A stretch of DNA of 64,000 bases from Azolla caroliniana. Lineage: Eukaryota; Plantae; Polypodiophyta. The notes below the pieces were generated by a model that was given only the letters and a program-made list of their open reading frames with translations, had not been told where the DNA came from and searched no databases. Shown piece after piece: positions 1 to 64,000 of this stretch; position 1 is the first letter of the stretch; each line of letters starts with the position of its first letter. The position numbers were made by a program, and so were the translations under genes. The stretch covers positions 21,638,001 to 21,702,000 of the forward strand of contig JBHGNT010000007.1 in the NCBI GenBank assembly GCA_043228905.1. Direction: 5' to 3'.

Positions 1-1380
1 CGTCCCAACAATCATATCTTGTGTGAATCCATTCATATCTGCATCTTTGTGCAATGCCCTTGCAATCTCTAAAGCAATTTCTTTGGTCAATCTTCCATTA
101 GAGATCATACCTTCCTTTTCTGCAAGAATGGCACAAGCTTGAAGGGCCATCACGAATGTCAGCTTTTCAGGTCGAGAGCCATCTTGTTGCATCTGTCGAT
201 ATAATTGCAAAGCTTTCTCGGCTTTATGGTCATCAACATACGCAGAAAGCATTGCATTCCATGAGATAATATCACGAACAAGCATTGAACAAAAAACATT
301 CTCAGCTTGTGAGATCACCCCACACTTTCCATACACGCTCACAAGGGTATTCCTGACAATGAGCTCGGATCCATAACCATTTCGCAATGCATCTCTATGA
401 AGAGCATTTACAAGCTCTAGCAACGCAACAGCCTTGATTCGTTTCTCTTCGATTTTATGTGCTTCTTCCTTCTCCACAAGTAAGCCACATGCTTGAAGGG
501 TAACAACATATATAAGATCTTTCATTGCTACCATTTCTTCTTGCATCTGTCTATACAACCGCAAGGCCTTCCCACAGGCTCCTTGTTCAACATAGGCCGA
601 GAGCATGGATGTCCATGAAACAACATCATGCTTAGATATCATACAGAAGGCAGCCTCTGCATCAGTGATGCTACCACATTTGCCATACATACTAACAAGG
701 GTGCTACCAAGGTGAGGATCAGATGCCAAGCCCTTCGATCGAGCCTCATCGTGTAGCATCTTTCCTTGTACAAGGTCATGCATGTTGCCACATGCTTTGA
801 CTAGGCTAACAAGCGTATATCGGTTGGGTGTGATTCTTTCCTCTCGCATCTCTTGGTATAGACGAAGAGCATCGGCGAATCGGCCACAATCTACGTACGA
901 TGAGATGATAGCACTCCAAGAGAAGACTGTGCGGCGCGGCAAACCACGAGAGACATTCCATGCATCCTCGGCCCCGCCGCATTTGGCGAGGGTCACTACC
1001 ATGTAGTCGCCGAGGAATCCCTCTAACCCTATATGTTTACAACACATAACATGCTCATACACTTCCTTGGCATGTGGCAAGGACTTCTTGTGCATACAAG
1101 CCTTGAGGATGCAGACATATGTATCCAAGGAAGGTGCAGAATCCAAGAAGGCTGGGGAGAGGAGGATGGGCATGGCTCTCTCCAGCTGCCCTGTCTTGCA
1201 TAGACTTCGTACAAGGGCTTCTGGGCCATCATCATCATCAACATGATCAGCATCATGGGAGGATGTGTTGGGTCCATTGGAATGACCACCAGATGGGCAG
1301 GATCTGGATCTGAACTGCTTCCCCTGCTTCTGGTGTGTGTGACTCTGTTTCCATGTGCACAAAACAGGGGCCTTCTTCAT
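1..1380 (-). CDS. Pentatricopeptide repeat (PLS-class) protein, 5' part; runs off the window edge
   Basis: ATG at 1380 (in-frame TAA upstream), and the same frame reaches position 1 (460 codons). MKKAPVLCTWKQ... is followed by PPR motifs such as LGDYMVVTLAKCGGAEDAWNVSRGLPRRTVFSWSAIISSYVDCGRFADALRLYQEMREERITPNRYTLVSLVKACG. Missing from the ORF track because no stop lies in the window. Confidence 0.93.
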   Translation of the reverse strand, partial: MKKAPVLCTWKQSHTHQKQGKQFRSRSCPSGGHSNGPNTSSHDADHVDDDDGPEALVRSLCKTGQLERAMPILLSPAFLDSAPSLDTYVCILKACMHKKSLPHAKEVYEHVMCCKHIGLEGFLGDYMVVTLAKCGGAEDAWNVSRGLPRRTVFSWSAIISSYVDCGRFADALRLYQEMREERITPNRYTLVSLVKACGNMHDLVQGKMLHDEARSKGLASDPHLGSTLVSMYGKCGSITDAEAAFCMISKHDVVSWTSMLSAYVEQGACGKALRLYRQMQEEMVAMKDLIYVVTLQACGLLVEKEEAHKIEEKRIKAVALLELVNALHRDALRNGYGSELIVRNTLVSVYGKCGVISQAENVFCSMLVRDIISWNAMLSAYVDDHKAEKALQLYRQMQQDGSRPEKLTFVMALQACAILAEKEGMISNGRLTKEIALEIARALHKDADMNGFTQDMIVGT

Positions 1381-1556
1381 CACATGACACCCCCAAACAT
1401 GTGCTCTTTTCTTCCTTTTGTTTGCTTCATTTTATAAATCCTCTGTGATTCTTTCTCTTCCTAGTCATAGTCATAGTCATAGTCAGATTGAATGAAAAAT
1501 GCTTATCATACTACCATCTCCCGAAGCCTTAGTCGTTCTTCCTAGATGACCCTGTG

Positions 1557-2028
1557 TTAATCAAATCATCAACGGTTCGGTTCGAACCGAACCGTGAAAC
1601 CGCGGATTAACGGCTTAAACGGTTCGGCTCGAGCCTATTATTGGTTTAATGATTTCCAATTTAAATGGTTTGACAGTTTAGGATCGACACTCAGATCATT
1701 TTCTTAAATTGATTGTTTTCACATTTTAAGCCTCATTTTTTATATTTTAAAAAAAAACTTTGAGTTTTGAAAATTTTAAAATTTTCAAAATTTTAATGTA
1801 AACTTTTGGATTTTGACCTAACTTGTAAACCAAAACCGAACCACGAAACCGTGGTTTTAAAAGTTTAACAATTTGAAAGTGTCTAAAACCATATGGTTTG
1901 AGCTTGCGTTTTTTGTAATGGTTTGGTTTAAATGGTTTTGTGGTTCGGTTCAGTTTAAGTTTCAATTTTTTTTAACTGTTTGAGTTTGACACTCTTGAAT
2001 TGAACCGAACCGAACCATTGTCGATTAA
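1557..2028. mobile_element. Probable degenerate MITE (non-autonomous DNA transposon) upstream of the PPR gene
   Basis: Imperfect terminal inverted repeats TTAATC...GGTTCGGTTCG / CGAACCGAACC...GATTAA, many AACCG/CGGTT subterminal motifs and an AT-rich interior. No clear TSD. Confidence 0.55.
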
Positions 2029-2599
2029 TTGTTACTTAGGTTTCTTTATTCATTTCAGGGTATCCCCCCCCACCCCCAGTGGCTATTTGTTGTCTCGGAT
2101 AACTATTCCACGTGTTATTTGAGCAATTGTATCAATTTCCTATCTCTAGATGTACACATGTTTTTTCTTTCCTTACCGAGTATCTAGTCAAAATCATCCT
2201 CGCTTTGGAGGTTTGACTATCAAACTTTTTAAGGGAAACAAAGAAATCAAGGGACTTTTTCAATGATTAATTGCCGACTACGATATAGTTATGACCCAAT
2301 ATAGCTTCAAGGTTCATAATGGATGCATAAGGACCAAGTGATTATGAATTTTGCTCCCAAGGTGATATACACTATTTTACTCTTGGAGATATGTTTACCA
2401 CCATGTCATGGCAAGGATTGAGCCCTATGACCTATGCATACATATGCCAAGGACTTGGCCATTAAGCAATCTAATAGTTGTAATAATTATATTATGACAT
2501 AATCTTATAAAGGGTTGAACTCTATGTGAATGTGAACGTGTGGAAGCGTATTACAAACCGGCTCTACCGGATAGCAACAGTAGAGAGAAAGGTTCAATG

Positions 2600-3197
2600 T
2601 GTTGGGATTTCGGTCCCTTTCGGATGGGATGGTCGGATATCGGAGATGAATGCCGACAAGCCCGGTTTCGGTTTCGGATCCGAATGACGAAGACCCCGGC
2701 TTCGGTGCCGGATGACGAATGTACCCGGAGAGCGATCCGGATGCAGGGACATATCCGTGAATATGTTCGCTACGAGCCCCCTGAGGCTATAGTTGTAAAT
2801 AGCCCAAAGTCATATAAGTATAAATATGACTTAGGGCAAACAGTTTTTCTGTTGCTTCTCATTTTTCTGTTTTTCCACTTTAGAGGAGTGAAGAGAGAGC
2901 AGCCGTGCGAGAGAGAAAGAGGTAGACGCCTCTGTGTATTTCCGCCGCCTGTGGCGAGGACAGCGAGCTCAAGGTCGTCGCCTTGGAGCTCGTCATTGTA
3001 TACTTCTCTGTATAGTGTTGTTTGGAGTCTTGTACTCCCGTGGTTTTTCCCCGTTTAGGGTTTTCCACGTTAATCCTTGTGTACTCGCGTTTCTTCGTTT
3101 TGTTTCTACGTGTGTTTCCTATTTTCTGCTCCATTGATCCGCGATTAATCGGTTGTGGCCGAGATAAGAAGGTGGATAGAAGGGCCTATTCCTTACA
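2600..3197 (+). repeat. 5' LTR of copia A
   Basis: TGTTGG...TTACA, direct repeat of 7311-7908, followed by the PBS. Confidence 0.97.
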
Positions 3198-3200
3198 AAC

Positions 3201-3212
3201 TGGTATCAGAGC
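3201..3212 (+). promoter_or_regulatory. Primer-binding site (tRNA-iMet) of copia A
   Basis: TGGTATCAGAGC, 3 nt after the 5' LTR. Confidence 0.95.
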
Positions 3213-3226
3213 GACTGTTGCAGAAA

Positions 3227-6200
3227 ATGGAAGGCGGCGGCAGCGGGCAGCCGATGATGATGGTGCTGAATGCGCAGAATTACGCCGACTGGAAGATCAA
3301 GATGGAGGATCTTCTGATTGTTCGGGACCTGTACGAACCGATTGACAGGTCGGAAATACCGAAAGGGGTACTTGAGTCGGAGTGGAAGCTCCTGAACCGG
3401 AAAGCCGTAGCGACGATCCGACAATATGTCGATGTAAGCGTCCTACAACATGTGGCGAACGACACCAACGCATATGAGATGTGGAAGAAGCTGTCGGGCC
3501 TCTACGAGAGGAAGAATGCGTTGAACCGGACCTCCCTGATGAGGAAGATAGTGAACCTCAAGTACCGGGACGGCGAGAGTATGGTTGAACACGTAAGCAC
3601 GTTCATGGGATTCGTGAACCAGCTTGCGGCGATTAAGTTCCCGTTGGAGGATGCAATGCAAGCCATCATCCTGATGTGTACATTGCCAGAAAGCTGGGAG
3701 AACTTGGTGGTGACTCTCAGCACCTCCTGCACCGAAGATAACTTGTCCTTACAAACGGTAAAGACAAGTATTTTGAATGAAGAAGCGCGTCGGAGAGATA
3801 AAGAACCGGCCTCCGACCCGAAGATGTTGTTTACCGAATCGGATCGGGGAAGACAATGGAACCGGAGTCCGCAAAGACGGGAGAAGTCGGGGACCCGGTC
3901 GCAGTCAAGAGGAAGGCCCACATGCTTCCACTGTGGGAAGCCGGGGCACTTCCGAAAGAATTGTCGGCATTACCGAAAAGACAATGGAACCGACAACACC
4001 GATTCGAAGAAGTCACCGGAGAGAAACGGTGCATACCGGGGAGCCACGGACCGGAATGGTTCGGATCGGCGAGGACAGGACCGGAAAGGAACAACGGCAC
4101 TCGCGGCAAGTGAGGAAGAAATCATGCTCATCACCGAAGAAGGTGAGCTAAACGTTGCCGGCGATGAGACGACCTGGGTGGTCGATTCCGGAGCATCGTT
4201 CCACCTGACCCCGGAGAGAAGATACTTCTCATCCTACACAGCCGGTGAGCATGGCTGTGTTCGGATGGGAAATGAAGGTACGTGCCGGATTGCCGGCATA
4301 GGAGACGTGTGGCTGATGACATCAACCGGATGCAAGCTGCTGCTGAGGAATGTGCGACACGTTCCGGAGGTCCGATTGAACCTGATCTCGGCCGGGAGGC
4401 TAGACGATGAAGGCTACACAGGTAGCATCCGGAACGGCGTAATGAAGTTCAGCAAGGGGAGCCTGATAGTGGCTCGGGCCCGGAAAGTCAACACACTGTA
4501 CCTGATGAATGCCCGGTTATGTCCGGAAGAACTGAATGTGGCAGCCGACACTGCCGGTGAGCTGTGGCACAAGAGACTGTGCCACATGAGTGAGAAGGGG
4601 ATGAAGAGGCTTGCAGAAGACAACCTTATTCCAGTGAAGCATGTGCACCTGGAGAAGTGCACCGACTGCCTGGCCGGTAAGCAGAACCGAACCTCCTTCC
4701 ACTCAAGGCCACCGACGAGACGTAGCGCACCATTGGAGTTGGTGCACACTGACGTGTGTCAGGTAGAGACGAAGTCACATGGCGGAGCCCAGTACTTCGT
4801 AACATTCATCGATGATCATAGCCGAAAACTGTGGACGGCACCGATGAAGACAAAGGACCAAGTGTTGTCCGTCTTCAAAGAACTCCATGCGAGAGTGGAA
4901 AGAGAATCCGGCAAGAAGCTGAAAGCGATACGAGCGGATAACGGAGGGGAATACCGAGGGCAGTTCCAGGAGTACTGTCGCTCGAAGGGAATCCGACTCG
5001 AGTTTACTGTGCCGAAGACGCCGGAACTGAACGGGCTGGCCGAGAGGATGAACCGGACCATAATGGAGCGGGTCCGGAGTATGCTGGCGCATGCGAAATT
5101 ACCCAAGGGGTTTTGGGCTGAGGCAATGTCGACGGCGACATACGTGATAAACAGATCACCCTCAGTACCTTTGGACGGAGACACGCCGCAGAAAGTGTGG
5201 ACTGGTAAGGAAGTGTCCTACCGGCATCTGAAGGTGTTCGGGTGTCTCGCATACGTGCATGTGGCAAAGGACCGGAGAGGAAAGCTAGATCCGAAGACCC
5301 GGCCATGCATATTCCTCGGTTACGGCGACGACGAGTTCGGCTACCGAGTATGGGACCCGGTCGACAAGAAGATATTCCGGAGTCGTGATATCATCTTCAT
5401 GGAGAACAAGACGCTCGCCGACTGGGAGTCGGAGAAGAAGATGAAGAGCTCCAAGTCGACCGGTGAGGATCAACTCTACGAGGAGCAGTCCCGACCGGCA
5501 AGGGACCGGTTAGCACTCGAGGATCCGGCCGAAGACAGTGAAGACACAGAACCGGCCGAAGAAGATGAAAATGATACCGGAACCGGCCCCGATCCCGAAA
5601 TGGTCTCGGATGAAGAAGAATCGGAAGAACCGGTTACCGAAGCTCCGGAACGGAGATATCCTCTAAGAGAGAGAAGGGCCCCCCGGAGATTTCCGGAACC
5701 AGAGCACGTGCTGCTAACCGACGAGGGGGAGCCGGAGAGCTTTGAAGAAGCGAAGCATGACACCCAGAGCCGCAGGTGGTTGAGTGCCATGCAGGACGAG
5801 ATGGATTCCCTGCATGAGAACCACACATATGAACTTGTGGAGTTGCCGAAGGGAAAGCGGGCACTTCGAAACAAGTGGGTGTTCAAGCTGAAACCGGGAG
5901 ATGCCGGAAACCCCCCGAGATACAAAGCCAGGATCGTGGTGAAGGGGTTTCAGCAAAAGAAGGGCGTCGACTTCGACGAGATATTTGCCCCGGTAGTGAA
6001 GATGACCTCCATCCGGACGGTGCTGAGCATAGCGGCAAGCATGGACCTCGAGGTAGAACAGATGGACGTGAAGACAGCATTCCTTCACGGTGACCTCGAA
6101 GAAGAAATCTACATGCAGCAACCGGAAGGATTCGAGAAGAAAGGGAAGGAGCACCTGGTATGCCGGTTGAAGAAGAGCCTTTACGGACTGAAGCAGGCTC

Positions 6201-7300
6201 CCCGGCAATGGTACCGGAAGTTCGACTCCTTCATGACCGACGAAGGGTACCTCAAAACGCAGTCCGACCACTGCGTGTTTGTGAAGAAGTTTGAAGGAGG
6301 AGACTTCCTAATACTCCTCCTGTACGTGGACGACATGTTGATCGTCGGACGGGACCAGGTCAAGATACGGATGCTGAAGAAGGCTCTTCACCGAACCTTC
6401 TCAATGAAGGACCTGGGTCCGGCGAGGCAAATACTAGGGATGCACATCATCCGGGACCGGAAGAAGAAGCAGTTGTGGCTGTCACAGGAGAAGTACGTGA
6501 CAAAGGTGCTTCAACGGTTCAACATGTCGGAAGCAAGACCGGTCGGATCGACCCTCCCGGCAAACTGCAAGCTGACCAGCAAGCAAAGTCCCAAGACAAA
6601 GGCTGAAAAGGAGGATATGATGGAAGTGCCGTATGCCTCAGCCGTCGGGAGCTTGATGTACGCCATGGTGTGTACGAGACCGGACATAGGATATGCAGTC
6701 GGAGTGGTGAGCCGGTACATGAGCAATCCCGGCAAAGAGCACTGGAACGCGGTCAAGTGGATACTCCGATACCTGAAGGGCACGGCAAACGTGTGCCTCC
6801 GATTCGGCTCCGGTAAGCCCGAACTCGAAGGCTTTACTGATTCTGATATGTCGGCTGATGCAGATACCAGCCGGTCCACATCAGGGTATGTGATGACGTA
6901 TGCAGGGGGAGCTGTTTCGTGGCAGTCGAGGCTGCAGAAGACGGTTGCGTTGTCAACCACGGAGGCGGAGTACATGGCGGCTGTTGAAGCCGGCAAGGAA
7001 ATAATATGGATGAAGGACTTCATTAGAGAGCTCGGTATCCGGCAAGAGGAGTACCGACTCTACTGCGACAGTCAGAGTGCCATCCACCTTGCGAAGAACG
7101 CAGCCTATCACTCCCGGACGAAGCACATCCAGCGAAGATATCACTGGATCCGGGAAAGGATAGAAGACAAGGAGTTCGTGCTGACGAAGATCCACACCGA
7201 CGAGAACGGGTCGGATATGCTGACCAAGGTGCTCACACCCGACAAGCTGGAAGCATGCCGGAAGAGGATCGGATTGGAAAGACATCCCATGCCGAAGTGA
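3227..7300 (+). CDS. Gag-Pol polyprotein of copia A (~1357 aa)
   Basis: First ATG after the PBS is at 3227. Gag (YADWKIKMEDLL), zinc knuckle CFHCGKPGHFRKNC, PR WVVDSGAS, IN (LWHKRLCH..CTDC, HTDVC, DNGGEY, NGLAERMN), RT (QMDVKTAFLHG, LYVDDML), RH (FTDSD, YCDSQSA, SDMLTK). No stops. Confidence 0.97.
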   Translation: MEGGGSGQPMMMVLNAQNYADWKIKMEDLLIVRDLYEPIDRSEIPKGVLESEWKLLNRKAVATIRQYVDVSVLQHVANDTNAYEMWKKLSGLYERKNALNRTSLMRKIVNLKYRDGESMVEHVSTFMGFVNQLAAIKFPLEDAMQAIILMCTLPESWENLVVTLSTSCTEDNLSLQTVKTSILNEEARRRDKEPASDPKMLFTESDRGRQWNRSPQRREKSGTRSQSRGRPTCFHCGKPGHFRKNCRHYRKDNGTDNTDSKKSPERNGAYRGATDRNGSDRRGQDRKGTTALAASEEEIMLITEEGELNVAGDETTWVVDSGASFHLTPERRYFSSYTAGEHGCVRMGNEGTCRIAGIGDVWLMTSTGCKLLLRNVRHVPEVRLNLISAGRLDDEGYTGSIRNGVMKFSKGSLIVARARKVNTLYLMNARLCPEELNVAADTAGELWHKRLCHMSEKGMKRLAEDNLIPVKHVHLEKCTDCLAGKQNRTSFHSRPPTRRSAPLELVHTDVCQVETKSHGGAQYFVTFIDDHSRKLWTAPMKTKDQVLSVFKELHARVERESGKKLKAIRADNGGEYRGQFQEYCRSKGIRLEFTVPKTPELNGLAERMNRTIMERVRSMLAHAKLPKGFWAEAMSTATYVINRSPSVPLDGDTPQKVWTGKEVSYRHLKVFGCLAYVHVAKDRRGKLDPKTRPCIFLGYGDDEFGYRVWDPVDKKIFRSRDIIFMENKTLADWESEKKMKSSKSTGEDQLYEEQSRPARDRLALEDPAEDSEDTEPAEEDENDTGTGPDPEMVSDEEESEEPVTEAPERRYPLRERRAPRRFPEPEHVLLTDEGEPESFEEAKHDTQSRRWLSAMQDEMDSLHENHTYELVELPKGKRALRNKWVFKLKPGDAGNPPRYKARIVVKGFQQKKGVDFDEIFAPVVKMTSIRTVLSIAASMDLEVEQMDVKTAFLHGDLEEEIYMQQPEGFEKKGKEHLVCRLKKSLYGLKQAPRQWYRKFDSFMTDEGYLKTQSDHCVFVKKFEGGDFLILLLYVDDMLIVGRDQVKIRMLKKALHRTFSMKDLGPARQILGMHIIRDRKKKQLWLSQEKYVTKVLQRFNMSEARPVGSTLPANCKLTSKQSPKTKAEKEDMMEVPYASAVGSLMYAMVCTRPDIGYAVGVVSRYMSNPGKEHWNAVKWILRYLKGTANVCLRFGSGKPELEGFTDSDMSADADTSRSTSGYVMTYAGGAVSWQSRLQKTVALSTTEAEYMAAVEAGKEIIWMKDFIRELGIRQEEYRLYCDSQSAIHLAKNAAYHSRTKHIQRRYHWIRERIEDKEFVLTKIHTDENGSDMLTKVLTPDKLEACRKRIGLERHPMPK

Positions 7301-7310
7301 AGGGGGAGTT

Positions 7311-7908
7311 TGTTGGGATTTCGGTCCCTTTCGGATGGGATGGTCGGATATCGGAGATGAATGCCGACAAGCCCGGTTTCGGTTTCGGATCCGGATGACG
7401 AAGACCCCGGCTTCGGTGCCGGATGACGAATGTACCCGGAGAGCGATCCGGATGCAGGGACATATCCGTGAATATGTTCGCTACGAGCCCCCTGAGGCTA
7501 TAGTTGTAAATAGCCCAAAGTCATATAAGTATAAATATGACTTAGGGCAAACAGTTTTTCTGTTGCTTCTCATTTTTCTGTTTTTCCACTTTAGAGGAGT
7601 GAAGAGAGAGCAGCCGTGCGAGAGAGAAAGAGGTAGACGCCTCTGTGTATTTCCGCCGCCTGTGGCGAGGACAGCGAGCTCAAGGTCGTCGCCTTGGAGC
7701 TCGTCATTGTATACTTCTCTGTATAGTGTTGTTTGGAGTCTTGTACTCCCGTGGTTTTTCCCCGTTTAGGGTTTTCCACGTTAATCCTTGTGTACTCGCG
7801 TTTCTTCGTTTTGTTTCTACGTGTGTTTCCTATTTTCTGCTCCATTGATCCGCGATTAATCGGTTGTGGCCGAGATAAGAAGGTGGATAGAAGGGCCTAT
7901 TCCTTACA
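7311..7908 (+). repeat. 3' LTR of copia A
   Basis: Direct repeat of 2600-3197, preceded by the PPT. Confidence 0.97.
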
Positions 7909-8451
7909 CAATGGAAGCTTAACACATAGAATATGCACGGGAGAGATAGAGAGAGAGCAGAACGTAAACTCTATTCAAAAATTAATAACACTCTATAACT
8001 CTATACATACAATATGCTTGATAGCACTATTTATACAAGTCCTTGAAGGACTGGCGGAAGCACCATGTACTTCAATGCTCATACGAGTGGCTGACACTAA
8101 CTACGAGGACTCTGTCTACCAAGTAGTCTAGACGCGTATAGGCTACTACTAGCCTTCTGGTGCACATTTGAATACAGCTCCCCGATCAGGCTCATGGTTT
8201 CGGATATCATCTGGTTCTTCCCTCCGGATACCGATCCGGATCCAATTGAACTTGCTCGCTCAACACTCCCCCCCTCAAGCTCAACTTGACGTCGGATCGT
8301 GGTGTCAGTGTCTGTAGTAGCCGGTCCTTGCTCGCGCTCCTCGTCCGGTCCGGTTCTGCTTCCCACGACCCTTCCGGTTCTGCACTCCTTGACCTCCTTG
8401 GTCGGCTTGTCTGCTCAGCAGGCCCATCTCAACTCCCTTGTTGTTATGACT

Positions 8452-11400
8452 TTAGTGCTTGTCGAGCCATTGGTTCCTCCGTTTCGGTGTTGACTTCCGC
8501 TTGGCCTTTAGTTGATCCGGCTCTTCCGAATCCAACTGTTGAACCGGCTCTTCCGAATCTGCTTCCTCTGATTCGTTCCATCTCTTGTCTGAGTTGATAG
8601 TCTCCAACTCGTCTTCCGTTTTTAGGCCCGTCACCACATCGGACCACATTTGGGTCTTGGCCTTCTTCCAATCGGCTTTGTCCTTCTTGACTCTGCCGCC
8701 GCTGCCGTTTGCTCCGACTGGTTCGGATGTGCCGATTCCTTCGGTCGGCTCGGATTCCTTTATCTGCTTATCTCCCCCCTTGGTTCTTTCTTCCTCTTCG
8801 GCTACTTGTCCGACGGTGCCATCCGTTCCCGTTCCTGTTCTCCCCCTCAAGTGCAGCACATTGAGATGTTGAATCCCAAGCATCTCCGAAAAATGTTGCA
8901 ACTTGTCCGATTGGAGTGGCTTGGTGAAGATGTCAGCAACTTGACGATCCGTGTGAACATACCGAAGTTCAACTTCACCGCTCAGGACCCGCTCACGAAC
9001 AAAGTGATAATGCACTTCTATGTGCTTTGTTCAAGCATGAAATACAAGGTTCTTGGCGAGTTGTATGTTGCTTATGTTGTCACAATAAATCAGGATCGGG
9101 GTCGGCACCTGGATCCAGAGGTCTCGCAGAAGTTGCCAAAGCCAGATGGCTTCACAGGTGGCAATGGTAGCGCCCCGGCATTCAGCCTCAGTGCTCGACA
9201 GAGCCACTGTTGGCTGCTTTTTGCTACTTCACGCAATAGCCGCGCTACCAAAAGAAAACATCTAACCAGAGGTGGATCGACGATCCGATGCATCACCAAC
9301 CCAGTCGGCATCGGTATATCCGACTAGCTTCCCAACTATACCATGTCGGTATAACAATCCCTGGTCCTTCATGCTGCTAACATACCAATGTGCGCACTGA
9401 AGGTGCTCGACGATCGTCTTCTGCATGAACTGGTTGATCACCCTGACTAGATAACTAATGTCGGGTCGAGTGATTGTCAAGTATATGAGGCTTCCGACAA
9501 TTTGTCGGAACAATTTCTCATCGCAAGGCGGTCCGGAGTCAGGACATAGCTTCAGGTTTCGGTCCAGGGGTGTAGAGATCGGTTGGCATTCCGTCATGCT
9601 GAACTTCTACAACATATTCAACACATAATGGCATTGTGAGAGCAATATGTTGTCGGGGGTCTGGATCACCTCGATCCCAAGAAAATAATGAAGGTCCCCC
9701 AGGTCCTTCATTTCAAATGCGTCCGACAGTTGGGACTTCACTTCGCCGATTTCATCGAGTTTGGGTCCGGTGATGACTAAATCATCTACATAAAGCAAAA
9801 TGCAAACCGGACCGTTCCGGATGAACAATGAAGAGTTGGACTTAGAGGCCACAAACCCCATCTTACGCAACCGGTGCGTGATCTTTGCATTCCAAGCTCG
9901 GGGGGCTTGTTTCAAACCGTAAAGCGACTTCTTGAGTCGGCACACTGCCGAGTTGTTCATCTCTGATTGGAAACTGGGGGGTTGGGTCATATAGATCCGT
10001 TCTTCAAGGTCACCTTGAAGAAACGCATTCTTCACGTCCATTTGGTGAAGATGTCATCCCCTTGTCGCAGCAACAACCAGTACCACACGAACCGTCGCCA
10101 TCTTCGCTACCGGAGCGAAGGTCTCATCGTAATCGATTTCGTGGGTCTGTGCGTATTCCTTTGCCACTAACTGGGCCTTGTACTGGTTGACTGAACCGTC
10201 AGCATTGTACTTCACCTTATATACCCATTTGCAACTGATCGATTTACACTGTCAGGGAGAGTCAACCAGGTCCCATGTGTCGTTGGCATCAAGTGCCCGC
10301 ATTTCTTCCTCCATAGCAGCACGCCAATTTGCGTCTTTCGTTACTTTTGCGTAGCTCTCAGGCTCATGCACTTCTGCCACCTTAGTCATGTACGCATAGT
10401 GATGCGCCATGTACTCATTGTATTCGTACCTCATGACGGTTTTCTTCTGACGGGTTGATCGGCGTAACTCTTCGTTACCCAGTTTGAGGCCCTTCTTGGC
10501 TGGTTCGGACTTCCTTTCTGAAGATCCGCCTTCTTCCTTTCCGGGGTCAGATTCGTTCCGATCCGACCCTTCACAACCGGTACCGTATTCCAACATCTTC
10601 TTCTTCCCCTTCTCTTTGTGCGTGAATTGTCTCCTCGGTTCCTTGCGCGGGGAGAGCACAACAAAGTCTCCACTACTCGCCAGTTCTTCACCCGATTAGT
10701 CATCCCGAATCAGTCGCTCATTTTGCCCACTTAGCTAGAATGAGCTCGGACTCTCTTCTAGAGTGCCGAAGTTTTCGTCTTCTACCTGGACCTCTTCGGG
10801 CTCACTAGCCTCATCTTTTGGAATCGGGTTGGATTCGGACGTTGGAGTCGGTAGAGAGTACCATGATGCCGACTCATCAAACTCAACATCTCGGCTTACT
10901 CGGACCTGCTTAGTCCAGGTGTTATAACACTTATACCCCTTCTGCTCATGTGAGTAACCAACTAGGATGCACTTCTCCGACTTCGGATCCAGCTTCCTCC
11001 ACTTCTCATCCGGTATATGCACATATGCTATGCTATCGAATATCCGAAGGTGCCTCAAATTCGGCTTACGCCCGAAATACAGTTCGTGTGCAAACACCTT
11101 GTCTCTGATCCGGTTTTGGATGTAGACGATTGTCCGTATTGCCTCAACCCAGTAGAATTTGGGCATGCTCTTCTCCTCCAGCATTGCCCTCGCCGCGTCA
11201 ACAATCAACCGGTTCTTTCTTTCAGCCACACCGTTTTGTTTCGATGTGTACCTGCAGTTGAATTCTCTCCGAATTCCCTTCTACTGCAGATAACTGTTGA
11301 ATTGGCCATAAAAGTATTCTTTTCCGCCATCCGACCGCAGGCACTTGAACTTCCTCTTCGTTTCCCTTTTGACTAAGCTTTGAAGGTTCCGGAAACAGTC

Positions 11401-12644
11401 GAAGACTTCACTTTTCTCCTCGATGAGGTAGATCCACATGTGCCAGTTGTAGTCGTCGATGAAGGAGACGGAATACCGAATCCCGCCAAGACTAACATTT
11501 TGTGTCGGTCCCCATACATCCGAATGGATTAAGTTGAGCTTGTTACGGCTCTGGTTTCGTTTGGTGGGGAAAGGAAGCCGGTGTTGCTTCACAAGTTGGC
11601 AGGCTTCACAAATTTGGGCTTTCCGACCACTGAATTTCGGCAATCTGAACACAACCTATTTTGATTGTAGGTCTTGAAACCTCCGGTAATTGACGTGGCC
11701 AATCCGTTTGTGCTAGAGATCGATGTCTGATTCAATATTTTGTCCTTTGGCAAACATGGCAGTGTCGACGCCATTAGTGTTGAGGATGAACATCCTCCCT
11801 TCTCTGGGCCCTTGTGCAATTATCCGGCCTTCTTCCTCGATGAAGCACCAGAGGTGCGTAAACCGCACCTGCATCCCCTGGTCGACGATTTGTCCAATCG
11901 ACACCAAGTTCTTTGTGATAGTCGAAATGTGTAGTACGTTCATCAACTTCCCCTTTTGTCCAACATGGCTTAAAGGGACTTCTCCGACATGCACAATCAG
12001 GTGAGGGATGTCGTCTCCGGTTTCGACAATCCCCGGTTGTTCCGGTTTCTCCAAAAAAGAGAACCATTCTTCATGGCTCGTCATGTGGTTGGACGCTCCG
12101 GGATCAACGTACCATACTTCCTCCGATTTGGAAGTAGTCTTCTTCGTCGAGTTAGCCTTGTGCTTCATCACGAAGGTTGGTCCTTTACCGGTCTTCCCGG
12201 TTCCAGATCCTTCTGCATAGTGCGAGCTTTGCCGGTTTTCCCGACCGGCTTTGCCAGATCTAGATTTGTTCGAATCAGCGCACTTTTTCCAGCACTCGCT
12301 TTCCATGTGGCCTTTCTTGCCACAGTACCAACATTCTGTGTCGGCCTTTCCTTGCCGGTTTCCGGCACTGGCTTGACTCCCCTTGCTTGTGGAGGGTCCG
12401 AAACTACTGTCGGCACTGTCTCTATGCCTTCGGTCTTGCTCCTGTCGGCCATCTCCATTGCGTGCTGAACCACCGCGGCCACCACGGCCACGAGGCCGAT
12501 CCGCCCCCGTGTACAACATCCAATTGTCCGATTGAGTGGTCCTAGACCCACTCATGTGGTTTTCTTTGACCATCAACATCGATTGTAAGTCAAAGAAGGA
12601 CAGTGGTTACTCCCGGGTGCAAATTGTCGTCCGGATTGGCCCGT
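8452..12644 (-). pseudogene. Disrupted gag(C-term)-PR-IN-RT-RH of copia B
   Basis: ORF fragments 11713-12579 (CWYCGKKGHMESEC, DPGASNHMT), 11281-11652, 10735-11229, 10252-10659, 9607-10041 (MDVKNAFLQG, LYVDDL), 9262-9597 and 8452-9015, separated by stops and frameshifts. Confidence 0.92.
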
Positions 12645-13290
12645 TGTCGAGGTATTCCTCGCAGATGCGTGGAATGAGGCGGGGCCTCGAGGGTCTTGTA
12701 CCGAAGAGCAAGAGACAAAGGAGAAGGGAAGGGACCCACTACGTGTGGGCGTAGATTCACAGGGGCACAGCCCTTCGACACAAAGACGCGAGTGGGACAC
12801 CGACGCAGAGAGACACGAATGTATGTATATATATATATTAACAAGGACAAACAACAAGAAGCACGAAGTCGGTTACAACCGAACAGGCCGGCGAATAGAT
12901 GCCGATGCCTGTTCGTAAACGCTCAGAAAGAAAGGAGTAGGTTGGAGGTGCTGCCGGAAGCACTCGGGCATTCCTCAGAGCAGCGCGAGCCTCTCGAAAA
13001 CCTGCACAGAAAGAAGCTACGGAGTATGGAAGAGAGAGAAGCCTTCGGCCGACAACCCGACAGCACTTCGTCCTCTCTAACCGTGATCCTTCCCCCCTCC
13101 TCGTCTCCCTCCTTTTATAGGCAAGGAAGGAGCCGTTTCCCATTAACTTCCTACCTACCGAATCTACCTACCTAGGATCTTCTATGTACCTAATTCTCTC
13201 TTATGTACAACATAAGGCGTACGTGCATGAAGAGCCGGTTCCTACGCTCCGGTGCACCGATTCCGCTTGTGGACGGTTTTCTTCACGACA
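12645..13290 (-). repeat. 3' LTR of gypsy C
   Basis: Direct repeat of 19325-19970. Confidence 0.96.
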
Positions 13291-13363
13291 TCCGCCCCCA
13301 CCTAACCGCGCATCCACCGGCATGCGCCAAATTGAGTTGGGACGGAGAAAACCGGTCCAGCCT

Positions 13364-16300
13364 TCATTCCCCGCCCGTCGGTTCTTCCTCGGTTTCTGAT
13401 CGTTCGTCGTCGCGGTCCAGGTTAACCGGATCCAGCTCGTCGTCGTGACACTTCTTGAACGCTTTGATCCGCTTCCCAGCTACCGGTATCGCCATTCTCG
13501 TGCCGTTGAGTTCCGCCAGATGGTACGTCCTGTTGTCGTTGGCGCTTTGTACCACGTAAGGCCCGAACCACCTTCTTGCGAACTTCCGTGTCACTCGGTG
13601 CTGGTTGTCGAGGCTGCTGTCGTAGACTAGCACCCAGTCGCCTTCCTCGATCTTCTTCGGTCGGAGCTGGTGCGTTCGGTCAAACCGGGCTTTGTTCCTC
13701 GTCCTTGCCACCCGAAGCTTTTCCGCAGCCTGCTCCACGTCCTCCGGTCTTCGCTCGAGCTGTCGTATGCGCGCCGCCAACAGTTCCTCCCGGCTCATCT
13801 CGTCTCTCCAGTCCACGGTTGCCCATGAGGAGATCGTACGTTCCATCGGCATGATCAGCTTTTGCCCAAACATGAGCTCTGCCGGCATGAATCCGGTTAC
13901 CGAACTGTGCGTAGTTCGGTACGCCCACAACGCGTAAGGCAACAGTCGCGGCCAGTTCCCGACTTGACCTCCGCATGCCCGAACTAACGCCTTGACGATC
14001 GGTCTGTGTCCGCGCTCCACCTTCCCATTCGCCTCCGGATTGTACGCAGTGGTAAGCGAGAGCTTGACCCCTAGCCGGTCGAACAGCTCCTCGGCCTCTT
14101 CGGCGTCCAACTCCCCGCGATCAGCCACGATCTTCCCGACGCACCCGTACCAGCATATCACGTCCTCGATCAGGAACCAACATACGGCCGTGGTCGTTTT
14201 GTTCTGAAGGGCTCGGCCTTCCACCTGGTTCGTCAGATCTTCCCGAGCCAGGACCAGATACCGCATCTGTCCTACTCCCATCGGCATCGTCACCAGATCT
14301 ACCATCCATTTGAAGTGGATGGTCGGAGGGTACGTAGGGTGAAGCTCGTCCCGATGTCGGACTATGGAGTGCATCTGACAGCTCTCGCAAGTTGTCACGA
14401 ACCAATGCACGTCCCGATACAGTCCCGGCCACCAGTACTTCCCCTTTATCTTCTCGAACGTGGCCCACATTCCACGGTGTCCAGCCCAAGGGCTGTCGTG
14501 GTAGGCCGTCAGCAGCTCCTCCTGTTCTTCCTTCATCGCCACCACCCGGAGCGGGACGCCGTTCCTCTTCTTCGGGTGCTTCCATAAGTATCCGTCCTGG
14601 AGAAAGAATCGGTATGCTTTCTTCCGGATCCGGTTGGTCTCGTCCCTCGTCCACGACGCATCCGACGTCATTGTCCTCAAGAAACCACCGATCTGGAGCC
14701 ACTCGCCGTCGTACTTGCTCTCGTCGAAGCCGTTAAGCGCCGGAGTGCTCGTCCCATCGGTCGTCACGTACGCCGCCTCGAAGAAGTCCACGCCGACTTC
14801 TTCGTCCTCCGAAACCATGCCGCCCTCGTTATCAAACCTCGCCCTCGAAAGCATGTCGGCCATGGCGTTGTCCTTTCCGGAAATGTGTCGTATTTCCGGG
14901 TCCAGGGACTTGATGTACGCTATCCACCTAAGCATCTCCAGGTCCGGTGTCGCGCATCCGGAAACCATGCCGAGAATTGGCAGGCAATCCGTCTCGATAA
15001 TCACTTCTGTCCCGATCAGGTAGTCTTTGTCGGCCTTTACTGCCGAAACGATACCCCAGAGTTCGCGTTTAACCTGGGCGTACCCTCGCTGTCGCTCACT
15101 GAGGACCTTTGCGCCGAATCGGATCGGGAACCGAATGCCGTCCTCGTCTTCTTGGTTGACGACCCATCCGATCCCGGTCGGACTCGTATCCACCGTTATG
15201 TATACGGGGTACCCTTCTCGTAGACAGCCTTCCGGAGCACCGGTGCTGCCGTAAGAGCTTCCTTCAGCTTCCGGACCGACTCCATGTGCTCATCTCGCCA
15301 CTCGAATTTTCGCCCCTTCTTCAGCAACCCGTATAGCGGCTCCGCAACGTGGGCGTAATGCGGGATCCATATGTGGTAGAATGTGCACGCCCCCAGGAAC
15401 CTCCGAACTTCCGTAACCGAGCTACAGTCGGTCTTCATCGCAGAGATGGCTTCTACTTTTGCCGGAGACGGTTTCCGGCCATATGGTCCACATAGATGTC
15501 CGACCACCAGGATTTATGATTGCCCGAAGGCCGATTTCTCCCCGGAGAAGGTGAGCCTCGCAACCTCTAGCCTTTGTAGCACCTTCTCGCAGTCGTCGAT
15601 GTGTGTTGCCACGAATCGCCGGCATCCGTCCGGCCCGAGTGTCTCGTCCTTCTCTTCCACCGGGCACCCCTTGATCGGGATGTCGTCTAGAAATGGCATG
15701 GTGATGTCCGGGATGCAATCCCTCAGTACCTTGTTCATTGCATTCACCATGTGGGCCACCGAGTTGGTCCCTCCTTGTGGCAGGGTACACATTCGCACTA
15801 GGCCGAGGGGAGTTCACATCGTCGTAATGTCTCTACTCTTCACGGCTAGCTGGAACTGGTCGTACCCCGAGTACAGGTCACCGACCGAGTAAATCGACCT
15901 TCCGACGAAGGCCTCCGCGAACTTGTCTATGGTCGGTCCGATTCCTGCGTTCCGAATGGTCACTTTGTTGACCGGCTGCAGGTCTTGAATGAAGCGCAAT
16001 GTTCCGTTTTTCTTTGGTACGGTAAACCACCGGTTCGAGTATGGGGCACTCGACGGTTCGAGAATGCCCATATCGACTATCTACCTCAACAGCTCCATCA
16101 ACTTCGGGATGTGAGCTCTCGGTATTGGAATCGGCTTGAGATTCCACGGCACATGCGGTACCGTGAATATCACCATCGGCTCCACGATTGTCGGGTCTAC
16201 GCACCCGATCTCTTCTGGTGAGAATGCGAAGGCTTTCCCGTGCCTTCCGAGCATTCTCCGAAACCGGTCTTCCTCCGCCGGCAGTAGGAACCCGCCCCCA

Positions 16301-16860
16301 CCGATTTTGAGCTCCCGGAGCGTCCCGTCGGTGAAGGTGTGTCCTATGCAGACCGGATCTCGCAAACTGGGGTCTGACGCAACCCCTCTGATCCGAGACT
16401 CGCTGCCCTCCGGTAAGGGTGCCGCGACTGGCCTTACCTTCCGGTCCACAGTCTTGTACTTCGTGCTAACCCGGGCCGTCTGATCCGACCCGAGCCCCTG
16501 ACTGAAGTTCGCGATGACTTCGTACATCTCTTCGGAACATACCGGTATCGTCCGTTCTTCGTTAAGGTCTTCTCCGGCTACCTCCCTCAGCATCCCCAAG
16601 GTGTCGTCGAAGGAGACCGCCTCCACAGCTCCGTTGATTTCCTCGTCCGGGCCGAGAACTCCGCACGCTCGAAGTCGCTCCTCCGCCCTTGCCTTTTCTC
16701 GGCCAACGATGCCAACTATCATACACCCTCCGTCGTTGGAGAAGAAAAATTTTCTACCTATCGTACAAGGTTTCTTCGGTTTCGGTTCTGTCGTACAGCG
16801 GTGGGGTCTTTCCCGAGTGTTCGGACTGTCTCGGCCCCACGCCTTGGCAGCCCTCTCTAA
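13364..16860 (-). pseudogene. pol (RT-RNaseH-integrase) of gypsy C, disrupted
   Basis: RT (PYSNRWFTVPKKNGTLRFIQDLQPVN, DLYSGYDQ, LPQGGTNS, PFLDD), RH (DTSPTGIG, ETDC, NAMADMLSR), IN (H..H..CESC, DLV, DRGE, EANGKVERG, GPY). Premature stops at 16081, 15814 and 15514 and a frameshift near 15200. Confidence 0.93.
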
Positions 16861-16866
16861 AAATCC
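16801..16866 (-). promoter_or_regulatory. Putative -1 programmed ribosomal frameshift signal (G_GAU_UUU plus pseudoknot)
   Basis: ORF1 ends GAG GAT TTT TAG. The -1 frame is open from this point into pol. A 6-nt spacer is followed by GGGCTG/CAGTCC and GTGGGG-CCGAG/CTCGG-CCCCAC complementarities. Confidence 0.7.
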
Positions 16867-19308
16867 TCTCGGTTCTTGCCACCGAGGGATTCGCGATTTC
16901 GCTCGTGGTTCGGTCGCACCGTCAGAAATTGAACCGAATGGCGCTCGTCCTGGCTTTTGACCCTCGCGTAGGCCGAACCGTTGTCTAGCACCTTGGTCTC
17001 CATCCGCGCCGCCATGATGTATGGTTCCCCTAATATGACCGGGTGCGAGGACGTCTCCTGTACAAAGAAGTGCTGGTCAACCTCGACGTCGCCGATCTTG
17101 ACTCGCACATTCGGGTAGGCCCCGTGCAGTTCCTCGGTGGCGCGCGTCGCCGCCCGTATCTTCCACCCGTGCTTGGTGTTGATCAGCCACTTTCCCTTCT
17201 TATAGAAGTCCATGGACATCAGGTTTATTTCCGAACCGTGGTCCACTAGTGCCACCACCGGTTCCTGAACATCTCCGATCTTTACCGGGGTCTCCGTGGT
17301 CGCTCGGGCCCAGTGTGGCCTCGAATAGTGGCTCTCCGCCCACTCATCTTCCAGCGCCAAGTCGTCGATGTGTGTCGTCCGCACCTCCACCGGTCTTTCC
17401 GGTTCCGTCTCCGTCGACAGCCTCTTCCGCTTCACCAAGTCCACAATGGAGTCGTGGAACTCCTTCTTAGCGATCCCTAGCACCTCCCGCAATGACAACT
17501 CCACTTTGCTGTCGAGGATCCATTCTTCTAGGACCTTTCGTAGGTCCGTGGTCCTTTCTATTTCCGTCCCCAGTCGGTATCCGCCCTTCCTGGGGTTATC
17601 TTGCGCGCTGGACCCACCGGCATCGTTCCGTCGTTGCCCGAATCGGGTCTCGTATCGTTGTGAGGGCCCGGCCGCTCCGGCTTTCCCTACTCGTTTGTCT
17701 TCTACCAGAGCCTCGTAGTTCCGGCAGGCGGCTTCTACGAAGCCTGTCTTCTCCTCGACCGGGTCGCTCCACCCGGTTATTTCCCGGACCCGTCTCTCAG
17801 CGCGGTCCGCTTCATCTTTCCTCAGCTGTGCGTCGGCGAGGCCTTCCAGCATTGCCAACCAGAATCCTTCTTTGCTCTCCTTTCGGGCCTCGCTGCCCCC
17901 GACCCGAATACCGGCCGACGCCGAGTAGTGGTTGCCCGAATCGGGTCTCGTATCGTTGTGAGGGCCCGGCTGCTCCGGCTTTCCCTACTCGTTTGTCTTC
18001 TACCAGAGCCTCGTAGTTCCGGCAGGCGGCTTCTACGAAGCCCGTCTTCTCCTCGACCGGGTCGCTCCACCCGATTATTTCCCGGACCCGTCTCTCAGCG
18101 CGGTCTGCTTCATCTTTCCTCAGCTGTGCGTCGGCGAGGCCTTCCAGCATTGCCGACCAGAATCCTTCTTTGCTCTCCTTTCGGGCCTCGCTGCCCCCGA
18201 CCCGAATACCGGTCGACGCCGAGTAGTGGATGGCCTCCACGTGTTGGGCTGCTGCCTCTTCCATCAGTCTCTTCATACCTCCTCGCCCGTCGTTCCGGTT
18301 TAGGGCCCTTCTGGTATCGCCGGCGTGCACCCGGCCTTCCCATAGGTACACCACCCAGTTCCTCAACGCCTCTGCGAAATCGCCGCAGTCCTTCCGAATG
18401 TGGCCGACCTCGTCGCACCACATGCACCTGTTCCTTGCTACCGGCCGTCGGTCACGAGCCGGTTCGCCGCCTTCCCTTCGAGTCTAGGCGATCTGGAGAT
18501 CCTTTATCGCCCGCGTCAACTCCTCCAACGCTGCTCCTCCGGACGAGTCATTGACCATGCCGATCGGAGCCGACCCGGTTTCGAGCCACTCCCGGGTCTC
18601 TGCCCTTCGCCCTTGCGGTGCCGGTTCAAGCCTCCTTGCTATGACAGAGCCCGCATCGGCCGCCCCGTTGTCAGCCCATTCTCGCCATTTGTCGAAACGG
18701 CCACAGACTCTCTTAACCGCAGCCCAGTCGGTCGTCAACCCGTCTTCGGTTTCTAGTAAGGAGCCAACTTGATCCCGGTCCCGCTCGTCCACCGACTTGA
18801 CGAACAGTAGGACACGACTCGTATCCAGAACGGTTCGGTCAAGCGCCGAGAGGCGCGCAAAGCGTTCCTCAAACTCCCGGAGGAGTGCCGACGCGTTTCT
18901 TCCCTTGCCGGGGAACTCCACCCATTCCATGAAGTCCCGTTTCGAAAGTCGGAGCGCGTCGTCCAGCCCATATTTTTCTACGAGTCGGCCTTCGAACTCC
19001 TCCCAGGTACGGCTCTCCGCCCGTACCTCGAGCACCTCCGCATGGATGCTCGGCATCGCCACTCGAGGGAACCCGGCAAGACGCCTCTCTTCCGGAATGT
19101 CCCGCATCAGCATTTCTGCCCCGTAGGACGCCAAATACTTCGTGGCATCCTTCCCGTTGAACCGGCCGATCGTACCGACGACCACCTCAATGGCTCTGTC
19201 GAGGGCGCCGGTGCCCTCGCGTGCGCTCAATACCCGATCCACGGCCGAAGCCATGGCCTCCGCAAGATCCGACCCCTTCATCTTCTGCTCTTCTGCCACC
19301 TCTTTCAT
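16857..19308 (-). pseudogene. gag-protease ORF1 of gypsy C, disrupted by a stop (18484) and a 298-bp duplication
   Basis: Gag-like region (GRFNGKDATKYL), zinc knuckle CMWCDEVGHIRKDC, aspartic protease ALVDHGSEINLM...VILGEPY. Confidence 0.88.
17633..18228. repeat. 298-bp tandem duplication inside gypsy C ORF1
   Basis: 17633-17930 is repeated at 17931-18228 with ~6 transitions. The peptide AMLEGLADAQ...ETRFGQ appears twice in the ORF track. Confidence 0.95.
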
Positions 19309-19321
19309 GTCGGGTTCACCA
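19304..19321 (-). promoter_or_regulatory. Primer-binding site complementary to tRNA-Trp
   Basis: TGGTGAACCCGACATGAA, 3 nt inside the 5' LTR. It matches 17 of 18 nt of the complement of the plant tRNA-Trp 3' end as I recall it (...TTCACGTCGGGTTCACCA). Confidence 0.8.
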
Positions 19322-19324
19322 AGA

Positions 19325-19970
19325 TGTCGAGGTATTCCTCGCGGATGCGTGGAATGAGGCGGGGCCTCGGGGGTCTTGTACCGAAGAGCAAGAGACAAAG
19401 GAGAAGGGAAGGGACCCACTACGTGTGGGCGTAGATTCACAGGGGCACGGCCCTTCGACACAAAGACGCGAGTGGGACACCGACGCAGAGAGACACGAAT
19501 GTATGTATATATATATATTAACAAGGACAAACAACAAGAAGCACGAAGTCGGTTACAACCGAACAGGCCGGCGAACAGATGTTGATGCCTGTTCGTAAAC
19601 GCTCAGAAAGAAAGGAGTAGGTTGGAGGTGCTACCGGAAGCACTCGGGCATTCCTTAGAGTAGCGCGAGCCTCCCGAAAACCTGCACAGAAAGAAGCTAC
19701 GGAGTATGGAAGAGAGAGAAGCCTTCGGCCGACAACCTGATAGCACTTCATCCTCTCTAACCGCGATCCTTCCCCCCTCCTCGTCTCCCTCCTTTTATAG
19801 GCAAGGAAGGAGCCGTTTCCCATTAACTTCCTACCTACCGAATCTACCTACCTAGGATCTTCTATGTACCTAATTCTCTCTTATGTACAACATAAGGCGT
19901 ACGTGCATGAAGAGCCGGTTCCTACGCTCCGGTGCACCGATTCCGCTTGTGGACGGTTTTCTTCACGACA
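19325..19970 (-). repeat. 5' LTR of gypsy C
   Basis: Direct repeat of 12645-13290; TATA-like CTATAAAA on the minus strand near 19795. Confidence 0.96.
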
Positions 19971-20452
19971 CCGTACCATTGTGTTAGACCATCGAGACAA
20001 ATTTGGACCATCTCGTCTTCGTCCACCGTCACATTAATGGACCCGAGCGCGTCACAAATCTCTTTTATCTTGGTGGTGTAGTCCGTAACCGACATGTCTC
20101 TTTGCCGAATGTTGTTCAGCTCTTGCCGGAGCTGCAACTTTCGGGCTATGGTACTCACGGAGAAAATCTTTCGTAGATTTTCCCAGGCCTCCTTCGGCGT
20201 CTTTGCATCCTTGATGTAGTCGAGCATCTGATCGTGCACACCGAATGTGAGGCAGTACAATACTCAGCTCGCTCCTTGCTCCCATGCCGGGAAGTCCTTG
20301 TGTGCCGGCTCCGACGCTACCTCGTTGGTTCCTTCCACGTAGCTCCAATATCCATGCCCCAGCAGGTACTGGTGCATTTTATATGACCAGCACGCATAGT
20401 TGCTCCAGTCAAGCTTCTCTATCGGAAGTGAACTCGCCATACCTCTGTCCAT
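19971..20452 (-). pseudogene. N-terminal gag of copia B
   Basis: LPIEKLDWSNYACWSYKMHQYLLGHGYWSYVEG...KTPKEAWENLRKIF...MSVTDYTTKIKEICDALGSI, with an internal stop at 20264. Confidence 0.9.
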
Positions 20453-20545
20453 ATCTTTCTCGGTCTATCCTTACCGGGTATCAGGGTTTGTCTTCAAAAG
20501 CGTATGTCGACTGCAGAGGTTCTCAACCCTCACGCTCTGATACCA

Positions 20546-20643
20546 TGTGAATGTGAACGTGCGGAAGCGTATTACAAATCGGCTCTACCGGATAGCAACA
20601 ATAGAGAGAAAGGTTCAATGGAAGCTTAACACAGAGAATATGC

Positions 20644-20710
<67 letters not shown>

Positions 20711-21033
20711 AAGAGAAAGAGAGAGCAGAACGTAAACTCTATTAAAAAATTAATAACGCTATATAACTCAGTACATACAATATGCTTGACAACACTATTT
20801 ATACAAGTCCTTGGAGGACTAACGGAAGCAGCATGTACTTCAATGCTCATACAAGCGACTGACACTAACTATGATGACTCTGACTACCTAGTAGTCTAGA
20901 CGCGTATAGGCTACTACTAGCCTTCCGGTTCACATTTGAATCCGGCTCCCGGATCTGTCTCTTCGATCTAGATATCATCCGGTTCTTCGTTGTGGATACC
21001 AATCCGGATCCAGTTGAGCTTGCTCGCTCAACA
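20546..21033 (-). repeat. 5' LTR of copia B, containing an expanded (GA)n microsatellite
   Basis: TG...CA termini. The (GA)n run at ~20646-20725 is much longer than in the 3' LTR. Confidence 0.93.
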
Positions 21034-24000
21034 CTCTAGAACTTCCTAGAACATTCTAGAAAACCCTAAATTGTTCCACGATCCACTATATAATGAAGGC
21101 TCCTCACTCTCTCACTACCTACCAGCATCTCGCATATTTCCTTCCATCATCATTCTCTCCCGCACACTCTATCCACAACTATCTCGTCTATCCCTTTCAT
21201 CACCACTCTTTCTCTTGCTCTTTCTATTGTTATTTTGTCTCATTTCTGATAGGAGCTCGTCCTCAAGATGGATGCCTAATATTCATTGTGTATCATGTGT
21301 TGGATTACATTTGTTGTTTGTTAGCAAACTAGCATCTCTATTTGTCATTATAGGTTGACTAACATTTTTTGTGCCAACAATTCATTGGCCAAATGGATAT
21401 CACATTGTCAATTGTCATGGCCTCATCGTCAACACTTAAACTTCTTTGGTAAAATGAAAGAAATAATGTATTAATGCAAAAAGAGAAAAAAAGGGGAAAG
21501 AATATTAACAAACAATCGAGAAAGAGGTAATATAATCTTCTCTTATAAATATATATGTATATAATGAAGTTGAGCAATAAAATACTTTCTATTGAAGTAG
21601 AAATAAAATATAGTTTTTTGAGAGAATAGTGGCAATGAATGAGAGAGAGAATAGTTTTCTTACAATCAAAGAGAGGGCTGTGGAAGTCGACGTTGGGAAG
21701 GTATCATATCTTCACTTATGGAATAGTCATGAAGGGGTAATGCCAACAAGAGATCAATTTGATAAAATGCATACTTAATTTGACTTGAGACGATTTTCCT
21801 AGAGTTTTATGTGTTTTTTAAATATAGTAAAGTAGTTTGTGTGTCATATTCTCTAAAGCCTTCAAAAGACATAAACCTCCATGAGCATATGTTATTGGAA
21901 GTTGGAACTATAGATACACTTAATTTGATAAAACTAATGGAAAATACAATCTTATTTGTCAAGAAAACCACAGTGATCTATTTTGTTTGTCATGCAACAC
22001 ATTCATCTTGATAATTACGAACCCATTTATAATGTAGTCTCATCGTTGCCATGTCTTGTTCAATCTAAGAGAATGTTTTGGCTGCTTCTTGTTAATCTAA
22101 GAGATCATATCCTTTAATTTATTATACCTAGACGTTAATGTGTCACAAGAGTATATTTCCAAACCCTTACAAGAGTCATCAATGTGTGGTTATTGGATAC
22201 CCCACAATTCCAACATGTTTAATTGAGATGTTGTACATGGGCATGCCTTGAATTCTCATTGTTTCTCTATGTAACATTAAGTGCACATATGTTTTATGCT
22301 CTAGTAATTAATGTTAGTATTTTTAATAGTGATATTAATGCTTGCAAGTCCGCAAACTAGCCCACAAGTTTGAATTTTGTTTTTGACAATACAACCTATG
22401 GTGCTATTACTACTAAAGGTATACTTTCCCATTGGATTCATGAGTGTGGTGTTATTGCTTTGATTTATCACTCAGCTCACACATCAAAGGGATGCCTCCT
22501 TATTCCACTAGTTGGACTCGTTTTTAAGGTGGTAATGCTATAACTTGAGATGTTATCGAACCAAGTATCTTAGGTAGACCTCACATGAACCCATATATAC
22601 ACTATGAGATTATGCAGCCAATATTGGATGACAATGCACTTGGCCATTCACAAAGCACTACATATTTATGTTTGGCAAAAAAACATGCACGACATAACTA
22701 CCAAAATGTAGTTTCAAAGGATGATACCACAATTGAATCCATAAAGAAAATGTTTTTTGAGCATGACATTTTTAAATACAAATCATATGTGTGGAGGATA
22801 ACATAAATTGTAGATAAGTCTCAAACTGTGTGTGAATGATGACATTATGTTTAAACTATTAAAATATGCTTATATGTAATTCACTATGACACCTCGAGTT
22901 CCAATCCAACATTGAATACTAAAGTGTGATTTTTCGCAAGTTGCCTTTAAATGTTGTAGTATGAAATGGCCCAAATTTGGGAACCGCCGAGAAGCAAGAG
23001 CCATGTCCTACTCAACTTTAATAGTTCGCTATCAATACTTGTAAACTTAGGAGAGAATTGCACCCCATAATAGACTTGCATTAACTTTCAAAAGTTGTTA
23101 GATAATTTCTACTTTAACCCGATTTTCGCTGCCTGCCCTCCTTGCTTACATGGCACATCACTAAAGAAGAATTTCATATCCTTTGTCTTTTTTACTCTTA
23201 TATAAATATCATATATCAAGTGGGATGTGAAATAGCCCCTTCCAATGACAAATTTGTTCATGCCTGTCCTGTGCCTTTGGTCTCCAATCACAACATATAT
23301 TAAATATGCTGGAATGTTGTTTAAAAACGTTATTTCGATTTCTTTTAATTGGAAATTGGAATATTTGATCGACCCGCATAAAGTCAACAAAATTCTTACG
23401 AGGAATGAAATAGCATACGTAAGAGATCATGCAATGTATCGAACTTTCTTGTATTGATTGCGTGATCACAAACTTTGTTGTCACTCAAGCGCACACTTTA
23501 TAACTTACATAATTCACTTGGACCAAATCATACGAACAACTCAACTTGTTCTCATATGTGAACTCATTATAGAATCTAAAGGTCCCAGAGCTAGGACAAA
23601 ACAGTGATGTTTGAATGTGAGCACAGAATCCGTGCATGTTCGTCCCCCGCACGGGTCTAAACTCCATGCATAGTACATGTTCTTGGTAACATCAGATGCA
23701 TAAACCCTAAACCCATTCTTCGGCGAGCAGTCGCAATAGAATGAGATGGAACTGCAAAATTGTGGTGGTTGACAAGGTGAAAGATGTTATTGGGCGGGGG
23801 CCATCATTGACAACAATGTTGGTAGAGAGAGAGAGAGAAGTAACTACTAACAATACTAGTCAATGGTGTCGATCACGTACTAGTACAAAAAAACAGACTC
23901 ACCTAAGTTAGTGAAAGGGACAAAACATCAACCTGGTCAATGGGAGCTACGGGGAGCATGTTCCTTCGGTCCGAGGGGTGAAAAAGTACCCGTGATCGAA

Positions 24001-24654
24001 CCAAGCGCCCATCGTGTCGATCCCACATGGCACGGAAACTGATCCAGCTGGAGCTGCGTGGGGGAAGCATGTTTCTCAGTACAGGGTGCACTTCAGGCCA
24101 AGCCGGAAACGAGGCTTTGTGATGGAAGAAAACCCTAATGTGGATCCTTTGAAGTAAATCTATCTATTCTATCTATCTATATCTATAATATATACATTAT
24201 ATAGATAGAAATAAGGCCAAAGTATACTAAATTGTATAATTTATATATAGATATGTATATACATATATATAGAAGTAGGGCCAGAGTATACTAAATTTAC
24301 AAATGTGGACCTTTATCCTTTGAAGTGTAAGGTATAATATACTGTATACATATATGTACATACATAATACATATGAAGAAACAGGGGCCAACAGTATTTT
24401 CCCAAATTTACAAATCTAGACCTGGTCTCTCCATTGAGTCTCTTCATTTCCTGTCTTTTTTTTAATTTATTTTTAATTCATAGCTCTTTTTTTTTGAATG
24501 GGTCTCTCTGTTTTTAATTTTTCTTTTTGGCTTATTGAAAGGCAGAGACGGCTATATTTTGGAGCTCTTGCTAATTACAATTATTAGACTGTATCTAATC
24601 TTTAGTTTCCATCCAATTATTTCTTCCTTTGATTCTTCTTAATAACTGTATATA

Positions 24655-24990
24655 GTAATTAATTAAGCCCAATCGATCCTTAGATTTAGCTGCCTGATTT
24701 AGCTATGCCTCACCCCCAATTACCCTTGCTAATAATCACTGCTTGATTTGATTGATTGATTGATTAATTAATTAATTAAGCCCAATCGATCCTTAGATTT
24801 AGCTGCCTGATTTAGCTATGCCTCACCCCCAATTACTCTTGCTAATGATCACTGCTTGATTTGATTGATTGATTAATTAATTAATTAAGCCCAATCGATC
24901 CTTAGATTTAGTTGCCTGATTTAGCTCTGCCTCACCCCTAATTACCCTTGCTAATAATCACTGCTTGATTTGGTTGATTAATTAATTAGG
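24655..24990. repeat. ~120-bp tandem triplication immediately upstream of the RLK1 ATG
   Basis: TAATTAAGCCCAATCGATCCTTAGATTTAG... occurs three times. Confidence 0.9.
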
Positions 24991-24991
24991 C

Positions 24992-27900
24992 ATGAGCCAT
25001 TATGGGTTAATACAAGCTCTTCAGCCCCTCCACATGATCCCTGTCTCTATCCTACTCATCTGCTTAGCCATTAATCCTCTTCAAATCTTACAAGCTCTGC
25101 AAACTGACCCACAAGATGGTATGGAAACTCCGATTTCCATACAAATTTTTCGCCAGATTTTTTTTTGAAGTGTATTGAGCGAATTTATACAGTATATATA
25201 TATATATGATTCGATTTCAAAGGCGAAGATCATTAGAGATGTCTGATTTTCTGCTTGTTTTTACATGGCATTATGTGGTTAATCAGTGGAGTTAGTAATT
25301 AATCAGCTATGGCTATGATCTTTTCAGTGGAAGCACTCAAGCTTCTCCATGGAGAGTGGTCAGGAAATCCACAGTGGGATTTCAGCACAGATCCCTGCAC
25401 AGATGGATGGCAGGGAATCAGATGTGGCGATTACTCTGCCTCCTCTGCAAATAATCAAGGAAATCGCGTCACATCCATGTACATGTTTTTATTTATTTTT
25501 ATCAATCAGATCAATACAGGAGGCTATTCAAGCTCTGCAGAAATTCAATCACCAAAATTTGTTTAGATATGTACAATGAATTCGGAAAAAGGCTCTTAAA
25601 ATCGAATGGAACTTAAAGATATATAATCACTCCATTTGGCGTTAAGTGATTTCTTTTTTGTTCAAACCCTAATTATGGTGTGGGGATTGATCTCAATCAC
25701 CAAAATTTGTTTAAATCTGTACAATGAATTCGGAAATGGCTCTTAAAATCGAATGGAACTTAAAGATATATAATCACTCCATTTGGCCCTAAGTGAATTT
25801 TGTTTTGTTCAAACCCTAATTATGGTGTGGGATTGATCTCAATCACCAAATATATGCTTAAATCTGTACAATGAATTCGATAAAGGCTCTTAAAATCGAA
25901 TGGAACTTAAAGATATAATCACTCCATTTGGCCCTAAGTGAATTTTTTTTGTTCAAACCCTAATTATGGTGTGGGGATTGATCTCTGATGAATTCTCTTC
26001 TGATTTTTTATGATCGATACAGGCTCCTTGCTAACCTGGATTTGAATGGCACCCTGCACCCTGCCATTGGCAATCTCTCCTCCTTATTGTACATGTGAGT
26101 GATATTCATTCATTAATCCTCCACATATTAATCTGTCACGATCAGTCTCTAATCCTCGTTAATTGCTCTCCTTAATCATTTAACTAATTCTCCTTATCCC
26201 TTGATTTGATTGCTTTCATTAGCTCCGCTAATTAGATCCTCTAAATCTCTAAAAAATTGAAGATGGATCATGATGAATGAATCTAATATGACTAAATTAC
26301 ACAAGTTTATATGAATAATTACACAAGTTTATATGAATAATTACACAAGTTTATATGAATAATTACACAAGTTTATATGAATAATTACACTAATTACTCC
26401 CCTAATTTGTTTACTTTCATTAGCTCCGCTAATTAGATCCTCTAAATCTGTAAAAAGTTGAAGATGGATCATGATGAATGAATCTATGCCTGAATTACAC
26501 AAGTTTATGTGAATAATTACACTAATTACTCCGCTAATTTGTTTACCTTCATTAGCTCCGCTACTTAGATCCTCTAAATCTCTAAAAAATTGAAGATGGA
26601 TCACGATGAATGAATCTATGACTAAATTACACAAGTTTATATGAATAATCAGGGATCTCTCATCAAATTCGCAACTCCGAGGTCAGCTTCCATCGGAAAT
26701 CGGGAAATTGAAACAAATCAAACGATTGTAAATTACTGAGATTTAACTTCAATCAATCATATTGTAATCCTGGGATTTCTGAATTGCTCTTGTAATTGAT
26801 CAAGCTTTTTGTTGGGTTTTTTTTCTGTTTTTTTTTTGTGGTATCAGTTATGTAATCTCTTGCAATTTCAGTGGATCGATTCCCACGGAGATTGGGGACA
26901 TGACCCCATTAGAGTTCTTGTAAGTATCTCCATACAAAACATTACATCTTTAAAAGCTAATGAATGCAGAGATATCAGTAAAATGATGGTGATGGTAATG
27001 ATGATTCTGATTTATACCATAATTATGCTTGAAAATGTATTACATCTCTAATAGCTAATGAATGCTGAGATTCTGATATCAGTACAATGATGGTGATGAT
27101 TTAATGGTGATTCTGATTTTTATACCATAATTATTATGCTTGGAAATGCTAATTAATAGGGGATTAGCAAACAACTCATTCACGGGACCAATACCGAATA
27201 GTGTCGGAAATCTCCTCAATCTCAAGTGGTTTGATGTCTCTGACAATCTCCTCTCCGGAGAATTGCCCGCCTCGAGCTATGGCATCAATGGGACTTCGAC
27301 GGTTGGATTGGATAATCTCACAAATGCAGAACACATGTGAGTCATATAATTCATCATCATCATAGAAATTAGTTTAGTAATCGATGATTAACTACTAGTT
27401 TAGTAATCGATGATTAAGTACTAACTTATATAAATTAGTTTAGTAATTGATGATTAAGTACTAACTTATATAAATTAGTTTAGCAATCGATGATTAAGTA
27501 CTAATAACTCATATAAATTAGTTTAGTAATCGATGATTAAGTACTAATAACTTATAGAAATTAGTTTAGTAATGGATGATTAAGTACTAGTAACTTATAT
27601 AAAATAATGTAGGAATAACTAATAACTTATAGATATTAGTTTAGTAATCGATGATTAAGTACTAATAACTTATAGATATTAGTTTAGTAATCGATGATTA
27701 AGTACTAATTTATAAAAATTAGTTTAGCAATGGATGATTAAGTACTAACTTATATAAATTAGTTTAGCAATCGATGATTAAATTCTAACTTATATAAGCT
27801 AGTTTAGCAATGGATGATTAAGTACTAACTTATATAAATTAGTTTAGCAATCTATGATTAAGTACTAACTTATATAAATTAGTTTAGCAATCAATGATGA

Positions 27901-29202
27901 TTAAGTACTAATTTATATACATTAGTTTAGTAATCGATGTTTAAGTACTAACTTAACGAGTATTAATCGTTTTTTTCGATACCAGCCACATCCAAAGCAA
28001 TAGGTTTTCAGGGATCGTTCCATCCTCTCTCTTCAGCTCCAACATGAAATTGCGGCACTTGTAAGTACTGCGCGCAGCCAGATTTTCCTTTCGGTTAATG
28101 ATTTTTTGGCTGTTCCTGGATCGAATTGATAAGAAAAGACAGATTTGATTGATTAGGAGCAAATGAGGCATTGTAACACTCTTAAATTGTACAAGGGAAA
28201 ACCCTCTGGGATCATAGTAATCACGCCAAATGTGATTGTTCTGCATAACATAAATTTTGTTTCGATTCCGTCTTGTGGAGCATATTCTGATCTCGCGATC
28301 CTGGCACATGAAATTTGCAGGTTATTGGCGGAGAACCAGTTCGAGGGGCCGATTCCACCGACTATAAATGAGCTCCCCTACCTCGATATCATGTGAGTAG
28401 AGATAGGAATTGGATTGAATGAATGGATTGGATTGGATTGGATTGAATGAATGGATTGGATTGGATTGGATTGAATGAATGGATTGGATTGGATTGAATT
28501 GGATTGAATGATTGGATTGAATGAATGGATTGGATTGAATGAATGGATTGGATTGGATTGAATGATTGGATTGAATTGGATTGAATGAATGGATTGAATT
28601 GGATTGAATGAATTAATGAATGGATTGAATGAATGGATGGATTGGGTTGGATTGGATAGAATGAATGGATTGGATTGGATTGAATTAAAGAACTAGTAAC
28701 AGATTTGATGGTTTCTTTTGATTTGTTGCAGAAGGTTGGACTCCAACAAATTCAATGGGAGCATCCCCTCCACTTTCACTAACTTGACCAACATCATCAC
28801 ACTGTAAGTTTGTGCAGGAACAAGACCATCAAAAACAAAACAAAAAAACATGGCAATGTTAGGAATTAGACTGTAACTAATCTTCCTGTGTTCTTACATA
28901 ACCCTAACTGTGAATCAAAAGACATATACAGATACATATACATAGATACAGATACATGTACATATACAGATACAGATACAGATACATGTACATATACAGA
29001 TACATATACATAGATACAGATACAGATACATGTACATATGCAGATACATATACATATACAGATACAGATACACATACACATACACAAACAGATACACATA
29101 CACATACAGACACACATACAGATACACATACACATACAGATACACATACAGATACAGATACACCTACAAATACAGATACACATACACATACATATACATA
29201 TG

Positions 29203-29270
<68 letters not shown>

Positions 29271-29291
29271 CATACACATACACATACATAT

Positions 29292-29324
<33 letters not shown>

Positions 29325-32300
29325 TATACAGATACACATACACATACATATATATATACATATACATATACAGATACACATACATATATATATATATACA
29401 CATATACATATACATCTATATATATATATACATATACATATACAGATACAGATACAGATTACAGATACATATACTTATATACATATACACATGTACAAAT
29501 ACATTTTGTTGATATCATTATTGTGTATTTTTGTAGGCAGCTGGATAACAACACACTGACTGGCCAAATCTCAGACCTCTCCGGATGCATCAACCTCAGA
29601 ATTCTGTAATCACTTTGAAATTAAATGCAAATAATCCACTAATTCATTGGTTTTTATTCATATTTGGCTTATTTATTCATATTATTATTATTATTATTAT
29701 TATTATTTCTCTCAGGACCCTTGGTAACAATGGCTTTGATGCCTCAGAGATTCCCAGTTGGATCATGAAATTGAGCAACCTCTCCACATTGTAAGCTCTC
29801 ATCATCAAATTTTTATTAAACCACCTGCAAATCTACTCCTTGAATTCCATCAATATCTTTGCCTATGTTCCAATAGTAAAAACACATACAATTTTTCAAT
29901 GCCTTTTTGAGGCTTGACATAACTCACATATTAAACCTAATTTTCATGTGCTACTTAACTACTTGCTTCTTAGGTCCATGGATTCTTCAAACTTATATGG
30001 TGGCATTCCTCAAGATCTTTTCGAATTCTCCCAAACTCTCACGAACGTGTAAGTTTTTATCGAACAAATTTGCATCGAGACTATAATCTCTAATTAGGTT
30101 CATCAGATGTTTTAAGTACTTTTAATCTTCTTCGGATGTTTTCCCATACATATATATTTATATTGTGTGGTGATTAGATTAACTCTGTAACATGACTTTG
30201 AGAGCTCTATAGCTATAAATTAATGCTAGATTTCTTCATTTGTCCAAATTAATAATGCTTTGATTTCTTCATTTGTCCAAATTAATGCTTTGATTTCTTC
30301 ATTTGTCCAAATTAATGCTTGATTTCTTCATTTATCCAAATTAATGCTTTGATTTCTTCATTTGTCCAAATTAATAATGCTTTGATTTCTTCATTTTGTT
30401 CAAATTAATGCTTGATTTCTTCATTTGTCCAAATTAATAATGCTTTGATTTCTTCATTTTGTTCAAATTACTGCTTGATTTCTTCATTTGTCCAAATTAA
30501 TAATGCTTTGATTTCTTCATTTTTCCAGGAGCCTTGCATACAACCAATTGAATGGTACATTAGACCTCACGTCGCCCAACTTGTCACCCCTACTCGATAG
30601 TGTCGACCTAACACGAAACGACATCACCGGTTACTCTAAAGGAAACTACAATCGGACACTCTTGTAAGGACTATATAATAACTTCATTATTAGAATAGAA
30701 TACTCAATCAGTTTTGTATCATGATTATTATATAGGGGAAAGATACCGATTTCAAATATATCCCTAGCTTTCTTGTGTGCATTTGATCCATTCCATTAGC
30801 GATTCGAATACGAGTCATCAGTTTTGTATCATAATTTTATCAGGAAAGATACCGATTTCAAATATATCCCTAGCTTTCTTGTGTGCATTTGATCTCAAAA
30901 AACTCCATTAGCGAAATTTACTCATCAATTTTGTATCATAATTATATTGGGGGAAAGATATACCGATTTCAAATATATCCCTAGCTTTATTGTGTGCATT
31001 TGATAATAAAAAACTCCATTAGCTAGGGTTTAGGGTTCAAAAAGAACCCTAATCTAAAAGTTTCACCCAAAGAGTAATGCTAGAGTATTCAAAGTCCTAG
31101 AGAGACATATTCTTGCAAAAAAATTGAGAACCTTAGGGTATATATATATATCCTAAAGCAAATTTTGGCTTGTTTTAGTGTTTTTCCGCTATAATTCTCG
31201 AGACGGGAAGTGAAATTGTACGGGATCTTATATAACAATTACTTGTGACAGTATTTGATGTACACATACATAATACTTTCTCTACAGATTATCGGGGAAT
31301 CCTGCGTGTATCGGCAACGATATATTGGAAGAATGCCAATCGGGGTCGAGCAATTCGTCTGGACAAACCTCGGGCCTCGCAGGCGATTCGTTAACAAGCA
31401 ATTGCACCTTAGAAGATTACGAGTGCCCGTCTTACTACCGGATGAACCCGAAAGAATCATCATGCCTATGTGTGCGCCCCGTGGTGGCGGTATGGACATT
31501 CTACGCCATGAAGACTCCGGAGCTCACGGACATTGGGGCGGACGAGATCGCGAGCTTATTGGTCATACTTGAGGATGAGTTCTTGTCCATGTGGGGGGAG
31601 AGCATATTTGTGAATAGTAGCATCCCATTGGACAAGACCCAATTGGTTATGGAGGTGGCCTCTGGTACTCAATTGAAGGTGTCCATTTTCCCACCTAGTG
31701 GGATTGATCTCTGGTCTTCATATAATGCCACTGTAATCCAGTTTGTCCTGCAGAACCAGGATGTTTGGCTTGCTTCCATTGGCCCAATGACTTCCTTTTT
31801 CATCACCCCACCCTACATTAACCCATCTAGTAAGTCTCCACTGGACTAAGCTCCTCCCCAAGAGTTCCATCTACTATATCTTCTAAACTTTGGTTTACAT
31901 TTAAACACGCTATTGTCAAGTTCGTATATAATAATACTTTGTATAGAATCTATGTGTAGGGGTTTGCGCCTCCCCGAAATAGCCCTCGGTTTTCAAAGAT
32001 AGATAGATAGATATTTTTTAGCTCATCCATAGAGAGACCAATATTGACCCATAGGACCTAAGTACAAAAAGTTATCTTGATGTGTGTCTCCTTCCTAAGG
32101 AAATCTAAGTTGGGTTTCTCTCTTTATATTGTGTCGTGAATGGACATGAGATCGACAATAATTAAATGGCCTTTTCTGTCGTCTCGTATTCATTTGACTA
32201 TAGGTCAAGCACCGGGTGGGTTGAGCAAACCTGAGAAACTCGGCATTGGCATTGGCGCATCCTTGATGGGGATTGTGATCGTTGGTCTAGGGATATGCAC

Positions 32301-34278
32301 GTGGAAGCTCAGGAGGAGAGCTGAGCAAGCTGAGAAACAAGCCAAACCTTTTGGTAAGCAACATAATCACAACTAGTATTACAACATGAAGTAGTGTTCA
32401 TTAATTTGCTTAGAGTAGAGCACCCCAAGCTTTTGTTTTCTATATTTACCAAAATACCCCCTAACTTTACAGAACCTACTTGAATACCCCTCTCTAATTG
32501 TAGATTGTGTACAATGAAGAGGGTATTCTTGTCAATGTTGAAAAATATAGGTACAATATCTTGGTAGAAATAAATAACTTACAACAAGTTAAGGGTCTTT
32601 TGGCAAACACTTTGACAAAAGTGAAGGGTATATTTGTGTTATCCCATATGTTTGTTTGTTTTAGAAAGATAATTGATATGTTTATATTCATGCCGCAGCT
32701 TCTTGGATTAATGCTCAAAATGAACAACCAAATATCCCGCAGTTGAAAGGTGCTAGATGGTTCTCTTTTGACGAAATCAGACAATGTACAAACAACTTTA
32801 GCATTAACAATGAGATTGGTTCAGGAGGGTATGGGAAGGTACAATACTCTATATCACTCTCAGGGAAATATAACAATTCTTCATGTCCTTATTAATTGTG
32901 ATCACTTAACTAGAGAAACACAATTTATTTATATGTGCCTAGGTTTACAAGGGCGTTCTCGCAAATACAGGAGACATGGTGGCAATCAAGAGATCAAATG
33001 CTAACTCTCTTCAGGGTGTTGACGAGTTCAAGAATGAGATCGAGCTTTTGTCTCGTGTGCATCATAGGAATCTTGTTGGCTTGGTTGGATTTTGCTTTGA
33101 AGAAGGTGAGCAAATGCTTGTGTACAAGTATATGCCAAATGGGACACTACGAGAAGCTCTAACAGGTAATTTATTACATTTATATTCTTGGTCCTCAACT
33201 TTATGAATACCAACCTTTGTAAATTTTATACCATTTGTATTTTTTCATCAGATCCAACTTTTGTACATGTTCTACCATTTTTATTATTATCTGATACGGA
33301 TTTTAGTAATGTCAATCTTTTTATATTTATATTACTGTAGGTAAAAGTGGAATTCACATGGATTGGAATAGAAGAATTGAGCTGGCTTTAGGGGCTGCAA
33401 AGGGCATTGCTTATCTCCATAATGAAGCCTATCCACCCATCATCCATAGGGATATCAAATCAAGTAACATACTTCTCGATGAGACACTCGTGGCTATGGT
33501 TGCGGATTTTGGTTTATCTAAACCCACAGTCGAAGGAGAAGTCGTCAATATCGAGAGTGCGGATATTAAAGGGACAATGGTATGTTATTTGCTTTGAGCC
33601 TCTAATATGAAACTATTGTATATGTACATATGTGCCTAGATATACAAGCATGCATGTATATGTGCTTATGTATAGTGTGTGTGTGATATTTCATTGAGGA
33701 TAATGTTGTTTATTTGGTTTTGCTAGGGATATTTGGATCCAAACTACTTAATGCATAATGAGCTAACATCAAAGAGTGATGTGTATAGCTTTGGGGTTAT
33801 GTTGCTTGAGCTAGTGACCGGAAGGCTCCCCATTGAAGAAGGGAAGTTCATGGTGTATGAAGTGAAGAGCAAAGTTTTAAAAGGTGGGGTGGATAATGTG
33901 GTGCCATTGCTTTTGGATTCAAATCTAATTAAAGAATCTTATCCTACGAAGGGCATGACTAGACTAGTGGATCTAGCATTGAAATGTTTACTAGATGATC
34001 CAATCGATAGACCCACCATGGTTGAAGTATGTAGAGAGCTAGAGCAAATAAGCCTTATCAATAACTATGGAAGTTGGAATAAGGTCAAGGAAGATGTAGA
34101 GATAGAAGCTAAGTCACCTTCTCGACATACCAATTTAATCAAGGATAACAATTACCTCCCAACAGATGGACCTAATGGCCCAACAGATGGACCTAATGGC
34201 CCAACAGATATCTCCTCATCATTTTATTATAGTGGGAGTGGCATAAGTATTATGACAAAGGCTCTAATCCCCAAGTAA
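24992..34278 (+). CDS. LRR receptor-like Ser/Thr kinase, LRR-VIII-1 (HPCA1/CARD1-like), 19 exons, ~1030 aa (RLK1)
   Basis: GT-AG exons: 24992-25118, 25328-25478, 26023-26094, 26653-26727, 26848-26919, 27160-27336, 27986-28060, 28321-28392, 28732-28803, 29537-29605, 29716-29790, 29974-30048, 30529-30663, 31288-31829, 32204-32353, 32699-32838, 32943-33165, 33341-33579, 33727-34278. Phases are consistent. Signal peptide, LRR N-cap ([12 protein letters not shown]), single-LRR exons, Cys-rich region, [36 protein letters not shown]. Confidence 0.9.
25545..25985. repeat. ~145-bp x3 intronic tandem repeat (RLK1 intron 2)
   Basis: GTACAATGAATTCG...AAACCCTAATTATGGTGTGGG repeated three times. Confidence 0.88.
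26175..26650. repeat. ~130-bp x3 intronic repeat with nested ~22-bp repeats (RLK1 intron 3)
   Basis: TTCATTAGCTCCGCTA...GAAGATGGATCA...ACAAGTTTATATGAATAA repeated. Confidence 0.85.
27360..27950. repeat. ~40-bp minisatellite (RLK1 intron 6)
   Basis: More than ten copies of AAATTAGTTTAGTAATCGATGATTAAGTACTAACTTATAT. Confidence 0.92.
28405..28690. repeat. (GGATT/GAAT)n compound microsatellite (RLK1 intron 8)
   Basis: Direct inspection. Confidence 0.92.
28920..29495. repeat. (TACATA/TACAGA/CA)n microsatellite (RLK1 intron 9)
   Basis: Direct inspection; explains the low-complexity ORFs in all frames. Confidence 0.95.
30215..30522. repeat. ~30-33-bp minisatellite ending at the acceptor of RLK1 exon 13
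   Basis: About ten copies of AATGCTTTGATTTCTTCATTTGTCCAAATT. Confidence 0.92.
30700..31022. repeat. ~110-120-bp x3 intronic repeat (RLK1 intron 13)
   Basis: GGAAAGATACCGATTTCAAATATATCCCTAGCTTT repeated three times. Confidence 0.88.
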
Positions 34279-36519
34279 ACATTGAATCACATGCCTTCTA
34301 CATCATGTGTTCAAACTTCATACAACAAAAAGTTACGATTGCAAATTTCTTATAGTAATGAAGAATGTGGTTCTCCATTTCTTCTTCAAGATTTGATCGA
34401 TAATGCTCGTGTGGAAAGTGGTTGATTTAATGAGCTGTGAATCCAACCCAACATGATAACAAACTACTATGGGACAATTAAGGCTCTTGTATAATATATT
34501 GTAACCTGGTTGTGATGCAACACTTCAAGTAAAATTTGGGCCTTGAAGAAATCTCAACTTACGTTTGAAAGTTTTGCTTATTGTATAGAGATGGCAATAG
34601 TAAACACTTGAATGTAGAAAATACAACATATACAATTGAACATTGAAAGAAATGAGAAGAATGATGTAGGAGGCATCTTGATCTCTTCTTCACCTAAATT
34701 GAATGTTCTTGAGGCCAAACTAGGTAAGAATGATTATTTTCACCAATTTGAAAAGTTTGTTACTATATAATACATGAATATCATGAGTTTAAATAAGAGC
34801 ATATTTAGTAGTGATCATCAAATGTTACAACAATCAATCTTTGTATGAAGTTAAGCTACTAGACATATGTAATAGATGGCTCAAGGGCTCAAGGTTACTG
34901 TAAAACAAAATGCTTATATTAGGGCTCTTCATGAATGATCAAGGTTAATGTGGTTTTCTTACTTTTAGTCAATCTATGCATGTGTTCGCTTGAAAGTGGC
35001 ATGATAGCACGGAGGAGAGAAGAGCCATGAACTTGTCCGATGCCTTCTAAAGTCAAAACCATAATCTTGAATGTGGTAAGAGATTCATAGACAATATACA
35101 AGTAGAGTAGATTCTCAAAGTGAGGCACATTTGAAGACACAAGGTGTTCTAATAGATCAATTCATAGTGGGGGGCCAATATATGATCCCTTATTCCACGG
35201 GATTGAGATTTTCTTATAGCCATGAAAACATCTCCTTGTGATAAAATTAATGGAAAATATATTTATAATTTATCACTATTATTAGTCTAACGTCGTGCAT
35301 GATTCAAGGCTCATTCTTAGTTTTTTAACATAGGTCTGCCTCCAAATCCTTTGAGCTACAATGGTGCACTTGGAAGCCTTAGCTACCAGTCCTCTTCATT
35401 AGAGAAACCAATGAGATGTGACAATGTGATCATAATCTTGTTCTCTTAGGAAATCAAACAGTTGACACCTCTCATGATGTGAATCACGTAACTAGCACAA
35501 CCTAGAACACAAATGTTCACGTGTGTAGGGATCCTTTTGAACTACTTGGGGAGGGATTTACCAAGCATTTCCTTTTGGGGGAAACCTACGATTGCGTATG
35601 CACATAAAAGCTCCTTATATTCTTATTATTTGAGTTAAAACTTTAAGTTGCTCATGAACTCACACTTAAATACAATGATTATAGTTGGAAGATGAACTCA
35701 TTTGCATCAAAATTAGAGTTAGTTAATGGGGAAATAAACTTGTGAAATCACACAATATAGACCCTATTGAAGTAGTCCTTGTAATGCAACAAATGGAATT
35801 GGGAAGTTGCTGAATGTGTTTTCACAACTTGTTATGCTACCTTTTGCAATTTGTCCACTTGCAAGTTCTTTTCCTAACTAAATATGAGCAACTTGCACTT
35901 TTGCATTAGTCAAATGTAAATATCTTATAACCTTTAAATTGTTTATAAGAGGAGATACGTCTAAAGTGAATATATCCAATAAATCATTTTCATCATCGAT
36001 GCTGGCATATAAATCACAACAAAAGATAAGCCGCTGACGCAAATATGTGTTAAATAGTAATATTGTTGAAACAAAAATAATAATTCTAAAGCACAATGTG
36101 AAAGCTTTGTTTCCATGCATAATACGAGAGAAGTTACAATGTGCTCGTCAATTGGACATAACAAAGTAATGCTTCTAGTTTTACAAACTTCCCTTATTTA
36201 CATTAGTTTTTAGGTATATGTTACTTGTGGGGACCTCCCGTGGTCACGCTTGAGCACCCTTACATTTGCGCTTCAAATATCGACCAATGGGTTTTGATTA
36301 CGAAAGGTACGTAAAACAAACATGTAGGCTTACTTGGATCAGTACAGTACGTTGAGGCAAAAAAGGTGAAAAGCACAATGACATAAGTGGTCCATCCCGA
36401 TCGGATGACTCGAGCCATTGATTTTTAATAGTCTAGCTTGAAGAGCAATCAACCTCAGTGTGAGCTTTGGTTCAATGCGTTTAGAATATGCTCGAATGAT
36501 CTTCTCATTAGGCAAGGTT

Positions 36520-36923
36520 GGCCTTCACTCAAGTGATACATATGCGCACAAATCAAAAGAGAGTTGCCCTTTAGTCAAGGAACATACACACATGTACGCG
36601 CGCGCGCACAAACACACACACACACACACACACATATGCACACATCGAAGGAAAGCTGGCCTTACACTCAAGTGATACATATGCGCACAAATAGAAGGAG
36701 AGTCACCCTTCAATCAAGCAACATACACACATGTGCGGGTGCCCTGAAGCAACTGCTTCACGATATAAAAACAAACACATCGAGCGTGAACTATACGACA
36801 TCACGCACACACAATACACACACGCATACATACACAATACACACACACACACACACATACACATCCACACATGCATACACACACAATACACACACACATA
36901 CACATACACATACACATACACAT

Positions 36924-36958
<35 letters not shown>

Positions 36959-36999
36959 AGCAAAGGAGGCTTGACATGGAGTAAATAAGAAATGTGCGG

Positions 37000-37034
<35 letters not shown>

Positions 37035-37035
37035 G
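36520..37035. repeat. (CA)n/(TACACA)n microsatellite cluster with a short duplication
   Basis: CACTCAAGTGATACATATGCGCACAAAT occurs twice; long CA tracts. Confidence 0.88.
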
Positions 37036-37430
37036 AGGCCCATACATTGGTTTAGTTGGGACCTCAAATGTTACTCCTCCTAGGTAGGTGAGGCTTCAAT
37101 ATGAGGTTGAACATTATCGAGGATAGACAAGAAACACGGGGAACCGCTTCGGAACAGAGATAGATTAGACAGTATAAAGCCCCCCCTCGCCCGAAAAGAG
37201 AGAGCATTGGTCGTAAAAAGAGATTGTCCAAGGAACCACCATGTGAAACCAAGGCAATGAAGGAGAGTAATAAGGCCCATGGATGGATGGATGGATGGAG
37301 ATAACACACAGATTTGTGCTGAAACAGAGCATCCCCTGTTTCTCCTCTTATTTACATACATACATACATATATAACATATTAGAGACTCTTTAAGAGAAG
37401 AAAAGGGCTCTAGAGACACAGAGAGAGACC

Positions 37431-40186
37431 ATGCTCTATTCTTCTCCTCCTCTGAAGCTTCATGTAAACCATTACCATTATCATCATCATCATCATCATC
37501 ATCACTATCATCATGGTAGACAGCCATGGCTCCTTCCCACACAGGTGAAGAAGCCATTGTTGATGAGGATAAGTTCCTCTTCTTCTTCTTCTTCTTCTGC
37601 ATCCATACCTATCTTCAATCAACCACAAGAGCTAACTGATTGCACCAAAACCAGTACCAATGACCCCAATCACAAGCAGAAGAAGAAGAACACCACCATC
37701 AACAATGGTGGTTTCAGTATCCCCATCTCCTCCTCTGTCCTCTCCCCCCAGTATACTCCCAATAATAAAATGCAAGCTCTGGAAGAAGGCATTGAACAAG
37801 TCAGTATACTTTCCCCTTCCTTGTTTGACTAGTTTAGGGTTTCTTTTTTTGTATGCATGTGTAAAATTTCTTACAATAGTTAGGGTTTGTGAGATGGGCA
37901 TGTAAGGATTTATAGTAGGATATTACTTAGGGTTTTATAGCTGTGTTAAGGGCATGGTTTGAGATAGACATGTTCTATGGAGACGTATATAAATAGAGGA
38001 ATTAGGGTTTGATGACATGTTGATCTTAGGGTTTAAGATGGAAAACTTAAGTAAATTAAATAAGGGTTTTATGAGTTCCTCTTGGAAGGATTAGTGCACA
38101 GTAGTTAGGGTTTTATGAAATACTATTCTTGACATTTCTCCTGTTGCAGGCCATTTTCAATTGCAGGTTCCTTACCCTCATGGGTGTGGCTGGATCCCTT
38201 GCTGGCTCTATCCTCTGCTTCTTTAAGGTTATTTTTTCTTAGTTTTGTTAATATTTCCATGAGGAACAGATATCTTGATCAATCAAAAGACAGACAGACA
38301 GACAGACAGAGAGGTTTGGATGAATTTGAAGATATGAAGGTTTGGAACATGTGCAATGTTCAATCGAATAGAGACAGTTTTGGGTGAAAAACCCTATGTG
38401 TTGTTCAATCAAATAGAGGGAGGAATTCTAGGGGTTTAGGGTGGATTTGAAAACATTAGGAATTCCATTAAACATTATGAATTTCATTTCAATTGTTTAC
38501 TATGTGTCTATTTTTCTTGCTGCTAAAAGAGTTTCCACTAGTTCATAAACTAACTATATCTGGTGATCTTCAGGGATGCAGTTTTGTAGTTCAGTCTTTT
38601 GTGGAATATTATCAGACATGCTGGCATGGTGTACACACTGGGAAGGTCATCTTGCTACTAGTGGAGGCAGTAGGTGAGTCTGCGTCTTCTTCATGTTAAG
38701 AAGAAAAACTTGATGGTATACATGGGTTGATCTATGCATGGTTGCATGGATTATGGCTATATGGTTGGTTGCATGGATGCATGGATATAATGTTTGTTGC
38801 ATGGATGAATGGATACATAAGTACATGGATGCATGGTCTCTTCATAGGTACATGATCTACATACTTATAGAGGTTGCATAGGTACATAGATACATGGATA
38901 CATACTGACAGAGGGTTGCATTGGTACATTGGGTTATTGGGTTCATAGGTTTTGCATAGATACATCAATGTAGAGGTTGCATTGATACAGATATTCCGTA
39001 ATGGATACATCGATTGCAGAGATACATCAATGCATTGATTTGCTAAGATACATAAGATACATTGGCTGTATGGATACATGGATTGCATAGGTAGAGAACA
39101 AATCTATATGCTGCAATATCTATGTAAAAGATTAAAGACTATTACCCTGCCATCATCAGTTATATGATAGGTGTAAGTGGATACATAGATTGCATACACA
39201 CATCAATGCATCGATTTGATTTGCTAAGATACATAAGACACATTGGCCGCATGGATACATGAATTGCATAGGTAGAGAACAAATCTATGTGCTCCTATAT
39301 ATAGGTTTGTCAATATATATTGTAAAAGATTAAGGCCTATTACCCTGCCATCACCAGCTATATGGTGAACCATATGGTCGTCGATACATAGATAGCATAC
39401 CTGCATAAATGCAGCAGATTGAAGTATTTGGTGTTTGGATCATAGGTACATTGATGCACATGTATGTATACGTATATATAGTCACATACATATGAAAAAT
39501 GATATGTATGATGGTGGACCATATGGTCATCGATACATAGATAGCATTCCTGCATAAATGCAGCAGATTGAAGTATTGGATCATAGGTATATTGATGCAC
39601 ATGTATGTATATGTATATATAGGCACATACACCGGTTATATGAATGGCATTCTTATATCCATGCATACATTTTGTTGTAAGGCCCTATTTATTAATAGTT
39701 GTATCTATGTATGTCTCAGATGTGTACCTCATGGGTACTGTCATGCTTATCTTCGGAATGGGACTCTATGAGCTCTTTGTTAATAGCTTAGAGGTACCCG
39801 CGGGTGGTAAATGTGCTCCGAATAGCCCCCGAACAACAATTTGTGGCTCAAACCTATTCGGCCTTTTCCGACTAAGGGTAAAAATATATTGATGTTTGTT
39901 TATTATCTCAACTTATAAGGGGTAGTTGGAAGTTCTTTTTTAAAAACATTTGCCGATACGTGTTAACTATCCACAGGAACGGCCAAAATGGTTAGAGATC
40001 CATTCTTTAGATGAACTGAAGACCAAGATTGGGCACGTGATTGTCATGATATTGCTCGTGGGCATGTTTGACAAAAGCAAGAAGGTGCCCATACATTCGG
40101 GATTGGACCTTCTGTGCTTTTCGGCATCCATCTTGTTATCTTCAGGGTCTCTATTCCTGCTTTCAAAGTTGCATTCCACGAATTGA
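37431..40186 (+). CDS. UPF0114 (YqhA-like) family membrane protein, 5 exons, ~304 aa
   Basis: Exons 37431-37799, 38150-38227, 38574-38673, 39720-39877, 39977-40186. Motifs IFNCRFLTLMGVAGSLAGSILCF, VEAVDVYLMGTVMLIFGMGLYELF, GSNLFGLFRLRERPKWLEIHSLDELKTKIGHVIVMILLV. Confidence 0.9.
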
Positions 40187-42214
40187 ATCACATTATGATC
40201 CGGAGTCCGTGGGGCTTACAATATGAAGAAATATGAGGAAAAATACTGGATGTACATATAATATAGTGCTGAATACACTTCTTCCATTCTCTCAACAGAA
40301 ATCGAAAAAGATTCTGCCTTTATTTAGAACTTATGAAAAAGCTAAAATTCACATCATTTTTATAGAATAATGCTTTGTTTCACCATTTTGTCAAAGTAAG
40401 CCATTTTTAATTCATTTTGTTAAAAGAGTAGCTTACACATCAGGCAATAGTCTAGTATTGTTTTGAGAGTAGCTTATGTCAAGTAATAAGTCCAATCCAA
40501 CACAATTTTTTGTGGCTTTGCTCCCGACTTTTTAAAGGATCTACCGAGGATTCAATTTAGTTCCCTACCGCAAGTTTGGTTTAATGACAGCATTTTTTTT
40601 CTGGAAAGAGAATAGGGGATGCCTTTTGTGTCCATAACTCCCATGGGCATTTTAGATAAAGCCGAATTCATTAGACATCTCGTGTGATGCCCATCACTAG
40701 CACATCGGACATATTCCTTCGCCTACCAAAATTTTAGTGTTTAAGTCCACTCTATGTCATCGAGCAATGGATAGCACATTGCTCAACGTTTCCAAGTTTT
40801 TTCCGATGATGTGATTGGGATAATACAGTAATGGTATTCTTTCTTTTGCTAATCATGTTTGGTCTCCAAAATAGTGTGCAAGCACCAATGTTTTTCTCAT
40901 TCTGCAATGGGTATAAATTGTATGGATATTTCCATATTTGTACGATCGAGATTGTGTTCTCCCCTACAAACGTAACATATTTGACTCTAAAATACTTCAA
41001 AAAACGTGAATACCAATATCTACCAAACAAGCAAATCCTACATATTTTGAGTGCACATACTTTGACTCATTCAAAATGTGATGCATGCAACAATCATAAA
41101 AATTCAAATTCGAACGCACTAACTACTCAAACATACTTTGACAAATTCAATGGAGAAGCATTGGTGCAACCTTGAAATAGTTGAAATGGAGCACCTTCTC
41201 TGAAAAATGACATTCATAAATAAAGTGCGTTACGAAACAAGCAATCCTACGAAATTGAATTGAGTGCGTTACGAAAACAAACAATCCTATAAAGTTTGTG
41301 TGCACTTTTGACAATTTCATGAAGGAGAAAGAAGTATTGGTAGTGCAACATTGAGATGGAACCCTAAAAATTTGTACTCAACATACTCTCGACAAATTCA
41401 TAAATGAGAAGTATTGGTAGTGCAACGTTGAGATGGAGCCCTACACATTTGACCACAATCAATCCTACAACTCTGCAAGAACTAACTACTCACATACTTT
41501 TTTTGACAAATTCATAAATGAGAAGCATTAGTAGTGCAACCTTAAAATAGAACATCTTCCATGAAGGACACCATTCACATTGAGAATGCTTACACAATCT
41601 CCTCACTTCGAACATGAAACATGCACAATGACAAATGACATTTTACGCAATCTTCTCGCATTCTCTTTTGATTGAAGTTACCTATGAAAACCTAAAACTC
41701 CTTGCACAATCTCCTCAATTTCAACATGAAACAAGCACAATGACAATTTTACACAATCTTGTCACATTCTCTTTTGATTGAAGTTACATAGGAAAACCTA
41801 AAACTCAAAACTCCGTAGATACATACACGTAAGTCTCAACGACATGATTAATTATATTCTCTCTATATGTATCTATATATACAACGATCTATTTATACCA
41901 TTTATATGGGTTCTTACACTTGAAAAGGAATATGAACCCGATCTATTGTGTTATGTACTTGCCACTGTGTGAAAAAACCGGTACATATTTCACACAACTT
42001 GGTTTCGGATGTAGGAAAAGGTTAAGATCTCACATTTATTGCCTCTTTATCTTTGGAAAAAGTTACCTATTGCACACATCACCACTACTCGGAAAAATAT
42101 ACTTTTCTCTATCGCTCTACCTGACACATACCTTTGTTGTTGCATTTGGAGCCAAAAAGCCACGGACATGTTACTTGGGGTTGAGTGTTTTGTTGGGACA
42201 AAAATGCATGGACA

Positions 42215-45200
42215 TTACTTGGGGTTGAGTGGTCTAGACACCGCTTCATAGCTACCACTGTAATCAAAAGATGATGAGCCGAAGGATTGTTGCAAATAGG
42301 GCAAGTTCTTCCCATATAACTCCACACGAGCCTTGCTTGTGTCCGACAATGAGCTATCATCACCATCATATTCTATATCAACCGACACTTGCTTAGGCAT
42401 GACATTTCCACGTTGTTGATCCTTGAGATTGCCGGAAACATCAATAAGACAATAAACTTGTGCTATGTCTTCAAGTTCCTTCACAACTTCAATCATAGTT
42501 GGTCGTTCTAAGGGGTCGTCTTGAACGCATCTTATTGATAACTCAAGGAATCGTTTGAGTCCTTTAGGTGGATAAGATGTAAGTGTGGGATCGAGAAGCT
42601 TCAATGCAATCATTTGATCCAACCCACCCTTTGCAAACGCCATCTCTACTTCCATTACGATGTACTTTCCAGCTTGGATGGGTTGTCGCGCGGTCATGAG
42701 CTCCAACAAAACCACCCCAAAGCTATACACATCACTCTTGTTTGTGAGTTGGTTTGTCATGTAATAGTTTGGGTCTAGGTATCCCTGCATACATCATCCG
42801 TTAAAACACCATTACAATCTACATTGCAAAATTTAAATCTTCGACACCGTTATAGCTATATAATGATAGAGAATTATCATGATCCCATATACTTGTGACT
42901 CGTATAAACATGTGTATATATGTGTTTTCAAGACTTGTATTAGGGAATGATAATGATCCGATATACTTTTGACCATGTATATATGTGTGTGAAATGGTAA
43001 TCATAAACAATACACCATATATACATGTATAGACTAATATGAAACAAGTTCATCCACCTATGTTCATTTTTACTCACCAATGTTCCTTTCACATTCATGG
43101 ACGCGGGGTCTTCGCAACCCTCTACCGGGGCCAACTTTGACAAGCCGAAATCGGCAACCATCGCGACAAGCTTTTCATCCAAGAGTATGTTGTTCGACTT
43201 GATATCTCGATGAATGATGGGTGGATTGGCTTCATTGTGAAGATATGCAATGCCTTTCGCCGCGCCTAATGCGAGCTCGATCCTTCGATCCCATGTCATC
43301 TCCACTCCGGTTTTACCTGCAAACTTAGAGACAAAACATGGTCACCAATGATCCATGAAACCACAATCTACTAAATTATACACACAAAACACCACATCCC
43401 CAAAGCAAACCTCATATATTATTTTTTAGGAGGAGTTATTTTTTGTGCATATACCCGCGAGAGACTCTCGGAGTGTGCCATTTGGCATGTATTTGTAGAC
43501 TAGCATCTGCTCACCCTCTTCAAAGCAAAACCCAACAAGCCCCACCAAGTTCCTGTGATGCACTCTTGATAAAAGCTCGATCTCATTCTTGAACTCGGCC
43601 GCTCCTTGTAATGAACTGGCGCATGATCTCTTAATGGCTACCGTCTCACCCGACGGCAAATCCCCTTTGTACACCTGTTGATTTCAAGAACTTGTATTAA
43701 TTGTTTCTAACATGTATTTAACCTTTGTGATTCACAGGTTTTGTTGATTAAAGTGCACCTCAAAACAGTCATCAATTAACCTTTGTGATTCACAGGTTTT
43801 GTTGATTAAAATGCATCTCAAAACAGTCATCAATTGTTTCTAACATTTTAACCTTTGTAATTCAAAGGTTTTGTTGATTCCTTTGTGATTAAAAGGTTTT
43901 GTTGATTAAAATGCATATCAAAACAAAGCTGAAAAATCATCAAATGTTTCTTAACATTTATTTAACCTTTGTGATTCATAGGTTTTGTTGATTAAAATGC
44001 TGAAAATTGATTAATTGTTTCTTAGCATATATTTAACCTTTGTGATTCAAAGATTTTGTTGATTAAAATGCTGAAAATTTATCAATTGTTTCTTAGCATA
44101 TATTTAACCTTTGCGATTCAAACATTTTGTTGATTAAAATGCATCTTAGAAAACAATACTTGAAAGCTGAAAAAACATCAATTGTTTCAAACATTTATTT
44201 AACCGTTGTGATTCAAAGATTTTGTTGATTAAAATGCATCTCAAACAATACTTTGACAAGCTGAAGAATCCAAATAGCAACACCTTCATTTATCTTATTA
44301 AGCATCTAAATGATAACCTTGCAACCAAAGATTAAGTTGAAAACTAACTTTACCAATTGAATGAAACAGAGCATCACAACTAACTATTGGCAACCAATAT
44401 TTGTATGATTCAACCTTCAGACTAATCCAATATATTATTCCAAATACAGCTGATCCTAACCCAAAATTAGCACCCAAAACTCTTACCTTGCCATATCCAC
44501 CCACACCAATCTCATTCTTGTGGTTGAAGTTGTTTGTACACTTCTGTATTTCCTCCAATGAAAACCATCTTGCTCCTTTCAATTGAGGGATGTCCGCATT
44601 CTCTTTGCCACTAATCCAAGACGCTGGGCCAATAAAACTTCAAAAATTAGTCACGTTATATTGCAATTGCTAAATTGTGCACTAAACAGAATGAATCAAA
44701 TTATTTTCCTCTAGAATCATATAATGAAAAACAGGAAACAATCTAATCCTTTTAGTAGTGTGATCGAAAGCTCTTTAATGAATATTTCTCTAATCCGCCC
44801 ATGTCCGTGAATCAGTAAAAATCATTATGCTTCTAAAATGCATTCAATTTGCATTACAGGATTAATATTAAGGCCGTAATAACATTGTTGTTTTTTTACC
44901 GAATGGCTTTGTAAGTTTCTCGGCTCGTAGAGCTCTCTTCCTTAGCTTCATGGCATACACCCCGACCAACATAAGTGCAATCACGATGAATACAGATCCC
45001 ATTCCGATACCAATCTTTGCACCGGTGCTCAATTTACTTTGTATTACCATGCCTGTATTTTAATTAAAAACCACAATTAAGAATCTCACATGATTTAATC
45101 ACCAATATAGTTTGGACTTTCAAAAAAAAGTTTAGCGAATTGAGAGTTTAGGGTTTAGGGTTTTTCCTATTATCATTCAATAGTAATATATTTACGGTTT

Positions 45201-48200
45201 AGGGTTAGGGTTTTAGGGTTTTTCCTCTCATCATTCAATAGTAATATACTTAGGGTTTAGGGTTTGTCCTCTTATCATTCAATAGGAATATCCAAGTAAA
45301 AATACCTGAATATGGACCTCCCCAGAAGTACACGGACATCGGGCCGAGCGATTGGAACCAGATGTCCTGGTTTTGGAGGACAAACGATATGATCGTGGCA
45401 TTGTGCACGTCCCACTCGGACACCCCGACGGGCGGGAAGATCAAGACATTCATCGTGTTGTATGAGACCTTGTTGTCCAGGTAAACCTGGCCCTTGTCCA
45501 ACGGGAGGCCACCCGTGAACTCACTGGCACGCCACATGCCTAGGAAATCCTTGGTCAAGCCCGACATGGCCGAAGGTGTCAACAAAGATAGGTTGAAGAC
45601 TTTCAATGCGTAGAAATGCCAGGTTCCGATCACGGGCCGGACACATTGGCACCCTTGGAAATGGTTAGGGTTTACGGAAAATGCCGGCCAACCTTGGCAG
45701 TGTGCACACCCGGGGACCTCGGGCGGGCCCCCGGTCCATGTAGGGATCGAGGTCACCGCCCCTTCTACAGGGACACCATAGTCTTGCACCGGAAGTAACG
45801 TGCACTCCAACGAATCCGAACTGTTGGTGTTACTGCAGTATGGATTCCCATACATTCTGTATCCAAACATATGCATATACATATATTAACGCCCCCGCAG
45901 CCTTGGAGAGAAATCGAAGAGATCTCTCCGGAAGTTTCTTCTCCGGGATTCTTCTTATATTAAATGATACTTAAACAAAAAGAAGGAAGATTTGTGTTGT
46001 TTTTTTAGCTTACATTAGTCTAAAGGATTCCCCATTGCTACCCAAGTCATAATCTCCGTGTTCCAGCCCCGTGATGCGATTGTTCGAGACATCGATGTAT
46101 GTCAATGCTGATGTGTCCTCGCCCGTTAGATTCAAGGTACCGATGAGGCTGTTCGATTCCAACATCCTAAATTACAGATTCCGATTCATTAACACACAGA
46201 TTCCGATTCCAACTTCCTAAAACACAGATTACAATTCATTAATACAGATGCCAATTCATTAACAAAGATGCCGATTCCAACTTCCTAAAACACAGATTCC
46301 GATTCATTAACAAAGATGACGATTCCAACTTCCTAAACCACAGATTCCAATTCATTAACACAGATTCTGATTCATTAACAAAGATTCCGATTCCAACATC
46401 CTAAAACACAGCTCCTGTTGAGTTGTTTTTTATCATAGATCAGGTTGAATATATTCATTCCTTCCTTAAAAAGACAATATGCCCCTAACATTCACAAAGA
46501 AATTCCATGGTGTCATGAACTTCAGCTGAAGAAACACTCTCATCAATGTCATGAGAGAGAGATTTAGAAGTTAAGACTTACACTCTTCTTAGCTTAGTAT
46601 TGTTCGAAAGGTTGGGTATCTCGCCCGTGAGCTGGTTGTGGTTCAACTGCCTGGTATTTACATAAACCACTTAACAAAACAGTCAAAAACCCTAAATACT
46701 TGCACAAATTACATTGAAGAAAGACAATTTTGTCGTCAATGATCATGTGTGTTAAGAGAAAAATTAAAGAATAGATTTTAATTCATGAGTACTGTAATGG
46801 CGTCGACATTACAAGGTGGTGAGGTTCTCGATGGTGTTGATCGTAGCTGGAATCGTGCCATTCAGAAAGTTGTAATCCAACCGTCTGCATGGATTTCAAT
46901 ATATCATATCGATTAGGGTTTCGTTAATCACCCCTAAAACTCAGATAATATTAATTGCATGGTAAGAAGAAGATCAAGATCAGATCACATTAACGGCATG
47001 GTAAGAAGATCAAGATTGGATCACTTCTCTAACACATTTTTTGCCAAAATTTGCCATCAAAATCAAACAAATTGGATCACATTTATAGCACGGTAAGAAG
47101 AAGATCAAGATCAGATCACTTTAGAATTTCTAACAGTTTTTTTGCCAATATTTGCTACCAGAATCAAACAAATTACATTCAATGCTAATGCAGCATCATC
47201 ACTCACATGATGTCCAGTTTCCGAAGATTGTTGATGTTACTTGGAATGTCCCCGGTGAGATTATTATGAGCCAACAACCTACATGTAATTAGAGGTAATA
47301 AGAACAGCCACATTATCATGTATTGAGAGAATATATTCGCACAATTATCGAAGAAGAAAGTTGAGCATACAAGTGTAACAGCCTCATGTATGGCTTGAAG
47401 AGGGAAGACGGTATAGTCCCCGTGAGTTGATTTCCTTGTAGATGCCTATAAAACCCGAAAAATGAACAAGGATCAAAATATATACTTATAATTATTACTG
47501 ATATATACATACATTTAACCATATTTGTATACACATATACAATTACAAAATATACATAAAGATTACATAATACACCAAAGCTTTAACTAATATCTTAATA
47601 TGAGATAATTATGATGATGATAAAATTACTACTGGATTTTTGTTTAGTAGTATTTAAGTGGTCTAGTGAATTACAAGTGTTCAGATATGTACAAAATATA
47701 CATGTAAATTACACCATATACCAAAGATTTAACTCATATCTTGATGTAAAATAATTATGATCATGATAAAATTACTACTGGATTTTTCTTTAGTAGTATC
47801 AAGTAAGTGGTCTGGTGAATTAAAAGTGTTCAGATATGTACAAAATATACATGTGAATTACATAATATACCAAAGATTTAACTCATATCTTAATGTGAAA
47901 TAATTATGATCATGATAAAGTTACTGCTGGATTTTTGTTTAATATTATCAAGTTAAGTGGTTTAGTGAATTACAAGTGTTCAGATATGTTCAGACTGTCC
48001 AAACCAACATGAATGTCGGTTGCATCCGAGACAGGGAGAGGCCCATCTAGTTTATTGTATGATACATCAAACCAAATCATATTTCTGAGGTAGCCCACTG
48101 TAGGTGGAATTGGTCCAGTAAAATTATTGCTAGACAAACCCCTGCACAAAGAGCTTAGAATTAGATTATGGAGATCAAATCAACTCAAAAATATTCTACA

Positions 48201-50701
48201 TTATCATCTCTAACTTCATCTTGATATATTTGATATATTTGGAGATCCTCATGGAAGAGGTTTAGATGGAACAATTAACTGATTTTAAAGATTCAGGCTT
48301 CCTAAATTATGTTGGAATTAAACTACACAAATCATTGTAAAGTTCGTTACCACATGATTATGAATCTCCTTTTCTGCATAAGCATCAACCTAATTTATGT
48401 TTGTCAAATGTATCATTTTGTTTAATGTGAAGGCTTAACATTGTTGCAGATTATACTAGAGGAACCATTTGTGGAACCAATTGTTCACTTTTACTGAGAG
48501 GTCCTATACTACTATTCTTAAAAAAAAAAGTTGATAGGTTTGGTTAAGATTCTGTATGCACATAGCAATTGAAATAGCCCTCAATAACTACATTCATTTT
48601 TATTTTTTACAGTTAATAGGTTTGGCTAAGATTCTGTATGCACATAGCAATTGAAATAGCCCTCAATAATTACATTCATTTTATAATCGGTACTGATTAG
48701 TCTTTGTAGTAAGTACACTAATTTGGTATTAATCGATATCACAGCTCGACATATATGGTAAATTCCCATGATTAAGATAGTGATTACATATTGACAATTT
48801 GTTATTACACCTGTGAATTCCCATCATTAGATTATATTAATATGGTAATTAGAAGATTCAATATAATTGCAGTGCACTTACAGGTATTGCAAATTGATCA
48901 TGTTGCCCACTTCACTCGGTATAGAACCCGTCATGTTGCAGTATTGAACATAACTAAAATGATTGCAATGTTTCAGGAAGATTAATACAACTAAAACAAT
49001 AGAGAGGAAGATTAACATTAATACAACTTTAGAGGAACATTAATAGGATCAGCTAATGCACTAATATGTGAGGGAAGATTATGACAGATGCAAACAATAA
49101 ATAAACAACACCATGACTACTTACAATCTTTCAATATATTGCAATTTCCCGATCTCTGCAGGCAATGAGCCCCCGAGTTTGCTATTGGATGAGAGATCTC
49201 TATATCATTGGATGGAAAACATAGTGATTACAGACGGCGCATTACATGATTAGTAATTAATACGAGATTCCATGAAGTGATTAGTATTTAATTATGATCT
49301 CTCAACAAGAATTATATACATTACAGAGATTTAGACCCACATATATTTCAGGTATGTCAAACTCCCGATGGCAGGCGAAATTGATCCACTCAAGTCTTGG
49401 TTCAACAGTAATCTGATAAAAAAAATTTATTCGCATCAGTTAAATACAGGTGGATAAAATCGTAGGAATAAACTAATGGGATTCACCACAGAATTCAATT
49501 ATGAAGCATCAAAAAAGTTATTTCATTGGAATCGATTAGCATAATTAATTAGTAGCATAAGATTAGTTGCACCATTCATGAATTGCTTACATGCTAGTAA
49601 CACAATTATGGCTGGAATTTAAAGCATAGATGATTAATTAATAGCATAAGATCGTGACTAGATTAGTTGCATCATTCATGAATTGCTTACATGCTGGTAA
49701 CACGATTATAGTTGGAATTTGTGTCGATTGTTGAATTACAACCGATTCCGATCCAGTTGTCATCACAAGGGTCTTTCGAGGAATCCCATTGCAAATTCGG
49801 ATTATTGTTCCATCCAGTATGTAATTTGATGAGTGCATCCACTACTCGATTGTCGATTCATAAACCATCCAATTAACAGAAAAAAACAGATAATGAGTAT
49901 TAAAATCCGGGGTTGTATTAAACAAGATGATGAGTAATTAATGAAATGGATATTAGATTAAGAAGGAAAAAATGGAACCAATAATGAAATAGATATTAGT
50001 TTAAGAAGGAAAAAATGGAACCAATAATGAAATAGATATTAGATTAAGAAGGAAAAAATGGAACCAATAATGAAATGGATATTAGATTACGCAGAAAAAA
50101 TGGAACCAATAATGAAATAGATATTAGATTAAGGAAAAAATGGAACCAATAATGAAATAGATATTAGATTAAGCAGAAAAAATGGAACCAATAATGAAAT
50201 AGATATTAGATTACGCAGAAAAAATGGAACCAATAATGAAATAGATATTAGATTAAGCAGAAAAAATGGAACCAATAATGAAATAGATATTAGATTACGC
50301 AGAAAAAATGGAACCAATAATGAAATAGATATTAGATTAAGAAGAAATAATGGAACCAATAATGAAATAGATATTAGATTAAGCAGAAAAAATAGAACCA
50401 ATAATGAAACAGATATTAGATTAAGCAGAAAAACTGGGACCAATAATGAAATAATAGATATTAGATTAAGAAGAAAAAATGGAACCAATAATGAAATAAT
50501 AGATATTAGATTAAGAAGAAAAAATGGAACCAATTTCATACCATCTGTAGGGTGAGTGACAGAGCTAACGAAATCGATGGGAAGCAGGAGGAAGAAATGG
50601 AAGGTGCAGATTAAAGCTAGGAACGATCTGGGGCATAGGAAATTAAGAGAGCCGCCATGGTTAGTCAGGCCCATGAGCCAGGGCCGTAGGGCTCGATTCA
50701 T
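42215..50701 (-). CDS. LRR receptor-like kinase, LRR-VIII-1 (HPCA1/CARD1-like), 17 exons, ~1002 aa (RLK2), paralog of RLK1
   Basis: Exons 50701-50542, 49841-49691, 49412-49341, 49199-49125, 48953-48882, 48141-47974, 47445-47371, 47278-47207, 46884-46813, 46650-46582, 46166-46014, 45856-45306, 45052-44900, 44623-44487, 43674-43455, 43316-43078, 42784-42215. All GT-AG with consistent phases. Kinase motifs [24 protein letters not shown]. Confidence 0.9.
43695..44265. repeat. Degenerate intronic tandem repeat (RLK2 intron 14)
   Basis: About eight copies of AACCTTTGTGATTCA..GGTTTTGTTGATTAAAATGC. Confidence 0.88.
46150..46410 (-). repeat. Tandem repeat that duplicates the exon-11 acceptor of RLK2
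   Basis: On the minus strand TTTAG|GA(T/A)GTTGGAATCG occurs five times; only the last copy continues as coding exon. Confidence 0.85.
47540..47990 (-). repeat. ~150-bp x3 repeat including the exon-6 donor of RLK2
   Basis: ACATATCTGAACACTT|GTAATTCAC appears three times; one copy has GT changed to TT. Confidence 0.85.
49940..50535. repeat. 42/45-bp minisatellite (~14 copies) in RLK2 intron 1
   Basis: AAAAAATGGAACCAATAATGAAATAGATATTAGATTAAGCAG units. Confidence 0.95.
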
Positions 50702-51429
50702 GGCAATTATTATCTGATTATATCACCATTAACAGCAACAGAATCAGCTAATTGCTCTGTTTTATTTACTTTTTATTATTTACTACTATAGTTATCATCA
50801 CCAGGGAGGCAGATGTGAAATTTAACTGCCCACAATGGTCCCATTAATTTCTCGGACAAACATAGATAGAGAGAATCTTTATATATATATATATATATAT
50901 ATGCATACATAATTTGTTTATTCATTTTATTTTTCAGAGGAAAAATCTGACTTTTGAAATTAGCAAGAGGCACAACAAAATAACAAAATAACAAATATTA
51001 AATATTATTGTTATTAATATAAGTGGAAATAACAGAAATTAATGTCTTAAAATGAAACCCAAAACATATAACAGCAATAATAATAATAATAAATTAGCAA
51101 GAGACACAACAAAAAAAACAAAATATTAAATTGATGTTAAATATTATTATTATTATCAGTAGCAATAACAGAAATTTATGTCTTAAAATGAAACCCAAAA
51201 AATATAACAGCAATAATAATAATAATAGCAAGAAGAAGAAGAAGAAGCATGGTAGAAAATTTTATGCCTGAAAATGAAACCCTAAAAACAAAATCCAAGA
51301 AAGAAAAAATGAAGAAAATAAGAAGTCCAAGAAACAGGGGATTTCTTTCATAAGACTGGTATGGTGGGGCTTTCTTTCTTGAGCCTTGAGTTGCTACTTT
51401 TGTTTCTCTTTTCAGATAGAATCTGGTTC

Positions 51430-52020
51430 TCCCATACATATACATACATACCTATACATACATATATATTGTATGTATACATATATATACATAGTACATA
51501 TTGTATGTATAGGTATGTATATATGTATTGTATGTATACATATATCTATGTATATGTGGTGTATATACATACATATTGTATTTATAGGTATGTATGTATA
51601 CACTTTGAAAGGACATTGTTGGAGATAGGAAGACAACATGTATGTATGTGTAGAAATGGACACTATGAATAAATACATTGTATCATATACATAAACACAC
51701 AGTATGTTGTAGGATATATGTATTTGGTATTTTGTATGTATTCATTCTCTCCATTTCTATACATATACACATAAACTACATAAACATTCAGTATGTTGTA
51801 GGATATGTATTTTGTATTTTGTATGTATTCATTGTCTCCATTTCTATACATATACACATAAACTACATAAACATTCAGCATGTTGTATGTACATATATGT
51901 ATTTATTCATGGTGTCCATTTCTATACATATACATATACATGAACTACATAAACACACAATATGTTGTAAACTTGTTTGTATATGTATTTATTCATTGTT
52001 GTCCATTTCTACACATACAT
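51430..52020. repeat. AT-rich low-complexity and degenerate tandem repeats
   Basis: TATGTATA tracts and repeated CATTTCTATACATATACACATAAACTACATAAAC. Confidence 0.75.
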
Positions 52021-53589
52021 GCTGTCTCCTTTCAAAGTTGCATTTTGTTGGTTCGTTGTGTGTTGTATGTGTGCATGCGCGTCTATAACCTCCAAAACTA
52101 GGAGCTTTCCAAAATGCATACATATCGCCTCCTTCGCACTCGATCGCAGGTATAATTTCATGGAAGAGAAAATATTACTTTGGTTTAGCTAGTTATAGTT
52201 TGCACGTGGGAGAAGTTCGTGAAGGAAATCCGTGTGGGGGTAGTAACAGTGATAGTACCTACATTGCTCATGGTCAAAGTCATTGATTCAAAGACGTTTG
52301 CTTGATCGTCTACTAGAAAACATCTTGCTTGAAGACATGATTAAGAACAAGTGTTGAGGCAAATATAATAGAATAGACTTTTTATCATCTATTAGGTGCC
52401 CAAATTTAGCCTATGGGACCAAATCAACCGTATTGTCTAATTGTATATGACTCCTTCCTAAGCAAGGGCGTTTACCACTATGTAACACAAATTCTAATAT
52501 ATGAAAATCATGCTACATATGTGTTCACCACCCTACTCGGTGGAAATTTGAGTACCACACTTCCATGCCAGTTTAACAAGCCACCATACTTCATGTGAAT
52601 TACCTCATATATTGTGATGTGGCATCTGCAAAGGGGAAAAAGTGATTGAAACCCAAATTCTATAGTAGATCAAGATTGTAGAGAAAGAAGACCTAGAACG
52701 AAAAGGTGATGAAATGGAGGTTAAATCAACCACCAAAACTACAAATTATAAGACCTCCCTAATTGAGCAAAAGGGTGAAGAGTTGAAATGTCCTTGCTAG
52801 GGGTGATGGATAAAAAAGTTGAAATACAATGCTGCCACAAAGAAGCAAGTAGCATATTTAGATATGTCGACCAACATTTTGCTAGCAATAGACCTCATGC
52901 ACTAATAAGATCAAGTGCTGTGTTAAAAGAAAATGTAGTATTGCTATAAAATAAGGATACTAAGAACTTATTGTCAAGCTCATTGTTATAGGAATTTGAA
53001 AACCCAGACTTCGATGAAATTCAATTAATGGGAAACCACATCATGAGGGGGCCGACGTGAGGGAGTCCTACCACAACAAAAGACGACATGGTCGTCAATC
53101 ATGGATTCGCCACGCCAAACTCAAGGATATTATCCCAATATTTTTCTTTATCTTACTAAGGTAAAAGGGTTACTTGATATAAATTCTGATATAATCTTCA
53201 TTTATTCCTCCCCGAATTTGATGTAATCTACATGAAATATAACCACAATGTAGATATGAGTTTTCTGCATAGAGAACAAACACCTACAAGTGCATTCACG
53301 CAACTAAAGAAGACAAGGTTTGATCGCATGTTATAACAAACATCATCCCTCGCAACCCTTCATCGATGATGTCATCATTATATCAATCTTGGGATGGTAC
53401 CACTCCCCATTGAGACCATGGCCATGGATAGGGTTATTGAATACATGCTTAAGGTTTTGAAAAGTTCCTCATGTCGACTTCCTAGAATCACATGAGAAAC
53501 ACACAAAATTATGATTCCAAAAGACAAATAAACACAACATGTATCCTTTTAGTAGGTGCAAGATATGGAAAAATGGTTTTGTAAGACAA

Positions 53590-54560
53590 GATGCAACACA
53601 CTTGCTTCAACATCAATAAATTCCTCTGCGAAGGAGACATTTTTGCAACACTAATGCATCAGGACATGCAAAAATGTGGAGGCTCATGTTCCACACACTA
53701 TACTATATATGTTGCACCTAACTGCAGAACTATGTTGTTTGCCAAATGCGGAGACTGTAGACATCAATAAATGTTGGAGCCCATCCCATTGTCTATCATT
53801 AAAACCATTGATTTCATGTGACTTAGCTCACATTCACTACAATGTGAGATAGGGTGTTGTGCACAAGTGATGAGAGTAATCGGCCATGCACACATTGCCC
53901 AAACAAGTTCAAGAGTCTAAGTATCAATATTGCTTTGCCTTTGATCACATTTGCCAATCCTTTCTACTCATCTTCAACCAAAACCAATCCTTACACAAAC
54001 TTCTCTCACAACCATGGTGCGCAATCTCAATTGTGACATTCATAAGTTCATGAATATCCTCCTACTTCTTGAGATGGATCACTTCCCATTGAAATCATTG
54101 CCATGAAAAGGGTTTTCAAGTACATGCCAAATGTTCAACAATGTCCCCCACATTGACTTCAAACACTCTCTTGGTAAGCAAACAAAAAGATCTAAAACAC
54201 ATGAAAGCAAAATTTTGTGTTCCAATTGAGAAAAGTGTGGAGGCTCACTCTTCACACATTATACCACATATGTTGCACCTAACTACTAAACTATGTTCTT
54301 CGTTGGGCAAGGGAATCACACATCAATATATTTTAGACTAGCTCATCCCTTTGTCTACTATTTGAACCATTGTTTCCATGTGGCTTAGTGCATGCTCAAT
54401 ACGATATGAGACATGGTGCTCTAGCATAAGTGCCACAATTTGATACAATGCTCTATGCCTTCGATCACATCCTACCATGCTTTCACACATTTGACCAAAC
54501 CCAATCCTTGCACAAATTTCTCTCGAGTCACAACATGCACTCAAAATTGCAACATTCATC
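53590..54560. repeat. Old, diverged ~560-bp tandem duplication (possibly TE-derived)
   Basis: TGTGGAGGCTCA...ATATGTTGCACCTAACT...AACTATGTT at ~53675 and ~54236; AACC(C)AATCCTT.CACAAA at ~53985 and ~54500. Confidence 0.6.
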
Positions 54561-54857
54561 AGTAAAGGTCTTGAACATCGAGAATCACTTCTCTCACATG
54601 TATTACGTGAAAATGTTATTTATTTGTTCTTATAGCTCATATTTGATCTCAAAAGACAATATTAAAATCTATCTCACTCTCAACCATTCATGCTCACATT
54701 GTGCTTCTGATTCATGGTATATTTGGCCTAAAATTTTGAAAAATGGGGTATGACCTTCCACTTGCTAAATTTTTCAAAATTAGTACCAATTGTAGTAGCA
54801 TACGATATGCCCATAATCTTGAGTACTATATCAAGAACAAATGCTAAAACAGTGGAG

Positions 54858-55173
54858 AAACTTAAATCAGCCTTGTAAAACAAAAAAATTATCCAATTAT
54901 ATCAAGATGTGCTTGAAGCAATGTCTAAACTTAAATCAGCCTTGTAAAACAAAAAAATTATGCAATTATATCAAGATGTGCTTGAAGCAATGTCTAAACT
55001 TAAATCAGCCTTGTAAAACAAAAAATTTATCCAATTATATCAAGATGTGCTTGAAGCAATGTCTAAACTTAAATCAGCCTTGTAAAACAAAAAATTTATC
55101 CAATTATATCAAGATGTGCTTGAAGCAATGTCTAAACTTAAATCAGCCTTGTAAAACAAAAAATTTATCCAAT
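54858..55173. repeat. 69-bp minisatellite, ~4.6 copies
   Basis: AAACTTAAATCAGCCTTGTAAAACAAAAAA...TGTGCTTGAAGCAATGTCT. Confidence 0.95.
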
Positions 55174-55692
55174 TTTGGGAGTGGCTCACATCAGATACGC
55201 AAAATTGACCTAAGTTTCCAGCTTTAAAATCTGAAAATCGTCCTTTTAAATGTCAAAATATACAATTTCTTATTTCTCTACAAAGAGATGTGATACACAT
55301 GTACAAATACATATTCTTAATCCTCCCAAGCATCGCTATCATCAATGACATACCTCTCAATGCTGTTGTACAGTAGCTGACTATGAAGCTTCATTACCAT
55401 CATGCACAAAAACCTCTTTCCTTGTACATATGAAACCATGCCAATTTGTTCCTGTTTGTGGTTAATCTACATAAATTTGAAGATCTATATCAAAGCATTT
55501 GATTTCATTGTAACTGAATTAACTGAACATGGTTGAGAGATGAAGAATTGTAAGAGTATGTGCATATGATGGAATGCACTTCGGAAAATTCACACCAATA
55601 ATCTGCTTGGTGTTGTATTCCACGTGTATCTAATTATTAGCAAAAGTATATTATAGAGGAATACCCCAATAAACAATCAACAAATGGCTTGA

Positions 55693-58600
55693 TTAATGCC
55701 GCTTCATCTCTTTGAATGTGGCTGTGGCTGAGGGAGATATTCTTGTCAGATTGCGGAAGACCTGAACATCAAACAATAAAATATATGTTTTTTATTAAGA
55801 GAACAATGTTCGATTTAGTTCAAGACATAAACGTTCCAATTTTGATAATACATATTAGTTGTAGAAGAGCTATACTTCAACATTGATCTCTTAAAAAGTG
55901 CGTTGGAATCTTTTCTTTTGCCAGAAAAATTTAAAGGTCTAAATCTCTGTGTGTGTGTGTGTGTACATATTCCTTTTTTCTACCCACAAGTGGAGGGCAA
56001 GTAAATACTTCCATAACACATCTTAGCCGTGTTCCATGTTTAGAATAGCATAATAATCCTATTCAACTGACTTGTGAATTACGGCAAGAAAGAGTCTTAT
56101 TGGAAAGGAGAAAACGAAAAAAGAAATGGTAAAAGAATATGAAGCTATTCGTCAATCTTTGAAACAATAAATCAGGATCAGTTCATCAATCCAGCAAAAG
56201 ATAGAAATTTCTAAGCAGCTGCAATCTTTGCTGTGTAATAGCACACCTACTCATCTAAGAGATGGTTGATATAAGAGTATCTTATCAAAAAACAAATCCT
56301 ACAAAATTCAATCAGCCATTGGTTTTACTCGTGGGAAATCATTTAACTTCTACTTGTTATTCGTATTTGAGGTCTAGAGATGATGAATGCACAATGGATG
56401 TTGTTATTCCAATTAACATCAATAGATATTTATGTAAAGGAAAGAAAACAGACTAGACTTCTAGGTTGTCAGTTGCAAATAATAGGTTCAATGCCAACAC
56501 ACCGTTATTTATGTACTTCCCTTCTCTTATGACACTACAATTTTCTTTAATTTTTCACTTTCTCTCCAATATCAGTTAATATCGGGCAAGTTGCATGGCC
56601 AGTGTTAGTATTTGAGGTCTAGGGATGATGAATGCACAATGGATGTTGTTATTCCAATTAACATCAATAGACATTTATGTAAAGGAAAGAAAACAGACTA
56701 GACTTCTAGGTTGTCAGTTGCAAATAATAGGTTCAATGCCAACACACTGTTATTTATGTACTTCCCTTCCTTTATGACACTACAATTTTCTTTAATTTTT
56801 CACTCTCTCCAAGATCAGTTAATATCGGGCAAGTTGCATGGCCAGTGTGGAATGGCCGAGCATCAATGGTCCTTAGAGAAGAACCAAAGACCAGCAGGTC
56901 CCTGGATGACCATGTGGCCAGTCCAGTTAGCATTGGGCTATGATGTGTCTAGAGGTGTCTGCATCCAATCATAAAGTTATGCCTTATTAAAGTTCTTTAG
57001 GTTACGCTCTACATAAGACCATTTGAAATTATTAAGTCAATGGATCAGTATGTAGGCCACAGTAGCTTTCTGAAGAGGTCAAATTTGGCAGCAGAAGCAA
57101 GATTTCCCTTATTCAAACAACGCTTTTGATGTAGAGCTTGAAACCCAGCTTTGAACTTAATGGGGAATCATTTTAGAGTGTTAAATGCAGAATGTGAAAT
57201 TACATCTTAGTTAATCCACAATCTAGAGGTGTTTCTTAACAGAGGCTTCTCCAATAGTGAAATTTTAGCTGATTTGGTTTTCTTGCCAAAACATTCCACC
57301 ACCAGCCCATTTCATTAAACATGATCAACACATAAAAACCGTAAAGGTGAACTGTCAAAATAATTATGTCTCAATACTCACAGAAACCCTTAACGAGAAG
57401 AGACCAGAAACATACCCAAAGCTTAAAGCAAGCATCTATTGTGACCGGAACTATGGCTACAAAAATGTAGATGGAGGCTTTTTCCACCTCCAATCCATAA
57501 TGCTCTAAGAATATCTCCACCACTGTCTCCCAACCAGTTTCAGAATGATATCTGCAGAAATAAATAATTTAGGTTTTATTCTCTACCCAAAATGAACATA
57601 TAACACAATTACCTTCTAATTTGTTTCATGCGCAGAGGCTTTCAATAAATAGTGTAATTTTTTTGAAAATGAGAAGATTTAGTTAATTGCTCCTTTTTAG
57701 ATCATCAGATGAGACTTTTTCCCCTTTTAATAGAGGAAACTCCAAATTTGAAATGTCTACCCTACACCAATATACCATTACAAGTCAATCGGTAAAAGTT
57801 GCATATAGGAATCATACATCAACAGTAATTTGTGATTCAAGGATGGTAAAAATCAAATTGGCAAAAGTAGTGGATAGGATTCATGCATTAAAAGTGGGAA
57901 GGAAACAAAGATTTAAACGTCTCCAAAAGATCATAATGACCTACGAGACATAAGAGAGAGAAATATTTAAGCAGCTAAAATGTCAATGAGACCAAACAAG
58001 AGATTACATCTTATATTGTCGTCTCATCTTTGAGAACTAACCAAAATAAATATAAGTAGATTAAAAAATGTTAGCTTAGCACTTCACATTGGGCGCTTAG
58101 AGGGAGTAAAACTTCTGCATTCAAATATCACCAATATGAACCAATCCTAGAAGGAGAGGTCTCCAAAGTGAGGAAATGAGCTTCAGTGACAAGTGATAAT
58201 GGCAACAAGAAATTGTCAGATTGGTATCGCCACAGGAATTCTTTGGTTTATGAAGCGGACGCATGCTGGAATTTGGAATTGTGAAATTTCCTTTTTGGGG
58301 CAGATGGCATTCGCGGATTATCAGCCAGGCCTCACACAACATATCTCATTCTGTTTATCTTGTCAGAAAAACACATCTCTGTCCACATGCTAACAAGACG
58401 TAGTCAAGTCCTCAGCCCTTGTACATATTAATATTGGGACAGTTTTGACTTTCAAATAGGGAGGGCCAGTGGATTGGAGGAATCTACCCCATGAGGTGTC
58501 TTCCATGCATTGTCGATAAATATCTATATAATGATAGGTTCTCTATAAGGCAAAGTTCTTACAGTGCAGATGAGAGCTTAGGACTATTCCATTTCTTAAA

Positions 58601-61600
58601 AGCCTGCAAACTGAAAAGAAATGTCTATCTATCACCCCCTGGAAGCTCCACTAGCCCAACAAATTTCAAGTTTGATTCCTCTACACTCTGAAATGGCAAC
58701 CATATTACCTCAGCAGAGGGACAATCATCAGTATTTCATACATCTCCTTACCAAGGTTTATAGACCAAATCGAAAGACAAGTTAAGGACAGAAGCAGGCT
58801 ATGCTCTTCCTGTAAGTCCAAGGAAAATGATAACTCATCACCTCTTCTTGAAATATCCAAATTTGAAGAGATTCTATAGAAGTTGGAGGAAAAGCTTGTA
58901 GCTCAACAAAAGAAAGAAAGATATATTAACATCTTTTAAGAGGTCAAAATGGCCTATAAGACCAAACAAGAGATTACATCTTAAGTGTTGTCTCGTCTTA
59001 AGAGATAACACCAAAGTGCTAGAGAAAAGACAATAACGTTTTATCATGGTTCATGGGATCAGTGACAAAACCATAATAATTCTGGCTGCATTACATGGCA
59101 TTATGGCTCGAAATGATTATAACTTTCAATCAGGAATCTGCTAAATCCTAGTTCTAAATAGTTTTCTAGGAGGCAAATTCTCAGACTCTTTGTTAGGGTA
59201 CACATCAAATACCATTGGAAGACAAATACGACTTTGTTCAGGTAGTTTATGAGAAGATAAATGAGATGATCAAGGTTCTTCCCTAGCCATTCAAAACTTT
59301 TTGAAAGAAGGCTTCCACGGCCATGCTGATGTAAGAACTTTGAATTTTAGCACTACAACCAACGTTAAAGTAGAGAAAAAAACATTGCATATTATAAGCA
59401 GAATCTTATTTGGTCATACCCTAGAAAAATATCTGACAATAAAATAATGAGGAATGCTTTTCCAGTATCTGAAATGTTTGTGAATAACCGATTTCCCGTC
59501 AGCTTCATGATTGCTACCTGTATATTTCAAGCTGATAAGAACCTGTAAAGATGGCTAAGATTTCACCCGATCCAAATGTAATAGCGTGATAAAATTTACC
59601 CTTTCTGGATTGCAAACAAGAAGCAGAAAGAGTGTGAGGCCAGCCAGAATATCAGACCATATGTTACCAAATGCCTTTCTGTTTTCCAATCTCAACTCTT
59701 CCCTCAACTCTAGACTGCACAAAACAACCCCATCAATGATGAACACAAAAAGCATATTCAAGTAGTACATGAAATATCAGATAAAATACAAGTAAACAGA
59801 AGGATGCTAATGTTTGTTCAATTTCTTCATTCAAGAATAGCAAATTTCCATACGCCTCTTCTCGAATATGCTCCATGAGCTCTTCATCTGAAAGTGGAGG
59901 GGCTTTGCCTATTGCTGCCTCAAATCGAACACGTTGTCTCTCTGTCTTCAAAGTCTCCACCATATTTAGCTTTTGCGTCTCTCTTAAATCCAACAATTCA
60001 GCTGCTAAAGGCACCGTCTCAACATACCTATGCAGAAATTCTAATCGAGTTAGTTTATGCATATATATAAGCCTGCGCACATGTGCACCAAACTTGTAAA
60101 AACAGTGTATGAAACCATATTTTGCCTTACCTGTTCAAGAACGGAACTATCAAAAAATCATGTGAAATATAAGCTACCAACCAAGGTACAAAAACTAATA
60201 CTGCCACAAATTTAACCTGCAACAAAGTTTTGAAATTAATCAATGAATTATCTATCTCCCTCTATGAAAAACATGCATATTAAAAAATGAATACCAATAA
60301 GTTAGTAAAAATGAACGGTACCATAGTTGTTAAAAACTCATATTCTACATTTAGAATACATTTTAAGTTTTAGAATACTCTGAAGTATTCTACACGTATT
60401 CCAAGTTTTAGAATTGAAAATTTTCAAATTTTCATGCATTTTATGTATTCTAAGAAATTGACATATTCTACATATTTAACATTTCAAAAAAGTTCAAAAA
60501 AAATTTAAATTTAAAAAAAATACTTTTTTGAGAAAAAAGCTTTAAAATTTAAGAAATATTTAGAGTATTTAACGAATTTTAAGAAGTATTTAGCGTATTT
60601 TATCTGTAAAATACGTATTCTAAGTATCTTTAAAAAAAGTTCGAATACTTGGCATACATATTCTACAAGTATGGTATGCTAAGGATTCTACAACAATGAA
60701 TGACACTGACCGAATGTTAGATGAAGGAAACTATGTTATAGGCACTACACAAAGTTCCACACCAATAATTGAAATAGATATGTTTCTGGTCCTACAATAC
60801 ATAAATGACATTATACAACGGTCACACGGGCCACATTATGCATTTCATCCTTCAGACATAGGTAATAAGAATGGAGATAGGGACTGGACCAAAATAGTCA
60901 ATCCCAATAAAATAGAGATGGCAGAAGAAAATGGAAAACCAGAAAATAGCTGTCCTATATGATTTCAAATCATCATTCCAATCAGATTCATCAAAAGGAT
61001 CTACAAATGCATCCCATGTATGTAGAGACTACATCCAATCACAAAGTTGAGCTTTAAAAAATATCACTTTTAGGTTAGGCTCTACAGAAATTCAGTTAAA
61101 AGTTAGAATTAGTAGATATTTGAGTGGGCTAAGATATGTTTTTGAGGAGGTCACATATGGCAGCATAAGCAGGGCTTGCCTTACTCAAATCCACTTTCAG
61201 AGCTATGGAGAGCCAGTGCTTAAATTTGCAGATTTCATAGTTGATTTTCTCTCTTTTCCACTATGCTGAGTAGAGAGTACCTTGGACATCCGACATTCAG
61301 GTTTTAGTTGTTGTGACAGGATTGAATCGTTGACAGAATTATTAGGGTTCAGGTTCTATCTTATTCTATCCTCTTCTAACAATTATAAGTAAAGAAATAA
61401 CAAAAGGGTGCCATTTTATGGGCCCACGTGATATCAATGTGCTTATGCAGGAGCAGCTTAGCTTCCTGATTCGAAATCGAGTCTTTGAGAGTTCATAATA
61501 TAAGGGAGATGTTTGTTTGTTTGTTTATATAAGACTGCTCCAGTGGTGAAATTTTAGATAAGTTTGTGGTTTGATTGGTATTTACCCGCCTCAAGGAATT

Positions 61601-63661
61601 CCACAAGACAGTGTAAGGGCCCTACTGATAGTATTTGATCACTCTGCCCTCAATAGGTGGCACTTACAGGTGGAAGTATAAAAAGTAAAAGAGAAACCAT
61701 TAACGGTTCAACAAGAAATTCCACCATGAAAACCTATCAAGAAAGAAAAACTTTGATTGAAGAGAAAGGACAATATCCCTCTAATCGTCCTCAGAGGAAG
61801 GCCCTTAGTGAAGATGAATGGACAGAACATAAATCCGTGAAGCCAAAACCAAATAACTGGAACTTTTATGGCCTTACATTAGTCAGGAAGCATAGGCAAC
61901 TTTTCTACCTCTGGATATTTTATGAGTTTTTTTATTAAACCAGAAACAATTTTACATCAATCATTTGACTTATTAAAAACATTAAAATATATTTATTTAT
62001 TTCTTGGTTGAAATTTAGCCATTAAGGAATAGTAAGAAAACTAGGATCAAAGCATGCTACATTGCCACATGTATTTCAAAAAACCATCAAGGCATACACC
62101 ATTGCCAAAATGGGTTTCGGTAAGGGATATTGCTGCATGTCTCATCAAATGGACAAAGTGAAATTAATGAATAGATAGTGAAAGCCAACAATGAGGCAAT
62201 CAAATGGCTTATCTGCCAAGGGAACATCAATGTGCGACATATTTAAGTCCCATTTCCATTTGACAATTCTCTATATTCCATTCCATTAATTTGGATTGAT
62301 TGAGCTGACCTTATACTCACCAAACTTCATTACATGAACCCCAACAAAAATACCAGCCTTGTAACCGATTGTGTTACACTTAATGTGTATATCATGATAG
62401 ATTTGGTGTGAACATAGTTGGGCAACTCTTGTGTGTCCAGCTATCAAAAAAACAGAAAATATCCCAAAAAACAAACAGAAAATATCATAATACCCCATCC
62501 TTGTTGGTGCCCCAAATGTTTTCAAACATTGTGAGAGTACCCCTAAGTTTCAAAAAGAACATTTCAGGAATGGCCCTTATAGTACCAAATGCATTAAATC
62601 GTTTGCACGTGACTAGCACTGCTTTGATCAAAAAAGCATTTTCATAAAACAAATAAAAAACATACCGTAGCCTGGGATGTGAAACTAAACACTCGATCCT
62701 CAAATGCAAGATCTGCTTTCACCTCTTCTTCATCCTCAAATATCCGCAAAAGCATTTCCTTCATTGTTCTGCTCATGCCACGTTCAGGCAAATCTGGAGG
62801 GACACGAGGAAATCCTCCTTTCTCCCAATCGGAAGACGTTGGAGAATACCAACCAATATCTTTACTACCCATATAACTACTATAATCACCCCAACTATTA
62901 TCAAGCCAATCTTCCCAGTTATCACTATCTGGATCACTGCCCCTCATTTGAGAATCTCTTAACTCATTTCGAGATTCTCTTCGCCGTTGCCATGCTGCAA
63001 AGCTTTCGTCATCTGCTAGCATCCTGTCAATATCGTCCTTGCACCAACTCTTTTTATCTTTCCCTTTGTTACCAGTAACAGACTCACCAGAATCTTGACT
63101 AGATTCTTCTTCCGGAGATATAAATTCTTCATCATCTGGAAAGTCTTTACTATCAAAAGGTTCGAATAAGAAATCGTCCCACCAACTTTTACTGGTTTCT
63201 CCTCCACCCTCAGCTTTTACCCGAGATAACAATTCCCTTGAGGGTTGCTGTTTCCATAAATTTCCGAAATCTCGAGGGTATAGGCAAAAACCAAATTGGC
63301 TGGCATTTGTTAATCCTAATTGTGTTTGATTCACATGAAATTGGATTGAACGTGTATATATACTTGAGCAGAGAGCCAGTGTAGAGTCAAACCTTGGAAA
63401 AGATGGATAATAACAACTCTTCAATGCATGGAATCTAAGATGCCCACCTGACTGTATGGAAGATATGATTGAATTCCTCACACAGACCAGATTTTCTCTC
63501 CTCCTTGCAGAACATGTGGTTATTGAGCCACATGGATGGTTAGAACACAAATCCTCATCATAGAAAGGGTGAGGTTTAACAAGATTATGTTGTTCTCTTT
63601 CACTTAATCTGCTTCTTGCAAGAGGTACGGGTGGGCTCCATTGTGAAAGCAATGGTCTCAT
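55693..63661 (-). CDS. DLDG1: Nuclear-encoded CemA/Ycf10-like chloroplast envelope protein (DLDG1-like), 7 exons, ~557 aa
   Basis: Exons 63661-62666, 60216-60131, 60027-59854, 59714-59600, 59517-59420, 57551-57416, 55761-55693. CemA motifs [56 protein letters not shown]. Transit-peptide-like N-terminus and an acidic WEDWLD region. Confidence 0.88.
56363..56848. repeat. 245-bp tandem duplication in the last DLDG1-like intron
   Basis: GTATTTGAGGTCTAG...GCATGGCCAGTGT at 56363 and 56608, nearly identical. Confidence 0.92.
60322..60698. mobile_element. Probable hAT-type MITE in intron 1 of the DLDG1-like gene
   Basis: Imperfect TIRs CATAGTTGT / ACAACAATG, multiple TATTCTA(C) subterminal motifs, and flanking 8-mers AACGGTAC / AATGACAC that differ only by transitions. 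Confidence 0.55.
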
Positions 63662-64000
63662 ACTGACACATCATGATATACCATGAATTCATTCATCAAC
63701 AACAATTATACACACTTTCTTGTGTGTGAGTTTTGTATATGTGCATACATAAACTTTCTTTTTCATCGATGCTTAGGAAACGAAATTTAAATGCTTCAGA
63801 AAAGAAGAAGGCATTTGGCTTCCTTTTCTTTTTGTCTTTAAATGAATATAAGAACCTGAATTGTAGAGGAACTGCGGAGCTGCAGAACAGAGGAGGAGGG
63901 GGAGGGGGAGGAGGAGACGAAGATGATGAAGAAGAGGATCTTCTGAGTTTAGGGTTTGTTGATATCTTCTAAGATGAAGGGAAGACGTGGCCTGCATCTT

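Follow-up and report, generated by a model that had tools for sequence, protein, structure and literature searches.

The retrotransposon family described here, a Phygy-like lineage of Ty3/gypsy elements, very probably relies on programmed −1 ribosomal frameshifting, at a site directly behind the protease, to make its Gag-protease-RT-RNase H-integrase polyprotein, and the probability of this reading is estimated at roughly 0.87. It was deduced from the sequence of one copy in the window (the whole 64,000-nt stretch of Azolla caroliniana DNA that was analysed) and of its relatives, which were drawn from metagenome contigs and sequencing runs. The reading is based on the arrangement in two ORFs with pol at −1, the conserved slippery heptamer with its stop codon, the covariation in stem 1 of a predicted pseudoknot, and the coding constraint seen in the −1 frame from the junction onward. 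The mechanism itself is familiar from viruses, and its lineage-wide use behind the protease in retrotransposons of seedless plants appears to be new, as does a likely −2 variant in one branch.

The window copy occupies 19970-12645 of the minus strand, and all of the features given for it below are on that strand; its 7,326 nt include a duplication of 298 nt. Its 5' LTR (19325..19970; 646 nt, TG...CA) differs by 14 mismatches from the 3' LTR (12645..13290; 646 nt), the two being 97.8% identical, and the target-site duplication (TSD) ACGG, of the NCGN type, is present on both flanks (19971..19974 and 12641-12644). The primer-binding site (PBS), TGGTGAACCCGAC (19309..19321), presumably matches plant tRNA-Trp and recurs in 25 of the 80 related loci, while a purine-rich tract adjoining the 3' LTR (13291..13307) is likely the PPT. 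The LTR pair, PBS, PPT and the domain order GAG-PR-RT-RH-INT are those of a Ty3/gypsy element. ORF1 (16857..19308, starting at 19308) encodes Gag with a CCHC zinc knuckle (18385..18426), DUF4100 and a retropepsin-like protease domain (16896..17291), which has D-H-G-S instead of D-[ST]-G and matches Pfam Asp_protease_2 with an E value of 0.0015, under the curated cut-off. The D-H-G-S motif (17235-17243) was found throughout the close family, with DSGS or DTGS in the same column in more distant relatives (38-40% identity). Pol (13364..16860, −1 frame) comprises a linker of about 125 codons, RT, RNase H and integrase.

The window copy is dead, and the frameshift signal is still visible in it. Its ORF1 is broken by a stop (18486-18484) and by the 298-nt tandem duplication (17630-17927/17928-18225), and its pol has three stops (16083, 15816 and 15516) together with a break of frame near 15205-15217; an intact ORF1 homologue (P0001) has 717 aa and is 86-88% identical. 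Since this copy carries stops in both gag and pol, the frameshift claim concerns the family. An older, decayed copia element (about 2524-21036, minus strand; LTR pieces 7941-8268 and 20709-21036, 87% identical) harbours the gypsy element as well as a young, intact Ty1/copia element (2600-7914, plus strand) in a three-element nest. The young copia has 604-nt LTRs that are 99.5% identical and one ORF of 1,383 codons, and was seemingly inserted in an LTR of the older one. Farther along, two paralogous LRR receptor-like kinase genes (25300-34278, plus strand, and 42215-47582, minus strand) stand face to face, with introns rich in tandem repeats; intron-rich receptor-kinase exons of this kind point to a plant host.

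The element was placed as Phygy-like by its TSD type and layout, which fit that lineage, rather than by a tree against REXdb references. Phygy is listed with a 4-bp NCGN TSD, and 81% of its members have a tRNA-Trp PBS (PMC6317226), a type to which the PBS here may belong. The likeness in TSD extends to the compact internal region, to relatives in Physcomitrium patens and to the absence of a chromodomain or additional RNase H; Pfam searches of the window pol pieces and two intact Pols detected no chromodomain, aRH or extra ORF. The element differs from Phygy in being shorter (7,326 nt) than the listed 7,656-9,968 nt, which is a descriptive range (PMC6317226), and in having relatives in Adiantum and Riccia as well. 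The named relatives were from Physcomitrium patens, Adiantum nelumboides and Riccia sorocarpa, the Physcomitrium proteins being 48-65% identical across the protease region. No relative of the element was found among viral contigs.

At the junction, ORF1 ends GAGGATTTTTAG (16868-16857), which reads G_GAT_TTT_TAG. The heptamer G_GAU_UUU (GGATTTT, 16860..16866) is in the ORF1 frame, and the stop codon TAG (16859-57) lies inside a 6-nt spacer, TAGAGA (16854..16859). GGATTTT followed by a stop occurs only once in the window, both strands counted. All of the letters quoted for this junction in the preliminary description were found where it had placed them, and its proposals that the site follows the protease and that the −1 frame runs without a stop into pol were borne out: the site is downstream of the protease-like domain, and the −1 frame, which is the pol frame, is open from 17076 to the stop at 16083. 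Three features of a canonical −1 signal were present, namely a heptamer of the G_GA variant in the 0 frame, a −1 ORF open from the site, and a predicted 3' structure within 5-9 nt. Such sites and spacers had been described as already established, and passages of PMC5009743 support this. The start of pol at ATG 16722, proposed in the same description, did not hold. This ATG is private to the window copy, and since the codon is ACG, ACC, ACT or ACA in 12 of 13 close relatives (the remaining one being unaligned), pol does not start there.

The junction was then compared across the family. Scanning metagenomes yielded 129 related stretches, and 80 were retained as loci; 22 of these were truncated, leaving 58 which, with the window, made up 59 complete junctions. 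ORF1 was closed by GGATTTT plus a stop in 45 of the 59 (TAG in 20, TAA in 13, TGA in 12). The codon before GAT took 10 forms, every one ending in G; in the ORF1 background, third-position G had a frequency of 0.35, GAT was used in 193/443 cases and TTT in 67/226. The remaining 14 junctions consisted of 2 single-base variants, 3 later stops, 2 sites of the form AG_GUU_UUU and 7 damaged or chimeric sequences. Where a long pol frame (at least 550 codons) opened at the junction, it was in the −1 frame in 22 of 24 loci and in the +1/−2 frame in the other two, and many of the −1 frames had 1,076-1,201 codons. None of the 24 was in frame with ORF1, so the single-frame family with a private indel that had been set out as the finding that would overturn the preliminary reading was not what was observed. 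Shared ancestry and, for most loci, an origin in a single series of related assemblies mean that these locus counts do not represent independent events. In four DNA runs with three organism labels, no indel at or above 2% was detected across 16500-17200 (3,679-4,725 contigs per run). No heptamer variant was present among the variants listed (40 of 239), which alone proves nothing. Per-column conservation of the heptamer was circular, the loci having been chosen on it, and only the contrast between stem (0.80-0.89) and loop (0.40-0.56) columns was used.

The same ending was seen in proteins. Among the 120 ORF1 proteins listed of 219, 91 finish at, or five residues past, D-F, N-F or G-F: 62 end in DF, 3 in NF and 2 in GF, and 24 have the dipeptide five residues before the end. 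A residue lacking any G-ending codon was never found before the dipeptide (0/91, compared to a background of 28.6%). Moss, fern and liverwort records were included among the D-F-type ends, the evidence there being at the protein level. N-F and G-F are the endings expected from A_AAU_UUU and G_GGU_UUU, respectively, and G_GGT_TTT was seen in the DNA of one locus (L052).

The structure predicted behind the site is an H-type pseudoknot. The 5' strand of stem 1 (GGGCTGCC, 16846..16853) includes GGGCTG (16853-48) and its 3' strand (GACAGTCC, 16823..16830) includes CAGTCC (16828-23). Stem 1 therefore exceeds the helix originally drawn, having 8-9 bp (16853-16846 with 16830-16823) and one C-A mismatch in the window copy. 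Stem 2 is formed by GTGGGG (16835..16840), in the stem 1 loop, and CCCCAC (16801..16806). When 34 distinct junctions were aligned without gaps, pairing in stem 1 (up to 9 bp) reached 89.9%, and in 3 of its 9 pairs both partners had changed; GTGGGG:CCCCAC was 87.3% paired with 1 of 6 pairs so changed, register shifts occurring in the latter. The structure as a whole was 88.8% paired, compared to 35-47% in slid controls; the number of covarying pairs alone was no better than in shuffles (108/500). Of the pseudoknot in the preliminary description, stem 1 stood and covaries and GTGGGG:CCCCAC was kept; compensatory changes are present in stem 1 and thin in stem 2, alongside the conserved GGATTTT. 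Its third pairing, CCGAG (16834-30) with CTCGG (16817-13), was rejected as a conserved helix, being 43.5% paired versus 98% for stem 1 and 87% for GTGGGG:CCCCAC.

An H-type scan, which sums stem energies only and used search windows chosen after the data had been seen, gave −25.7 kcal/mol for the window copy, a value reached by 1 of 60 dinucleotide shuffles. With a spacer of 3-6 nt, an H-type stem pair was found in all 20 chosen loci, the score being reached by 0-2 of 60 shuffles. A nested, pseudoknot-blind fold of the window copy was no better than shuffles (z 0.11), and Rfam had no family for the region, returning two weak matches with E above 8. In several copies the nested fold prefers alternatives, such as a hairpin in loop 3 (L002-type) whose formation is in competition with the base of stem 1, and L019 (3858-3925) has a second GGGACA able to capture the stem-2 partner. 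These competing hairpins could constitute a conformational switch that tunes the rate of shifting. A second class of junctions (L055, L052 and L041) has a different sequence with the same predicted topology. Moss and fern proteins that end x-x-[MV]-P-L-stop are accounted for by this class, whose spacer and stem 1 encode that tail. The ORF1 stop is located inside stem 1 in L052 and L041, and the last ORF1 residues are consequently set by RNA pairing.

The linker, defined as the stretch from the pseudoknot to the first common Met, bears on the alternatives. In 12 pairs its pN/pS was 0.44 in the −1 frame versus 1.00 and 1.14 in the other frames, and pS exceeded pN in 12 of 12 pairs, one further pair having been left out for misalignment. 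The linker is thus constrained in the −1 frame and is therefore deduced to be translated as pol, being neither intron nor leader. This purifying selection weighs against the possibility that Pol is made from a spliced mRNA from which the stop has been removed by an Ogre-like intron between protease and RT. Splicing has a precedent in Ogre, which uses an intron at the same PROT/RT boundary according to passages of PMC6317226, and Physcomitrium and Riccia gene models do connect ORF1 to pol via predicted introns, several of the Physcomitrium models departing directly after D-F-G. The donors and acceptors differ among models, however, as would be given by gene predictors bridging a frame change, and the junctions of the fused Riccia models are inconsistent. 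Furthermore, Pol matches longer than 1,300 aa (19 of the 120 listed) were all Riccia gene models, and the others had at most 1,261 aa. Poly(A) reads on a close relative (L003) numbered 460 in three runs of one study (135, 98 and 227; 12-13% of each run read), and none contained a joint; this evidence is weak because depth was low and both orientations were present. Splicing is accordingly considered quite improbable. In the UniRef/NCBI models of Physcomitrium and Riccia, gene predictors were observed to cross the junction by way of made-up introns that vary from model to model, and the fused proteins that result are false.

Separate initiation of Pol (by reinitiation, an IRES or a subgenomic RNA), with the structure serving that purpose or packaging, is considered just as improbable as splicing. 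It draws on a Met that is common about 100-110 codons into pol, and the stop right behind the site would permit termination-reinitiation. The later Met is nevertheless absent in L019, L020 and L055, the first Met falls anywhere from 1 to 109, and no start codon is common to the relatives, ATG 16722 being private as noted above. The stretch upstream of the later Met is itself constrained as coding in the pol frame, and neither the frame-specific conservation of the heptamer nor its N-F and G-F variants would be explained. Less probable still is slippage of the polymerase, rather than the ribosome, on the U run, with an extra U in some transcripts. The site does contain five consecutive U's, including that of the stop, and five to six are present in the +1/−2 clade; second-class sites, however, have only 3-4 U's, and a stem 5-6 nt away suits a ribosome. 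RNA reads showed no 1-nt insertion and only one in-frame 9-mer indel, at a depth of 4-20 that is too low for a rare event. A 1-nt indel private to one dead copy, in a family that otherwise has a single ORF, to which the several further breaks in the window copy might point, can be dismissed on the frame counts and the four DNA runs described above.

In the preferred mechanism, −1 frameshifting, the ribosome would pause with GAU UUU in its P and A sites and the predicted pseudoknot 5-6 nt ahead, and tRNA-Asp and tRNA-Phe would slip from GAU UUU to GGA UUU. A minority of ribosomes would enter pol and the majority would halt at the adjoining stop codon. The protease would then be part of every product, with RT, RNase H and integrase confined to shifted products, and only these three would be rationed by the shift.

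Two loci, L037 (2836-2900) and L042 (2498-2560), depart from this pattern. Their ORF1 ends CAG GTT TTT (GAC/TAC) TAG, giving the site AG_GUU_UUU. The −1 frame is closed at once in L037 and after four codons in L042, and the +1/−2 frame is long (1,150 and 1,097 codons, respectively). Both retain a strong predicted class-I pseudoknot with the GG core 5 instead of 6 nt from the site. In a tree that left out L029, they and P0023 make up a clade (100/99) that falls within a supported group of −1 type elements. Clusters matching this clade contained 35 members for ORF1 and 54 for Pol; five ORF1 members, full-length or C-terminal, were compared and end alike, and the Pol starts agree too. According to passages of PMC7618472, AG_GUU_UUU is the arterivirus −2 site, and spacers shorter by 1-2 nt favour −2 slippage. 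These data suggest that the clade has likely switched from −1 to −2 slippage. The spacer argument is weakened because several −1 subfamilies extend stem 1 to a 5-nt spacer, and the shift may alternatively be a +1 shift on UUU, the resulting frame being the same for both. The arterivirus nsp2TF −2/−1 site has the identical eight letters, and in L037 and L042 the −2 frame is the long one. As described in passages of PMC7618472, however, nsp2TF works in the absence of an RNA structure and depends on proteins bound to a CCCANCUCC motif, which lies 10 nt downstream, whereas in L037 and L042 CCCANCUCC is absent and a strong predicted pseudoknot stands at 5 nt.

Look-alike protein clusters were mostly from Basidiomycota among the members with a record, and the window family may resemble fungal Ylt1-type gypsy elements. 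A broader reading can be proposed, for which the odds appear about even: a gypsy lineage of mosses, liverworts, ferns and probably basidiomycetes would share a post-protease pseudoknot frameshift in at least two rebuilt pseudoknot classes, with one nested clade switched to −2 by AG_GUU_UUU and a stem-core distance shorter by 1 nt, RNA structure alone being the stimulator. If true, the −2 switch would allow the spacer-tension model of frameshift direction to be tested on a case supplied by nature. For work on plant ribosomes, the signal would provide a compact frameshift cassette of endogenous origin that exists in many natural variants, the likely change from −1 to −2 among them, and the frame change would explain the spurious introns in moss and liverwort gene models.

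No description of the signal was found in searches of the open-access literature, and per-element REXdb tables or older papers on fungal Ylt1-type elements may mention it. A passage of a 2016 review, referring to a 2003 survey, gives +1 layouts, and no others, for plant elements whose frames are split. In the REXdb table, overlapping frames at PROT/RT are found in none of the plant lineages; in Tcn1, Selgy and some SIRE the frames do overlap, but at GAG/PROT (PMC6317226). The ORF organisation of Phygy was listed there as not determined (PMC6317226), and this gap in the 2019 plant classification would be filled by a −1 signal at the protease/RT boundary. The Ogre spacer was shown to be an intron and Retand has an in-frame stop, both at PROT/RT (PMC6317226), whereas the window family has a −1 overlap at that position. 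Intron, stop and −1 signal would then be three answers to one ratio problem.

The closest likenesses to the site itself are viral. PEMV2 (an umbravirus) and the dianthoviruses have the same heptamer, G_GAU_UUU, with a stop codon close behind, and the nearby stop matters for efficiency in PEMV2, as given in passages of PMC5009743. The same source describes in these viruses a stem-loop and pairing kilobases away, in contrast to the compact, local H-type pseudoknot predicted here. Gag-pol of Rous sarcoma virus likewise combines a −1 slip, a 3' pseudoknot and Gag-Pol at a low ratio (passages of PMC5009743). It differs in belonging to a bird retrovirus and in having another heptamer and a more complex pseudoknot. 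The Gag of Rous sarcoma virus includes the protease, and its stop codon lies directly behind the site.

What the first reader, a model, noticed from the sequence alone, without database searches (positions are those of the whole stretch)
19304..19321. tRNA-Trp primer-binding site in gypsy C
Seen: TGGTGAACCCGACATGAA lies 3 nt inside the 5' LTR. It matches the complement of the plant cytosolic tRNA-Trp 3' end (as recalled) at 17 of 18 positions. The single mismatch is a G>A at a CpG, which also creates an in-frame ATG. Known: most plant LTR elements prime with tRNA-iMet (as A and B here do), and Trp priming is best known from avian leukosis/sarcoma viruses and HERV-W. Inference: this marks a lineage outside the usual plant chromovirus/Athila/Tat sets.
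Basis: partly seen in the sequence, partly recalled or inferred. Interest (0 to 1): 0.7.

Follow-up and report, generated by a model that had tools for sequence, protein, structure and literature searches.

The report
Ordinary Trp primer site, Phygy-type retrotransposon
This is a real 18-base match to the end of the host's tryptophan tRNA in a broken copy of a common plant jumping gene that likely belongs to the published Phygy lineage, whose members mostly carry this same site, so it is ordinary.

Summary
Window 19304-19321 (-) lies 3 nt inside the 5' LTR of a 7.3-kb Ty3/gypsy element and matches the host's own tRNA-Trp(CCA) 3' end at 17 of 18 bases; most sibling copies match 18 of 18. The G>A mismatch and its ATG are private CpG decay: 9 of 567 copies carry it, 7 carry the mirror change.

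Trp priming is not odd here: the perfect site occurs 5,527 times in this genome. It is also published for plants: Neumann et al. 2019 give tRNA-Trp for 81% of Phygy and 75% of TatI elements. This family has the Phygy marks (4-bp NCGN target site, no extra RNase H, no chromodomain). It is about 0.7 kb shorter than the published range, and the defining tree test could not be run.

One side result: the base just after the site, opposite tRNA A58, is a mutation hot spot (A 299, G 250, C 17, T 1). It is likely a trace of reverse transcriptase stopping at methylated A58. An earlier scan note reported Phygy-like elements elsewhere in this genome.

The parts
19304..19321 (-). Primer-binding site, complement of the 3' 18 nt of host tRNA-Trp(CCA); mismatch at position 14 (19308)
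19303..19303 (-). Base after the PBS, opposite tRNA A58; hypervariable across the family (A here)
19322..19324 (-). 3-nt spacer between LTR end and PBS
   Evidence: same spacer at the main site of 30 of 30 top copies
19325..19970 (-). 5' LTR, 646 nt, TG...CA
12645..13290 (-). 3' LTR, 646 nt; 14 differences from the 5' LTR, all transitions (K2P 0.022)
13291..13303 (-). Polypurine tract abutting the 3' LTR (11 of 13 purines)
   Evidence: kept in 13 of 14 two-LTR copies
12641..12644 (+). Left copy of the 4-bp target-site duplication CCGT (NCGN)
19971..19974 (+). Right copy of the 4-bp target-site duplication CCGT
16860..19308 (-). gag-protease region, broken by a stop and a private 298-bp tandem duplication (17630-18225)
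   Evidence: DUF4100, below the curated cut-off; aligns to Riccia polyproteins; zinc knuckle and protease motif seen by eye only
15199..17076 (-). Frame holding the reverse transcriptase, with three in-frame stops
   Evidence: RVT_1, E 2e-11
13367..15289 (-). RNase H and integrase frame; no chromodomain hit

Best explanation
The site is an 18-base match to the 3' end of host tRNA-Trp, placed where it would prime minus-strand DNA synthesis in a broken copy of an abundant Ty3/gypsy family that likely belongs to the Phygy lineage. Shown: position, host-tRNA match, conservation across copies, 4-bp NCGN target site, domain order RT-RH-INT without extra domains, and a PPT at the other end. Inferred from established LTR-element biology: tRNA-Trp is packaged and anneals here, RT extends it to make minus strong-stop DNA, the PPT primes the plus strand, and the plus strand copies the tRNA up to methylated A58, which sets the 18-nt length. 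The single mismatch is most likely deamination of a methylated CpG after insertion, and the ATG it creates is a by-product.
For: Family match: 26 of 30 copies found by DNA similarity (not by the PBS pattern) are 18/18 and 4 of 30 have one mismatch. 567 copies fit the LTR-PBS-leader pattern; 9 carry the window's change and 7 the mirror change, as symmetric CpG decay predicts. The carriers of the window's change are scattered over the family tree (8 of the 9 as 7 separate places plus one adjacent pair shown). The rate, 3 of 92 per side, is like other CpG columns (median 4.7%). The 4 nt before the 5' LTR are NCGN in 83 of 86 copies and one transition away in the other 3, against 3.3% CpG in the window. 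Of 14 copies with both LTRs located, 8 have identical 4-bp flanks, 5 differ by one transition and 1 does not match. No aRH or chromodomain Pfam hit in the window frames or the two closest full Pol relatives scanned. The RT sits in a 36-row clade (SH-aLRT 100) with Riccia and Adiantum proteins; no named angiosperm hit among the 120 rows listed in each of two searches. Published Phygy profile: 4-bp NCGN TSD, tRNA-Trp 81%, no extra domain, no eORF; NCGN preference is stated to be unique to Phygy.
Against: No reference Phygy sequence could be put in the tree, so clade membership is by features. Most two-LTR copies are 6.7-7.6 kb (one 5.0 kb), below the published 7,656-9,968 bp. Phygy was defined as specific to Physcomitrella patens, and the host here was not identified. 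Priming itself and m1A58 in this tRNA were not assayed. Two host tRNA-Trp gene copies carry the base that would pair with the window's variant.
Confidence: 0.88

Rival explanations
1. It is a TatI element, the other plant lineage with tRNA-Trp priming and a 4-bp TSD.
For: TatI: tRNA-Trp 75%, 4-bp TSD. About 270 residues lie between the protease and the RT core, where TatI keeps its extra RNase H.
Against: That stretch has no RNase H-type hit at E<=1 in the window frame or in P0001 and P0002. TatI has aRH in 100% of members and is about 9.1 kb; NCGN preference is not described for it. No positive control for aRH detection was run.
Confidence: 0.03
2. It is an unnamed sister lineage of Phygy in non-seed plants: same primer and target preference, separate clade.
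For: Shorter than the published Phygy range; closest named relatives are liverwort and fern proteins, none from Physcomitrium; REXdb sampled few non-seed plants.
Against: The rare pair NCGN plus tRNA-Trp matches Phygy exactly. Phygy-labelled elements are already reported from a liverwort (PMC12885004, passages). Transposon proteins are often left out of gene sets, which may explain the missing moss hits (inference).
Confidence: 0.12
3. The mismatch is not decay but a faithful copy of a variant tRNA-Trp gene that primed this insertion.
For: 2 host gene copies match the variant 25-mer exactly, and ARAGORN loci show a further degenerate one.
Against: These are 2 among some 75 tRNA-Trp-like places, lie in tandem arrays and carry D-arm changes. 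The mirror change, which needs a different tRNA variant, is nearly as common (7 versus 9). The window copy has another CpG transition 10 nt downstream.
Confidence: 0.06
4. The new ATG is functional and gives Gag a 9-residue longer start.
For: It is in frame with gag.
Against: Present in 9 of 567 copies with no clade of its own; the window copy's coding region is broken.
Confidence: 0.01

Closest known systems
Phygy clade, non-chromovirus Ty3/gypsy (Neumann et al. 2019, PMC6317226; passages, sections 8, 13, 15 and Additional file 5 read)
   Same: tRNA-Trp PBS, 4-bp TSD with NCGN preference, no aRH, no chromodomain, no extra ORF, coding region fills the interior, non-seed-plant relatives.
   Different: About 7.0 kb against 7.7-10.0 kb; host not shown to be Physcomitrella; two overlapping frames (GAG-PROT, then RT-RH-INT) where the paper lists the organisation as not determined.
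TatI subclade (same paper)
   Same: tRNA-Trp PBS, 4-bp TSD.
   Different: No additional RNase H between protease and RT; shorter; NCGN target preference.
Selgy clade (same paper)
   Same: Short non-chromovirus, 4-bp TSD, no extra domain.
   Different: Selgy uses tRNA-Ala (90%) and averages 5.0 kb.
Retroviral 18-nt PBS ending at tRNA m1A58 (HIV-1, PMC8599865, abstract read); ASLV and HERV-W as Trp users
   Same: Full 18-nt match that stops just before A58.
   Different: No env; the RT groups with plant and fungal gypsy proteins; sharing tRNA-Trp implies no kinship with these viruses.

Membership tests
Ty3/gypsy LTR retrotransposon | TG...CA LTRs, PBS, PPT, TSD | tested here: met
Ty3/gypsy LTR retrotransposon | Domain order RT-RH-INT | tested here: met
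Phygy | RT-RH-INT phylogeny: clusters with Physcomitrella Phygy references | not testable with these tools
   Additional files 1 and 3 of PMC6317226 are too large to read; the tree holds no named Phygy reference
Phygy | tRNA-Trp PBS | tested here: met
   26 of 30 similarity-picked copies 18/18; host tRNA
Phygy | 4-bp TSD with NCGN preference | tested here: met
   83 of 86 5' flanks NCGN; 8 of 14 flank pairs identical, 5 one transition apart
Phygy | No aRH, no chromodomain, no extra ORF | tested here: met
   Pfam only, no positive control
Phygy | Size 7,656-9,968 bp (descriptive; the paper calls size a weak criterion) | tested here: not met
   13 of 14 two-LTR copies are 5.0-7.64 kb and the window copy is 7,326 bp, so all 14 fall below 7,656
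Phygy | Host is a moss (Physcomitrella) | not tested
   Host group was not determined
TatI | Additional RNase H between protease and RT | tested here: not met
Chromovirus | Chromodomain after integrase | tested here: not met
Athila / Ogre / Retand | 5-bp TSD, Asp/Arg/Lys primer, large size with extra ORFs or aRH | tested here: not met

The most novel reading that the evidence does not exclude
This lineage re-copies its primer site from the tRNA in each cycle, as retroviruses do and yeast Ty1/Ty3 reportedly do not. RT halts at m1A58 and sometimes adds a wrong or untemplated base, which is fixed after plus-strand transfer. The genome's 5,500 Trp sites would then be a fossil read-out of a tRNA modification and of the enzyme's end-addition bias (A > G >> C > T) in a plant retrotransposon.
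Probability: 0.45. Interest if true: 0.4.

Novelty: new member of a known kind. Interest (0 to 1): 0.15.

Why it matters
The finding as posed matters little: tRNA-Trp priming by short non-chromovirus gypsy elements of non-seed plants has been in print since 2019. Two modest points remain. Elements of this type are a very large part of this genome's LTR load (5,527 perfect Trp sites), with relatives in a liverwort and a fern, so the type is wider than the single moss it was defined from. And the hot spot next to the PBS gives a sequence-only way to ask whether plant gypsy elements inherit their PBS from the tRNA (retrovirus-like) or from the template (Ty3-like).

Tried and rejected
No tRNA gene lies in the window. 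A second tRNA-pairing site in the element: none; the only match above 9 nt is the PBS. The 'tRNA instead of PPT' reading that earlier scan notes give for another lineage in this genome: rejected for this family, since a G-rich tract abuts the 3' LTR in 13 of 14 two-LTR copies. Free re-randomising of the base after the PBS in every cycle: rejected, it is mostly inherited (15 changes against a shuffled mean of 30.6; 0 of 200 shuffles as low). Resetting of the PBS shown by lower CpG decay: not shown; its rate is close to other CpG columns. A named moss protein as a reference: none among the rows listed. A better match to another tRNA: the full host tRNA set was not compiled, only Trp and one His gene were compared; nothing can exceed the 18/18 of the family. 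Three older papers on errors at template ends, sought by recalled PMC ids, are not held. PMC12789967, PMC6894440, PMC2864245, PMC6911290 and PMC13468544 (passages only) added nothing on the primer. In the script only 14 of 41 long stretches yielded both LTRs; one search shows several others do hold a second LTR that the end-motif rule missed.

Full report
Observation. The element spans 12645-19970 on the minus strand. Its two 646-nt LTRs differ at 14 places, all transitions, and it is flanked by a 4-bp duplication, CCGT. A G-rich tract abuts the 3' LTR. Pfam gives RT, RNase H and integrase in gypsy order. This copy is broken: three stops in the RT frame, frame changes, and a private 298-bp duplication in gag.

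The primer. A search of the host genome found 75 places matching an inner tRNA-Trp motif, 40 exactly; ARAGORN called tRNA-Trp(CCA) in 10 of 10 loci given to it. The complement of the gene's 3' end plus CCA matches the window site at 17 of 18 and a sibling at 18 of 18, with predicted pairing of -28.0 and -33.8 kcal/mol; the match ends at tRNA position 59. Among 30 copies picked by DNA similarity, 26 are perfect and 4 have one mismatch. I did not compile the whole host tRNA set.

The mismatch. 567 places fit the family's LTR-PBS-leader pattern. The window's change occurs in 9 and the mirror change on the other strand in 7. Carriers are scattered over the family tree, and the rate is like that of other CpG columns. 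This is what deamination of a methylated CpG after insertion gives. The ATG is in frame, 9 codons before a Met shared by the common sibling sequences, and has no sign of use. A small rival remains: 2 host gene copies carry the base that pairs with the variant, but they lie in arrays and have D-arm changes.

How common. The perfect 18-mer occurs 5,527 times in this 523-Mb genome, about ten times the size of this one family. The 30 other sites inspected all follow an LTR-like end and a short spacer. Trp priming is therefore routine in this genome.

What lineage. Neumann et al. 2019 (PMC6317226) state that plant non-chromoviruses use several tRNAs including tRNA-Trp. Their Additional file 5 gives Phygy: 186 elements, 4-bp TSD with NCGN, tRNA-Trp 81%, 7,656-9,968 bp, no extra domain; and TatI: 4 elements, 4-bp TSD, tRNA-Trp 75%, aRH 100%. 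Here the 4 nt before the 5' LTR are NCGN in 83 of 86 copies (92 distinct loci after leaving out duplicates and the 25 loci fetched for rare variants; 6 lacked a locatable LTR start). Of 14 copies with both LTRs located, 8 have identical 4-bp flanks, 5 differ by one transition, 1 does not match. No extra RNase H or chromodomain was found. Named relatives are Riccia and Adiantum proteins, then fungal ones at 42-44%; the RT falls in a well-supported clade with the former (47 rows chosen from the hits). Against a plain Phygy label: the size is below the published range, the host was not identified, and no reference Phygy sequence was available, because Additional files 1 and 3 could not be read. 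Those files bear directly on membership. So it works like Phygy and is likely a member, but the defining tree test is open.

How it works. Shown are the parts and their conservation. Inferred from known LTR-element replication: tRNA-Trp anneals to the site and primes minus-strand synthesis; the PPT primes the plus strand; integrase inserts with a 4-bp stagger centred on a CpG. In HIV-1, m1A58 of the primer tRNA stops the plus strand (PMC8599865, abstract), which would explain an 18-nt site.

Side result. The base after the site, opposite A58, is A in 299 (by subtraction), G in 250, C in 17 and T in 1 of 567 copies. Genome-wide only 130 of 5,527 perfect sites are followed by the pairing base T. 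On a tree of 85 copies it needs 15 changes, fewer than shuffled labels (mean 30.6), so it is mostly inherited. But against columns equally left out of the tree it was reached by 0 of 298 columns in six replicates and 1 of 298 in two; the median for 103 common polymorphisms was 5. Elsewhere purine columns change to T more often than to C (399 versus 285 rows). A wrong or untemplated base added where RT halts at m1A58 fits this. Yeast Ty1 and Ty3 are reported not to inherit the PBS from the tRNA (PMC5371799, passages; PMC7472051, section 4.3), so this would be the retrovirus-like route. Cautions: the trees are FastTree with many weak forks; recombination at strand transfer could also raise the count; the search pattern fixed the next four bases for most copies; one ordinary column reached 17 changes. 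Errors at template ends are, as I recall, described for Ty1 and HIV-1 RT in 1990s papers that I could not open. Five library searches showed no listing that reports this hot spot in plant elements; the library lacks most subscription and older papers.

Verdict. Observation confirmed; interpretation partly supported; a new family of a known kind; interest low (0.15). The hot spot beside the PBS is the only part worth a follow-up.

Noticed in passing
window 19303 and family copies: The base after the 18-nt PBS is a hot spot that avoids T (A 299, G 250, C 17, T 1 of 567; T in 130 of 5,527 genome-wide).
   Followed up: partly
window 2524-21036: Nested stack: copia A (2600-7908, 5-bp TSD CAATG, LTR match 99.8%) sits inside the left LTR of copia B, and gypsy C sits in B's gag.
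   Followed up: partly
G000 C5 near 10.11 Mb, C8 near 17.80 Mb, C16 near 5.0 Mb (L036-L040): Tandem arrays of tRNA-Trp genes (units of about 0.4-1.2 kb), many with CpG-type changes; the genome also holds thousands of Trp-primed elements. Any link is untested.
   Followed up: no
L138-L167: Other Trp-primed families differ in spacer length between LTR and PBS (about 3-7 nt) and in small length changes right after the PBS; one site (L150) pairs 4 bases further into the tRNA.
   Followed up: no
L096-L135: Family copies often lie next to or inside other copies and related families; a subfamily with LTRs near 717 nt has short branches, suggesting recent spread.
   Followed up: no
window 17630-18225: Private 298-bp tandem duplication in gag of this copy, 98% identical units.
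   Followed up: partly
window 24600-56800: Many short tandem arrays (units 28-245 nt) and simple repeats in the AT-rich right part of the window; not examined.
   Followed up: no
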